Shown: piece by piece, positions 1 to 41,744 of the stretch
Layout: each line of letters opens with the position of its first letter
Numbering within the stretch: the first letter of the stretch is position 1
IMG/VR virus record: IMGVR_UViG_3300031963_006119
From: a virus
Lineage: Duplodnaviria > Heunggongvirae > Uroviricota > Caudoviricetes
Length of the DNA stretch: 41,744 nt
Reading direction: 5' to 3' (one strand)
The notes under the pieces: model-generated
Seen by the model: the letters and a program-made list of their open reading frames with translations, nothing else
What the model was told of the DNA's origin: nothing
Database searches by the model: none
Made by a program: the position numbers and the translations under genes

Positions 1-3000
1 ATCATTACTTAGAAAATCCAACCAAAGTTAAAAACACAGGCACGTCTGTTGTAAACCCAGGAAAATTTTCAACAGCCTCAAACATTCTTCAAGAAAATAA
101 AAAGTTTATACAAGAAGAAGTAATTGCGTATATCAATCAAAACTTCCAAGATTTGCTCTACGACAAAATTCAGTTTGCTAGCGACTTTGGAGAAATACTT
201 GACGGCATTACCTATGACATAGTATTAGGTACAAATTACAATCAAGTACTAGAAGGATTAAAATTTTCTCGTGCAGGCAGTATATACAGAGATTCATATC
301 TAAGAGAACTTTGGGTAGATGCATTAATTAGAGCTAGAAATCTTGTTTCAGCATTACCAGCAGTTATTAGTAGTGCAACTGCAACTACTAGATCAAACAC
401 AGCGTTTAATGAAATAATTGATATTATTCAAAACGGTGTTGTTAGTACTGAGACTGCGGCAAATGCATTAACATTTAGTCCTATTGACAGTACCTTACAA
501 GATCAAATTGATGCAAAGAATCAATTGCAGGCAAATAGAAACTTCATTGCTGCTGAGATTACTGCATACATAGCTGTAAACTTTCCTAGGTTAGAATACA
601 ATTCAACTAAGTGTGCAAGGGATGTTAAGTATATAGTTGATGCATTAAGCTATGATGTGATGTATGGAGGTAACTTTGCTACTAGACAATCTGCAATTAG
701 TTACTTTGTTAATGCAGTAAGTCAGTTAGGATTAAATCAAAGATCTTTTACTGTTGATGCGTACGAGCATTTGTCAGGAGTAGTAGCAGACATAGTTCGT
801 GGTATTGCTATAGTACCAACTTCAGGAAATGTATTGTCACAGACTGGCGTAGGATCTAACCCAGCTAGTACAACAGAATCAACAATAGTAACTAATTTAG
901 TTAATATTATTAAAAATCAAATTAATAATAATAATTTGCTAACATTGCCTAGCGCCGTGTATCCTTCATTAACAAGTGCAAACGTAACCTTACTTGATGT
1001 AAAAACTGCAATCAACGGCAGTACTAATACTATTGTTTCTGATGTAATCAGTACACTTGATGGTATTGCTGTATACTCATACAATCAGGCAAAGTGTCGT
1101 CGAGACGTTGGATTAATCGTTAATGCACTAGCAGATGATTTAAAGCTAGGCGGTGATGAGTTTTCTACAGAAGTACAAGGAGAATATTTTAGAAGCTATA
1201 TTCAAAAGTATAATAACGACGGATTTGGTGGACAAGAAAATGTTACCAAAGGCGCTATTAGATATATTTCAGAAATTGCTGCTAGACTATTTGACGGTGC
1301 ATACGATGCCGGCGCTATCCAACAAAATCCTCTAGCTGTTAATTATGTTGCTCCTGACTTTGAATATGGAGTAGCAGAAAATGATACAGATAATATAATA
1401 AGCAATTTAATTGAAAAGATTGTTTTTGTTTTTGATCCTAGATATAATCCTCCAAAACGAAATGACGAAGTAGATGTGTTTTTAATGAACGATGCTACAA
1501 TTTTACGTAACATGACAGTTCAGGGGCACGGCGGATTTATGTGTACTCTTGATCCAGACGGTCAAATATTAACTAAGTCACCTTACATACAGACAGGATC
1601 TTCATTCTCACAAACATTAAATCGCAAACGTTTTGCTGGCGGTATGTTTGTTGATGCATATGTAGGTAACTTACCAGCTGAGATAACTGGAAAAATTAAT
1701 GCGTTTACTCTTACAATTCGCAGCGAAGAAACTCAAGGTCTAAGAATTCGACCACCCCAGTTACCATGTCCATTCTACATAGAAGGCAGACGCTATCAAG
1801 TTAATGCAATTTCTGATTATGACCAAGCACAAGGTACTGCAACTATCTATCTAGATGCTACATCTAACGCAGGTGTTGGATATCTAGAAAGTCAATTTGA
1901 AGAAGACACTGGACAAGTAGAACGTCCGTTATATTTACAAACTGCTGGTAATCGTTCGATGCTGGGCAATGACTTTACACAGATTAATGACCTTGGTTAC
2001 GGCTTAGTAACTAACAATGGCGCATTCTCTGAAATGGTGTCAATGTTTACCTATTATTGTCAAGCAGCCTACTATGCTAAGAACGGATCAGAAATTCGTT
2101 CACTAAACGGTTCTAACGGTTATGGTAACTTTGGTCTTGTGTCAGAAGGCGCAGATCCTAACGAAATTCCTGATCAGGTTACATTAGAATTTCCTATGAC
2201 TGCTCCAGCTAGAACGCTTCGATTCCCTCAAGGAGTTGACAATCTCGGTGCACCTACTAATTTTACAAACGTAGAAGCAGCAAATAGCATAGTAGTAACA
2301 GATGTACCATATGCTCCACTAACTGGTTCTGTGGTTACAATTAATCACGGCGGTACAGTAGGAACCTTACAGTATAACGTTTCTGTTGTTAGGTATTTAG
2401 GAGACGGTAATCAATCTGGAGACGTAGTTCTAACAGGTATACAATCTGTTAGTTCTGTAGCTGGTAATGCTTCTAGAACTCCTGGAACATATACTGGCAA
2501 AGTAGGTACTGGTGGTACACCTACTGTACAAGCAACATATACTATAGTAATAGTGCCTGGCGGAGCAACTACAGTAACCGTTGAAGGCTGTGGTGAAGGA
2601 TATGCTATTGGTAATACTATTACTATTGCTAATACACAGTTTGGAGGTACAGGAACTGCAATTACATTTACGGTTGCATCAATTTACGGCAACGACGGTG
2701 TAACAGCATTACCTGCTAGTGTATATAATAATAAGGTATATAGATTACAAATAAGCGGACAACCTAACGGTACTAACGGAGATTTCTACTCAGCAATTAA
2801 GGCTGATGTAGCCAACGGAGTACTAGTTGAATATCGTAACGGCGGAACTCATATATTTGACAGCGTTAAGGATACTTCAAGATTAGTTACTAGACCAAGT
2901 ACAGCTATTAACTTTGACGAGAGTGACAATGTTACTTACAGAAGTATTGGTTTCAGTGCATTTAATTCACTAGGTTTACCTTTAGACAGTAATTCTATTC

Positions 3001-6000
3001 AGACAACTTTTGAAGTTAGTTACGATCATATTGAGTTGTACGTTGAAGCAGCGAACGTTACCAGTACAACTGGTGGAACTATTGGTAATACACAAATTAA
3101 AATTAATCCAGATAAAGAAGGATTCGGATTACTTGCAGATGAACTTGCAAGAATTACTAGAGACGTTGCTGGTAGATTGCCTGGAGCTCCAGGCTATAGT
3201 GGTGGTATGGTGTTTACATGGGCAGGTAGAACACATCAAATTATAAATTATACCCCAGTTGATACAGACGAAGCTATACTTACTATAAGCAGTACAAACA
3301 TACATAATCTTGCAGGCGCAGGCACAGGCATTGCTGAAGCGTTTACTACCGATAAAGTATTACGTGCTGGTTTGCCTGTAGGCAGTACTGCTGAGATAAC
3401 TATTGCTATTTCATTGTGCCGCGCTACAGGTCACGATTTTACACAAATTGGTACTGGTGGATTTAATACATCTAACTATCCTAATGTAATTTTAGGTGAT
3501 CCATTAGGCTCTCTTGCACCTGCTTATGTAGATTCTCCTAATGCCACATCAGGACAAGTTTACGAAAAACGAAAAGGTCGTGTATTTTGGATGAGTACTG
3601 ACCAATTTGGATTCTTCCGAGTTGGTAAGTTCTTTGAAGTTGATCAAGGCCAGGGTAGTATTAAGTTCTCAGGTGACATTGGTATTACTGGTGCAACAGC
3701 ATTAGGATTTAAGAAAGGTGTTACTATTGATGAATTCTCCATTGACGATACAATGGCAGATGAGTCAGATACAAAAGTACCTGTTGAAAAGGCTATCGTT
3801 AGTTACATTAACAGACGATTAGGCAGAGATAGAAATGACACTAACATATCTAACAAAATTGGTCCAGGATTCTTACCGCTAAGTGGTACCGCAGAAATGC
3901 AAGGAAACTTGCTGATGGGTAACCAAAAAATTACTAACTTAGGTGATCCAGGAGTTGATCCTACCGCGGCTGTTAATAAAGCCTACGTTGACGATGCGGT
4001 ATCTAGTTTTGATACCTTAGAAGATCAACGAAACATTAGCTTCAACAGAATTGAATCTGGTGATATTTTAGTTGGTACTGGTTTGAAAAAGATATTTGTA
4101 ACACCTCCAAGCGGTGGTGTTTTTGTTGCTGGTGATACTATTACAGATATTTCTGCAAGTAAATCTGGAACAGTAGTTGATGTACAAGAAGTTACAGACG
4201 AAATTTTAGGTTCTGCGCCAGGGTACGATCTAACTATAATTACATACCTACCAGTAACTAATTCTTTTAACCTAGGTGAAGACGTTGTTAAGGGTGCTAT
4301 TTCAGCTAACATAGTAGACGGTCCTATTGATGAAGTTGCTAATGCAAGAGAATCAACCAACAGCGTTATTAATATAACTGTATCAAGAACAGCGGCAGTA
4401 TATCAAGACGGTTTAACTGTTCCAATCGCACAACTTAATCTTCAAATAGAAAATGATTCAATAGTTAATGCTGACATTAATGCTAATGCAAGTATTCAGC
4501 AAAGTAAACTATTAATGGAAAGAGCAAGACCATTATCAGCTAGTACTGGTTTATATGGTGTGAACAATGCAGTTGGACAAACTGACAGAGGTTTATCAGC
4601 ATACGATGCTAAAAACTTTACAGAAGAGCTGCAAGTAACATTGGCAAATTCTGTCTCTGCTAATGCTGGAGATATATTATACCAAGGAACTTCAAAAGGT
4701 GTAGTAGTAAACACGATTGTTAATAACACTACTGTAATAATTAAAACTTCGGACACTTGGGCTACTAGTCCAACTGTATTAACCAAAGCAATATTCACTA
4801 ACGGTATAGAACAAACTCCTACTACATTAACTGGGGTCAATGTAACAGCCGTTAATCGTAGTGCATATATAGGTTTAAAAGAAAGAAGTATTGGACTTGA
4901 TAAACACGAACCAATTTCAACTGATACTGTATTGGGAAGATTTACTCCTGGAACAGGAGCAGTTGAACTAGTACCATTTGATACCATTGTTGATCAAGGC
5001 TTCGCTGTTCAGGATAAAGATTTTACAAACAGTGAAATTACTCAACTAACAGGTCAGCGACTTGTGTTTACTAGTGAACTAAGCGTAGCAGATGGCGCTT
5101 CTGTAACACAAGCAGGTAGCGGTGCAACTGGTACTGTACAAGGACAAACATTTAGTGAAACATCATTTATTGTTGTAAACATTACTGGTGCGTTCAACAA
5201 CAGTGGCATTGTAACTGTTGGCGGAGTAGCAGTAGGAATTCCTACTCCGGCATCAATAAGTCTTGCTGGTAAAGCAATGGTACAGATAGCCGACGGCATT
5301 TATGGAACTACTAGTATATCAACAGGTTCATCTAACAATAGTATTGTAAGAAGAACTGGTGATGGTAAAATACAAGCTGAAGCATTTATTATTGGCGGTA
5401 CGCCAAGTCAAGAAATACTAAGTCAAAGTGGCGGTGTATTATCATTTAAAACTCCTGTGCAAGGCGTTATATTAACAGCCGCAGGCGGTAGTGGCGGTGG
5501 AAGTCCTACATATCCAGTTGTTCAAATGCCGGGTTCATTAAACGTTGGAGTTGAACTGTTTAGTGGATTAGTTAACACCACACAAGGAACTGCACAATCT
5601 AACATTGCTGGACTAACTGGAAAAGGCTTTGTAAGTGCTCCGTGGATGTACAGTAACTTTATCCAAGCATTAGATAATAAAGGAACAGCAAACACTACAG
5701 GCATTTCTCTTGGTGCTACATCTGGATTTACAAGTTCTGCACTCAGCACACTAGTATTGGTTGCAAACGGTTCAGAAGCTATCAAAGTTAACAGTACAGA
5801 GTCTCAGTTCTTTGGTAATGTAAAAGTTTCCAGTGGAGGCCTAGATAGATTTGTTATTACAGCATCTAGTGGAAACACTGCTGTTGGAGGCACTCTAGGT
5901 GTTGGTGGAAACTTTGCAGTAGCTACTACTAAATTTACTGTAGCAAGTGCTAGTGGTGATACAGCAATTGCAGGTAATCTAAGTGTTACAGGCACCTTGG

Positions 6001-6593
6001 GTATAACTAGTAACACAACATTAACAGGAAATCTAACTGTTAATGGTAACACTATTATTGGTGATGCTAATACTGATACTGTGACTTTTACTGCTAGGGC
6101 TGCAAGTGATCTTGTACCAAGTACTAATAATGCAAACAATCTAGGAAGCGGTTTATTAAAATGGAATACTGTATATGCTACTACATTTGACGGTACTGCA
6201 TTAACTGCTCGTTATGCTGACTTAGCTGAAAACTATCAAGCAGATGCTGCATACGAACCAGGCACTGTGCTGATATTTGGCGGTGATGCTGAAGTTACTA
6301 TAACTACCATTAAAGACGATCATAGAGTAGCAGGTATTGTTTCTACAAATCCAGCATATCTAATGAACAGCAATCTACAAGGAGCCAATGTTGTTTCAGT
6401 GGCACTGCAAGGCCGAGTACCATGCAAAGTGTTAGGTAAGGTAAGAAAAGGTGACTTGTTAGTTTCTAGTGCAATTCCTGGATATGCTATGGTTGGACAG
6501 ACACCAGCAGTTGGTACTGTAATAGGTAAGGCTCTTGAAAATAAAGACAGTGAAGGTAAAGGTATTATTGAAGCTGTAGTAGGAAGAGTATAA
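1..6593 (+). CDS. Giant virion structural/tail-fibre protein, 5'-truncated (>2190 aa); helical repeats, probable beta-helix, C-terminal chaperone-like domain
   Basis: Frame is open from base 3 (HYLENPTKV...), so the real start lies upstream of the window. Repeated 'F(I)xxE(V/I)xAYIxxNF..Y...KCxRDVxxIVxAL' units; 'MQGNLLMGNQKITNLGDP..AVNKAYVD' fibre motif; C-terminal 'ARYADLAENY...VAGIVSTNPAYLMN...VALQGRVPCKV' typical of phage fibre ends. Confidence 0.8.
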   Translation, partial: HYLENPTKVKNTGTSVVNPGKFSTASNILQENKKFIQEEVIAYINQNFQDLLYDKIQFASDFGEILDGITYDIVLGTNYNQVLEGLKFSRAGSIYRDSYLRELWVDALIRARNLVSALPAVISSATATTRSNTAFNEIIDIIQNGVVSTETAANALTFSPIDSTLQDQIDAKNQLQANRNFIAAEITAYIAVNFPRLEYNSTKCARDVKYIVDALSYDVMYGGNFATRQSAISYFVNAVSQLGLNQRSFTVDAYEHLSGVVADIVRGIAIVPTSGNVLSQTGVGSNPASTTESTIVTNLVNIIKNQINNNNLLTLPSAVYPSLTSANVTLLDVKTAINGSTNTIVSDVISTLDGIAVYSYNQAKCRRDVGLIVNALADDLKLGGDEFSTEVQGEYFRSYIQKYNNDGFGGQENVTKGAIRYISEIAARLFDGAYDAGAIQQNPLAVNYVAPDFEYGVAENDTDNIISNLIEKIVFVFDPRYNPPKRNDEVDVFLMNDATILRNMTVQGHGGFMCTLDPDGQILTKSPYIQTGSSFSQTLNRKRFAGGMFVDAYVGNLPAEITGKINAFTLTIRSEETQGLRIRPPQLPCPFYIEGRRYQVNAISDYDQAQGTATIYLDATSNAGVGYLESQFEEDTGQVERPLYLQTAGNRSMLGNDFTQINDLGYGLVTNNGAFSEMVSMFTYYCQAAYYAKNGSEIRSLNGSNGYGNFGLVSEGADPNEIPDQVTLEFPMTAPARTLRFPQGVDNLGAPTNFTNVEAANSIVVTDVPYAPLTGSVVTINHGGTVGTLQYNVSVVRYLGDGNQSGDVVLTGIQSVSSVAGNASRTPGTYTGKVGTGGTPTVQATYTIVIVPGGATTVTVEGCGEGYAIGNTITIANTQFGGTGTAITFTVASIYGNDGVTALPASVYNNKVYRLQISGQPNGTNGDFYSAIKADVANGVLVEYRNGGTHIFDSVKDTSRLVTRPSTAINFDESDNVTYRSIGFSAFNSLGLPLDSNSIQTTFEVSYDHIELYVEAANVTSTTGGTIGNTQIKINPDKEGFGLLADELARITRDVAGRLPGAPGYSGGMVFTWAGRTHQIINYTPVDTDEAILTISSTNIHNLAGAGTGIAEAFTTDKVLRAGLPVGSTAEITIAISLCRATGHDFTQIGTGGFNTSNYPNVILGDPLGSLAPAYVDSPNATSGQVYEKRKGRVFWMSTDQFGFFRVGKFFEVDQGQGSIKFSGDIGITGATALGFKKGVTIDEFSIDDTMADESDTKVPVEKAIVSYINRRLGRDRNDTNISNKIGPGFLPLSGTAEMQGNLLMGNQKITNLGDPGVDPTAAVNKAYVDDAVSSFDTLEDQRNISFNRIESGDILVGTGLKKIFVTPPSGGVFVAGDTITDISASKSGTVVDVQEVTDEILGSAPGYDLTIITYLPVTNSFNLGEDVVKGAISANIVDGPIDEVANARESTNSVINITVSRTAAVYQDGLTVPIAQLNLQIENDSIVNADINANASIQQSKLLMERARPLSASTGLYGVNNAVGQTDRGLSAYDAKNFTEELQVTLANSVSANAGDILYQGTSKGVVVNTIVNNTTVIIKTSDTWATSPTVLTKAIFTNGIEQTPTTLTGVNVTAVNRSAYIGLKERSIGLDKHEPISTDTVLGRFTPGTGAVELVPFDTIVDQGFAVQDKDFTNSEITQLTGQRLVFTSELSVADGASVTQAGSGATGTVQGQTFSETSFIVVNITGAFNNSGIVTVGGVAVGIPTPASISLAGKAMVQIADGIYGTTSISTGSSNNSIVRRTGDGKIQAEAFIIGGTPSQEILSQSGGVLSFKTPVQGVILTAAGGSGGGSPTYPVVQMPGSLNVGVELFSGLVNTTQGTAQSNIAGLTGKGFVSAPWMYSNFIQALDNKGTANTTGISLGATSGFTSSALSTLVLVANGSEAIKVNSTESQFFGNVKVSSGGLDRFVITASSGNTAVGGTLGVGGNFAVATTKFTVASASGDTAIAGNLSVTGTLGITSNTTLTGNLTVNGNTIIGDANTDTVTFTARAASDLVPSTNNANNLGSGLLKWNTVYATTFDGTALTARYADLAENYQADAAYEPGTVLIFGGDAEVTITTIKDDHRVAGIVSTNPAYLMNSNLQGANVVSVALQGRVPCKVLGKVRKGDLLVSSAIPGYAMVGQTPAVGTVIGKALENKDSEGKGIIEAVVGRV

Positions 6594-6600
6594 TGACCGA

Positions 6601-6606
6601 TAAATA
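6601..6606 (+). promoter_or_regulatory. T4-like late promoter core (CGA-TAAATA)
   Basis: TAAATA in the short intergenic gap before 6627; the same hexamer recurs upstream of most structural genes and resembles T4 late TATAAATA. Confidence 0.6.
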
Positions 6607-6626
6607 TAATGTAACAGGACAAAAAA

Positions 6627-7877
6627 ATGGCTAATAAGTTTCCCTTAATATTTGACACCACTGACGGCAACAAGATTAAAGAGTTACCCAGCGGTGATAA
6701 TTTAAATCTTCAAGGCAGTAGTATTGTTGACGTTGTTAATGTTAATGCTTCGGGCACTTTGCAAGCAAATACTTTGTCAGTGCAGTCTATAAGCGTAGGT
6801 GGAAGCAATCTCGCTAGTGTAGCGTTATCTGGAAATTATAATTCACTAATTAATAAACCTAATATTTTTAGTGGTGACTATAACGATCTTAATAATCGTC
6901 CAGTAATTTTCTCTGGCAGTTATATTGATTTAACTAACAAGCCTGTAATACCTACCGCAGTGTCACAACTAACTAACGATGCAGGATATGTTACAAGTGT
7001 TACAGCTACCGTTCCTGCTTCAAATGTAGTTGGACTAGCTGATGTAGCTGTTACAAATGATTATAATGATTTAGATAACTTACCAGATGTAATTCTTAGA
7101 AGCGAATTTACAAGCGGTGCATTAACTATTGATGTTACTAACACTGGTAATTTGACAGGTAGTGTGTTTTCAGATTCGAATGTTTTATTAGTGGATCACA
7201 TAAATTCTATCATTCCAGCTAGTGTGCTATCTGGGACTGCCGGCATAGATATTAACAGTGTTGGAAATAGTGCATTTAATCAAATGAGTGCAGTAAGACT
7301 TTCAGTGGCACTTGCAACATTCGAAGATATTAAACTAGAAGGAAACTTAACAGCTGACGATTCTAGTTTAATTATAGACGGAACTACTAAACGAATTTTT
7401 GGTAGTTTCAACGGCCCGTTAGATGGTAATATTAATAGAGCAGGTTCAGAATTATTAGTAACTGCTGTAGGAGGCATTACATTATCCCCAGCGGGAGTAT
7501 TAAACGTACCCAATGCTACGGATATCTCATTGAGTGGTACTGGTGATATGCAACTATCAGGTTCTACCGAAATTGGTATTCAAAGTAGTGCTGGGCCAGT
7601 TCAAGTTACTTCATTTACTGAAACTGACATATCATCAACTAGTTCATTTGTTCGATTAAAAGCGCAAACTAATTTGACGCTAGAAGGTAATACAATAATT
7701 TTTAAACCTTTGAAAGCAAAGCCTACAACAAGGTTTGGGGCGGTTGGCGACACAGCAGGAGAAATTCGCATAGACAGTAGTACTGGATTTACATACATTT
7801 ATTATTGTGTTAAAGATTACACTGATGGAATTGATGGTATTTGGACAAGAACAATTATGGATACTTTCTGGCCATGA
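6627..7877 (+). CDS. Tail-fibre-like structural protein
   Basis: Repeated 'SG(N/D/S)YxxLxN(K/R)P' motifs (SGNYNSLINKP, SGDYNDLNNRP, SGSYIDLTNKP, TNDYNDLDNLP) common in phage fibres; C-terminal 'G..GEIR.D...YIYYC'. Confidence 0.7.
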   Translation: MANKFPLIFDTTDGNKIKELPSGDNLNLQGSSIVDVVNVNASGTLQANTLSVQSISVGGSNLASVALSGNYNSLINKPNIFSGDYNDLNNRPVIFSGSYIDLTNKPVIPTAVSQLTNDAGYVTSVTATVPASNVVGLADVAVTNDYNDLDNLPDVILRSEFTSGALTIDVTNTGNLTGSVFSDSNVLLVDHINSIIPASVLSGTAGIDINSVGNSAFNQMSAVRLSVALATFEDIKLEGNLTADDSSLIIDGTTKRIFGSFNGPLDGNINRAGSELLVTAVGGITLSPAGVLNVPNATDISLSGTGDMQLSGSTEIGIQSSAGPVQVTSFTETDISSTSSFVRLKAQTNLTLEGNTIIFKPLKAKPTTRFGAVGDTAGEIRIDSSTGFTYIYYCVKDYTDGIDGIWTRTIMDTFWP

Positions 7878-7890
7878 TAAGGAATTTAAA

Positions 7891-8586
7891 ATGACTATAA
7901 ATTATATTGATGTAGGTATTGTTGCTAACGATGGCACCGGTGATGATCTCCGTGAGGCATTTATAAAAGTTAACGATAACTTTCAAGAACTAGATTTAAG
8001 AATTGTTGAAGAAACTGTTATAGACAATGCAGGAGTTTTAGGTGTAGGTATATATGCTGGAAAAATTGATGGAGAAAATATATTTAAACGTCTCCTGGCT
8101 GGCTCTAATATAAACTTAAATCAAAACGCTAACACTATTACAATCAATGCTAATGACAGCTTAGACCAATTAATTGTTGTATCAGACAGTGGTACTGTTA
8201 CGATTTCAAGAGGACAAACACTATCAATACAAGGTGGCCAAGGAATTAACACTAGAGTTAATGGTCAGCAGCTGATAGTTGACCTAGACAATAATGGAAT
8301 TCTAGTTAAAGATTTAACTCCTACCCTAGCTGGTAACTTAAATGCTAACAACAAGAACATACAGAATGCCAACACAATTTCTGCAACTACATTCAGCGGA
8401 GAATTACAAGGCAACGTATACGGATTTGATGTTCGAGATTTTGGTCCTTACTTAACTGGTTTTGACTTTGGTGAATTTAGAGCAGTTTATACTAATTCGC
8501 TTCAATTTATTATGCGTAAAGTAGACGTTGACTTTGGTCCTTTTGACCCACCTAGCGGAGATACTGTAGACCTGGGTGGTTTTTGA
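7891..8586 (+). CDS. Baseplate/fibre-attachment structural protein
   Basis: Start moved to ATG 7891 (AAGGA upstream, no overlap with the previous gene). N-terminal 'IDVGIVANDGTGDDLREAFIKVNDNFQEL' matches the T4 gp9/gp10-type baseplate N-terminal motif. Confidence 0.7.
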   Translation: MTINYIDVGIVANDGTGDDLREAFIKVNDNFQELDLRIVEETVIDNAGVLGVGIYAGKIDGENIFKRLLAGSNINLNQNANTITINANDSLDQLIVVSDSGTVTISRGQTLSIQGGQGINTRVNGQQLIVDLDNNGILVKDLTPTLAGNLNANNKNIQNANTISATTFSGELQGNVYGFDVRDFGPYLTGFDFGEFRAVYTNSLQFIMRKVDVDFGPFDPPSGDTVDLGGF

Positions 8587-8601
8587 ATCCGTTGTTTCCG
8601 A

Positions 8602-8607
8602 TAAATA
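8602..8607 (+). promoter_or_regulatory. Late promoter core (CGA-TAAATA)
   Basis: CGATAAATA, identical to the motif at 6598-6606, just upstream of 8628. Confidence 0.6.
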
Positions 8608-8627
8608 CGCTATATAGGATATAAAAT

Positions 8628-11309
8628 ATGGCAGACTTGTGGACGCAACCGTCTAATACTAAATTAGCTACGCTAGAAGAAAATGTTACAACAAGCATAA
8701 ATTTGCCGTTGGTTAATCCTTCATCTACGGTTTCTCTTATCAGTGGAAAATTGCCTGGTGGGATACGAATCCAAGGTTCTCAAATAGTAGGTACTCCTTA
8801 CGAAGTGCCGCGTGTTACAGATTACAGATTTGTCCTAAGAGCTAGCTATAACAATGTAACTAGAGATAGAACATTTGTAATTACTGTAGGTGATGCTGAT
8901 GCACCTGTATGGCAAACAACTCCTGGATTATTACCAGTAGGTAATAACAATACATTTTATATTTTAGACAATTCACCAGTTGATTTTCAATTAGTGGCAA
9001 CTGACGTTGATTTACCTATTGGTGAAAGTTTAGATTTTTATATAGCGTCCGGAGACGGACAATTACCGCCTGGTATACAATTAACCAGAGACGGCAGATT
9101 AGTAGGAGTAGTTGATCCTATTCTTGCTATTGAAAGAACACTGCTTTATAATGCAGGCTCGTATGATACAGCGCCGTACGATTTTACTTCTGCAGGATAT
9201 GATTTTGGCTTAAGATCATCTAATGGTTTTGATAGTTTTTTCTACGATACTGACATTTATGATTTTAACTATCCAGAACGAACACCTAAAAAATTAAATA
9301 GATATTATCAATTTACTGTAAGTGTATCTGACGGAGATATTATATCTCGACGAACATTTAGAATTTATGTAGTAGGCGATGACTTTTTACGTGCTGACAA
9401 CACTATTATGCAGGTTGGTACAGGTACGTTTACTGCTGATAACACTAATATAAGAGTTCCCATATGGTTAACACCTAGCGACTTAGGTGTTAGACGAGCC
9501 AACAATTATATTACTTTGTTCTTAGATGTTATTGATTCAAATACATTAACAGGTATTGTTACATATTTCTTACAGGCTACTAATCCCGATAGTTCTCTTA
9601 GCAGACTACCTCCAGGACTAACACTAGATAGTAGCACCGGAGAAATTGCAGGTAAAGTGCCCTATCAAGCAGAGGTTACAAAAACTTTTAAATTTACTAT
9701 ACGGGCTCAAAGATTTACCCCTGATCAAGCACAAGAATTAGTTGCAAGTAGTAAAACATTTACTGTAAAATTACTAGGGGAAATTAATTCTGAAACAAAA
9801 TGGATTACTGATAGTAATCTAGGACTGTTGGGATCAAATGTTATTTCTGTACTAAAAGTTGAAGCAACTACAAATGTTCCCGGAAGTAACGTAATTTATA
9901 ACTTATCATCAGGAAGACTGCCGCCTGGACTTGCACTAAGTTTTGATGGTGAAGTTGTAGGTAAAGTAAATGCATTTGGTGAAAATGTTTATAAAAGCAC
10001 TTGGAAAAACGAACGACAATATACATTAAACGATGTTGTACGTTATCAAGGGTTGCTTTATCAAGCTCTGAGTACTCATCAGAGTACCAGTACTGGGTCA
10101 TTTAGTACTGATCAGGCGCTATGGGCAAGATTTGCATATAGAACTAACGGGCTGACAGTATTTGATAATGATACATTTAGACTTGATGCCAATTCGACTA
10201 CAATAGATAGAGAATATCGTTTCACTGTTACTGCACAAGATCTTTACAAATATAGCGTAGTGAGTAAAGAATTTGTAATTAGAATATCAGACCCTGATAG
10301 TAAAAAGTATAGTAATTTATACATGAAGCCTTTTCTTAAAGAACAAGTTAGAAGAAACTTTAATGCTTTCATTTCTAATCCAGAAATTTTTATTCCAGAA
10401 TACATTTATCGACCAAGCGATCCTAATTTTGGTATACAACGTGAAATTAAAATGCTTGCATATGCTGGTATTGAAACTAAAGAATTACAAGAAGTAGTTA
10501 GAGCAATGTCTACAAATCATAGAAGAAAACGCTATCGAGTGGGCGATTTAAAGAGTGCTATTGCAAAAGTTCCTGGAACTAATGATATAGTTTATGAAGT
10601 ACTTTATTTGGATGTAATAGATCCTTATAATCCAAGTGAAGGTCGAACTAAGAAAAGTATTACAGTACGTAATTCTAAAAAGATTAAAGTTAATTCTGTT
10701 AGTGCAACGCCTAAAGACATGTTTTACGACTACGAAGAAAAACCTTCTTTTACAGTACAGGCTAGAGGAAAAACTATTACTGTTACACTAGGCGAAGATT
10801 TCGTAGTTGAAACTAGAGCTGATGGAGAATTTAAGTTAAAATGGGAAGATGGATTGGAAATAGATTCTAGAACAGAAACTAGAATTCTATCAATACTAGA
10901 GGGACTATCTCCAAACATGGTGTTAAGACCCGAACCTGAAGCTAATACAGTTAAAGCGGATTCTAATATATACACTGCTGGACAGACAATTGATTCAATA
11001 AAATATATCAGTAATATCACAAACATGCGTGATAATATACGACCGTTAGGTCGTACTGAAAGATCTTTTGTTCCGCTTTGGATGCGATCATCACAACAGA
11101 GTAGTGTAGACGAACTAGGTTATACTCCATCGTTGGTGTTGTGCTATTGTAAACCAGGAACTAGTCAAATTATTCAAAGTGCCATTAAAGCTAGCAATTT
11201 TGACTTTAGTCAATTTGACTTAGACATGGACAGATACATTATTGATAATACTCTTATAAGCAGTAAATCGCAGTATTTACTGTTCGCAAATTATCAGTAC
11301 AATATATAA
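8628..11309 (+). CDS. Baseplate wedge-like protein with putative Ig (He_PIG-like) repeats and a CBM5/12-like insert
   Basis: Four 'SG.LP(P/G)G(I/L).(L/I)...G.(I/L/V).G' Ig-like repeats, each followed later by 'Y.F(V/T)(L/V/I).A/V...F.I.V' strands; 'WKNERQYTLNDVVRYQGLLYQA' CBM-like segment. Confidence 0.65.
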   Translation: MADLWTQPSNTKLATLEENVTTSINLPLVNPSSTVSLISGKLPGGIRIQGSQIVGTPYEVPRVTDYRFVLRASYNNVTRDRTFVITVGDADAPVWQTTPGLLPVGNNNTFYILDNSPVDFQLVATDVDLPIGESLDFYIASGDGQLPPGIQLTRDGRLVGVVDPILAIERTLLYNAGSYDTAPYDFTSAGYDFGLRSSNGFDSFFYDTDIYDFNYPERTPKKLNRYYQFTVSVSDGDIISRRTFRIYVVGDDFLRADNTIMQVGTGTFTADNTNIRVPIWLTPSDLGVRRANNYITLFLDVIDSNTLTGIVTYFLQATNPDSSLSRLPPGLTLDSSTGEIAGKVPYQAEVTKTFKFTIRAQRFTPDQAQELVASSKTFTVKLLGEINSETKWITDSNLGLLGSNVISVLKVEATTNVPGSNVIYNLSSGRLPPGLALSFDGEVVGKVNAFGENVYKSTWKNERQYTLNDVVRYQGLLYQALSTHQSTSTGSFSTDQALWARFAYRTNGLTVFDNDTFRLDANSTTIDREYRFTVTAQDLYKYSVVSKEFVIRISDPDSKKYSNLYMKPFLKEQVRRNFNAFISNPEIFIPEYIYRPSDPNFGIQREIKMLAYAGIETKELQEVVRAMSTNHRRKRYRVGDLKSAIAKVPGTNDIVYEVLYLDVIDPYNPSEGRTKKSITVRNSKKIKVNSVSATPKDMFYDYEEKPSFTVQARGKTITVTLGEDFVVETRADGEFKLKWEDGLEIDSRTETRILSILEGLSPNMVLRPEPEANTVKADSNIYTAGQTIDSIKYISNITNMRDNIRPLGRTERSFVPLWMRSSQQSSVDELGYTPSLVLCYCKPGTSQIIQSAIKASNFDFSQFDLDMDRYIIDNTLISSKSQYLLFANYQYNI

Positions 11310-11311
11310 AG

Positions 11312-11321
11312 TAAATAAATA
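11312..11321 (+). promoter_or_regulatory. Tandem late promoter cores (TAAATAAATA)
   Basis: Two overlapping TAAATA copies upstream of SD AGGAG and ATG 11342. Confidence 0.55.
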
Positions 11322-11341
11322 CTGTTAGGAGATAAATTAAA

Positions 11342-11944
11342 ATGGCTAGTAATATAAATTATATAAATGTCGACGAAAGTTTTCCAATAGCTGGACAGGA
11401 CAACGATAGTCAGGGTTTTCGAGATAACTTTGCAACAATTAAAAGTAGTTTAGCATCTGCTAAAACTGAGATTACAAATCTTCAAGATAATACTGCAAAA
11501 TTAAACGTTAACAATAACTTTAATCAAAACGAAATTTCAAATGCTAAACTTAGAAACACACCATATGTGTTTTTTAATAAAAATATTAACCAAGGCGATA
11601 CGCATAATTTACTGTTCAGTGACGGAAGTTACCAGCAATTAAATATCAACAATTTTGCTATTATAGATTTAGAAGATTTTAGACCACCAAACGGTGCTCA
11701 AGTTCAGTTTAAAATTCAAATTTTGTTTAATGGAAACGGAACAGTTGAGTGGCTTACTGGATCTCCAAGCAATGTTTTTAGGGTTAATTCTACCTGGCCT
11801 AAGAGAGTAAACCCAACTAATCCATTTACTGTTACGACAAATCAACCCGTTCTAGTTGATATTTGGACAACTGACGGTATAACATTCTACGGCCATTATT
11901 ACGGAAACTATGTAACGATTGCTCAAGACGATGGTATCATTTAA
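11342..11944 (+). CDS. Virion structural protein (N-terminal coiled coil, C-terminal beta domain)
   Basis: SD AGGAG; 'FPIAGQDNDSQGFRDNFATIKSSLASAKTEITNLQ' coiled-coil start; late-promoter context. Confidence 0.55.
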   Translation: MASNINYINVDESFPIAGQDNDSQGFRDNFATIKSSLASAKTEITNLQDNTAKLNVNNNFNQNEISNAKLRNTPYVFFNKNINQGDTHNLLFSDGSYQQLNINNFAIIDLEDFRPPNGAQVQFKIQILFNGNGTVEWLTGSPSNVFRVNSTWPKRVNPTNPFTVTTNQPVLVDIWTTDGITFYGHYYGNYVTIAQDDGII

Positions 11945-12170
11945 TCCTCTAGTAGACGATTTTTCAAAACTTTCAGACCTTGAAGTAGAATCAAAGGTTA
12001 CTGATCTAGGGCGAAAATATTTTATGTCTAGAAATCCAGAAGTACAAATGCAGATAGCAGCACTGCTAGGAATGTACAAGGAAGAAATGCAAGCAAGGCG
12101 TGCTCGCACACAATTACAATCACAACAAAACGGCAATTCTGATCTTGACAATTTAATCAATATCAGCTAA
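11931..12170 (+). CDS. Hypothetical protein (79 aa, helical)
   Basis: ATG 11931 chosen within the track ORF; fills the gap before 12180. Confidence 0.6.
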   Translation: MVSFNPLVDDFSKLSDLEVESKVTDLGRKYFMSRNPEVQMQIAALLGMYKEEMQARRARTQLQSQQNGNSDLDNLINIS

Positions 12171-12179
12171 TATAGTTAG

Positions 12180-12737
12180 ATGCTTATTAAAACTGACAAG
12201 TTAGGGGTGCCTAGATTTTCTAACCAAGACTTAATATCTATGATCTATAGCGGACATGTAGATAAATGTCACGTAGTACTATGCGAGCCTTCCGATGACA
12301 TTGATAAATTTAATGCTACTATGGAAGAACAAGGACTCCCAACATTAACCAAATACATTGCACTAGATGTAGATCAGAAAGATTTTGACAACGCTTTACA
12401 GTCAGAATGGTTCATGCCTGAAGATTATAAAAATCTAGATATAGGTGCCTATATCATGCATAAGTTGATGCAAAAACTAGGCACAATTGAACCCTACGAA
12501 ATACAAGAACGAGAAGAATACAAAAGAGTATGCGAAGAATTAGATGCATTTGGTGAGCATAATATGCAGGATTTGCTTCGATATATGGTATATCTTGTAG
12601 ACTTTATGAGAGAAAATAACATAGTTTGGGGAGTTGGGAGAGGCTCTAGTGTAGCAAGTTATATTTTATATCTAATTGGTATACACAGAATTGATTCAAT
12701 TCAGTATAACCTAGACTGGCGAGAGTTCTTGAGATAA
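12180..12737 (+). CDS. DNA polymerase III alpha (DnaE)-like stand-alone fragment
   Basis: 'YKRVCEEL...LLRYMVYLVDFMRENNIVWGVGRGSSVASYILYLIGIHRIDSIQYNLDWREFLR' matches DnaE 'G(P/V)GRGSAAGSLVAY.LGIT.IDP..Y.LLFERFL'; stops before the catalytic PDxDxD. Confidence 0.75.
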   Translation: MLIKTDKLGVPRFSNQDLISMIYSGHVDKCHVVLCEPSDDIDKFNATMEEQGLPTLTKYIALDVDQKDFDNALQSEWFMPEDYKNLDIGAYIMHKLMQKLGTIEPYEIQEREEYKRVCEELDAFGEHNMQDLLRYMVYLVDFMRENNIVWGVGRGSSVASYILYLIGIHRIDSIQYNLDWREFLR

Positions 12738-12765
12738 GTACATATATAATATTAGGAGAATTAAT

Positions 12766-13104
12766 ATGCCAATGAAACAACCACAAAAAAAGATTTACAA
12801 AACTGCCCAAGGCAAAATAGTTGATATGGACATGCTTAGGCAGCGCAACGAACTTACACCTGCTGTAGGTAATGCTCGCGTAAATGCTAGAGGAGATGAA
12901 TTAGGTCCTGGCGGGAAAGTTATTCGTAAGCGGGAAGATGTTCTTAAAGAATATTACGACACAGCACAAGGTGTAGCAGATCAAACGCCAGTAAGAAAAG
13001 CTAAAACTGTTACAGAAACAGCAAGTGAAGAAGAATGGGTTGAGGACGACGAAGGTAATTTTGTTCCGGCAGACGAAGTTAAAGTTACAAAAAGAGGGCG
13101 TTAA
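12766..13104 (+). CDS. Hypothetical phage protein
   Basis: SD AGGAG; 112 aa; TAATG coupling to the next gene. Confidence 0.7.
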   Translation: MPMKQPQKKIYKTAQGKIVDMDMLRQRNELTPAVGNARVNARGDELGPGGKVIRKREDVLKEYYDTAQGVADQTPVRKAKTVTETASEEEWVEDDEGNFVPADEVKVTKRGR

Positions 13105-13505
13105 TGAGTATTCAGCTTAACGTTACCAAAGGCAAACCAAGAGCAGTTAGTAATAGAGTACTAGTCTCCGATATGTACTTTGGTGAGCAAAAAACTACAA
13201 GCGGCATTGTGCTAACGTCAGACGACGGAACTACTCGAGGAATTTATCCTCGCTGGGCAAAGGTTTACTGTAAAGGTCCAAATAATAAAGATCCTTATGA
13301 GATTGGACAGTGGATCCTAGTTGAACACGGACGCTGGACTCGAGGGTTCAAAGTTGATGACGGAGAAGGCGAAAAAGAGCTACGTATGGTTGAATCTGAA
13401 AGTGTTCTTGCCTATGCAGATGAAAAACCAAATGATGTTTATGTTGGTCAAGAATATGCCAACGGATCTAGTACTACTATTAAACCGGAAGATTTTATAA
13501 AATGA
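13104..13505 (+). CDS. groES: GroES/Cpn10-like co-chaperonin (T4 gp31 analogue)
   Basis: 'RAVSNRVLV....EQKTTSGIVL' mobile-loop motif, then 'AKVYCKGP', 'EIGQWILV', 'ESVLA' as in Cpn10. Confidence 0.7.
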   Translation: MSIQLNVTKGKPRAVSNRVLVSDMYFGEQKTTSGIVLTSDDGTTRGIYPRWAKVYCKGPNNKDPYEIGQWILVEHGRWTRGFKVDDGEGEKELRMVESESVLAYADEKPNDVYVGQEYANGSSTTIKPEDFIK

Positions 13506-13903
13506 CAAATCCCTTCAGAGATCAAGAAAAATTTATGCGAGCCTGTGACCAAACAGTTGGTGAGAGTAACTTAAATCAATTTGGTCTGTATACAAAATTG
13601 ATAGAAGAAGAGTATAAAGAATTTAAACATGCCTGTGATATGAATGATAATGTAGAAGCATTAGATGCTTTAATTGATATTTTAGTTGTAACAATTGGAG
13701 CTATTCACAGTGCAGGATTTGATGCAGAAGGTGCATGGAAAGAAGTTATGCGTACTAACTTTGCTAAGATTGATAAGGACACTGGCAAGGTTCGAAAGCG
13801 TGAGGACGGCAAAGTATTGAAACCTGTGGGATGGACTGCTCCGGATTTAAAACCGTTTGTAACCAAAATACCACCTAATGGATTTGTAACAGACTGCGTT
13901 TAA
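13502..13903 (+). CDS. MazG-like all-alpha NTP pyrophosphohydrolase
   Basis: 'LIEEEYKEF...EALDALIDILVV' (ExxE...ExxD), 'EVMRTNFAK' and 'REDGKVLKP..W..P' typical of the PRA-PH/MazG-like phage family. Confidence 0.8.
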   Translation: MTNPFRDQEKFMRACDQTVGESNLNQFGLYTKLIEEEYKEFKHACDMNDNVEALDALIDILVVTIGAIHSAGFDAEGAWKEVMRTNFAKIDKDTGKVRKREDGKVLKPVGWTAPDLKPFVTKIPPNGFVTDCV

Positions 13904-13913
13904 CCTAAATTAC

Positions 13914-13942
13914 TTGACTCCTAATAGATTATGCAGTATAAT
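13914..13942 (+). promoter_or_regulatory. Sigma70-type early promoter TTGACT-N17-TATAAT
   Basis: TTGACT 13914-13919, 17-nt spacer, TATAAT 13937-13942; upstream of the exonuclease-to-clamp-loader operon. Confidence 0.8.
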
Positions 13943-13968
13943 GTATATAAACTATTAGGAGTTTTCTT

Positions 13969-14508
13969 TTGGCCACACACGGAATGATTGACTTAGAAAC
14001 ACTTGGTGTAGAACCTGATTGTGTCGTAATGACAATAGGTGCTATTAAGTTTGATCCTTTTACTGATGCAGAACCGCATAGCGGTTTATACTTGCGTTGC
14101 GATGTTGATGAACAGACGGCCATGGGCAGGACTATTGACGACAATACTCTAGCTTGGTGGGCAAAACAAGACGAAGCTATCAAAGAAGAAGCATTTGGCG
14201 AACACAAACGAGCGTCAATGGATCAAGTTACAAGAGCAATCAACAAGTTTTGCGTAGGATTAGATGTATTATGGTGTCAAGGTCCGTTGTTTGACTATGC
14301 TATTTTACAAAATCTTTACAAGCAACTGGGAAAGCCTGCACCGTGGCACTATTGGCAGATTCGCGATAGTCGAACACTGTTTTCTATGATGCCTCAAGAT
14401 CCTCGAAAAGCAATTCAAGAAAGTTTACACAATGCGCTTGCTGACTGTTATTATCAAGCAAAGTGTGTACAACAAAGTTACAAGCATTTTGGAGTTAAAG
14501 CAAGATGA
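13969..14508 (+). CDS. DEDDh 3'-5' exonuclease (Rv2179c/ExoVIII-like)
   Basis: TTG start with SD AGGAG; ExoI 'MIDLETLG', ExoII 'GPLFDYAIL', 'IRDSRT', ExoIII 'HNALADC'. Confidence 0.85.
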   Translation: MATHGMIDLETLGVEPDCVVMTIGAIKFDPFTDAEPHSGLYLRCDVDEQTAMGRTIDDNTLAWWAKQDEAIKEEAFGEHKRASMDQVTRAINKFCVGLDVLWCQGPLFDYAILQNLYKQLGKPAPWHYWQIRDSRTLFSMMPQDPRKAIQESLHNALADCYYQAKCVQQSYKHFGVKAR

Positions 14509-14849
14509 TAAATGGCATTACATCTAACAGTAGATATATTACTGTGTCAGATGGTTCAGGTACTAATCCGTATATTAGTCCCGGAGCAGTAGGAGCAGGC
14601 ATGATGCGCTGGAACCCAAACATGAATTGTATGGAAGTATGTGACGGTAATAGTTGGAAGTCTTTAGGTATGAGCTATGCCAGCGTGGGACTAACAGGTG
14701 AAACTGAATCTTTGTTAGACTGGGCTAGAGAAAAACGTATGGAAGAACAACGACTACAGGAAATGATGGAGAAGTATCCAGCACTTAAAAAAGCCAAAGA
14801 TAACTTTGATATATTACTCAATATAGTTAAGGATGATTTTAAGCAATGA
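14505..14849 (+). CDS. Hypothetical phage protein
   Basis: ATGA-coupled on both sides; 114 aa. Confidence 0.65.
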   Translation: MINGITSNSRYITVSDGSGTNPYISPGAVGAGMMRWNPNMNCMEVCDGNSWKSLGMSYASVGLTGETESLLDWAREKRMEEQRLQEMMEKYPALKKAKDNFDILLNIVKDDFKQ

Positions 14850-15250
14850 AAATAGGTTTTACTTGTTCAACTTTTGATTTGTTTCATGCCGGGCATGTAA
14901 TGATGCTGGAAGAGGCAAAAACACAATGTGAGTTTTTAATTGTAGGATTACAGACTGACCCTACACTTGATAGGCCCGATACTAAAAATAAACCTGTACA
15001 AGGAGTATTTGAACGTTGGGCACAATTGAAGGCTTGTAAATTTGTAGATCAAATCGTACCTTACTCCACTGAGCGAGAGTTACGCGATATTCTTTTATCG
15101 TTTCCTATCAATATTAGAATTTTAGGTGAAGAGTATCAAAGTAAAGAATTTACGGGACACGACATTCCTATGGAATTTTACTTTAATAAACGTAGACACA
15201 GTTTTTCAACTTCAGAATTAAGACAACGTGTAATAGAGGCCACAAAATGA
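14846..15250 (+). CDS. Cytidylyltransferase (TagD/RfaE-domain-like HxGH nucleotidyltransferase)
   Basis: 'STFDLFHAGH', 'LIVGLQTD', 'KPVQ..FERW', 'LGEEY', 'FSTSELR'. Confidence 0.85.
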   Translation: MKIGFTCSTFDLFHAGHVMMLEEAKTQCEFLIVGLQTDPTLDRPDTKNKPVQGVFERWAQLKACKFVDQIVPYSTERELRDILLSFPINIRILGEEYQSKEFTGHDIPMEFYFNKRRHSFSTSELRQRVIEATK

Positions 15251-15417
15251 AATGTGATACTTGCGGTGAAAATTTAAAAGAAAATGGTTATGGATGTGAC
15301 TGGCGACAAGGTCGTTGCCCGCATCGCCATCCCATGTTTAACGAAATCGTACTTGACAATTACAAGATGCGATATTATAATTTAGTACAAACTATTAAAG
15401 GCTGGTTTAAATTTTGA
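15247..15417 (+). CDS. Small Cys/His-rich protein (56 aa) absent from the ORF track
   Basis: MKCDTCGENLKENGYGCDWRQGRCPHRHP...GWFKF; ATGA overlap upstream and TTGA overlap downstream fill the gap exactly. Confidence 0.7.
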   Translation: MKCDTCGENLKENGYGCDWRQGRCPHRHPMFNEIVLDNYKMRYYNLVQTIKGWFKF

Positions 15418-15605
15418 GAAACTTAGAATTAGAAGATGCTGTAATAGCATTACATGACACAGCTAGAACTGTTGAAAAAAGAATTGGTCGAGGTCAATTA
15501 AGCGACGACATTAGATCCTGTGCAGATCGATTGCATCAATATTTAAGAACCGATGCATCAATTAATATACTAACACAAAATATTATTAACAAGGCAGAAG
15601 AATGA
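15414..15605 (+). CDS. Hypothetical protein (63 aa)
   Basis: TTG start coupled to the previous stop; ATGA overlap with the clamp loader. Confidence 0.6.
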   Translation: MRNLELEDAVIALHDTARTVEKRIGRGQLSDDIRSCADRLHQYLRTDASINILTQNIINKAEE

Positions 15606-16516
15606 AAGAACTATGGGTAGAAAAGTATCGTCCTAAAAAGGTCAACGGATATGTGTTCCGAGATGACGCACAACGAAAACAAATACAGCAATGGATTAAA
15701 GACCAAAGTATTCCTCACTTACTGTTTAGTGGCAATGCAGGTATTGGTAAAACCACTCTTGCTCGGATTTTGTTTAATGAATTAGATATTAACGATCTAG
15801 ACATTATGGAGATTAACGCAAGTCGTGAAAACAATGCAGATACTATTCGTGACAAAATCACAAACTTTGTACAAATGATTCCGTTTGGCCCGTTCAAGGT
15901 TGTACTGCTGGATGAGGCAGATTACTTAACTCCAAATGCACAGGCTATCTTGCGCGGTGTTATGGAAGAGTATCATACCACAGCAAGATTTATTCTAACT
16001 TGTAACTATCCTAACAGGATCATTCCTGCGATTCACAGTCGCTGTCAAGGCTTCCACGTTGCAAAAGTAGATCAAACTGAGTTTACTGCTAGAGTAGCTG
16101 AGATCCTTATCACTGAAGAAGTAGAATTTGACATTGATACTCTTGACACATATGTTAAAGCAACATATCCAGACCTCCGTAAGTGCATTAATACTGTTCA
16201 AATGAACAGTCAAGAAGGTAAATTAGTAAAACCCAATGAGGCAGACACTGGTGAAGCAGACTGGAAGATTCATATGGTAGAACTATTTAAAGCTGGTAAG
16301 ATCAGCGAAGCACGAAAACTACTGTGCGGAAGTGTTCGACCTGAAGAAATGGAAGATATTTTCCGCTGGCTTTATGACAATATTGAACTGTTTGGTGACG
16401 AAGAAAAACAAAACTCTGCGGTGCTTACTATCAAACAAGGATTAGTTGATCATACTCTTGTAGTAGATCCAGAAATAAATCTTGCCGCAACTCTTATTAG
16501 ACTTGCAAGACTGTAA
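15602..16516 (+). CDS. Sliding-clamp loader small subunit (RFC-like / T4 gp44-like AAA+)
   Basis: 'LWVEKYRP', Walker A 'GNAGIGKTT', 'EINAS', Walker B 'LLDEAD', 'AQAILR', 'FILTCNY', 'SRC'. Confidence 0.92.
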   Translation: MKELWVEKYRPKKVNGYVFRDDAQRKQIQQWIKDQSIPHLLFSGNAGIGKTTLARILFNELDINDLDIMEINASRENNADTIRDKITNFVQMIPFGPFKVVLLDEADYLTPNAQAILRGVMEEYHTTARFILTCNYPNRIIPAIHSRCQGFHVAKVDQTEFTARVAEILITEEVEFDIDTLDTYVKATYPDLRKCINTVQMNSQEGKLVKPNEADTGEADWKIHMVELFKAGKISEARKLLCGSVRPEEMEDIFRWLYDNIELFGDEEKQNSAVLTIKQGLVDHTLVVDPEINLAATLIRLARL

Positions 16517-16537
16517 TAATTAAGTAAAGGAAATTAA

Positions 16538-17239
16538 ATGAGAGTTCGTATTGTAGGCTATACTGTAGCAGACCCAGAATTTGTAGAAGAATGTAAAGCA
16601 GAAGCTCTGGCCAAGGGTAAAACAGAACCAGAATTTGCAGACATTCAAGATCTAATTGCGTTTTGCGCAAGAGTTAGTAACCCAGCTAACCAAATGAATG
16701 AAGAAACTAGTGCTAAACTTATCAAATATTTGATCAAACACAGTCACTGGAGTCCACTCGAGATGGTTAATGCTACTCTCGAAATTGATACTACTCGTGA
16801 TATTGCACATCAAATTGTGCGTCATCGCAGTTTTTCCTTTCAAGAGTTTAGCCAGAGGTATGCTAACCCAGAAGACATGGGCGACATGTTTGAATATTCA
16901 GAAGCAAGATTGCAAGATGAAAAGAATCGTCAGAACAGTATTGAAACTGAAGACCGTCAGTTAGCCATAGACTGGTTGCATGCACAGATGCGAGTAGCAC
17001 ATAACTGTAAGAAAGAATACGACTGGGCTATTAAAAACGGTATTGCTAAAGAACAAGCACGTAAGGTTTTGCCAGAAGGCATTACCAAGACACGATTATA
17101 CATGCAAGGCAGTTTGCGTAGCTGGTTACACTATATTGAACTACGCAGTGCAAATGGCACACAGAAAGAACACATGGCTATTGCGATTGCTTGTGCAGAA
17201 ATCATTGGAAAGATCTTTCCGTTGATGAATGAATTATGA
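16538..17239 (+). CDS. thyX: Flavin-dependent thymidylate synthase
   Basis: 'HWSPLE', ThyX motif 'RHRSFSFQEFSQRY', 'EQARKVLP', 'LRSWLHYIELR', 'QKEH'. Confidence 0.93.
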   Translation: MRVRIVGYTVADPEFVEECKAEALAKGKTEPEFADIQDLIAFCARVSNPANQMNEETSAKLIKYLIKHSHWSPLEMVNATLEIDTTRDIAHQIVRHRSFSFQEFSQRYANPEDMGDMFEYSEARLQDEKNRQNSIETEDRQLAIDWLHAQMRVAHNCKKEYDWAIKNGIAKEQARKVLPEGITKTRLYMQGSLRSWLHYIELRSANGTQKEHMAIAIACAEIIGKIFPLMNEL

Positions 17240-17706
17240 AAGCAAAGTTTGTAGATGCATACATGGATGTTGCTGACAGGTTTAGCAAATTAAGTTCTGC
17301 TAAACGACTGCAAGTTGGTGCTATTGTTGTTAAAGATGATAGGATTATCAGTATTGGCTATAACGGTATGCCTAGTGGGTGGGACAATAATTGCGAACAC
17401 GAAGATATTGGATTTAGTGATGCAGTGTTTGGAGAGTCACAATCTCTAGTTAATAGAGGTTTAAAAACGAGACCAGAGGTTTTACACGCAGAGTCAAACG
17501 CCATAGCAAAATTAGCCCGCAGTTCTGAGAGCGGAGATGGTGCTACGTTATTTGTAACGCACCAACCTTGCATGGAATGTGCTAAATTGATCTATCAAAG
17601 TGGCATAAAAGCTGTTTATTATGCCCATCCATACAGACTCAACGATGGTCTAGACTTTTTACAAAAGTCAAATATCAATGTTATTAAAGTAGAAAAGGGC
17701 TCGTAA
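17236..17706 (+). CDS. dCMP deaminase
   Basis: 'QVGAIVVKD.RIISIGYNG', Zn motifs 'HAESNAI' and 'PCMECAKLI'. Confidence 0.92.
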   Translation: MKAKFVDAYMDVADRFSKLSSAKRLQVGAIVVKDDRIISIGYNGMPSGWDNNCEHEDIGFSDAVFGESQSLVNRGLKTRPEVLHAESNAIAKLARSSESGDGATLFVTHQPCMECAKLIYQSGIKAVYYAHPYRLNDGLDFLQKSNINVIKVEKGS

Positions 17707-17720
17707 GCCCTTTTCCTTTT
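17692..17720. terminator. Bidirectional intrinsic terminator between the convergent dCMP deaminase and phoH genes
   Basis: GAAAAGGGC-TCGTAA-GCCCTTTTC, a perfect 9-bp inverted repeat with A/T tracts giving U runs on both strands. Confidence 0.8.
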
Positions 17721-17732
17721 AGTCTATATTAC

Positions 17733-18449
17733 TTATTCATCTCCGTAAAGTTGTAATACTTCCTTAACTGCCTCGTGACGTTCGATGTCTCCTTGTTCGA
17801 AACGGACTATGTCCAAATGTTTTAATTGTTTGGATTCAAGCTGTTCGATAAAACTTATCAAGCCGTTATCTTTTAAACGATCTGCTTGAGCTAAATCTCC
17901 TGTTACAGCCATCATTGAGCCTTCTCCTAATCTAGTTAAGAGCATTTTCATTTGATTTTGAGTTGCATTTTGCATTTCATCAGCTAGAATAAATGCATTT
18001 TTGAATGTCCTGCCTCGCATATAGGCTAGGGGTGCAATTTCAATGATGCCTTCTTCTATCATGCCTTCTATTTCCTTAGCATTAAAGTATTCGCGTAAGA
18101 CGTCAAATATAGGTCTTGTCCACGGTGCCATCTTTTGTTCTAGTGTGCCTGGTAAAAATCCTATATCCTCATCTACTGATACTGCTGGTCTTGTAACAAT
18201 AATTTTGTCAATTTCGCCTTCTTTAAACAATTTTACAGCCACCTGCACCGCAATAAGCGTTTTGCCGGTTCCTGCTGGACCCACTCCGAAGACTATATCT
18301 TTCTTTGGATCTAGTAATTTTAGCATGTAAGTTTCTTGGTGTTTATTGCGTGGAAGAATTTGCACTTGACGCTTGTGTTTATAATTGTTGATATCTACAA
18401 CGTTTTCAAAGTTTTGTTTTTTAGTACGAGACGCTCTTTTTGCACTCAT
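17733..18449 (-). CDS. phoH: PhoH-family ATPase
   Basis: Start at 18449 (SD AGGAGG); 'GPAGTGKT', 'TRPAV', 'GFLPG', 'PLAYMRGRTF', 'DEMQN', 'LTRLG', 'GDLAQAD', 'RH..V'. Confidence 0.93.
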   Translation of the reverse strand: MSAKRASRTKKQNFENVVDINNYKHKRQVQILPRNKHQETYMLKLLDPKKDIVFGVGPAGTGKTLIAVQVAVKLFKEGEIDKIIVTRPAVSVDEDIGFLPGTLEQKMAPWTRPIFDVLREYFNAKEIEGMIEEGIIEIAPLAYMRGRTFKNAFILADEMQNATQNQMKMLLTRLGEGSMMAVTGDLAQADRLKDNGLISFIEQLESKQLKHLDIVRFEQGDIERHEAVKEVLQLYGDE

Positions 18450-18514
18450 TAAGTCCTCCTTACGGATATTGAGTAACTGTGTACAGCGTTCCGGGCTGGA
18501 ACACCCTACAAAGA

Positions 18515-18520
18515 TATTTA
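18515..18520 (-). promoter_or_regulatory. Late-type promoter core for phoH (TAAATA on minus strand)
   Basis: TATTTA on the plus strand, about 65 nt upstream of the phoH start and divergent from 18568. Confidence 0.45.
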
Positions 18521-18567
18521 GCTCAGACCTCCAAAAGTAAAAACATAATGTTATCTTTTTGATGCGA

Positions 18568-18573
18568 TAAATA
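18568..18573 (+). promoter_or_regulatory. Late promoter core (CGA-TAAATA)
   Basis: Third CGATAAATA copy; heads the run leading into the lysis cassette. Confidence 0.6.
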
Positions 18574-18600
18574 AGTATAGTAGATTTATAGGACAGCACA

Positions 18601-19170
18601 ATGCACGACATTTATGACGTTATTAAAAACATCGAAGGAATATACGAAAACGACACTGCTTTTCAGGTGTTGAAAGACTTCGAACGAGTTCTAGACGAAC
18701 TAGATCTTTATGTATATGCTAATTGGGAAGATGCTGAACTTTTAAGCGGCCCTGTGATTGATCGCCATTGGGTTACATGCTCGTTTATGTGGCCACGCAA
18801 CAAGATGCCGGATCCAATGGGAGGCAAGCGTCTAGTAGACTATGATTGTAAGATAGGCTATAAAAAAGACTACGTCATTGTTCCTAGAAAAATTAAAGAC
18901 CCTGATGATATTCGACCAGGAACTAAAAAAGGAAAGCTGGATAGAAACCCAGTATGGATTGTTGAAATTCAAATGCCTAAGAAATTAATCGTTGATATCT
19001 ATACAGGATATAACGAAATGGAGAGTTTTGAAACTGAACCTGCTGTGGCTGCTAATTCTCCAGGATCAGAATCACAACCTGCTGATCAATCAATGGCTCC
19101 ACCAGTAGCTGCACCGGGCGGAGCAGTGGCTGCACCCAGCGGCAGCGAACCAACCGGAGGTGTAGCATAA
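18601..19170 (+). CDS. Hypothetical protein with Ala/Pro-rich C-terminal tail
   Basis: 189 aa; late promoter upstream; low-complexity tail APPVAAPGGAVAAP. Confidence 0.75.
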   Translation: MHDIYDVIKNIEGIYENDTAFQVLKDFERVLDELDLYVYANWEDAELLSGPVIDRHWVTCSFMWPRNKMPDPMGGKRLVDYDCKIGYKKDYVIVPRKIKDPDDIRPGTKKGKLDRNPVWIVEIQMPKKLIVDIYTGYNEMESFETEPAVAANSPGSESQPADQSMAPPVAAPGGAVAAPSGSEPTGGVA

Positions 19171-19883
19171 TGGGACTACGAATAGGTGACCTACGAGATA
19201 TGATCTACGAGATATTTGAAATTGATTCATTTGCCTCTAAAATGGGCGATGATCAAAACATTATCACACTAAGCTTCAGCGTAAAAACAAAAGAACCTGC
19301 AGACGATCTAGTGAGTTTTTTAGAAAAAGGGTACGATTTTATTCTTGATGCAGACACAACAGCAGGAGAACAAAGCGATGGTACTTTTAAAGTTTTTGTA
19401 GAGTTAGAAAGAAATTCTGAAGCACATGAACAGATCGCTGAAATAGTAGACGGTATCAAAAAACTTGCAGATAAAGATAAACTAAAATTTAGATATTATA
19501 AAGATTTTAGAAGCCACGAAGCCACGTTAGAAAATTTACAACAATTTGTACCCAGCGACCCTGACAACTATGGAATTGTAGCTAACGAAAGCAACATGAA
19601 TAATTTTAAAAATTTCTTTAGTAAAAGTTTTGTTGAATCTATAGATATGTTAGATGATATTCTTACTATTAAAAAAATGTATGCAGATCCATTGCATTTT
19701 AGATTTGTAGATATTGGTGAAAAACATCTTATACTAAATAACATTACTGAAAGTTTGAATTTTAACGACTTCGGAGAAGTGATATATCTCAGTAAATATA
19801 TAGGTAATTACAATATTACAAAATATGGTAAAAAACTTACACTAGAAAATAACGGCAGAACACTAGTTCTCGAACGTTTATAA
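19170..19883 (+). CDS. Hypothetical protein
   Basis: 237 aa; TAATG coupling. Confidence 0.75.
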   Translation: MGLRIGDLRDMIYEIFEIDSFASKMGDDQNIITLSFSVKTKEPADDLVSFLEKGYDFILDADTTAGEQSDGTFKVFVELERNSEAHEQIAEIVDGIKKLADKDKLKFRYYKDFRSHEATLENLQQFVPSDPDNYGIVANESNMNNFKNFFSKSFVESIDMLDDILTIKKMYADPLHFRFVDIGEKHLILNNITESLNFNDFGEVIYLSKYIGNYNITKYGKKLTLENNGRTLVLERL

Positions 19884-19897
19884 AATAAGGAACTACA

Positions 19898-20527
19898 ATG
19901 AGTTTTACATTTGAATTTAAAAAAGAATATTTGTCAGAAATAATTGGCAAGAACCCATATACAGATTACTGGTACAGTGCATTATGCGAAATCCTTCCAG
20001 TATACGAAATACATACTCCTGAGCGTGTGGCAGCATTTGTTGCACAGTGCGCTCACGAATCAGGTGGCTTTAAATTCCTTAAAGAAAATTTAAACTATAA
20101 AGCAGAAAGTTTGACAAAGACTTTTTCTAAGTATTTTAAAACTTTAGATGAAGCTAGGGCCTACGAGAAAAAGCCAGAAAAGATTGCCAATAAAGTATAT
20201 GCGAATCGTATGGGCAACGGAGACGAAGCTAGTGGTGACGGTTTCCGTTATCTAGGTCGAGGACTTATTCAGTTGACAGGTAAAAATAATTACACATTAT
20301 TTGCGGCTGCTATTGATACTCCATTAGAAGAAATTCCAGAGTACCTACAAACGTTTGAAGGTGCTGTACAATCAGCTTGCTGGTTCTGGGAGCAGAACAA
20401 TCTTAATCAATGGGCTGATAAGAAAGACATCCTTACACTAACTAAGCGTATCAACGGTGGTACTATTGGTTTAGAAGACCGCATCAAGCATTACAATCAC
20501 GCATTACACTTGTTTGTAGGACATTAA
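19898..20527 (+). CDS. Glycoside hydrolase family 19 endolysin
   Basis: 'AAFVAQCAHESGGF', 'YANRMGNG', 'GDGFRYLGRGLIQLTGKNNY', 'SACWFW', 'TKRINGG..GLEDR'. Confidence 0.92.
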   Translation: MSFTFEFKKEYLSEIIGKNPYTDYWYSALCEILPVYEIHTPERVAAFVAQCAHESGGFKFLKENLNYKAESLTKTFSKYFKTLDEARAYEKKPEKIANKVYANRMGNGDEASGDGFRYLGRGLIQLTGKNNYTLFAAAIDTPLEEIPEYLQTFEGAVQSACWFWEQNNLNQWADKKDILTLTKRINGGTIGLEDRIKHYNHALHLFVGH

Positions 20528-20528
20528 T

Positions 20529-20993
20529 ATGTGGATGCTATCCTTTGTGCCAGATAGTTTTTTACTTTGGGTAGTTAACACTATCCTTATCGCTGGCGCA
20601 ATTGGTACTTTCTTTACATTTTTTATACTACACAGAGTAGTTCGTTGGCTTCCAGCAATAGCTCCATATCATTTAATTTTACAAATAGTCAGTATTGTAT
20701 TATTGATTGTAGGTGTATATTTCAAAGGTGGTGTAGGTGTTGAAATGGAATGGCGCGAAAAACTTCGTGTTGCTGAAGAACGTGCTAGAATCGCTGAAGA
20801 ACAGGGAAAACAAGTAAACAAAGAAATTGTTACTGTTTACAAAGACCGTGTTAAAGTTGTAAAAGAAAATGTAGTTATCTATCAAGATAAGATTAAAGAA
20901 ATAGAAAAAATAATCAATCAAGAGTGTAAAGTAGCACCCGAAGCTATTGATATTCTTAACGAAGCAGCGAAACCACCAGGGAGCAAGAAATGA
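20529..20993 (+). CDS. Inner-membrane spanin (Rz-like)
   Basis: N-terminal hydrophobic helices, then a coiled coil and 'ECKVAPEAIDILNEAA'; directly precedes a lipoprotein. Confidence 0.7.
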   Translation: MWMLSFVPDSFLLWVVNTILIAGAIGTFFTFFILHRVVRWLPAIAPYHLILQIVSIVLLIVGVYFKGGVGVEMEWREKLRVAEERARIAEEQGKQVNKEIVTVYKDRVKVVKENVVIYQDKIKEIEKIINQECKVAPEAIDILNEAAKPPGSKK

Positions 20994-21256
20994 AAAAACT
21001 TCTAATGTTGCTTCCTGCGGTTTTATTAACAGGATGTTTGTCCATAACAAAGCCGCCAACATTTCCTGAACTACCGCAAGAAATTGCAGATCCTTGCCCA
21101 GAACTTAAACAAGCAGAAAAGTCGCCTGAATTAAGTAAACTTCTTGACAGTGTAGTTCAAAACTACGGAACTTATTACGAATGCCGTGTAAAAATTGAAG
21201 CTATGGTTGAATGGCACAAACGTCAAAAAGAAATTTACGACAAGGCAGTAAAATAA
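20990..21256 (+). CDS. Outer-membrane spanin lipoprotein (Rz1-like)
   Basis: Lipobox LLTG-C16, Pro-rich 'KPPTFPELP..PCPEL', 'YYECR'. Confidence 0.78.
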   Translation: MKKLLMLLPAVLLTGCLSITKPPTFPELPQEIADPCPELKQAEKSPELSKLLDSVVQNYGTYYECRVKIEAMVEWHKRQKEIYDKAVK

Positions 21257-21257
21257 A

Positions 21258-21596
21258 ATGTCAGGATCAACTGTACACGAAGATTGGATGAATAGAAAAT
21301 GGCGTCCTGCTATGGGCTGGACCTACATGTTTATTTGTATTCTAGACTTTGCTGTGTTTCCTATACTATGGTCAATTACGCAGGCAGCATATTCAGGCAC
21401 GGTATCTACACAATGGGATCCTATTACTCTTAAAGGCGCTGGCCTGTTCCACATGGCCATGGGTGCTATACTAGGCATTGCTGCTTGGAGTAGAGGACAA
21501 GAAAAAATAATGAATGCTACGACAGTACCAGCTCAGACTGTAGTAACACCAACAGGGCTACGTAAGCCTGTGCAACCAACTGAGCCAGAATTATAA
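21258..21596 (+). CDS. Holin (GTA-type 3TM holin-like)
   Basis: 'WRPAMGWTYMFICILDF..FP' and 'FHMAMGAILGIAAWSRGQEK'; two or three TM segments; sits in the lysis cassette. Confidence 0.7.
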   Translation: MSGSTVHEDWMNRKWRPAMGWTYMFICILDFAVFPILWSITQAAYSGTVSTQWDPITLKGAGLFHMAMGAILGIAAWSRGQEKIMNATTVPAQTVVTPTGLRKPVQPTEPEL

Positions 21597-21608
21597 AGGA
21601 GATTTTAC

Positions 21609-21731
21609 ATGTTAGATATATTATTATGGGTAGCAGTAGGTGCATTTGTAGGATGGAATTTTCCACAACCTTTCTGGGCAAAAGCCGTACAAGAAAAAGT
21701 TCAAGCCATGTTAGCTAAAAAGGAAAAATAA
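21609..21731 (+). CDS. Small single-TM membrane protein (40 aa) absent from the ORF track
   Basis: SD AGGAG; MLDILLWVAVGAFVGWNFPQPFWAKAVQEKVQAMLAKKEK. Confidence 0.7.
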   Translation: MLDILLWVAVGAFVGWNFPQPFWAKAVQEKVQAMLAKKEK

Positions 21732-21732
21732 A

Positions 21733-22044
21733 ATGAAATTATTAACAACAGCAATTTTTGCAGGTATGATGGTTATTGGTACAGCAGCCTGCGCCAAAGA
21801 AGAACCAAAAAAAGCAACACAAGCAACACCAGCAGCCACAGCAAACGCAACTGCTCCGGCTGCTCCAGCGGATACTAATAAAGAAGCTCCAAAAACTAAA
21901 CAAGTTTGCTTAGATGTACAAGGTAAAGACGGAAAACCTGTAATGGATCCTAAAACTAATAAACCAAAACAAACTTGTACTACAGTCAAAGTTCGTGAAA
22001 AGTTCGAAGGAACTAAGATCGAAGACGCTAAGAAGAGCAAGTAA
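21733..22044 (+). CDS. Exported protein with Ala/Pro/Thr linker and Cys-pair domain
   Basis: Signal peptide MKLLTTAIFAGMMVIGTAAC(A); two Cys in 'QVCLDV...QTCTTVKV'. Confidence 0.65.
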   Translation: MKLLTTAIFAGMMVIGTAACAKEEPKKATQATPAATANATAPAAPADTNKEAPKTKQVCLDVQGKDGKPVMDPKTNKPKQTCTTVKVREKFEGTKIEDAKKSK

Positions 22045-22433
22045 TGAGAATCTTAGCTGCCGCAGTTCTTGCTTTATCATTAACAGGCTGTGCTACTGTA
22101 CAGAATTGGATACCCAGCTTCTGGGATGATAATCAAAGCCGCGCAATCGTTGATGTACGTCAATCAGTAGCACAGTTAGATTGCAATATAGATCATGCTC
22201 CACAAGTAAAACGCATTAAAGATCATCTAGAATGGTTTGATCTTTATAGTGAAAGCAAGGGATCACGTCAACAGGATGTTCGTAAGTTGATCGGACCGAT
22301 GAAAGAAACTGTTGACGATTTTTATAAACGCAGTATTGACAAACAGGGCACCAAAGCCTACTGTGAAATTAAAAAGAAAATAATGATACTTCAGTCTGAA
22401 AAGTCTGCAAGTGCAGTATTAGGGAGATTCTAA
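22044..22433 (+). CDS. Lipoprotein
   Basis: Lipobox LSLTG-C16; helical mature domain with a Cys pair. Confidence 0.72.
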   Translation: MRILAAAVLALSLTGCATVQNWIPSFWDDNQSRAIVDVRQSVAQLDCNIDHAPQVKRIKDHLEWFDLYSESKGSRQQDVRKLIGPMKETVDDFYKRSIDKQGTKAYCEIKKKIMILQSEKSASAVLGRF

Positions 22434-22664
22434 ATGCAAGAACTAAGAGCACTAATTGGTTGTGGTCGTCCATGGGCAGAACAAAGAGCTCAAATGGCAT
22501 TGCAACTATCAGAAGCGTATTCCGCTGGACAAATTAGTCCTGATGAATATAAAGAATTACTACAAGACTTAGTCAGAACAGATATACTAGACAATGAAGC
22601 AGACGATATGGCTGTAAAAGCCATGCTGGTTACAGGTGTGTATGGTCTACTTCAAGTTGTTTAA
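22434..22664 (+). CDS. Hypothetical helical protein
   Basis: SD GGGAG; abuts the previous stop. Confidence 0.65.
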   Translation: MQELRALIGCGRPWAEQRAQMALQLSEAYSAGQISPDEYKELLQDLVRTDILDNEADDMAVKAMLVTGVYGLLQVV

Positions 22665-22676
22665 CAAAGGAAAATT

Positions 22677-23123
22677 ATGAAAAGTTTATTTGTATTTTTA
22701 TTAGCAACAGTATTATCTGTTCCGGCTTTTGCACAAGGCAAAATGCCTACTAAGTCAGCAACATATGATGCACAAATTATTAGAGTGAGTGATGGCGATA
22801 CTATTGTAATCGCCGCCCCCTTTCTACCAGCCCCGCTCAAACCTGAACTTGCTGTTAGAATCTACGGCGTTGACACCCCAGAAAAAGGACACAGAGCTCA
22901 ATGTCCACAAGAAGACCAGCGAGCGCAACTGGCGAGTAAATTTACAACTCAAGCCATACAATCCCACCCAAAGCACCAGGTTATTATCTATGGATGGGAT
23001 AAGTTTGGTGGCCGTATATTGGGAGACATCTTGGTAAATGGACAAAGTATTCGACAAGGATTAATTGCCAACGGTTTAGCTAGAGAGTATTACGGCGATG
23101 CTAAACAAAGTTGGTGTAACTAA
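22677..23123 (+). CDS. Exported thermonuclease (SNase family)
   Basis: Signal peptide ending PAFA; catalytic motifs 'VSDGDTI', 'RIYGVDTPE', 'DKFGGRIL', 'GLAREY'. Confidence 0.88.
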   Translation: MKSLFVFLLATVLSVPAFAQGKMPTKSATYDAQIIRVSDGDTIVIAAPFLPAPLKPELAVRIYGVDTPEKGHRAQCPQEDQRAQLASKFTTQAIQSHPKHQVIIYGWDKFGGRILGDILVNGQSIRQGLIANGLAREYYGDAKQSWCN

Positions 23124-23215
23124 CACACCTTAGGACCGGTATTAAGTTACCGAAAGTGTGCGCCGGCTGCTGGCGCGGAGAAAGCGATTCGCTACCGTAG
23201 ACTTCGAAAGTGAGC
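23124..23215 (+). ncRNA. Candidate structured intergenic RNA (multi-stem, possible pseudoknot)
   Basis: GC-rich non-coding island in an AT-rich genome. Stems: CACAC/GTGTG enclosing CGGTA/TACCG; GCGCCG/TGGCGC; GGAG/CTTC enclosing CG/CG; loop TTCGCT complementary to 3' AGTGAG. Confidence 0.55.
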
Positions 23216-23231
23216 TTTATAAAGATTAAAG

Positions 23232-23861
23232 TTGAAAAAGATAGCATTATTTTTGCATCAACCCATCTGTGCCGTGGACTCTGCTAACGGCATCATCAAA
23301 GCTCTTTCATCCCACTACAGTTTTAAATTATTTTCTAGAGACGAAGTTGAACCTACCTTCTTTGATGATGTAGACTGCGTATGTTTTCCCGGAGGCTACG
23401 GTGACAGCGATAGATATGATACTCTAATGAAATGGAACTGTGACGCTGTTAGAAACTTTGTAAAGAGTGGAGGCAAATTTCTTGGAATATGCATGGGAGC
23501 ATACTGGGCAGATCGAGACTACCTTAATGTCTTAGATGGTGTTAGAGCAGTACAGTACATCAAACAACCTAACACTGACACAAGACGCCCCCATCCTAAA
23601 GCTATGCCAGTGAATTGGTTAGGTGTTAACGAAAGGATGTATTTCTATGACGGCTGTGCATTTGTTGGTAATAATATGGATGTTGTGGCTACCTATAGCA
23701 ACGGTGATCCTATGGCTATTATACAAGGACGCATTGGTGTAATAGGATGCCATCCAGAAAGTGAACAGTGGTGGTACGACAAAAAATATCTACAGCCTCA
23801 CTGGCACGAGAATCGACATCACCAATTATTATTAAATTTTGTTAATAGACTATTAAGCTAA
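23232..23861 (+). CDS. Class I glutamine-amidotransferase-like protein (BPL_N-like)
   Basis: 'FPGG', nucleophile 'GICMGAY', 'HPE' catalytic His/Glu; TTG start uncertain. Confidence 0.75.
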   Translation: MKKIALFLHQPICAVDSANGIIKALSSHYSFKLFSRDEVEPTFFDDVDCVCFPGGYGDSDRYDTLMKWNCDAVRNFVKSGGKFLGICMGAYWADRDYLNVLDGVRAVQYIKQPNTDTRRPHPKAMPVNWLGVNERMYFYDGCAFVGNNMDVVATYSNGDPMAIIQGRIGVIGCHPESEQWWYDKKYLQPHWHENRHHQLLLNFVNRLLS

Positions 23862-24434
23862 AACAAGTTCGTAAATCTCTTTCCAATTTTTAACAATATT
23901 ATATTCACAAACGTGGTGCATGTTATGTCCATGCTCAATAAGAATACTTTTTAATCCCAACGCATGTCCAACATCTGCGTTTTGCGGCTTGTCTTCAATC
24001 CACCACATACCACTATCCTTGTACGGAGCCAATGCACTGTCTTTATCTGCGCCTGTGTCTAAGCAAATAACTGATTCAATAGCATTGCCAAAGATCTTGC
24101 GTAAATTCATTTCACGCAGTTTCTGTGCATTTTTATCTAGACTCAAACTTGTAATAACACGGAATTGATATCCGTGTTCTTCGTGCAGTCGTTTAACATA
24201 GAAAGCACTGTCACGAAGTGCAGGAAGAAAGCCAATGGCTGCAGATTCATTAAAAGTCTTAACAACTTTCTTAGCATCTTTTTCTTCTAATTCATTGTAG
24301 TGATGATGCAGATAATAGCTTTTCTTATTATCCGCTGTTAGTGTATAACCTCGTTCTTGCATCCAAACTGAGAATGCCCATTCCCAATCTAGTAGAACTC
24401 CGTCTGCGTCTGTGAGTATAAGTTTACGTTTCAT
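23853..24434 (-). CDS. HAD-superfamily 5'(3')-nucleotidase-like hydrolase
   Basis: Start at ATG 24434; motif I 'LTDADGVLLDW', motif II 'VITS', K in 'ADKDS', motif IV 'WIEDKPQN'. Confidence 0.82.
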   Translation of the reverse strand: MKRKLILTDADGVLLDWEWAFSVWMQERGYTLTADNKKSYYLHHHYNELEEKDAKKVVKTFNESAAIGFLPALRDSAFYVKRLHEEHGYQFRVITSLSLDKNAQKLREMNLRKIFGNAIESVICLDTGADKDSALAPYKDSGMWWIEDKPQNADVGHALGLKSILIEHGHNMHHVCEYNIVKNWKEIYELVLA

Positions 24435-24440
24435 AATGCT

Positions 24441-24469
24441 ATTATACAATATTCTTGCTCACCTGTCAA
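24441..24469 (-). promoter_or_regulatory. Perfect sigma70 promoter TTGACA-N17-TATAAT for the HAD gene
   Basis: Minus strand: TTGACA (24469-24464), 17 nt, TATAAT (24446-24441), then 6 nt to the ATG. Confidence 0.85.
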
Positions 24470-24479
24470 CAGGTAAATA
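24461..24479. promoter_or_regulatory. Palindrome ACCTGT-CA-ACAGGT over the -35 box, abutting a rightward TAAATA late core
   Basis: Perfect 6-bp arms (24461-24474); TAAATA at 24474-24479. Confidence 0.45.
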
Positions 24480-24516
24480 TACTATTACACAGACACAACA
24501 TCTTTTGGAGAATATT

Positions 24517-25221
24517 TTGGAAATTATCTTAGCAATCCTAATAATGACGCACATTACTATAGTGTGTGTTACGCTGTATTTGCATAGAAGTCAGGCACAT
24601 AGAGGAATTGAGTTTCATCCAATTCTAAGTCATTTTATGAGATTTTGGTTATGGATGACCACAGGAATGACTACTAAAGCATGGGTAGCAGTGCATCGCA
24701 AGCATCATCAATCAACTGATGTAGAAGGCGATCCACACAGTCCTCACATCTTTGGTATTAAACGATTACTACTAGGTGGATGGAGTTTATATCACGAAGC
24801 TACTAAAGATCCACAAATGGTTATTAAGTATGGTGCAGGTACTCCGAAAGATCGTATTGAAGTTTTCTATACTAGATATCACCGCCATGGCATTCTCTTA
24901 ATGTTAGTCATAGACTTGTTATTATTTGGGCTATGGGGTTTTCTAGTATGGGGCGTACAGATGATCTGGATTCCATTCTGGGCCGCAGGATTTATTAATG
25001 GCATTGGTCACTGGTGGGGATATCGTAACGGTGAAACCAAAGACCATAGTCGTAATGTTGGGCCTTGGGGCATACTAATTGGTGGTGAAGAACTACACAA
25101 TAATCATCACTTGGATCCTGCTAACCCTAAACTAAGTCGTCGTTGGTTTGAGTTTGATATTGGCTGGATGTGGTTTAAGTTATTTGAATTATTTGGATTA
25201 GCCAAGTTGAGAAACAGTTAA
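24517..25221 (+). CDS. Membrane fatty-acid (delta-9 acyl-CoA/DesC-like) desaturase
   Basis: TTG 24517 with SD GGAG; His boxes 'HRSQAH', 'HRKHH', 'HNNHH'; 'GDPHSP', 'GEELH', 'EFDIGW'; TM helices. Confidence 0.9.
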   Translation: MEIILAILIMTHITIVCVTLYLHRSQAHRGIEFHPILSHFMRFWLWMTTGMTTKAWVAVHRKHHQSTDVEGDPHSPHIFGIKRLLLGGWSLYHEATKDPQMVIKYGAGTPKDRIEVFYTRYHRHGILLMLVIDLLLFGLWGFLVWGVQMIWIPFWAAGFINGIGHWWGYRNGETKDHSRNVGPWGILIGGEELHNNHHLDPANPKLSRRWFEFDIGWMWFKLFELFGLAKLRNS

Positions 25222-25230
25222 TAACCTGAG

Positions 25231-25236
25231 TAAATA
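25231..25236 (+). promoter_or_regulatory. Late promoter core 4 nt before ATG
   Basis: AGTAAATACTAAATG. Confidence 0.5.
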
Positions 25237-25240
25237 CTAA

Positions 25241-25816
25241 ATGAAAATAACAGAATTAGTCGGCGTAAAGCAAGATTTGGCAACAGCATCCTATACAGAT
25301 GTTCTACAACAAAAAGGCTTTGCTGCTTTAGGCAGTGGTTCTTTCGCTACTGTGTGGGGGCACCCCGACTTTGATTATGTATTAAAAACATTCAAAGCCA
25401 GCGACACTTCTTATTTGGAATGGTTAGCTGCTTGTCGATCTAATCAACAGAATCTTTTCATTCCACAGTTTATTAGCCCAAAGCCTGTAAAAGTTGTTCC
25501 TGGCATACTTGCAATACGTATGGAAAAACTCACGCCTGCCTCAGCCGCGGTCAAACCTATTTTGGATAAGTTAGAGGATGTAATAAATGAAGTTACTATT
25601 GAAGCTGACCGGCCCACTAGTAGTGCTAGAACCATCTCAAGAATAATAAAAGAAAGTTATCCTGGACTAGCTGCCTATGCAGCGGCTAACAAAGGGTTGA
25701 TCCCGGCTATCTCCCTTATTGCCAATATCATCAATAATGGTAGTGGAGTAAATGATTTAAGCGTTAGTAATATTATGATGCGTGGCGAGCAAATGGTATT
25801 TACTGACCCAGTATAA
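25241..25816 (+). CDS. Protein-kinase-like fold protein
   Basis: Gly loop 'LGSGSFATV', 'YVLKT' Lys, hinge 'IRMEKL', catalytic loop 'NDLSVSN' (DxxxxN), 'FTDP'. Confidence 0.72.
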   Translation: MKITELVGVKQDLATASYTDVLQQKGFAALGSGSFATVWGHPDFDYVLKTFKASDTSYLEWLAACRSNQQNLFIPQFISPKPVKVVPGILAIRMEKLTPASAAVKPILDKLEDVINEVTIEADRPTSSARTISRIIKESYPGLAAYAAANKGLIPAISLIANIINNGSGVNDLSVSNIMMRGEQMVFTDPV

Positions 25817-25860
25817 TCCAAGCTACGCTCTTAATATAATTTATTGCGATATATAATAGT

Positions 25861-26655
25861 ATGGATTATTACTCTGTACTAGGCATTGCCAAATCTGCTA
25901 ATCAAGATGACATTAAGCGAGCATATCGAAAACTTGCAATGCAACATCACCCTGACAAAGGCGGTGACGAAGCTAAGTTTAAAGAGATTAACGAAGCCTA
26001 TTCTGTATTAGGCGATCCAGCTCAACGAGCGCAATACGACAATCCTCAACCACAGGTTAGATTTAGAGCCGGTGACTTTAATAACGATCCATTCTCTGAC
26101 ATGATGTCACAGATGTTTGGTGGTCGAACAAGACGTAACCCAGACATTACTATTGCAGCAAAAATAGATCTAGTAGATTCAATTGTTGGTAAAAAATTAA
26201 TAGCAGCCTATAGATTAAGATCAGGTAGGGAAGAAACTGTAAATATTGATATACCACCCGGTGCTAGACACGGAGACACTATTCGATTCAGCGGGCTAGG
26301 CGATGATATTATGCCGGGACAACGCGGCAATCTTTTTGTAAAAATACAAATACTAGCACATCCTGTTTGGCGTAGAGAAGATGATGACTTGTATGCTAAA
26401 CAGAATGTCAACGCTCTTGACTTAATCTTAGGATGTAGTATAATAGTAAATACTGTAGAAGGTCGTCAATTAGAATTAAAAATTCCTAAAGCATCAAGAA
26501 ACGGAATAACATTTAGTATCAGCGACTATGGCGCACCAAATGTACACACAGGCAGACGTGGAAAAATTTTCCTAACAGTCGAAGCAGAAATTCCTAAAAT
26601 AGACGACGAAGATATGCTAAACAAAATTAGAGAGATAAGAAATGCAATTAGTTAA
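25861..26655 (+). CDS. dnaJ: DnaJ-family co-chaperone (type II/CbpA-like, no Zn finger)
   Basis: J-domain '[25 protein letters not shown]...[11 protein letters not shown]'; C-terminal 'IPPG..HGD.IR..GLG....GNL.V'. Confidence 0.9.
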
Positions 26656-27151
26656 ATCACCGGATCCTTGGCTAGATAAAGCAGTATCTGCTTTTGATTT
26701 TGAAACACTGGATGCTAAACAAATAGAAAAAGAAATGATTGAGCTAATGATTGCCGAAGGCGGTATAGGCCTTAGTGCTAATCAAGTTGCACTAGATGCT
26801 CAAATATTTGTTATAAAACCGTATCTGCTAGAAAATAAAGAACCGTTCGCTGTTATTAATCCTGTTATACTTAGAGTAACAGAAGATACAGATGCTAGTC
26901 CAGAAGGATGTCTGAGTCATCCGTTGCTGTTCTTGAATGTAAAAAGACCTAGGGGGTTGGTGGCCAAGTACCTTGACACAGACGCAAAAGAGTGTACAAT
27001 AGAACTATACGATATTGATGCTCGTTGCTTCCTACATGAATATGATCATCTTCAAGGGATTGAGTTCGTTGATAGAGTATCGAAACTAAAATTAGATTTA
27101 GCACGTAAAAAACAAATTAAAATAGAAAAAAGGATTGCACAACATGGTTGA
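26642..27151 (+). CDS. def: Peptide deformylase
   Basis: Three PDF motifs: 'GIGLSANQ', 'EGCLS', 'HEYDHL'. Confidence 0.93.
26973..27000 (+). promoter_or_regulatory. Possible internal sigma70 promoter (TTGACA-N16-TACAAT) inside def, upstream of clpA
   Basis: Perfect -35, 5/6 -10, 16-nt spacer, about 140 nt before the clpA start. Confidence 0.4.
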
Positions 27152-29381
27152 ACCATCAGAAGAACTACAACTTGTCTTTGATAAAGCTGTTAAAGATGCT
27201 AAGGCACTCAAGCACGAATATGTTACCCTTGAGCATCTGCTTTTTGCAATGTTGTGCTCTGAAAACTTTTACAATCTAGTAAAAGGTGCTAGTGCTGATG
27301 TTGATTATATCAAAACTAATCTAGAATATTATCTTAAAAATAATCTAGAAGAAATTAAAACAGAAGCAGAAAAGTATAAGCCAAAGAAAACACAGTCAGT
27401 TGAACGCTGTTTGAATAGAGCATTTACACAAGTATTGTTTGCTGGACGATCTGAGATTCAACTGAGCGATGTATTGCTTAGTATACTGTCTGAAAAGAAA
27501 AGTCATGCCGCATACTATGCAGAAAAAGCAGGTATTGAAAAAGAAAAGTTTGCTGATTATATCAACAATGAATTAGAAGTTGAAACACAAGATGAAGAAG
27601 TGTCAGGTGTTGCTCAAAAGGCACTGAGACAATTTACGACTAACCTTAACGACGAAGTTAAAAAGAAACGCATTGATCCATTGATTGGTCGTGCAGACGA
27701 ACTTGAAAGTATTGCTCTTGCTTTGGGTAGACGCAGTAAGAACAACGTACTGTTAGTTGGTGAGCCCGGTGTTGGTAAGACTGCTATTGCAGAAGGTCTT
27801 GCATACAATATCGTTGAAGGTACTGTGCCAGCGTTTTTAAAAGATTACTCTGTGTACATGCTGGACATTGGTAGTATGCTTGCAGGTTCTAAGTATCGCG
27901 GTGACTTTGAAGAACGTTTTAAACTTGTACTGTCAGGATTAAAGAGCAAAGGTAAAACTATTATGTTTATCGACGAAGCTCACATGATGAACGGTGCAGG
28001 TGCAGGTGGCGGCAACAGTGCTAATGACCTTGCTAATATGTTAAAGCCTGCACTGAGCAAAGGTAACATCAAAGTTGTAGCAAGTACTACTTGGGAAGAA
28101 TATCGCAAGTACTTTGAAAAGGATCGTGCGTTGATGCGCAGATTCCAACGTGTTACTGTTGACGAGCCTACTCCAGAAGTAACCAAAGACATCTTACGTG
28201 GTATTAAGAAGTACTACGAAGATCATCACAAAGTAACTATCACAGACGAAGCGATTGAAGTTGCTGTTAAGCTCAGTGTCAAGTATCAAGCAGATAAGAA
28301 GTTACCAGATAAGGCTATTGACTTGATCGATCTTGCGTGTTCTAGATTTAATCTAAAAGATGTCAAAGAAAAAATCGTAGGCGAACAAGAAGTACAGTTT
28401 GAACTTGCTAAGGTAGTAAATCTTCCTCCAGAACAGGTTATGGAGAAAGAAACTTCTAATCTAGAAAATCTAGAAAAGAATTTAAAAGCAGAAGTATACG
28501 GCCAAGATAACGCGATTGAAAATATTGTTGATAAGATTCTTGTTGCACAAGCTGGACTAAAACCAGAAAACAAACCAATTGGTAGCTTTGTATTCATGGG
28601 TCCAACTGGTACAGGTAAAACAGAAACTGCTAAACAACTTGCTGGACAGCTTGGTGTAAAATTAGTACGCTTTGACATGAGTGAATATCAGGAAAAGCAC
28701 AGCGTTAGTAAACTGATTGGTTCACCTCCAGGCTATGTAGGCTTTGAAGAAAACGCAGGTATTCTAATTACTAAATTACAAGAACACCCTAACTGTGTGC
28801 TGTTGCTGGATGAGATTGAAAAAGCACATCCTGATGTAGCCACAATCCTATTACAGATTATGGACAACGGTCGTATAACTGGATCAAATGGTAAAGAAGC
28901 TGATGCACGTAACTGTGTATTAATCTTAACTACTAACTTGGGCGCACAGGATGCTGAAAAGAATAATATAGGATTCGGTGACAGTCAAGACAAGGAATAC
29001 GAAGACAAAGAGCTTAAGAAATTCTTTAGTCCAGAGTTCCGCAATCGATTAGATGGTATTATTACATTTGGTAAACTGACTAAAGAAGTAATGATGAAGG
29101 TTGTTGGCAAGTTCTTAGTTGAACTTAAGGCTCAAGTAGCTGATAAAAATGTTGAAATTTCAATCACAAACGAATCACTTGATGCACTAGTAGATCGTGG
29201 ATTTGATAAAAAGATGGGTGCTCGTCCTCTACAACGTGTGATTGACAAAGATATTAAACGTCCTTTGGCTCGCAAGCTGTTGTTTGGCGAGTTGAAGAAT
29301 GGTGGAAAAGTAAACATCGACTTCAGAAACAACGAGTTTGTACTCGAATGTGTCACGGAGCAAGTAGTTGAAAAAGTGTGA
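27144..29381 (+). CDS. clpA: ClpA-type AAA+ unfoldase
   Basis: Clp N-domain 'HEYVTLEHLL'; D1 'GEPGVGKT'/'FIDEAH'; D2 'GPTGTGKT'/'LLDEIEKAH'; 'PEFRNRLD'; no ClpB M-domain; 'NNIGFG' loop. ATG 27144 preferred over TTG 27135. Confidence 0.9.
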   Translation: MVEPSEELQLVFDKAVKDAKALKHEYVTLEHLLFAMLCSENFYNLVKGASADVDYIKTNLEYYLKNNLEEIKTEAEKYKPKKTQSVERCLNRAFTQVLFAGRSEIQLSDVLLSILSEKKSHAAYYAEKAGIEKEKFADYINNELEVETQDEEVSGVAQKALRQFTTNLNDEVKKKRIDPLIGRADELESIALALGRRSKNNVLLVGEPGVGKTAIAEGLAYNIVEGTVPAFLKDYSVYMLDIGSMLAGSKYRGDFEERFKLVLSGLKSKGKTIMFIDEAHMMNGAGAGGGNSANDLANMLKPALSKGNIKVVASTTWEEYRKYFEKDRALMRRFQRVTVDEPTPEVTKDILRGIKKYYEDHHKVTITDEAIEVAVKLSVKYQADKKLPDKAIDLIDLACSRFNLKDVKEKIVGEQEVQFELAKVVNLPPEQVMEKETSNLENLEKNLKAEVYGQDNAIENIVDKILVAQAGLKPENKPIGSFVFMGPTGTGKTETAKQLAGQLGVKLVRFDMSEYQEKHSVSKLIGSPPGYVGFEENAGILITKLQEHPNCVLLLDEIEKAHPDVATILLQIMDNGRITGSNGKEADARNCVLILTTNLGAQDAEKNNIGFGDSQDKEYEDKELKKFFSPEFRNRLDGIITFGKLTKEVMMKVVGKFLVELKAQVADKNVEISITNESLDALVDRGFDKKMGARPLQRVIDKDIKRPLARKLLFGELKNGGKVNIDFRNNEFVLECVTEQVVEKV

Positions 29382-30036
29382 AACACACAAACTTTTTTGG
29401 AATAAATACTTCTACAAGTTGGTCATAAACAACCGACTTGCAGGAGCATTTAGGAATAAGAATCTAAGAATGGCCAAATCATTCTTAGATTCACTTGACA
29501 TAGAGTATAAGGCTGGTAGACCTTTGATGCTTACTAAAACACTACGTCAAGATGTAATAACAGAAAGTCATTATCGTGATGCAAAAAAGATACATAAGTA
29601 TCTTAACAATGTTGATGACTATATGCTTAGAGTTGAAAGTTCTAATCTATGCATTTACAGCAACGATCGAAAATGGTTAACTAATCTAAAAGCAGATATA
29701 AGCGCATATAACTTAGAAGAATTTTGGGAACCAAGTCCTGAAGCACTTAATATTCTTAATGCCAACACCATCATTGTAGAACAAGAAATACCATTCCAGT
29801 TCCGCGTTACCCTTGGTCGTAAGCGTGGAAATGAAAACTTTGCATTATGGGCTGAGAAAAATCCCAAGCAAATAAAACTGGGCCCCGTGCTTAAAGAAGT
29901 AATGATAGAAAATGGGTACGTTGACGGCATGTATTTTTATGCCCGAGACGATCGTACTCTCCAGCTATGTAACTTAATGCTGGACAATATTCGCAGAGTT
30001 GATCGTATAGTGTCAAAGCGTAATATTGATAAATAG
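29368..30036 (+). CDS. Hypothetical phage protein
   Basis: TTG start with SD GGAG, overlapping the clpA end; 222 aa; the only TAG-terminated gene I found. Confidence 0.7.
   Translation: MKKCETHKLFWNKYFYKLVINNRLAGAFRNKNLRMAKSFLDSLDIEYKAGRPLMLTKTLRQDVITESHYRDAKKIHKYLNNVDDYMLRVESSNLCIYSNDRKWLTNLKADISAYNLEEFWEPSPEALNILNANTIIVEQEIPFQFRVTLGRKRGNENFALWAEKNPKQIKLGPVLKEVMIENGYVDGMYFYARDDRTLQLCNLMLDNIRRVDRIVSKRNIDK
30030..30035 (+). promoter_or_regulatory. Late promoter core 5 nt before ATG 30041
   Basis: GATAAATAGTTACATG. Confidence 0.5.
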
Positions 30037-30040
30037 TTAC

Positions 30041-30448
30041 ATGAGCACAAATTCAGAAACCATTTTATCCCAACAAACACACATAGGCGACAGTTCGTTA
30101 CAGTCGCTTATCAGCAATCCGTTCAAGGGCGACGGCTTTTATAGCCGATCAGACGGCTTGCACACTATCCAAGTATCTATAGCAGGATTTATTGGTAAGA
30201 TATCTATTCAAGGTACTCTTGCAGTAAATCCTGTAGAATCAGATTGGTTCACTGTAGAACTAGGCACAGGTGCTATGAGTGTTGACACTACCGGACTACT
30301 TACAGAACAAAATATTACATCTGTAGAATACACAAGTCCTACAACAAATTCAAAATCTTACAATTTTATTGGTAATTATGTTTGGGTACGTGCTCGAGTA
30401 TTTGACTGGACCGATGGTACAATTAATACTATTAAATTAAATCATTAA
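30041..30448 (+). CDS. Small beta-rich probable structural protein
   Basis: ATG 30041 chosen; 'GKISIQGTLA..P.E.DWF', 'FIGNYVWVRA'; precedes the fibre gene. Confidence 0.6.
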   Translation: MSTNSETILSQQTHIGDSSLQSLISNPFKGDGFYSRSDGLHTIQVSIAGFIGKISIQGTLAVNPVESDWFTVELGTGAMSVDTTGLLTEQNITSVEYTSPTTNSKSYNFIGNYVWVRARVFDWTDGTINTIKLNH

Positions 30449-30457
30449 GGGTAGAGC

Positions 30458-33400
30458 ATGGCTAAGAAAACTATTAATTTGGGCTCAGGAGAATTAACAG
30501 GAGACGGCGAAAGTATACGCTCTGCTTTTTCAAAAGTAAATGAAAACTTTACTGAAATATATAATGGCGGGATTGGTGGAAATATCGATCTGTCAGCTGT
30601 TGCGCAAAATATTGTACCGTCAGTAGACAGCGACGGTACTACAGGATATACGCTAGGTAGTCCAGATTTTAAATGGAAAGAATTATTTGTTTCTAACGGT
30701 TCTATCTACATTGGTGATATTAAACTAACTAACGTTGGCGGTAAGTTTGTTGCTACAAAAGTCGTTAATCCTGGCACAGAAGAAGAAGAGGATGATCCAG
30801 AAGACAGCGATGCTACAAGTGACATTAGTGGCAATGCTAACACTGGAAACTTTACGTTCAACGCAGATACAATCGCAAACAATAACGACGCATCGATTGA
30901 AGTAGTTGGTGGTTCATTAGGAAACATCGAGGTAGCTACAGTAGATGAACTTGTGCCGCCAGGCGGCATTTGGAGATTGTTTATTGGTGATGAAGCATAT
31001 CCTACTTTAGGTACAACTGTTCAGATAGGCGACACTGTAACCACATCCTGGGGAACTCCCATAACTGCCACTATTACAGATATCCAACAAGATAACGGCT
31101 ATTGGCAAATCCACGTTGATCAAGATATTACTGCGGGACATGATTATTATGACACAGTTACATTTAGTACAGTAGTAACAACTAAGACTTGGACATTTGG
31201 CCAAGATGGTAGTTTACAGATTCCAGGTGGTATTACCGGCGACAACGACATCAACATCACTATTGACAATGACGACAGTAGTACATACACTTGGAACTTT
31301 GATCGGACTGGTGATCTAACTGCTCCTGGAGATATTACCACAGGCCTCGACGGTATTGGTGGTAGATTTATTCAAGACTGTGCTGACGGAGCTACTAGTA
31401 TGCGTTGGATCAATGTCAATCAAGGCAGCAGTAACACACAACTTATCCGTGCTTACACAGGTGATCCTAAACTAAACACAGAAGTTGAACGAGCACAGAT
31501 CAAACTAAACTGGGATCAAACTGAAGACAAGAGTGGTTTGACTATTAGAACATTTGATCAATCCAATCCAAACAACGAAGTAGATCACGATTGGCTATTT
31601 AAGGGCGACGGTGTACTACAACTACCTGTGGGTGGAGACATTGTAGACAGCACTGGTGCGTCAGTATTAGGCGGTGGGTCAAGCGGTGATGCCAACATCT
31701 GGGTACAGACATTTGAATCTGAGGACGGTGCCCCAACAGACATTGTGTCAATAGCATCCAGCGTGGAATATGATAGTGCGGGCAATGTTATTGCCTTGTT
31801 CAGTCATTTTAACGACAATGACAACAGTCGTTACTATTCAGTGGGCAAGTATACCACCACAGGTACCAAGATATGGACAGCAAGATTTGAGGATGGTTTT
31901 CAAACAGACGGCTGGGGCTTGGCTGTGGACAATGACAGCAACTCAATATATGTGGCAGGTAAAACACTGGTATCAAACGAATCGGGATATGATGTATCCA
32001 CACTGACCAAACTTGACGCCGCTGATGGCACCTTTGAGTGGAGCAAGGTCTATGACTTTGGCTTCGTCAGTGACAGTCCTGTAGTTGATGTGGCCTCAGA
32101 CGGCAATCCAGTCATGGTGGGATATGCCAGCAACGGCACTGACAATTATATCACCACTACCAAAGTTGATCCGGCAGACGGCACAATAATATGGTCAAGA
32201 GCACTGGATGGACAAGGCAATGAAGAAGCCTTTGGTATGGCAGTGGGTCCTACAGGAGAAGTAGTGGCTGTTGGTTATATGACTCAGTTAGGTGTACTGT
32301 ATGCGGCCGAGACATTGTCAGTTGATCCAGCGAGCAATCCACTATGGACTGTAGGCGGTTCAATAAATTTTGTGAATGGCATCACAGCAAATTACTCTTT
32401 CACTGACGGTGTTCCCACATTTACCAATGTGGTTGATACTACGGGTGGCAGATCAGTGGACGATGTAATTGTCACTGTGTTGGGTGAGGACCTTGGCGGC
32501 GTTACTGGTGTAGATGATATGATCGTCAAAGTGGCCACCTTGGCTGCTAACGACACTGACGACCGTATGCTTGTGGTCAAGTACAACAGTTCAGGAGTAA
32601 TACAGTGGCAAAAAGCCATACAGTTTGATGCGGGCTTTGACTGCCGTGGAGCAGATGCTGACATTGACAGCGACGGTAACATCTATGTTACTGGCAGTTA
32701 TCAATATAGTTTTGAAAGCGGAACAACCAGTGCTCTCAGCATACTGAAACTGGACAGCGCGGGTGTGAAACAGTGGAGTAGACGAGTAACAGGCAACTGT
32801 GAAACATTTGGCGTCAGTGTGGTGGTTGGCGCTGATGATAAACTGTACTTGTCAGCTATGACTGGCAACAACAATGATGTGAACAACGCTTTTACCTGGG
32901 TCGCAGCCAAATATGGCATTAATGGCACCGTGGAATGGCAAAGACTCATAGACAATACCACAGGTTGGTCATTTACTGGCGACATCTTTTCAGGCGAGGG
33001 CGGCGGCAGTAACATAGCAGTCAAACAGGACTATGTGGTACTTGCGGGCGGGTTTGGTCTTCTAATAGAAGAGCCTCCTCGGGCCACAGTGGTTCAGGTC
33101 GCGGCCACTGGAGATGTGTTCTCTGTAGGCGACTGGGCGTTCACAGCGGCTTCATTCAGCGGTGTACTCAACAGTTCAGCCAGTGACATCACAGTGGTTG
33201 ACGCACAAAAATTTGACGCAGACAACGGTGAAGGCGAAGTCACAGTCACAACAGCAGAATTAACAACAGAGGTCAGCGGTTTCTTGATAGGCACGCTGTA
33301 CACAGTGGGTGGTGACAACAGTTTAATCAACGGTGCCTACACAGTTACTTTGGAAAATACTGGCACTTTAACATTGCCAGCAGGTGGTACTATCACTGAA

Positions 33401-34996
33401 GGCTATGTTACCAGCAATCCCACAATCCAACTTACTCCAGCAAGCCCGGATGTGGCCAGCCAGAAGTTGGTGATCAAGGGCGGTGCTCTCTATAATTTTA
33501 CCGACAACGGTATAAGCATAAATTACAGTAATAACACCGCCCTAGTTGGTGATACTCTTACTTTCTATATATCTTCAAACACCTACGCTGATCAAACGCT
33601 CTACTGGTGGATCTACCCAGAGGATGCTAACATATCAGATCCAGGATCAGGCACAGTGGCTGTTAATGAGTTTGGCAATGGCGATTTTAGTTTTACACTA
33701 GACAGTGATGACAATGAGTTTACTATTCGTGTGTCACCTGAAGAGGACAACTACGGTCCGGGAGTTATAGGTGTTCAATCAGGATTGATTAACCCTGACG
33801 CACCTACATTTGATTTTGAGCATCACCTACACTTGACCACAGGCGACTTGGCTGAAACCAGCATCTTCCTGGGCACTGATGATCACAATGTGCGAACAAC
33901 TGTTAACGGTGACATACAAATTACCACTCCTAACACGGGCAACAATGTTTGGACCTTTGACAATGAAGGCGGGTTAACATTACCGGCAGGTGGCGACATT
34001 CTTGATAGTAATGGCACAAGCGTGTTGGGCGGAGCAAATACTGGCGATATTACTTTTAGCGGTAGAACTATAGGAGCATCAACTGGTACTGGTTCCGATG
34101 CTATCACTATTGATGACGATTTAACAATAACCGGAAATGATTTAAACTTAGATGCAACTACAGGGTCTCCTAGAATATATTTCTATGAAGGCGGACAAAG
34201 TGGCGGCCCAGTTTTAACTATTCAAACTTATGATGTTGTATCCGGAGAGACGGGAGCAATGGTTTGGGCAGACAACAGAGGTTCTGGAGTTAGGAATTTA
34301 TTATTAGGAACAGATGGCGGGGCTGTAAAAATTAGAAGTACTGGAGATAACGCTTCTACACACGATTGGACATTTGGCCAAGATGGTAAAACAACATTGC
34401 CAGGTGCTGTAGTTAACAGCACAGTGGCCAAGACTGGGATTGCCTATAACACTGGAACAGCAACTTCTCTATCAGATAGTGGATATATAGGTGCTATTGT
34501 AGATGGCAACTACGGACCATTTACTCGAGGACCGGTCACATTTACAGTAGTGGTCACTGGTGGCGCGGCCGCATATACTGTTACTAACACAACTGGTAAT
34601 ACCGCAGTGAATGACGTTATTGGAACATTAGATACCGGTGATCTAGGCGGAACTTTAGGAAGCACCGCAAATATATCAGTTGCGGATGTTATTCAAGCAG
34701 TTACAGCACTGGATCTAACTAAAACTGTCAACAAACTAACAGACGGTATATATTCTTTAGCAGACGGTGTTGAAGGACAGATCATGTACTTGGTACCACA
34801 GAACGGAGCAACACCCGCAAACGTAAGTGTTACTGTAGCTACTTACAGAATAGGTGGTGGTACAGGAACTAACGGACTGCTATTACCATTTAGAATATTC
34901 AATGATGCCATCGCTTCATATGTTGATAGTAGTGCTTTCTGTACACTGATATTCACAGACGGTGCTTGGCAACAAACGGGCGGAGCGTGGGATTAA
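30458..34996 (+). CDS. Mosaic tail fibre / receptor-binding protein with beta-propeller (1512 aa)
   Basis: N-terminal 'GELTGDGESIRSAFSKVNENF' baseplate motif; repeated 'W.F...G....P.GG' joints; about seven propeller blades (e.g. 'GLAVDNDSNSIYVAG', 'DIDSDGNIYVTG') with 'W' closure motifs. Confidence 0.8.
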   Translation: MAKKTINLGSGELTGDGESIRSAFSKVNENFTEIYNGGIGGNIDLSAVAQNIVPSVDSDGTTGYTLGSPDFKWKELFVSNGSIYIGDIKLTNVGGKFVATKVVNPGTEEEEDDPEDSDATSDISGNANTGNFTFNADTIANNNDASIEVVGGSLGNIEVATVDELVPPGGIWRLFIGDEAYPTLGTTVQIGDTVTTSWGTPITATITDIQQDNGYWQIHVDQDITAGHDYYDTVTFSTVVTTKTWTFGQDGSLQIPGGITGDNDINITIDNDDSSTYTWNFDRTGDLTAPGDITTGLDGIGGRFIQDCADGATSMRWINVNQGSSNTQLIRAYTGDPKLNTEVERAQIKLNWDQTEDKSGLTIRTFDQSNPNNEVDHDWLFKGDGVLQLPVGGDIVDSTGASVLGGGSSGDANIWVQTFESEDGAPTDIVSIASSVEYDSAGNVIALFSHFNDNDNSRYYSVGKYTTTGTKIWTARFEDGFQTDGWGLAVDNDSNSIYVAGKTLVSNESGYDVSTLTKLDAADGTFEWSKVYDFGFVSDSPVVDVASDGNPVMVGYASNGTDNYITTTKVDPADGTIIWSRALDGQGNEEAFGMAVGPTGEVVAVGYMTQLGVLYAAETLSVDPASNPLWTVGGSINFVNGITANYSFTDGVPTFTNVVDTTGGRSVDDVIVTVLGEDLGGVTGVDDMIVKVATLAANDTDDRMLVVKYNSSGVIQWQKAIQFDAGFDCRGADADIDSDGNIYVTGSYQYSFESGTTSALSILKLDSAGVKQWSRRVTGNCETFGVSVVVGADDKLYLSAMTGNNNDVNNAFTWVAAKYGINGTVEWQRLIDNTTGWSFTGDIFSGEGGGSNIAVKQDYVVLAGGFGLLIEEPPRATVVQVAATGDVFSVGDWAFTAASFSGVLNSSASDITVVDAQKFDADNGEGEVTVTTAELTTEVSGFLIGTLYTVGGDNSLINGAYTVTLENTGTLTLPAGGTITEGYVTSNPTIQLTPASPDVASQKLVIKGGALYNFTDNGISINYSNNTALVGDTLTFYISSNTYADQTLYWWIYPEDANISDPGSGTVAVNEFGNGDFSFTLDSDDNEFTIRVSPEEDNYGPGVIGVQSGLINPDAPTFDFEHHLHLTTGDLAETSIFLGTDDHNVRTTVNGDIQITTPNTGNNVWTFDNEGGLTLPAGGDILDSNGTSVLGGANTGDITFSGRTIGASTGTGSDAITIDDDLTITGNDLNLDATTGSPRIYFYEGGQSGGPVLTIQTYDVVSGETGAMVWADNRGSGVRNLLLGTDGGAVKIRSTGDNASTHDWTFGQDGKTTLPGAVVNSTVAKTGIAYNTGTATSLSDSGYIGAIVDGNYGPFTRGPVTFTVVVTGGAAAYTVTNTTGNTAVNDVIGTLDTGDLGGTLGSTANISVADVIQAVTALDLTKTVNKLTDGIYSLADGVEGQIMYLVPQNGATPANVSVTVATYRIGGGTGTNGLLLPFRIFNDAIASYVDSSAFCTLIFTDGAWQQTGGAWD
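31189..31211 (+). repeat. 23-nt direct repeat copy 1 (TTGGACATTTGGCCAAGATGGTA)
   Basis: Identical to 34366-34388; encodes WTFGQDG. Confidence 0.8.
34366..34388 (+). repeat. 23-nt direct repeat copy 2
   Basis: Identical to 31189-31211. Confidence 0.8.
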
Positions 34997-35003
34997 AGAA
35001 CGG

Positions 35004-35073
35004 TAAATAGTACTAAAGAGATAATCTATGCTAGTCTACACTAAGAACTTGAGATTAAGTAAAAAAGTAAATA
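35004..35073 (+). promoter_or_regulatory. Two late promoter cores (35004-35009, 35068-35073)
   Basis: GGTAAATA and AGTAAATA upstream of the 35098 cluster. Confidence 0.5.
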
Positions 35074-35097
35074 CATGATAAATTTAAGGTTTGATAT

Positions 35098-35664
35098 ATG
35101 GAACATTTTGTAAGAGTAATATTTGAAAAGAGCGATAGTCTAACTGAAAGTTTAGACGAATCTGTCTTTCCAGGTAACGAACTATTTGAAACTGCGCAGG
35201 GCGCACATGTGTTTCAAATACCTCTACCAAGAGCACTTACAGAACAAGAATCAGACGAATATGCACAACGCCTAAGCAACTACATGTTTGAGCAAGGATT
35301 TGACGATTTTGATATTGAAATAAGCTCAGATATAGATGAGAACATTATTGAAGAAACCTACGAAGGTGACGACTTCTTTATAGAGTACGGTGTAATGTGG
35401 TTCAACGAAGATCAGCTAGACGAAGCAGAATATCAAGGTCGTAAAGTTTCGTTGGGCAAGCCCATGCAGGGCGATGTTAAAAAGTTTAAGGTATATGTTA
35501 AAGATCCAGGCACAGGTAACATTAAAAAAGTTAACTTTGGTGATCCTAACATGACCATTAAGAAATCTAATCCAGCTAGACGTAGAAGCTTTAGAGCAAG
35601 ACATAATTGTGATAATCCAGGACCGCGTACTAAGGCACGCTATTGGTCTTGCAGAAAATGGTAA
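35098..35664 (+). CDS. Bipartite protein: acidic N-half, basic Cys-containing C-terminal module
   Basis: Acidic region to 'QLDE', then 'AEYQGRKV.LGKP...KFKVYVKDP...KKVNFGDP...RRSFRARHNCD...KARYWSCRKW'. Confidence 0.75.
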   Translation: MEHFVRVIFEKSDSLTESLDESVFPGNELFETAQGAHVFQIPLPRALTEQESDEYAQRLSNYMFEQGFDDFDIEISSDIDENIIEETYEGDDFFIEYGVMWFNEDQLDEAEYQGRKVSLGKPMQGDVKKFKVYVKDPGTGNIKKVNFGDPNMTIKKSNPARRRSFRARHNCDNPGPRTKARYWSCRKW

Positions 35665-35668
35665 TAAT

Positions 35669-36004
35669 ATGAGAATAGTTGAATTTACACACCCAGATAA
35701 TAAAGAACTACCTTTTGATGTAGTTGAAGACGCAATAGTATTCATGCGTAACGATCCCATGTTCTATCGCAAACAATACTATCCTACTGTAACTAAACTT
35801 GCAGACATGAGTCGCGCAGGTAAATCTTGCAACAAAATGGAAATGTTTTCTTCTATGGTTGAAGAAGGTATTACTCAATACTGCCGAAAATTTAAGCTAG
35901 CCGATCAAGCTGATGAAATTTTTAACAATGACGATCGCTCTGCTATTATAGATAAACTATTTTCCGAAGAAATGGATCTTATTAAAAAGGGCGATTACAA
36001 ATGA
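35669..36004 (+). CDS. Hypothetical protein (putative internal head protein)
   Basis: ATG 35669 (MRIVEF...) avoids overlap with the previous gene; ATGA-coupled to 36001. Confidence 0.65.
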   Translation: MRIVEFTHPDNKELPFDVVEDAIVFMRNDPMFYRKQYYPTVTKLADMSRAGKSCNKMEMFSSMVEEGITQYCRKFKLADQADEIFNNDDRSAIIDKLFSEEMDLIKKGDYK

Positions 36005-36888
36005 AAGTCTATCAAATTGTTGAAGCTAAAAGTGCAGCCGTAATAGCATTTGGTAGGATGAATCCCCCTACTATAGGGCACAAAAAACTAGTTGACAAAA
36101 TTAAAAGTTTACCCGGTGACCCTTATATCTTTTTAAGTCAATCGCAGAAACCTAAGACTGACCCACTAGACTTTCAAACAAAATTGCGCTACGCAAAGTT
36201 TTTCTTTCCAGAGCTAACCATTGGTAATCCAGAAGTAAAAACAATCATTCAAGCATTACAAAAGATTAATCAACTTGGGTATACTGAGCTAATTTATGTA
36301 GCAGGATCTGATCGTGTAGAATCATTTCAAGAACTAATTAACAAATACAACGGTGTTGAATACAATTTTAACAACATACAAGTAGTTAGTGCAGGCGAGC
36401 GTGATCCAGATGCAGATGGTGCTGAAGGTATGAGTGCAAGTAAAATGCGAGCTGCTGCGGCCAGCGGTGACTTTGATGCATTTGCACAAGGTGTGCCTAA
36501 TCAAGAACTAGCACATGAAATGTTTGCGGCTGTACGCAAGGGTATGGGAATCAAAGACAAAGAAGCTGTGCCTGCAGAAAGTATGGAAGAACAAACAGTT
36601 GATCCTAACAAACTAATGGCATCTATGTTAATGGGTGGTGAATATAAAGAATTTGATTTAACACCAACTATGGAAAAAAATAATTGGGTTGGAACACCAA
36701 GACAAGTTATCGAGCAAGCTGATAAATGGTTGTCAGATTTTTTAAGACAACGTGGCGCCATGTATTCTAATTTAAAATTAAGATACAAGGGCACGACTAT
36801 GAACTCTAGTAAAACAGGTGATGTTGATGCAAGCGACCCAGAGTTAGACGATATGCTTAATCAAGCAAGACAACGATTAAAAAAATAA
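36001..36888 (+). CDS. HxGH-superfamily (cytidyl/adenylyl)transferase-like protein with C-terminal extension
   Basis: 'FGRMNPPTIGH', 'VAGSDR', 'SAGERDPDA..AEGMSASKMR' as in T4-like phage cytidyltransferases. Confidence 0.8.
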   Translation: MKVYQIVEAKSAAVIAFGRMNPPTIGHKKLVDKIKSLPGDPYIFLSQSQKPKTDPLDFQTKLRYAKFFFPELTIGNPEVKTIIQALQKINQLGYTELIYVAGSDRVESFQELINKYNGVEYNFNNIQVVSAGERDPDADGAEGMSASKMRAAAASGDFDAFAQGVPNQELAHEMFAAVRKGMGIKDKEAVPAESMEEQTVDPNKLMASMLMGGEYKEFDLTPTMEKNNWVGTPRQVIEQADKWLSDFLRQRGAMYSNLKLRYKGTTMNSSKTGDVDASDPELDDMLNQARQRLKK

Positions 36889-37115
36889 TGGACGAAATCC
36901 AACAGCTCAAACGCCTAGCGGGTATCAACGAATTTAAAGGATACACTGCATACGAAGGCTCAAACATTTCAGTTACAGGTACTGAAAAGAAACGGATTGA
37001 GCGTGAACGTAATATACAACCTGGTACAGAAGAATGGTTTCAACTTTGGTTTACTATTCCTGGGCTTACTGGCCCCTTGAGTCAACAGCCAGGATTTAGA
37101 GGACGCAAGCGATGA
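36888..37115 (+). CDS. Hypothetical protein (putative internal head protein)
   Basis: 'MDEIQQLKRLAGINE' leader; coupled at both ends. Confidence 0.7.
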   Translation: MDEIQQLKRLAGINEFKGYTAYEGSNISVTGTEKKRIERERNIQPGTEEWFQLWFTIPGLTGPLSQQPGFRGRKR

Positions 37116-38185
37116 AGTTACGAGAAATTTTTGAAAACGGAGGTCGCATTGTAAAGGGCGTCAATACAACAGTTGATGTTGGTCCTGATGAAATTAAAAT
37201 ACAAGCTGCAAAGTTTGGCAATACAGTAGACAAAGATGGTTACCCACCTACACACAAAAGACGTGTTAAAGGTTCTTCAACTAATGTTTTATCTAATCTA
37301 GGTGAAGGCAAAAATAAAGTAAGTATGGAAGATCGACATCCAAATGATCGTCCATATGGTCCAGAAACTAAACCAACTATGCCAGCTGGCACTGTTAAAG
37401 TAGATGTAAGCGATGTATATGATTGGTACAAACTAGGCATGCACATCAGCGATCTTGAAGGCATGGGCAAACATGATTTTGGTAAAGGTCCTCCCAGCGC
37501 CATATTGTCATTTGGAAGTGAAGATTTGGAACACGAATATATTCAAAATTTAAAAAAGTTAGGGTTAACAACTACTGATCTCGATCCTGCTGCACATAAG
37601 AAAAAGAAAGGTCAAAAAACAGATCCTACTTATAATGTAGAAAGTGTAGTTGAAGGCAAGTTTAGAACTAACGATGTTGAAGAATTTAAGCCTAATAATG
37701 ATTCCTTAGACGATATGAAAACAAAGTATCTTCCAGACTGGGAGATGTTGGATCATAAAACACTTCAAGCAAAGTATGTAGCACAAGATCATAGAGAAGC
37801 TGAAGCATTTGTAAGAATAATTAATAAGCTAAGTGAAAAGATGGATCACTTCTGTGAAGTAACACAGGACGTTGCAGAAGTTGCTGTAAAGACAACTACC
37901 TTTGATGTTAAGGGATTAACTATACTGGACTTTCAAATAGCAATGGTCATTGATAAGTTTGCCAATGATGTTGGAATAAAACAAGTACGTATGACTGGAA
38001 ACTTTGGCATGCACGAAAACTTTGCAGATGGAAAGAATCCAGGGCGCAAAGGACTTGCTAAACGCAGTGGTGTGAATACTAAGGCTAGTGTAAGCAGTCT
38101 AAGAAAAACAGCAAAGAATAGCTCAGGTGAAAAACAGCGCATGGCACATTGGCTAGCTAATATGAAATCAGGAAAAAAGAAATGA
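37112..38185 (+). CDS. Multi-module protein with a pterin-4a-carbinolamine dehydratase-like domain
   Basis: 'LPDWEML..KTLQAKY..D..EA.AFV..I..LSEKMDHF.EV....EV....TTFDVKGLT.LDF..A..ID' follows the PCD/PhhB pattern (about 37730-37960); flanked by unrelated modules. Confidence 0.7.
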   Translation: MKLREIFENGGRIVKGVNTTVDVGPDEIKIQAAKFGNTVDKDGYPPTHKRRVKGSSTNVLSNLGEGKNKVSMEDRHPNDRPYGPETKPTMPAGTVKVDVSDVYDWYKLGMHISDLEGMGKHDFGKGPPSAILSFGSEDLEHEYIQNLKKLGLTTTDLDPAAHKKKKGQKTDPTYNVESVVEGKFRTNDVEEFKPNNDSLDDMKTKYLPDWEMLDHKTLQAKYVAQDHREAEAFVRIINKLSEKMDHFCEVTQDVAEVAVKTTTFDVKGLTILDFQIAMVIDKFANDVGIKQVRMTGNFGMHENFADGKNPGRKGLAKRSGVNTKASVSSLRKTAKNSSGEKQRMAHWLANMKSGKKK

Positions 38186-38646
38186 AAGTACATGATCTAG
38201 TAAACGAAGCTCCTATTGAAATGGATCCTAGTGAACCAAACAATCCAAGAATCTACGGGCATGAAAAAGCTAACCCTATGACACTTAAAGGTCGTATCAT
38301 GCAGGCCAGAGCACAGTTAAAAGAACTTGCAAAGATGGCAGACAGCGACGAACTCGAAGTATGGGAAAGAATTACAAAGCTATCTAAAGGCGGCATGTTT
38401 ATGGGCCTAGAACAAAACTTTGAACAAATACGCCACGGTATAGGAGAACTTGCCAAGAAGCGTAAAAAGGGCGGAACAGGTAGCAGAGGTATCAATCGAG
38501 GCATAGGAGAAACTACTACAGCAGGTGCTGTAGCCGCTGTAGTTAATCCAGGTGCTAACACAAAGCCTAAAAAGACAAATAAAGTTGCTAAAAATGCATT
38601 AGACACCAATGATAATTTGCTTGGTGGCAAACCTGTCAAAAGATAA
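38182..38646 (+). CDS. Hypothetical two-module protein (putative internal head protein)
   Basis: 'MKVHDLVNE' leader; 'IGE-TTTAGAVAAV.NP' C-terminal module. Confidence 0.7.
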   Translation: MKVHDLVNEAPIEMDPSEPNNPRIYGHEKANPMTLKGRIMQARAQLKELAKMADSDELEVWERITKLSKGGMFMGLEQNFEQIRHGIGELAKKRKKGGTGSRGINRGIGETTTAGAVAAVVNPGANTKPKKTNKVAKNALDTNDNLLGGKPVKR

Positions 38647-38649
38647 ATA
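38644..38649 (+). promoter_or_regulatory. Late promoter core
   Basis: GATAAATA overlapping the stop of 38182; SD GGAG before 38677. Confidence 0.5.
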
Positions 38650-38676
38650 CTATAATAACGAATATCGGAGTGTTTT

Positions 38677-40245
38677 ATGCGCGAAAAAGATTTAAAATCT
38701 GTCAAAGAAGGCCTAGGTGATTTAGCTGCACAAGCAGAAATGGATCACGAAATTCAAATGGCTCGTTCTGAGCTGTACAAAATTGCCAAGTATGCAATCA
38801 AACTGCACGAAATGCTTAAAGGTCGTTCTGAAGAACAGGGCCTAGAAGCATGGCAGCAGAGCAAAATTACCAAGGCAGCTGACTACATTGGTTCAGTTTT
38901 TCATAACTTAGAGTATGAAATGAAGTTTGGCGCTCAAATGGCCGAAAGTGAAAAACAAAAAGGCGTTGACGGCAAAGCATGCTGGGACGGTTACAAGCGC
39001 ATGGGTACTAAGCAAAAAGGCGGCAAGACTGTAGATAATTGTGTTAAAGAAGATGAATACAAGTTACGTCTAGCTCAACAACTAGAAGAAAAAGCTAAGT
39101 CAAAAGCGCAACAAAAATTTATGGGCATGGTCTATGCTACAAAGAAAGGCGAAAAAGCTGCAAGTCCAGAAGTAGCCAAGGCTGCTAAAGGCATGAGCAA
39201 ATCAGCTGCTAAAGACTATGCAAGTACAAAGCACAAAGGCAAGCCCGAACACGTAGGCGAAAGCAGACTGGTTGAGTCTAACGAAGTTAATGACTATATT
39301 GATCGTGTAATAGCAAAGCGTGGTGTTCCTACAACTATTGAAGAAGTTGAACAAGACATGAACGACACAGTAAAAGGAATACGCGATTTCTTACAGTCAC
39401 GAGACGACGACAGTTTCCTTCAAGGCTTTAGCCGCGGATTTAAAAGATTCGCAATGAGTCCAGACTATATTAAAAGACAATTCTTAGGAAGAGTTGCAGA
39501 GCGATTAGATCTTCCTGGATTGTATTCAATGCCAAATGGCGACAGCTATGTATATGTTGATAAAGACCAATCAGGAAATTATAAATCTGCAAGATATGCA
39601 AATATAGAAGATGCTGTTATAATTTATAAATCTGGATTTATTACTAGAAAGAAAGCTATAGAGTTACGAGATAATAATGTAAACACTGCATTGAGAAATC
39701 CAAAACACCCATCTAGTGCGCTGTATGGCGATCCAGGTCCAGCCGCTGGTTGGGCTAAAACAAATCCGCTAGTAAAACCGGACGGATCAACTACAACTAG
39801 TGGCGGTGCACAAGTAACCCCTGTAAAACCGGACGGATCAACTACAACTAGTGGCGGTGCACAAGTAACCCCTGTAAAACCGGACGGATCAACTACAACT
39901 AGTGGCGGTGCACAAGTAACCCCTGTAAAACCGGACGGATCAACTACAACTAGTGGCGGCCTCGATCGCGCTGGCGGGAGTAGTTATGTAGGATCAGTTG
40001 GTACAGCCACTAACGATCCGGCCGCAGGTAGTGGAACAAATACTAGAGGTGGTAGAGATCCATCAGCACAGTTTTCAAGAGCAATTACAGCTTTAGCTAA
40101 GGCCAACAATATTAAAAATCCTAATCTTATTAGAGTTGGTCAGACAATTAAATTACCAGGTAAGACAGAGCCGTATACCGTTGTTAAAGGCGATACCCTG
40201 TCAGGAATCGCTGCTGGAAAATTTAAAGGTACTGCACCAAAGTAA
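38677..40245 (+). CDS. Multi-module protein with 17-aa tandem repeats and a C-terminal permuted LysM-like domain
   Basis: Modules 'HEIQMARSEL...KITKAADY', 'CWDGY...DNCVK', 'KAKSKAQQKFMG'; VKPDGSTTTSGGAQVTP repeats; 'ANNIKNPNLIRVGQTIKLPG...YTVVKGDTLSGIA'. Confidence 0.75.
   Translation: MREKDLKSVKEGLGDLAAQAEMDHEIQMARSELYKIAKYAIKLHEMLKGRSEEQGLEAWQQSKITKAADYIGSVFHNLEYEMKFGAQMAESEKQKGVDGKACWDGYKRMGTKQKGGKTVDNCVKEDEYKLRLAQQLEEKAKSKAQQKFMGMVYATKKGEKAASPEVAKAAKGMSKSAAKDYASTKHKGKPEHVGESRLVESNEVNDYIDRVIAKRGVPTTIEEVEQDMNDTVKGIRDFLQSRDDDSFLQGFSRGFKRFAMSPDYIKRQFLGRVAERLDLPGLYSMPNGDSYVYVDKDQSGNYKSARYANIEDAVIIYKSGFITRKKAIELRDNNVNTALRNPKHPSSALYGDPGPAAGWAKTNPLVKPDGSTTTSGGAQVTPVKPDGSTTTSGGAQVTPVKPDGSTTTSGGAQVTPVKPDGSTTTSGGLDRAGGSSYVGSVGTATNDPAAGSGTNTRGGRDPSAQFSRAITALAKANNIKNPNLIRVGQTIKLPGKTEPYTVVKGDTLSGIAAGKFKGTAPK
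39772..39959 (+). repeat. In-frame tandem repeat, 51-nt unit x 3.7
   Basis: GTAAAACCGGACGGATCAACTACAACTAGTGGCGGTGCACAAGTAACCCCT at 39772, 39823 and 39874, plus a partial copy at 39925; copies are identical. Confidence 0.95.
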
Positions 40246-40248
40246 CCT

Positions 40249-40953
40249 ATGAATGTTTTTGATATTATAATAGAGCAAGATCCTGCGGCAGCAACTCAAG
40301 GCAAAACTATTGAGACAATGTCTGATCTGCGCAATGCCTTCGATGACCAGCAGTGGCGAAATATTATCATGCATTTTATAAAATTAGATCTTGATCGAGC
40401 TGCTAGTACAGAGGATAGAGAATATCAAATTGATAGGGCTAACGCTGCGTTTGGTGCTAAAAGCAATCCAATGTCACCTGTTATGTGGAATTCAAAAGCT
40501 ATTACCTACGGTATTAGGCTTCCTAAATCACCTAGTTCTTGGCAAGAAATATATGATTTTATAAAACCACATGCTAATACTAAGGTTCAACTAAAGACTG
40601 TTCCACAGGCATCTCCGCTTGCAACTGATAGAAAAGAAACCTTACAAGACATTTCAACTTGGGTTCCCATGAGCGTAACTGAATTCACTAAATGGGAAGG
40701 TGGCGCACATGACTATATTAAAAAATGGCTTGCAGTACTTATTGAACAAAAACGATCTAAGCAATGGGCCGATGCATATAAAACAGGCAGTACTAATCAG
40801 GCGAAACGAGCAAGAGATACTATTGTTCAAGGCCTTGGTGAACAATTTGAAAAAGAAGGCAAGCTTCTTAAAAAAGACGTAGATATTGGATTATTTTCAG
40901 CTCTTAGAACGATGGATACTATTATTAGTAACTATCTTTTAGGAAAAAAATAA
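40249..40953 (+). CDS. Hypothetical protein (putative internal head protein)
   Basis: 'MNVFDIIIE' leader; last gene before an early promoter. Confidence 0.7.
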   Translation: MNVFDIIIEQDPAAATQGKTIETMSDLRNAFDDQQWRNIIMHFIKLDLDRAASTEDREYQIDRANAAFGAKSNPMSPVMWNSKAITYGIRLPKSPSSWQEIYDFIKPHANTKVQLKTVPQASPLATDRKETLQDISTWVPMSVTEFTKWEGGAHDYIKKWLAVLIEQKRSKQWADAYKTGSTNQAKRARDTIVQGLGEQFEKEGKLLKKDVDIGLFSALRTMDTIISNYLLGKK

Positions 40954-40982
40954 TTGACTTCTTTTAATTAATCCCGTATAAT
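40954..40982 (+). promoter_or_regulatory. Sigma70-type early promoter TTGACT-N17-TATAAT
   Basis: TTGACT 40954-40959, 17 nt, TATAAT 40977-40982; SD AAGGAG before 41013. Confidence 0.8.
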
Positions 40983-41012
40983 ACAATATAACTTTTAAAG
41001 GAGAAAACACTC

Positions 41013-41273
41013 ATGAGTGATCGCACCTATGGCGCAGAAGAAAAGGCAAAACTAGAAAAATTGGTTAACGAAGGCGTTACAGTATTACAAGAGATTGAAG
41101 ACCTACAAGAAGGTCTGAAAGATACTATTAAATCAGTAGCAGAAGAATTAGACATTAAGCCTGGCTTAATTACCAAAGCAATTAAAATTGCACGAAAAGG
41201 CGACTGGGATCGTGTTGCTGGCGAGTTTGACGACTTAGAAACATTGGTCGTAACCGTTGGCAAGGATAAATGA
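41013..41273 (+). CDS. Small dsDNA-binding protein (T4 DsbA / GapR-like)
   Basis: Helical 'L..LV.E....LQEIEDL.E.LKD.IK...EEL.IKP..I.KAIKI' pattern; 86 aa; upstream of the DNA polymerase. Confidence 0.6.
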   Translation: MSDRTYGAEEKAKLEKLVNEGVTVLQEIEDLQEGLKDTIKSVAEELDIKPGLITKAIKIARKGDWDRVAGEFDDLETLVVTVGKDK

Positions 41274-41554
41274 TTAAAAAAATAAAAGACTTTTGGCTGG
41301 ACAGTTATCATAGTGATAAAACTGCTTTTACTTTTGAGTTAATTAGTTTTGTGTTTACAGTAGCGGCAAGTTTAACTCTTGCCTTTACTGCACAAAGTCC
41401 AAACATGGCTGTTATCTATCCTGGCTTCTTTATTGGAAGTATCACTGGCACATACGCTTATTATAGAAGAGGCTTGGCTTGGCCAATGTTACTGACTGGT
41501 TATTTTGCAGTTATAAACGTATTCGGGTTTGGCGTTGCAAATAGTTGGTGGTAA
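41270..41554 (+). CDS. Small membrane protein (about 3 TM)
   Basis: Hydrophobic segments; ATGA coupling. Confidence 0.7.
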   Translation: MIKKIKDFWLDSYHSDKTAFTFELISFVFTVAASLTLAFTAQSPNMAVIYPGFFIGSITGTYAYYRRGLAWPMLLTGYFAVINVFGFGVANSWW

Positions 41555-41565
41555 TAAATATTTAT

Positions 41566-41628
41566 AGAGTCGTTCACTTACGAACATGTAGAGGCAACGT
41601 TAGCCATTAATAACGGGGAGGCATTTAA
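41566..41628 (+). promoter_or_regulatory. Structured 5' leader of the DNA polymerase gene (hairpin plus H-type pseudoknot next to the SD)
   Basis: GTTC/GAAC hairpin (41572-41585); GGC/GCC (41593-95/41603-05) interleaved with CGTTA/TAACG (41598-602/41611-615), then GGGGAG. Confidence 0.45.
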
Positions 41629-41744
41629 TTGAGTTACGTAGACGCATTGTTTGACCGTGATCATGATACGATCAAAATAGTTGAACGCAAAGACGGAGTT
41701 AGAACATTCCGTGAATATCCTGTAAAGTATACATTTTACTACAA
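41629..41744 (+). CDS. Family B DNA polymerase, N-terminus (3'-truncated)
   Basis: TTG start with SD GGAG; MSYVDALFDRDHDTIKIVERKDGVRTFREYPVKYTFYY resembles the N-terminus of large-phage PolB; consistent with the clamp loader and DsbA-like neighbour. Confidence 0.6.
   Translation, partial: MSYVDALFDRDHDTIKIVERKDGVRTFREYPVKYTFYY

Follow-up and report, generated by a model that had tools for sequence, protein, structure and literature searches.

The DNA analysed here, hereafter the window, is a stretch of 41,744 nucleotides from the IMG/VR virus record IMGVR_UViG_3300031963_006119 (Caudoviricetes). It is a fragment of a large phage, with genes for a clamp loader, ThyX, an endolysin, a holin and a module of DnaJ, peptide deformylase and Clp-like proteins, and the nearest cultured relatives of this phage are the PA5oct-like jumbo phages of Pseudomonas, whose clamp loader is 55% identical. 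On the plus strand, a staphylococcal-nuclease-like (SNase-like) gene and a GATase/BPL_N-like gene with a TTG start are separated by an intergenic gap of 108 nt (23124-23231). An initial annotation, made from the letters of the sequence, had described this gap as a GC-rich non-coding island holding a candidate novel structured phage RNA with a possible pseudoknot, and had listed the helices of that RNA. All of the listed helices are present where they were placed, and the gap does have a GC content of 0.51 against approximately 0.40 in its surroundings, where one coding stretch reaches 0.52. The stop codon of the upstream gene (TAA, 23121-23123) directly abuts the outermost helix, P1.

Several other features of the window are recorded here for orientation. 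A protein-handling run lies a few kb from the RNA and comprises DnaJ (25861-26655), peptide deformylase (26642-27151) and a ClpA/B-like ATPase (27135-29381), host-like genes with translation- and folding-related functions. An NT5C-like nucleotidase ORF (23853-24449, minus strand) sits between the GATase-like and fatty-acid-desaturase genes and overlaps both by a few codons, and a perfect sigma-70-like promoter is found at 24469-24441 on the minus strand. The largest ORF-free gap of the window (15251-15601, approximately 350 nt) is located just upstream of the clamp-loader gene and yields no Rfam match.

Screens for known RNAs agree with the initial annotation, which had held that the element is not a tRNA, lacks a U-tract terminator and contains no recognisable riboswitch or ribozyme core. 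ARAGORN detected no tRNA or tmRNA genes in the whole window, and there is no intrinsic terminator on the plus strand between 23124 and 23231. The claim of novelty likewise stands up to Rfam 15, which gave no family for the whole window at gathering thresholds, nothing relevant in 22900-23450 at E values up to 10, and no family for 14 loci spanning all loop types and PA5oct; the models of known self-cleaving ribozyme classes (hammerhead, twister, twister-sister, pistol, hatchet, HDV-like and hairpin) gave no match either. Folded on its own, the sequence is unremarkable when compared with shuffles (z = -0.63 on the plus strand and -1.17 on the minus strand). Since the single-sequence fold is no better than chance, the sequence alone proves nothing, and proof of structure comes from homologues. 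In four metatranscriptome runs from four studies, used as contigs, the upstream genes are covered and positions 23138-24424 are uncovered, an outcome that is neutral as to expression.

Homologues and covariation

Initial homologues were collected from IMG/VR as loci retrieved via both flanking proteins. In these loci the gap sequence recurs as constant blocks interspersed with variable, complementary stems, and its placement differs from locus to locus, following the nuclease gene, preceding the GATase gene or preceding a terminator. A two-block motif, consisting of CCTTAGGA and CGGCTGCTG separated by a gap of 15-45, matches more than 120 further IMG/VR viral contigs among the matches listed. 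With both sources pooled, at least 133 distinct copies also bear the AGTGAGC tail, and constrained folding of all copies yields one architecture.

A MAFFT seed alignment of 39 sequences, from which the window's subtype is absent, provided the basis for a covariance model (R1). In this seed, 90.6% of cells are paired, against 27-50% for slid partners, and 16 of 29 pairs display compensatory changes. Run with filters off, R1 has a sole match in the window, the element of Table 1, and it finds exactly one match in 96 of 100 sources. The 96-sequence alignment (A3) shows compensatory changes in 24 of 28 pairs and 90.2% of cells paired, against 37-47% in slid controls; these figures come from an alignment fitted to the model, which favours structure, and the independent MAFFT seed agrees with them. 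Helices P1, P3, P4 and P5 are solid on this evidence and P2 is only partly supported. Across the alignment, G.U and U.G cells number 200 against 37 A.C and C.A cells (104 against 37 without the fixed pair of P3), an excess that identifies the plus strand as the folding strand.

A blastn comparison of the region and of the element with 50,697 phage records found no homologue, and a scan of 185,579 prokaryote genomes with the motif gave only chance matches among those listed, none of the seven with a tail-like word being family-like; copies in bacteria may therefore exist. The plus-strand segment that R1 delimits in the window is a member of a new structured RNA family of approximately 85-110 nt, found in large uncultured freshwater phages that are related to the PA5oct group and have genomes of up to 367 kb. 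The family is new in that it matches nothing in Rfam 15 and has no description in the literature searched; it may sit among the 8,495 unnamed candidate RNAs predicted by a 10,000-csRNA survey of IMG/VR (PMC10690425).

Architecture of the element

The bounds of the element were set by the covariance models, R1 and a broader one termed R2, and its parts are listed in Table 1.

Table 1. Coordinates in the window of the RNA element, its structural parts and the two flanking genes
Feature	Position	Strand	Evidence or remark
SNase-like gene, upstream, outside element	22677..23123	+	Pfam SNase, E 1.8e-9
Whole RNA element	23121..23218	+	R1 34.3 bits, E 1.7e-6; R2 66.4 bits, E 2.9e-13; begins at the upstream TAA stop
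P1, 5' strand CACAC	23124..23128	+	Pairs with 23156-23160; compensatory changes in 6/6 modelled pairs, 85.5% of cells paired (96 sequences)
Invariant core CCUUAGGA(C) with flanks	23127..23138	+	Mostly P1/P2 internal loop; invariant columns
P2 hairpin	23137..23152	+	23137-41/23148-52, loop 23142-47; two pairs near-invariant, third variable
Conserved GUUAC	23146..23150	+	Inside P2; antisense of 23S 1910-1914
P1, 3' strand GUGUG	23156..23160	+	Partner of 23124-23128; P1 covariation
P3 hairpin	23161..23175	+	23161-66/23170-75, CUG apex; 100% of cells paired
P4 enclosing P5	23177..23205	+	P4 23177-80/23202-05; P5 23184-86/23196-98
P5 loop type A (AUUCGCUAC) with closing C	23187..23196	+	Loop proper 23187-95
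Single-stranded 3' tail, invariant AAGUGAGC	23207..23215	+	Unvarying across family alignments
GATase/BPL_N-like gene, TTG start, downstream, outside element	23232..23861	+	Pfam; neighbourhood statistics

The helices differ in how they vary. In P3 the outer three pairs covary and the inner three are fixed, leaving an invariant CGG-CUG-CUG apex that includes an invariant G.U pair. Compensatory changes affect 10 of 10 modelled pairs in P4 and all three in P5, with up to six pair types per position. The P4/P5 domain is modular, accommodating at least four unrelated types of P5 loop; the window carries the AUUCGCUAC type, and about 60% of members have other loops. The at least 133 copies and the covariation in 24 of 28 pairs thus bear out the initial annotation's proposal of a novel structured RNA, for which homologues and covariation had been the suggested check.

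The pseudoknot that the same annotation had suggested, between loop 23188-93 and tail 23209-14, fares less evenly. The pairing exists in the letters of the window and can form in 87% of the cells with letters. Covariation is absent, since the tail is constant throughout, and the loop is missing in 21 of the 96 sequences. As for the tail acting as a seed, sites complementary to it were sought elsewhere in the window and none was found.

In a few members the invariant core, elsewhere unpaired, meets a complementary strand of its own. At loci L250 (6136-6243), L175 (5086-5195) and L211, and in PA5oct (L407, 1493-1589), the core CCUUAGG is paired to an inserted CCUAAGG or CUUAAGG; such a built-in, rRNA-like partner strand could make these copies a masked or self-inhibited form.

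Genomic context

Four phage genomes of 300-367 kb, of which three are complete, have a single copy of the element each, and a 160-kb genome has none. Element and upstream ORF share their orientation in 166 of 171 loci. The upstream stop codon falls 3-13 nt before the core, in or beside P1, in 79 of 135 distinct copies, over a total range of 3 to approximately 250 nt, and the next start codon usually lies 4-70 nt downstream of the element; in 32 of 170 loci the next gene downstream is on the opposite strand. A terminator within 80 nt downstream, located on the plus strand where present, accompanies 6 of 129 copies, and 22 copies have a U tract after the tail. At the six loci concerned (L099, L105, L243, L244, L264 and L230) a strong canonical terminator stands 10-30 nt past the tail, so the element closes a transcription unit in some phages. 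Several other copies have promoter-like TTGACA boxes downstream. No tRNA genes occur near the element in 54 of 55 loci, the one exception being more than 7 kb away.

Neighbour statistics were restricted to the 114 loci found by the RNA motif alone, among the matches listed. The immediate neighbours in these loci belong to 62 protein families upstream and 55 downstream, and a DsbA-like protein of 86 residues is the neighbour met most often within 5 kb (55 loci), followed by a family-B DNA polymerase. The element thus behaves as an independent single-copy unit in a variable region.

These results do not sustain the initial annotation's further suggestion that the RNA is a cis-regulator of the TTG gene downstream, which has no Shine-Dalgarno (SD) sequence. 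The GATase-like gene follows the element in only 12-14 of the 114 loci, and some copies run into a terminator instead. Moreover, 18 of the 40 start sites checked in the window have no strong SD, so the SD-less TTG gene is not special. Given the variable neighbours and the unexceptional start, a cis-regulator dedicated to the GATase-like gene is excluded, and a riboswitch serving that gene becomes an extremely improbable account of the family. In the window, as in many loci retrieved via the GATase-like protein, the element does lie 16-30 nt upstream of its gene, but this sample was selected by gene; in genome G003 the element is approximately 100 kb from the GATase-like gene, and no expression platform accompanies it.

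Complementarity to ribosomal RNA

The most unusual property of the element, absent from the initial annotation, is its antisense relation to rRNA. Segments of the window were compared, as reverse complements, with the E. coli rrnH operon. The invariant core with its flanks (23127-23138) is the exact antisense of 12 nt of 23S rRNA (1920-1931), with a duplex energy of -19.5 kcal/mol that none of 60 shuffles reached. The P3 apex region (23164-23174) is the exact antisense of 11 nt of 16S rRNA (517-527, the 530 loop), a duplex energy matched by 4 of 60 shuffles. In the type-A loop, 23188-23196 is the exact antisense of 9 nt (23S 1929-1937) that abut and overlap the target of the first segment; this 9-nt match recurs in at least 36 members, and its duplex energy, equalled by 21 of 60 shuffles, is not significant alone. 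The type-A loop is notable because its target adjoins that of the first segment and not because of the strength of the match. Finally, 23209-23216 in the tail is the exact antisense of 8 nt (23S 1098-1105), again not significant alone (3 of 60 shuffles).

Among 5000 dinucleotide shuffles, 85 contained a match of at least 12 nt and two contained both a 12-mer and an 11-mer, and the sense, reversed and complemented orientations of the window produced matches of only 8-9 nt. The signal extends to the family: in 131 of 133 members, antisense local alignment scores best on 23S 1900-1933, the median score being 14.5 where the sense, reversed and shuffled controls give 9.5-10.5, and 132 of 133 members have at least 10 nt of complementarity to 16S 517-528. 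In the commonest subtype (locus L116), 22 of 24 positions of 23S 1910-1933 are matched, and the window aligns in antisense with 23S 1910-1931 with a 2-nt insert.

By its letters, then, the segment enclosed by P1 is demonstrably an antisense image of 23S rRNA from approximately 1910 to 1933, which spans the loop of helix 69 and its 3' strand into helix 70; P2 in effect mirrors the helix 69 hairpin. The P3 apex is likewise antisense to the 16S 530 loop. Complementarity exceeds chance for 23S 1910-1933 and is marginal, taken alone, for 16S 517-528 and for the P5 loop.

Variation within P1 bears on the same question. In the inner three P1 pairs of the commonest subtype (alignment A2, columns 8-10/35-37; L116, 3400-3402) the 5' CUA is invariant and its 3' partner changes from A to G or is absent, which indicates a constraint beyond pairing. 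With this invariant CUA, the antisense match reaches 23S 1933. When cofolded with isolated rRNA pieces, the RNA gave favourable ddG values of -13 to -21 kcal/mol, a reversed target giving -5, in a calculation that ignores ribosome structure.

A broader interpretation of the element as a patchwork of antisense pieces, with loop types B, C and D directed against 16S 337-345, 16S 1380-1388 and 23S 1968-1976, was considered and rejected: matches of equal length turn up just as often in the sense, reversed and complemented controls, and for the P5 loops that are not of type A no antisense signal rises above the controls. Searches of the literature for phage RNAs with complementarity to 23S rRNA or helix 69 found none.

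Comparison with known systems

The closest counterpart in a cultured phage is an unannotated intergenic element of PA5oct (MK797984, ~115474-115575), which starts right after a stop codon, as the window's does, and shares the CCUUAGGACCG core and the AUUCGCUAC hairpin loop in identical order. It lacks the CGGCUGCUG hairpin and the AAGUGAGC tail, a complementary CUUAAGG pairs with its core, and the element is followed by a terminator. R2 aligns with it end to end, yet the score amounts to 16.2 bits (E 0.064 in 61 kb); neither R1 nor the strict three-part motif matches in PA5oct, where the element was reached only via the 9-mer core. It is, at best, a distant relative, and it is absent from the four ncRNAs published for this phage (PMC7318152).

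The family invites comparison with several groups of known RNAs, likened here by description. Similar in outline are the species 1 and 2 RNAs of phage T4 (rnaC and rnaD), which are stable, single-copy RNAs of approximately 100-140 nt and obscure function, derived from longer transcripts of a large virulent phage. The window's element is also single-copy, but rnaC and rnaD sit in a tRNA gene cluster, whereas tRNA genes are almost always absent near the element, and we know of no rRNA complementarity in the T4 RNAs.

Loop-mediated antisense RNAs such as CopA/CopT and OxyS-fhlA, and the bipartite recognition of IBS1/IBS2 by EBS1/EBS2 in group II introns, share with the element the putative use of short pairings through exposed loops of a folded RNA. 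As with EBS2 and EBS1, the two loops of the window's element match adjoining stretches of one target strand in equal 5'-3' order. The presumed target, however, is rRNA rather than an mRNA or exon, and neither an intron core nor a nearby reverse transcriptase is seen. Guide snoRNAs and sRNAs and the calicivirus TURBS contain conserved stretches of 6-20 nt complementary to universally conserved rRNA, as the element does. In contrast to the guides, it shows neither C/D nor H/ACA boxes, nor were genes for a partner enzyme seen; we are aware of no rRNA guide RNAs in bacteria or phages. TURBS differ in acting in cis and on small-subunit rRNA, whereas the element is single-copy with variable neighbours.

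Discussion

We tentatively favour, with a confidence somewhat short of even, a reading in which the phage RNA would act in trans, through base pairs formed with host rRNA that is nascent or exposed. The RNA would be transcribed together with the upstream gene and possibly trimmed, after which its antisense segments may pair with unfolded nascent pre-rRNA or with rRNA exposed in free subunits, and this pairing could disrupt ribosome assembly or the joining of subunits, or divert either process. With its two anti-23S segments, an RNA of the window's subtype would hold one continuous rRNA strand from two separate loops. The exact 12-, 11- and 9-mers and the near-uniform placement of members on 23S 1900-1933 count in favour of rRNA as the target, and the diversity of neighbouring protein families, together with the single copy, counts in favour of action independent of neighbours.

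Several observations weigh against rRNA pairing. The P3 segment is paired within a GC-rich hairpin and hence unexposed; the second anti-23S loop is found in one subtype only; the targets would be buried in mature ribosomes, where helix 69 and the 530 loop are folded and bound by proteins; and blocking ribosomes would harm the phage too. The rarity of a terminator of its own and the frequent position of the upstream stop in or beside P1 mean, moreover, that the RNA may be a mere part of an mRNA. The complementarity could also reflect where the sequence came from rather than what it does at present. A more specific proposal is that of a dedicated sRNA of large phages that would recognise host rRNA by base-pairing with the 16S 530 loop and with the 23S strand of helix 69/70, which come together at the decoding centre. 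Host ribosomes or their assembly would then be shut down, re-programmed or marked, perhaps with the RNA as a guide for an enzyme. We consider this version doubtful.

Among the alternatives, a structured RNA that functions through its three-dimensional shape, whether as a protein-binding scaffold, an RNP component or a self-cleaving or processing ribozyme, is possible, if on the unlikely side. The rRNA likeness would then be irrelevant or the relic of a captured, inverted piece of rDNA, and the invariant loops would serve tertiary contacts or a partner. Such a function fits the clustering of invariant nucleotides in junctions, hairpin apex and tail, as in ribozymes and protein-binding RNAs, and it fits a P3 that does not vary although paired and retains a fixed G.U pair, the modular P4/P5 domain with its several loop types, the widely available loop-tail pairing and a position between genes of one transcript that would be sensible for a processing site. 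What speaks against it is that an antisense match of 22 of 24 positions to highly conserved rRNA, held family-wide, is hard to account for without selection on sequence; in addition, no model of a known ribozyme or RNA family matches and no protein family lies consistently alongside the element. Less probable again, and in our view quite unlikely, is a cis-acting part of a polycistronic mRNA, be it a 3' stabiliser, an RNase processing site or a TURBS-like element that holds ribosomes for re-initiation. The prevailing co-orientation with the upstream ORF, the short distances from the stop codon and to the next start, and the scarcity of own terminators would all suit such a role. Against this stand a single copy per genome in genomes of up to 367 kb, highly variable flanking genes and a stop-to-element distance ranging up to approximately 250 nt; tight gene spacing is, besides, the rule throughout these genomes, and the main complementarity is to large-subunit rRNA and not to that of the subunit that scans mRNA. 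In the loci where a terminator directly follows the element or the next gene is on the opposite strand, there is nothing to re-initiate.

A site acting at the level of DNA is highly improbable, whether as a mimic of a 23S rDNA stretch favoured by homing endonucleases or as a recombination site. The mirrored stretch (23S 1911-1937) is the recognition site of I-CeuI and lies at a cluster of rDNA intron insertion sites, but its two halves are permuted and separated in the element. Covarying helices with many G.U pairs on one strand only would be needless for duplex DNA, and no endonuclease gene is a consistent neighbour. Pairing of the phage RNA with host rRNA thus stays the reading that we prefer, at the tentative level given above.

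The family is abundant and strongly covarying, and orphan structured RNAs of such quality are rare. Experiments are within reach through the probable distant relative in PA5oct, a cultured phage. The antisense targets, helix 69/70 and the 530 loop, rank with the ribosome's most conserved elements and with those most central to its function, which offers a concrete clue to what the RNA does. Should the contact with rRNA prove false, the element would still be a new RNA fold whose invariant loops call for a partner. RNA-based takeover of the ribosome is, to our knowledge, undescribed for any bacterial virus; if the contact is true, the family would provide a natural, host-independent rRNA-targeting RNA and would mark a new departure in the study of how phages deal with host translation.

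Follow-up and report, generated by a model that had tools for sequence, protein, structure and literature searches.

Why should eight neighbouring phage genes whose products are otherwise unrelated begin so much alike? The window analysed here, a 41,744-nucleotide stretch of DNA (IMG/VR record IMGVR_UViG_3300031963_006119), comes from an uncultured jumbo myovirus of fresh water, to which Pseudomonas phage PA5oct is the closest phage in culture; no close DNA relative of the window was found among 50,697 phage records. At 35098-40953, eight consecutive + strand open reading frames (ORFs), g1-g8, start with short leaders ending in [ILV]-x-E, exactly as quoted in an initial annotation, which had also described the bodies as mutually unrelated; pairwise BLASTP among the eight bears this out, with a best E-value of 0.04 and no significant similarity. 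At five of the eight, the start overlaps or directly adjoins the preceding gene, so that g1-g8 form one or two operons. The known prototype of leader-bearing internal head proteins is the set IPI-III and Alt of bacteriophage T4, with the tag MKTYQEFIAE. Because the N-termini of the eight products resemble this head-loading tag, these proteins are probably head-packaged, protease-trimmed cargo. The T4 CTS-like reading of the leaders, already put forward in the initial annotation, is supported by five independent computational lines: the specificity of the leader for the island, a positive control in T4, a logo of internal junctions, the protease of relatives, and virion mass spectrometry (MS) in S-CREM2 and PA5oct (weaker). 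The features on which the argument turns are as follows.

25241..25816, + strand: 191-aa kinase-like protein, possibly a further member although off the island; start MKITE, a weak leader
35067..35085, + strand: promoter-box near-matches GTAAATA and GATAAATT, 13-31 nt before the g1 start
35098..35664, + strand: g1, 188 aa; leader MEHFVRVIFE at 35098-35127; acidic N-terminal part and basic C-terminal module (phrog_7595 / weak DUF5754)
35669..36004, + strand: g2, 111 aa; minimal leader MRIVE, the weakest case
36001..36888, + strand: g3, 295 aa; leader MKVYQIVE at 36001-36024; HxGH cytidylyltransferase-like domain and a C-terminal extension after SMEE197
36888..37115, + strand: g4, 75 aa, basic; N-terminus ending in conserved LAGINE/FKGY (here and below the slash marks the putative cut)
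37112..38185, + strand: g5, 357 aa, polyprotein-like; leader MKLREIFE at 37112-37135
g5 module A, residues 9-65: found by itself as a 64-aa gene in phage Phosso
g5 module B, residues 66-181: VDVSDVYDWYKLG family
g5 module C, residues 182-302: Pterin_4a/DCoH-like
g5 module D, residues 303-357: basic tail
38182..38646, + strand: g6, 154 aa; leader MKVHDLVNE at 38182-38208
38512-38643, + strand: C-terminal 44 aa of g6, after junction GIGE110; a copy of the capsid mature start, then a basic tail
38642..38649, + strand: GATAAATA box, 35 nt before the g7 start
38677..40245, + strand: g7, 522 aa; N-terminus ending in SVKE11/G; modules comprising a helical DHE..MAR..LYK part, CW.GYK, DUF3008, 17-aa tandem repeats and a LysM piece
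40249..40953, + strand: g8, 234 aa; leader MNVFDIIIE at 40249-40275

The gene starts themselves appear sound. For g2, ATG 35669 is the best choice and the one made by gene callers on identical contigs, and its orthologues begin MKIFE or MRIEE; those of g3 begin MKLREIFEA, MRLRQIFEA or MKLLELFEA. The MKITE start noted earlier at 25241 is present. The statement that the eight genes lie under late boxes goes too far, since the T4 late box TATAAATA is found upstream of none of them and no more than two of the eight can be credited with a box. The GATAAATA octamer ahead of g7 is a candidate late-type promoter, because it also stands 28-35 nt before the genes at 6627, 8628 and 18601, the last of which has a virion-structural PHROG match.

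How distinctive is the leader? Within the first 15 residues, [ILV]-x-E occurs in all eight island genes as against about 8 of the 40 other window ORFs, and eight in a row would arise by chance at about 1e-6, a post hoc figure. A strict T4-like pattern, M[KR]x(1-4)[EDQ][hydrophobic][hydrophobic]x?E, matches 3 of the 48 window ORFs (g3, g5 and g6, all in the island), and when N-termini were shuffled, 0.06 matches were expected, with a maximum of 2 in 200 shuffles. Applied to the 267 ORFs of T4, the strict pattern recovered IPII, IPIII and gp61.1, and a loose pattern matched 38 of 282 T4 ORFs, just 7 of them known head-core proteins. All eight leaders, 5-15 residues in length, end in a gp21 cleavage-type hydrophobic-x-Glu. 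The fit to the consensus of the clade is good in g3, g5, g6 and g8 and moderate in g1, g8 and g1 being close to the strict pattern though not matched by it; g2, g4 and g7 have the hydrophobic-x-Glu end alone, a common feature. Chance was rejected as the source of the leader. So was a signal peptide, the leader being acidic and amphipathic, unlike Sec or Tat.

The same island is found in about 70 related contigs, where its modules are shuffled and begin with M-[KR]-x-x-[EDQ]-[FIL]-[ILV]-x-E. Across related loci it is hypervariable and mosaic, the leader being common to dozens of module families whose mature parts are diverse; the basic C-terminal module of g1, for example, recurs on other proteins. 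About 1 Mb of related loci yielded 81 distinct strict leaders. Some island homologues have a leader start without the terminal Glu, such as MKAKEFIPT and MRASDFVKD, and leader genes are present elsewhere in the genomes of relatives too. In the 14 loci with both flanking anchors, leader-bearing ORFs number 48 of 148 inside the island and 9 of 173 outside (Fisher p = 1e-10), against a baseline of 7% after an internal Met.

The island has chaperone genes on one side and the gene for DNA polymerase on the other, outside the head module, and in every related locus a DnaJ / deformylase / ClpA-like block lies directly upstream of it. This constant neighbourhood would suit a leader that served as a recognition tag for other machinery, whether DnaJ, the peptide deformylase, the ClpA-like protein or some modifying enzyme. 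We regard such a role as very improbable: T4 and S-CREM2 have the same leader type without these neighbours, the leader genes that relatives carry elsewhere also speak against it, and Clp unfoldases would leave unexplained the P3/P1/P1' logo at internal junctions described below.

Third positions of the leader codons vary, freely so in codons 5-8, while the class of residue is kept, and the constraint therefore acts at the protein level. A DNA-level motif was rejected as an explanation of the leader. A more general possibility is that gene-start constraints (A-rich early codons), or the joints left by module-shuffling recombination, gave rise to the shared N-termini incidentally, with no sorting or cleavage at all; codon 2 is indeed nearly always AAA or AGA, and modules are clearly shuffled between genes. 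We judge this extremely unlikely, however, given the free third positions of codons 5-8 with their residue class kept, the rarity of the pattern in other genes of the same genomes, and the retention at internal junctions of P3 and P1 only, not of the whole gene start.

These junctions were examined by aligning leader-headed modules with their counterparts embedded in longer proteins. Of 178 such contexts, 85 also have Glu at the position of the leader's Glu (background 6.5%, p = 8e-52), and 67 of these 85 Glu junctions have V, L, I, F or M at P3 (79%; background 28%, p = 3e-22), both p-values being too small because related sequences are not independent. There is no enrichment at P2 or P4, and P1' is mostly G, A or S, so that the putative cleavage logo of the clade, hydrophobic-x-Glu followed by a small residue, matches that of gp21. 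A hydrophobic P4 is confined to N-terminal leaders, which matches the genetics of the T4 CTS: there, targeting depends on residues 4 and 7, and processing requires residues 8 and 10 (PMC9026906). In g5 the junctions NLGE65, SVVE181 and GMHE302 sit at homology breakpoints, and QMAE90, CVKE125 and HVGE195 are candidate junctions in g7. The capsid protein reads ...YLAE/SATAGATSAGNVA, and this Glu/[ST]ATAGATS junction also occurs after leaders and internal junctions of island proteins, including g6.

The search for a gp21-type protease called for by the initial annotation succeeded in both complete relatives (357 kb and 355 kb), where a gp21-family enzyme (Peptidase_S77, PF03420) scores above the curated cut-off; the result pertains to these two genomes. 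Its neighbours there are the portal, the scaffold and a capsid protein of the gp23 type (E = 1e-39 against T4 gp23). It has more than 8000 close homologues in metagenomes; a look-up of the homologue P0021 gave a location not on the 220-kb contig that carries the island.

Virion proteomes of relatives provide the fifth line. In the T4-like cyanophage S-CREM2, non-structural enzymes (SAM hydrolase, kinase and cytidylyltransferase) were detected in virions, with no link drawn to the CTS (PMC10665884). The S-CREM2 virion proteins gp6, gp14 and gp154 start MKDFDSFLEE, (V)KRFDAFLTE and MKNFSSFLTE, respectively, and virion gp12 contains ...FASFMAE; gp154, leader-bearing and in the virion by MS, is a homologue of g3. 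In PA5oct, gp150, gp238, gp380, gp381 and gp226 combine a leader with an ESI-MS/MS flag, and the enrichment is modest, virion proteins making up 2 of 4 strict and 5 of 11 looser leaders against a base rate of 93/461. The PA5oct homologue of g3, gp307, is without a leader and was undetected in the virion. A literature search on cytidyltransferase in virions found nothing, and one on capsid targeting in cyanophages found a T4 review only.

If the products are cargo, what do they carry? Enzymes had been predicted among them, and at the sequence level the domains are there (nucleotidyltransferase, Pterin_4a, LysM, kinase), with the exception that the PCD has lost a catalytic histidine. The HxGH nucleotidyltransferase g3 has a PHROG match at 3e-56 and no match to PDB by sequence; the LysM match of g7 stands at 2.6e-10 and the PHROG match of the kinase at 4.8e-10. 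Module C of g5 matches Pterin_4a at 3.7e-15, and its Pfam score of 56 bits against a cut-off of 26 places it in that fold family; aligned to 2ebb and 2v6u, it has H-F-C in place of the HHP catalytic motif, and as an enzyme it is doubtful because one of the paired catalytic histidines is lost. An NCBIfam search of the cargo gave nothing beyond hints of PCD and nucleotidyltransferase. Module B of g5, folded from a 28-sequence alignment, gave a small beta-alpha-beta-alpha-beta fold (pLDDT 70), for which Foldseek found nothing better than E = 0.2 in PDB and the AlphaFold DB clusters. For g8, no relatives were found beyond near-identical contigs, and an Atlas feature search returned nothing usable, all structure rows being below TM 0.3. 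An anti-defence or takeover role for the island cargo is only a guess.

The nature of the modules also bears on whether the proteins might enter the prohead and be cleaved there for the sake of assembly only, as core, scaffold, space-filling or DNA-charge-neutralising components like T4 gp22, gp67 and gp68, their fragments being expelled or inert and without a role after injection. T4 gp22, gp68, gp21 and gp24 too begin with hydrophobic-x-Glu leaders, many island modules are short and very basic (pI 9.1-9.9 for g4, g5, g6 and g7), and the module that copies the mature N-terminus of the capsid protein points to head structure. Nevertheless, we think a purely assembly role unlikely, since the hypervariable, mosaic make-up of the island is not that of essential core genes, since it has enzyme-like domains, and since homologous cytidylyltransferases and kinases are retained in the purified virions of cyanophages (PMC10665884).

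The best reading, which we consider rather likely, is that the island proteins are targeted to the prohead and cut after Glu, and for this phage we infer targeting, cleavage, retention and ejection in the following form. The products would be addressed to the assembling prohead by the N-terminal leader of the above consensus, which the gp21-family prohead protease would remove by cutting after Glu. The multi-module g5, g7, g6 and g3 would be cut again at hydrophobic-x-Glu junctions between modules, so that one leader would load a chain of small modules; these would stay in the DNA-filled head and probably exit with the DNA at infection. For this large clade of freshwater jumbo phages as a whole we suggest, tentatively and with somewhat less than even confidence, that one N-terminal tag may load polyproteins that the protease cuts at hydrophobic-x-Glu, the cargo evolving by module splicing. 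The module products in this clade-wide scheme would comprise enzymes, very basic peptides and copies of the mature N-terminus of the capsid protein.

With T4 IPI-III and Alt as the known prototype, the term "undescribed" once used for this system is too strong; judged from sequence, it is a known T4 trick in a putatively new, polyprotein-like form. The island and the T4 internal proteins share a leader some 10 residues long with hydrophobic-x-Glu at its end (EFIAE in T4; EIFE, QIVE and DLVNE in the island), mature parts that are unrelated with only the leader in common, a gp21-family protease (here in relatives) and, through Alt, a precedent for enzyme cargo. They differ in that the island leader is one residue shorter and more variable, that 8-15 genes occupy one mosaic island where T4 has three small basic proteins, and that the island has multi-module proteins with internal cleavage-type junctions; moreover, this is a jumbo phage related to T4 only distantly, and the cargo status of its island proteins is a prediction from sequence. 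S-CREM2-type cyanophages likewise have g3-family cytidylyltransferase-like proteins and kinases in their virions and MK.F..FL.E N-termini that fit the leader type, and in cyanophage S-SM2 the cytidylyltransferase gene is followed, two genes further downstream, by one for DUF3008, an order that the island shares, but the cyanophage genes are scattered, with no island and no polyprotein-like chains seen. Ejection or inner-body proteins of phiKZ, 201phi2-1 and SPN3US are processed by a prohead protease (PMC5694885, PMC7411985). These giants are also jumbo phages, with many head-packed proteins, a related protease cutting after Glu and propeptides thought to target; their propeptides, however, are mostly longer than 100 residues with A/S/G-x-Glu, whereas the island leaders have 5-15 residues and a P3 that is hydrophobic as in T4, and so do not conform to the phiKZ type. 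For the Dar (defence against restriction) proteins of phage P1 we know of no shared short leader or gp21-type processing, and they have no sequence relation to the island proteins. They are alike in being packed in the head and delivered with the DNA, some with anti-restriction activity (PMC9024508, PMC12810830).

If the leader and the junction rule prove correct, sequence would be enough to list the proteins that a very abundant group of uncultured freshwater jumbo phages packages and probably injects, and the same listing may apply to T4-like cyanophages, where the rule would account for the cytidylyltransferase-like enzymes and kinases that recur in purified virions. It would also define a candidate set of first-minute effectors for tests of anti-defence and takeover. 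The short leaders could be packaging tags for phage engineering beyond T4, and the polyprotein-like chains would be a new way to load several cargos with one tag.

On this analysis the leader is genuine and marks a mosaic island found throughout a large uncultured clade, which we compared over about 70 related IMG/VR contigs, including two complete genomes, G001 and G002 (357 kb and 355 kb). All large ORFs of the window lie on the + strand, and its PHROG matches comprise a baseplate wedge connector, clamp loader, thymidylate synthase, dCMP deaminase, PhoH, endolysin and virion structural proteins. PA5oct, a Pseudomonas jumbo phage, has a clamp loader 55% identical to the window's; for Atu_ph07, Phosso and RsoM2USA the identity is 45-47%. 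At the DNA level, no phage record searched matched the window. Many contigs from lake metagenomes, up to 0.2-1 Mb long, encode proteins identical to g5, the fifth of the eight island ORFs (g1-g8), and JGI sample 3300032050 is one example of a lake in which such contigs abound. The island is always flanked by a DnaJ/peptide deformylase/ClpA-like block before it, and by two small genes and then a DNA polymerase B gene after it. Between that upstream block and the island, the window's lineage has a 1512-aa ORF that lacks a counterpart there in the other lineages examined.

Features of the window
25861-30036: DnaJ-like, peptide deformylase, ClpA-like and 222-aa genes; upstream of the island in every related locus
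30458-34996: 1512-aa ORF; between this block and the island in the window's lineage
6599, 8600, 18566, 30028 and 38642, + strand: all five GATAAATA octamers
39772-39959: tandem repeat in g7; perfect 51-bp unit, 3.7 copies

An ORF check on the window reproduced the coordinates and N-termini of the initial annotation, with ATG 35669 as the preferred start of g2, and pairwise comparison of the eight proteins gave no significant similarity, in keeping with its view that their bodies are unrelated. Its placement of all eight genes under late boxes did not hold as stated: the T4 late box TATAAATA was not found upstream of g1-g8, and among the eight the GATAAATA box occurs only at g7, 35 nt upstream, with g1 preceded only by near-matches. 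Most of these genes start by overlapping or abutting the preceding one. Four of the five octamers stand 28-35 nt upstream of a start codon (genes 6627, 8628, 18601 and g7), and GATAAATA, one base different from TATAAATA, is a candidate late-type promoter.

Within 15 residues of the start, [ILV]-x-Glu is found in all eight island ORFs vs about one-fifth of the remaining window ORFs. The strict pattern, M[KR]x(1-4)[EDQ][hydrophobic][hydrophobic]x?E, picked out g3, g5 and g6 and no other window ORF, with 0.06 expected from shuffled N-termini. In related loci, where homologous modules are shuffled among proteins, most module proteins start M-[KR]-x-x-[EDQ]-[FIL]-[ILV]-x-E (e.g. MRAKEFIIE, MKLREIFE, MRLRQLFE, MRAHEFVTE), and 81 distinct strict leaders were collected. 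Over the 14 loci with both flanks, 48 of 148 distinct in-island ORFs bear a leader vs 9 of 173 outside (Fisher p = 1e-10); after internal Met residues, the same pattern occurs in 7%. Third codon positions of the leader vary while residue class is kept, and selection thus appears to act on the peptide, although there is some circularity in this test, residue class having been the criterion for picking the sequences.

The sequence and biology of the T4 capsid-targeting sequence (CTS) follow published descriptions (PMC8442874, PMC9026906, PMC3012670, PMC5694885). Of 267 T4 ORFs run through the same script, the strict pattern kept three: IPII and IPIII, each starting MKTYQEFIAE, and the uncharacterized gp61.1 (MKTFKEFIKE). 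The strict leader thus predicts well in the sole phage with a known answer. As proposed, the leader is T4-like in sequence. The loose pattern additionally gave gp21, gp22, gp24, gp68 and Alt, plus about 30 unrelated genes; a bare hydrophobic-x-Glu end is not a good predictor in T4.

A gene of the T4 gp21 protease family (PF03420, Peptidase_S77) was found in the relatives, one each in G001 and G002, above the curated cut-off and strongly conserved across the clade. Its neighbors are the portal gene on one side and the scaffold gene on the other; after the scaffold gene comes a capsid gene matching T4 gp23 (E = 1e-39). The capsid protein reads ...YLAE followed by SATAGATSAGNVA, with cleavage predicted between LAE and S. 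A copy of the segment directly after this predicted LAE/S site, [ST]ATAGATSAGNVA plus a basic tail, forms small island genes (leader, then [ST]ATAGATSAGNVA, then basic tail) and also C-terminal ends after hydrophobic-x-Glu joints. The 54-aa T4 gp61.1 (MKTFKEFIKE...IGTTSGAVVN plus basic tail) shares this layout and may be an unrecognized CTS protein.

Capsid gene, its copied segment and the protease gene
L084 (G001) 9350-10525, - strand: gp23-type capsid gene
L084 11645-12268, - strand: PF03420 protease gene
Window 38512-38643: [ST]ATAGATSAGNVA module of g6, residues 111-154; after an internal joint

Modules that stand alone behind a leader were aligned inside longer proteins, and the residue opposite the leader Glu was scored. 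It was Glu in 85 of 178 distinct contexts (background 6.5%). P3 was V, L, I, F or M in 67 of the 85 (background 28%) and P1' predominantly G, A or S, with no enrichment at P2 or P4. The significance of these counts is overstated because the contexts come from mutually related sequences; the pattern is nevertheless seen across many different module families. Homology breakpoints coincide with E65, E181 and E302 of g5, E110 of g6, and E90 and E195 of g7. The logo is of the gp21 type, and the joints preserve it while losing the remainder of the gene start. N-terminal leaders, unlike internal joints, typically have a hydrophobic P4, in agreement with T4 genetics, where positions 4 and 7 of the CTS serve targeting and positions 8 and 10 are required for cutting (PMC9026906). 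Some island homologues retain the leader start and lack its terminal Glu, which could be explained by analogy with Asp at position 10 of the T4 CTS, which blocks cutting but not targeting (PMC9026906).

The proposed enzyme domains of the putative cargo were upheld in part. The g3 protein is HxGH nucleotidyltransferase-like, from a purely viral family fused to many different domains, and g7 carries a LysM piece together with DUF3008 and the perfect 51-bp repeat; the PCD-like module C of g5, however, has a Pterin_4a fold with H-F-C in place of the HHP motif. Near-identical contigs encode a g7 shorter by two 17-aa units (488 aa vs 522 aa), so repeat copy number varies in the population. Module B of g5 is predicted to be a small alpha/beta domain, and its model found no recognizable relative; searches with g8 gave no usable lead. 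The proposed anti-defense role of these proteins is a guess. In Phosso, a 469-kb Sinorhizobium phage, module A of g5 (GRIVKGVNTTVDVG...) makes up a separate 64-aa gene (L135:6001-6195) headed by a leader of its own, MRYAEILKLLE; the large genes directly before it have no annotation beyond hypothetical protein.

Published virion mass spectrometry bears on packaging. The virion proteome of the T4-like cyanophage S-CREM2 includes a SAM hydrolase, a kinase, a cytidylyltransferase and a Cas9-like protein, and according to its authors cyanophage virions often contain kinases and cytidylyltransferases (PMC10665884). These proteins begin MKDFDSFLEE, (V)KRFDAFLTE, MKNFSSFLTE and ...FASFMAE, and a leader MK.F..F[LF].E is common to gp6, gp13, gp14, gp136 and gp154 (OR473000). 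Mass spectrometry detected three of the five (gp6, gp14 and gp154) in virions, where they count as "non-structural" proteins; the paper does not link them to a CTS, a term it leaves unmentioned (PMC10665884). In S-SM2, the g3 homologue begins MKSFFQFLSE and has a DUF3008 gene two genes downstream. In PA5oct, five of 11 leader-bearing proteins carry the ESI-MS/MS flag (gp150, gp238, gp380, gp381, gp226; not gp271, gp382, gp422, gp217, gp225, gp415) vs a base rate of 93/461. The PA5oct g3 homologue, gp307, lacks a Glu-ended leader and was not detected in virion mass spectrometry, a suggestive contrast with S-CREM2 gp154, one protein of each kind. The ClpP-like gp272 of PA5oct (L131; PA5oct 179881-181020), adjoining leader-bearing gp271, is also flagged.

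We infer that the leader is T4-like in use as well, and on balance we favor prohead targeting with cutting after Glu. T4 IPI-III and Alt already illustrate the principle. What this analysis adds is the setting in a jumbo phage, the island itself, and polyprotein-like chains whose cleavage-type joints are conserved.
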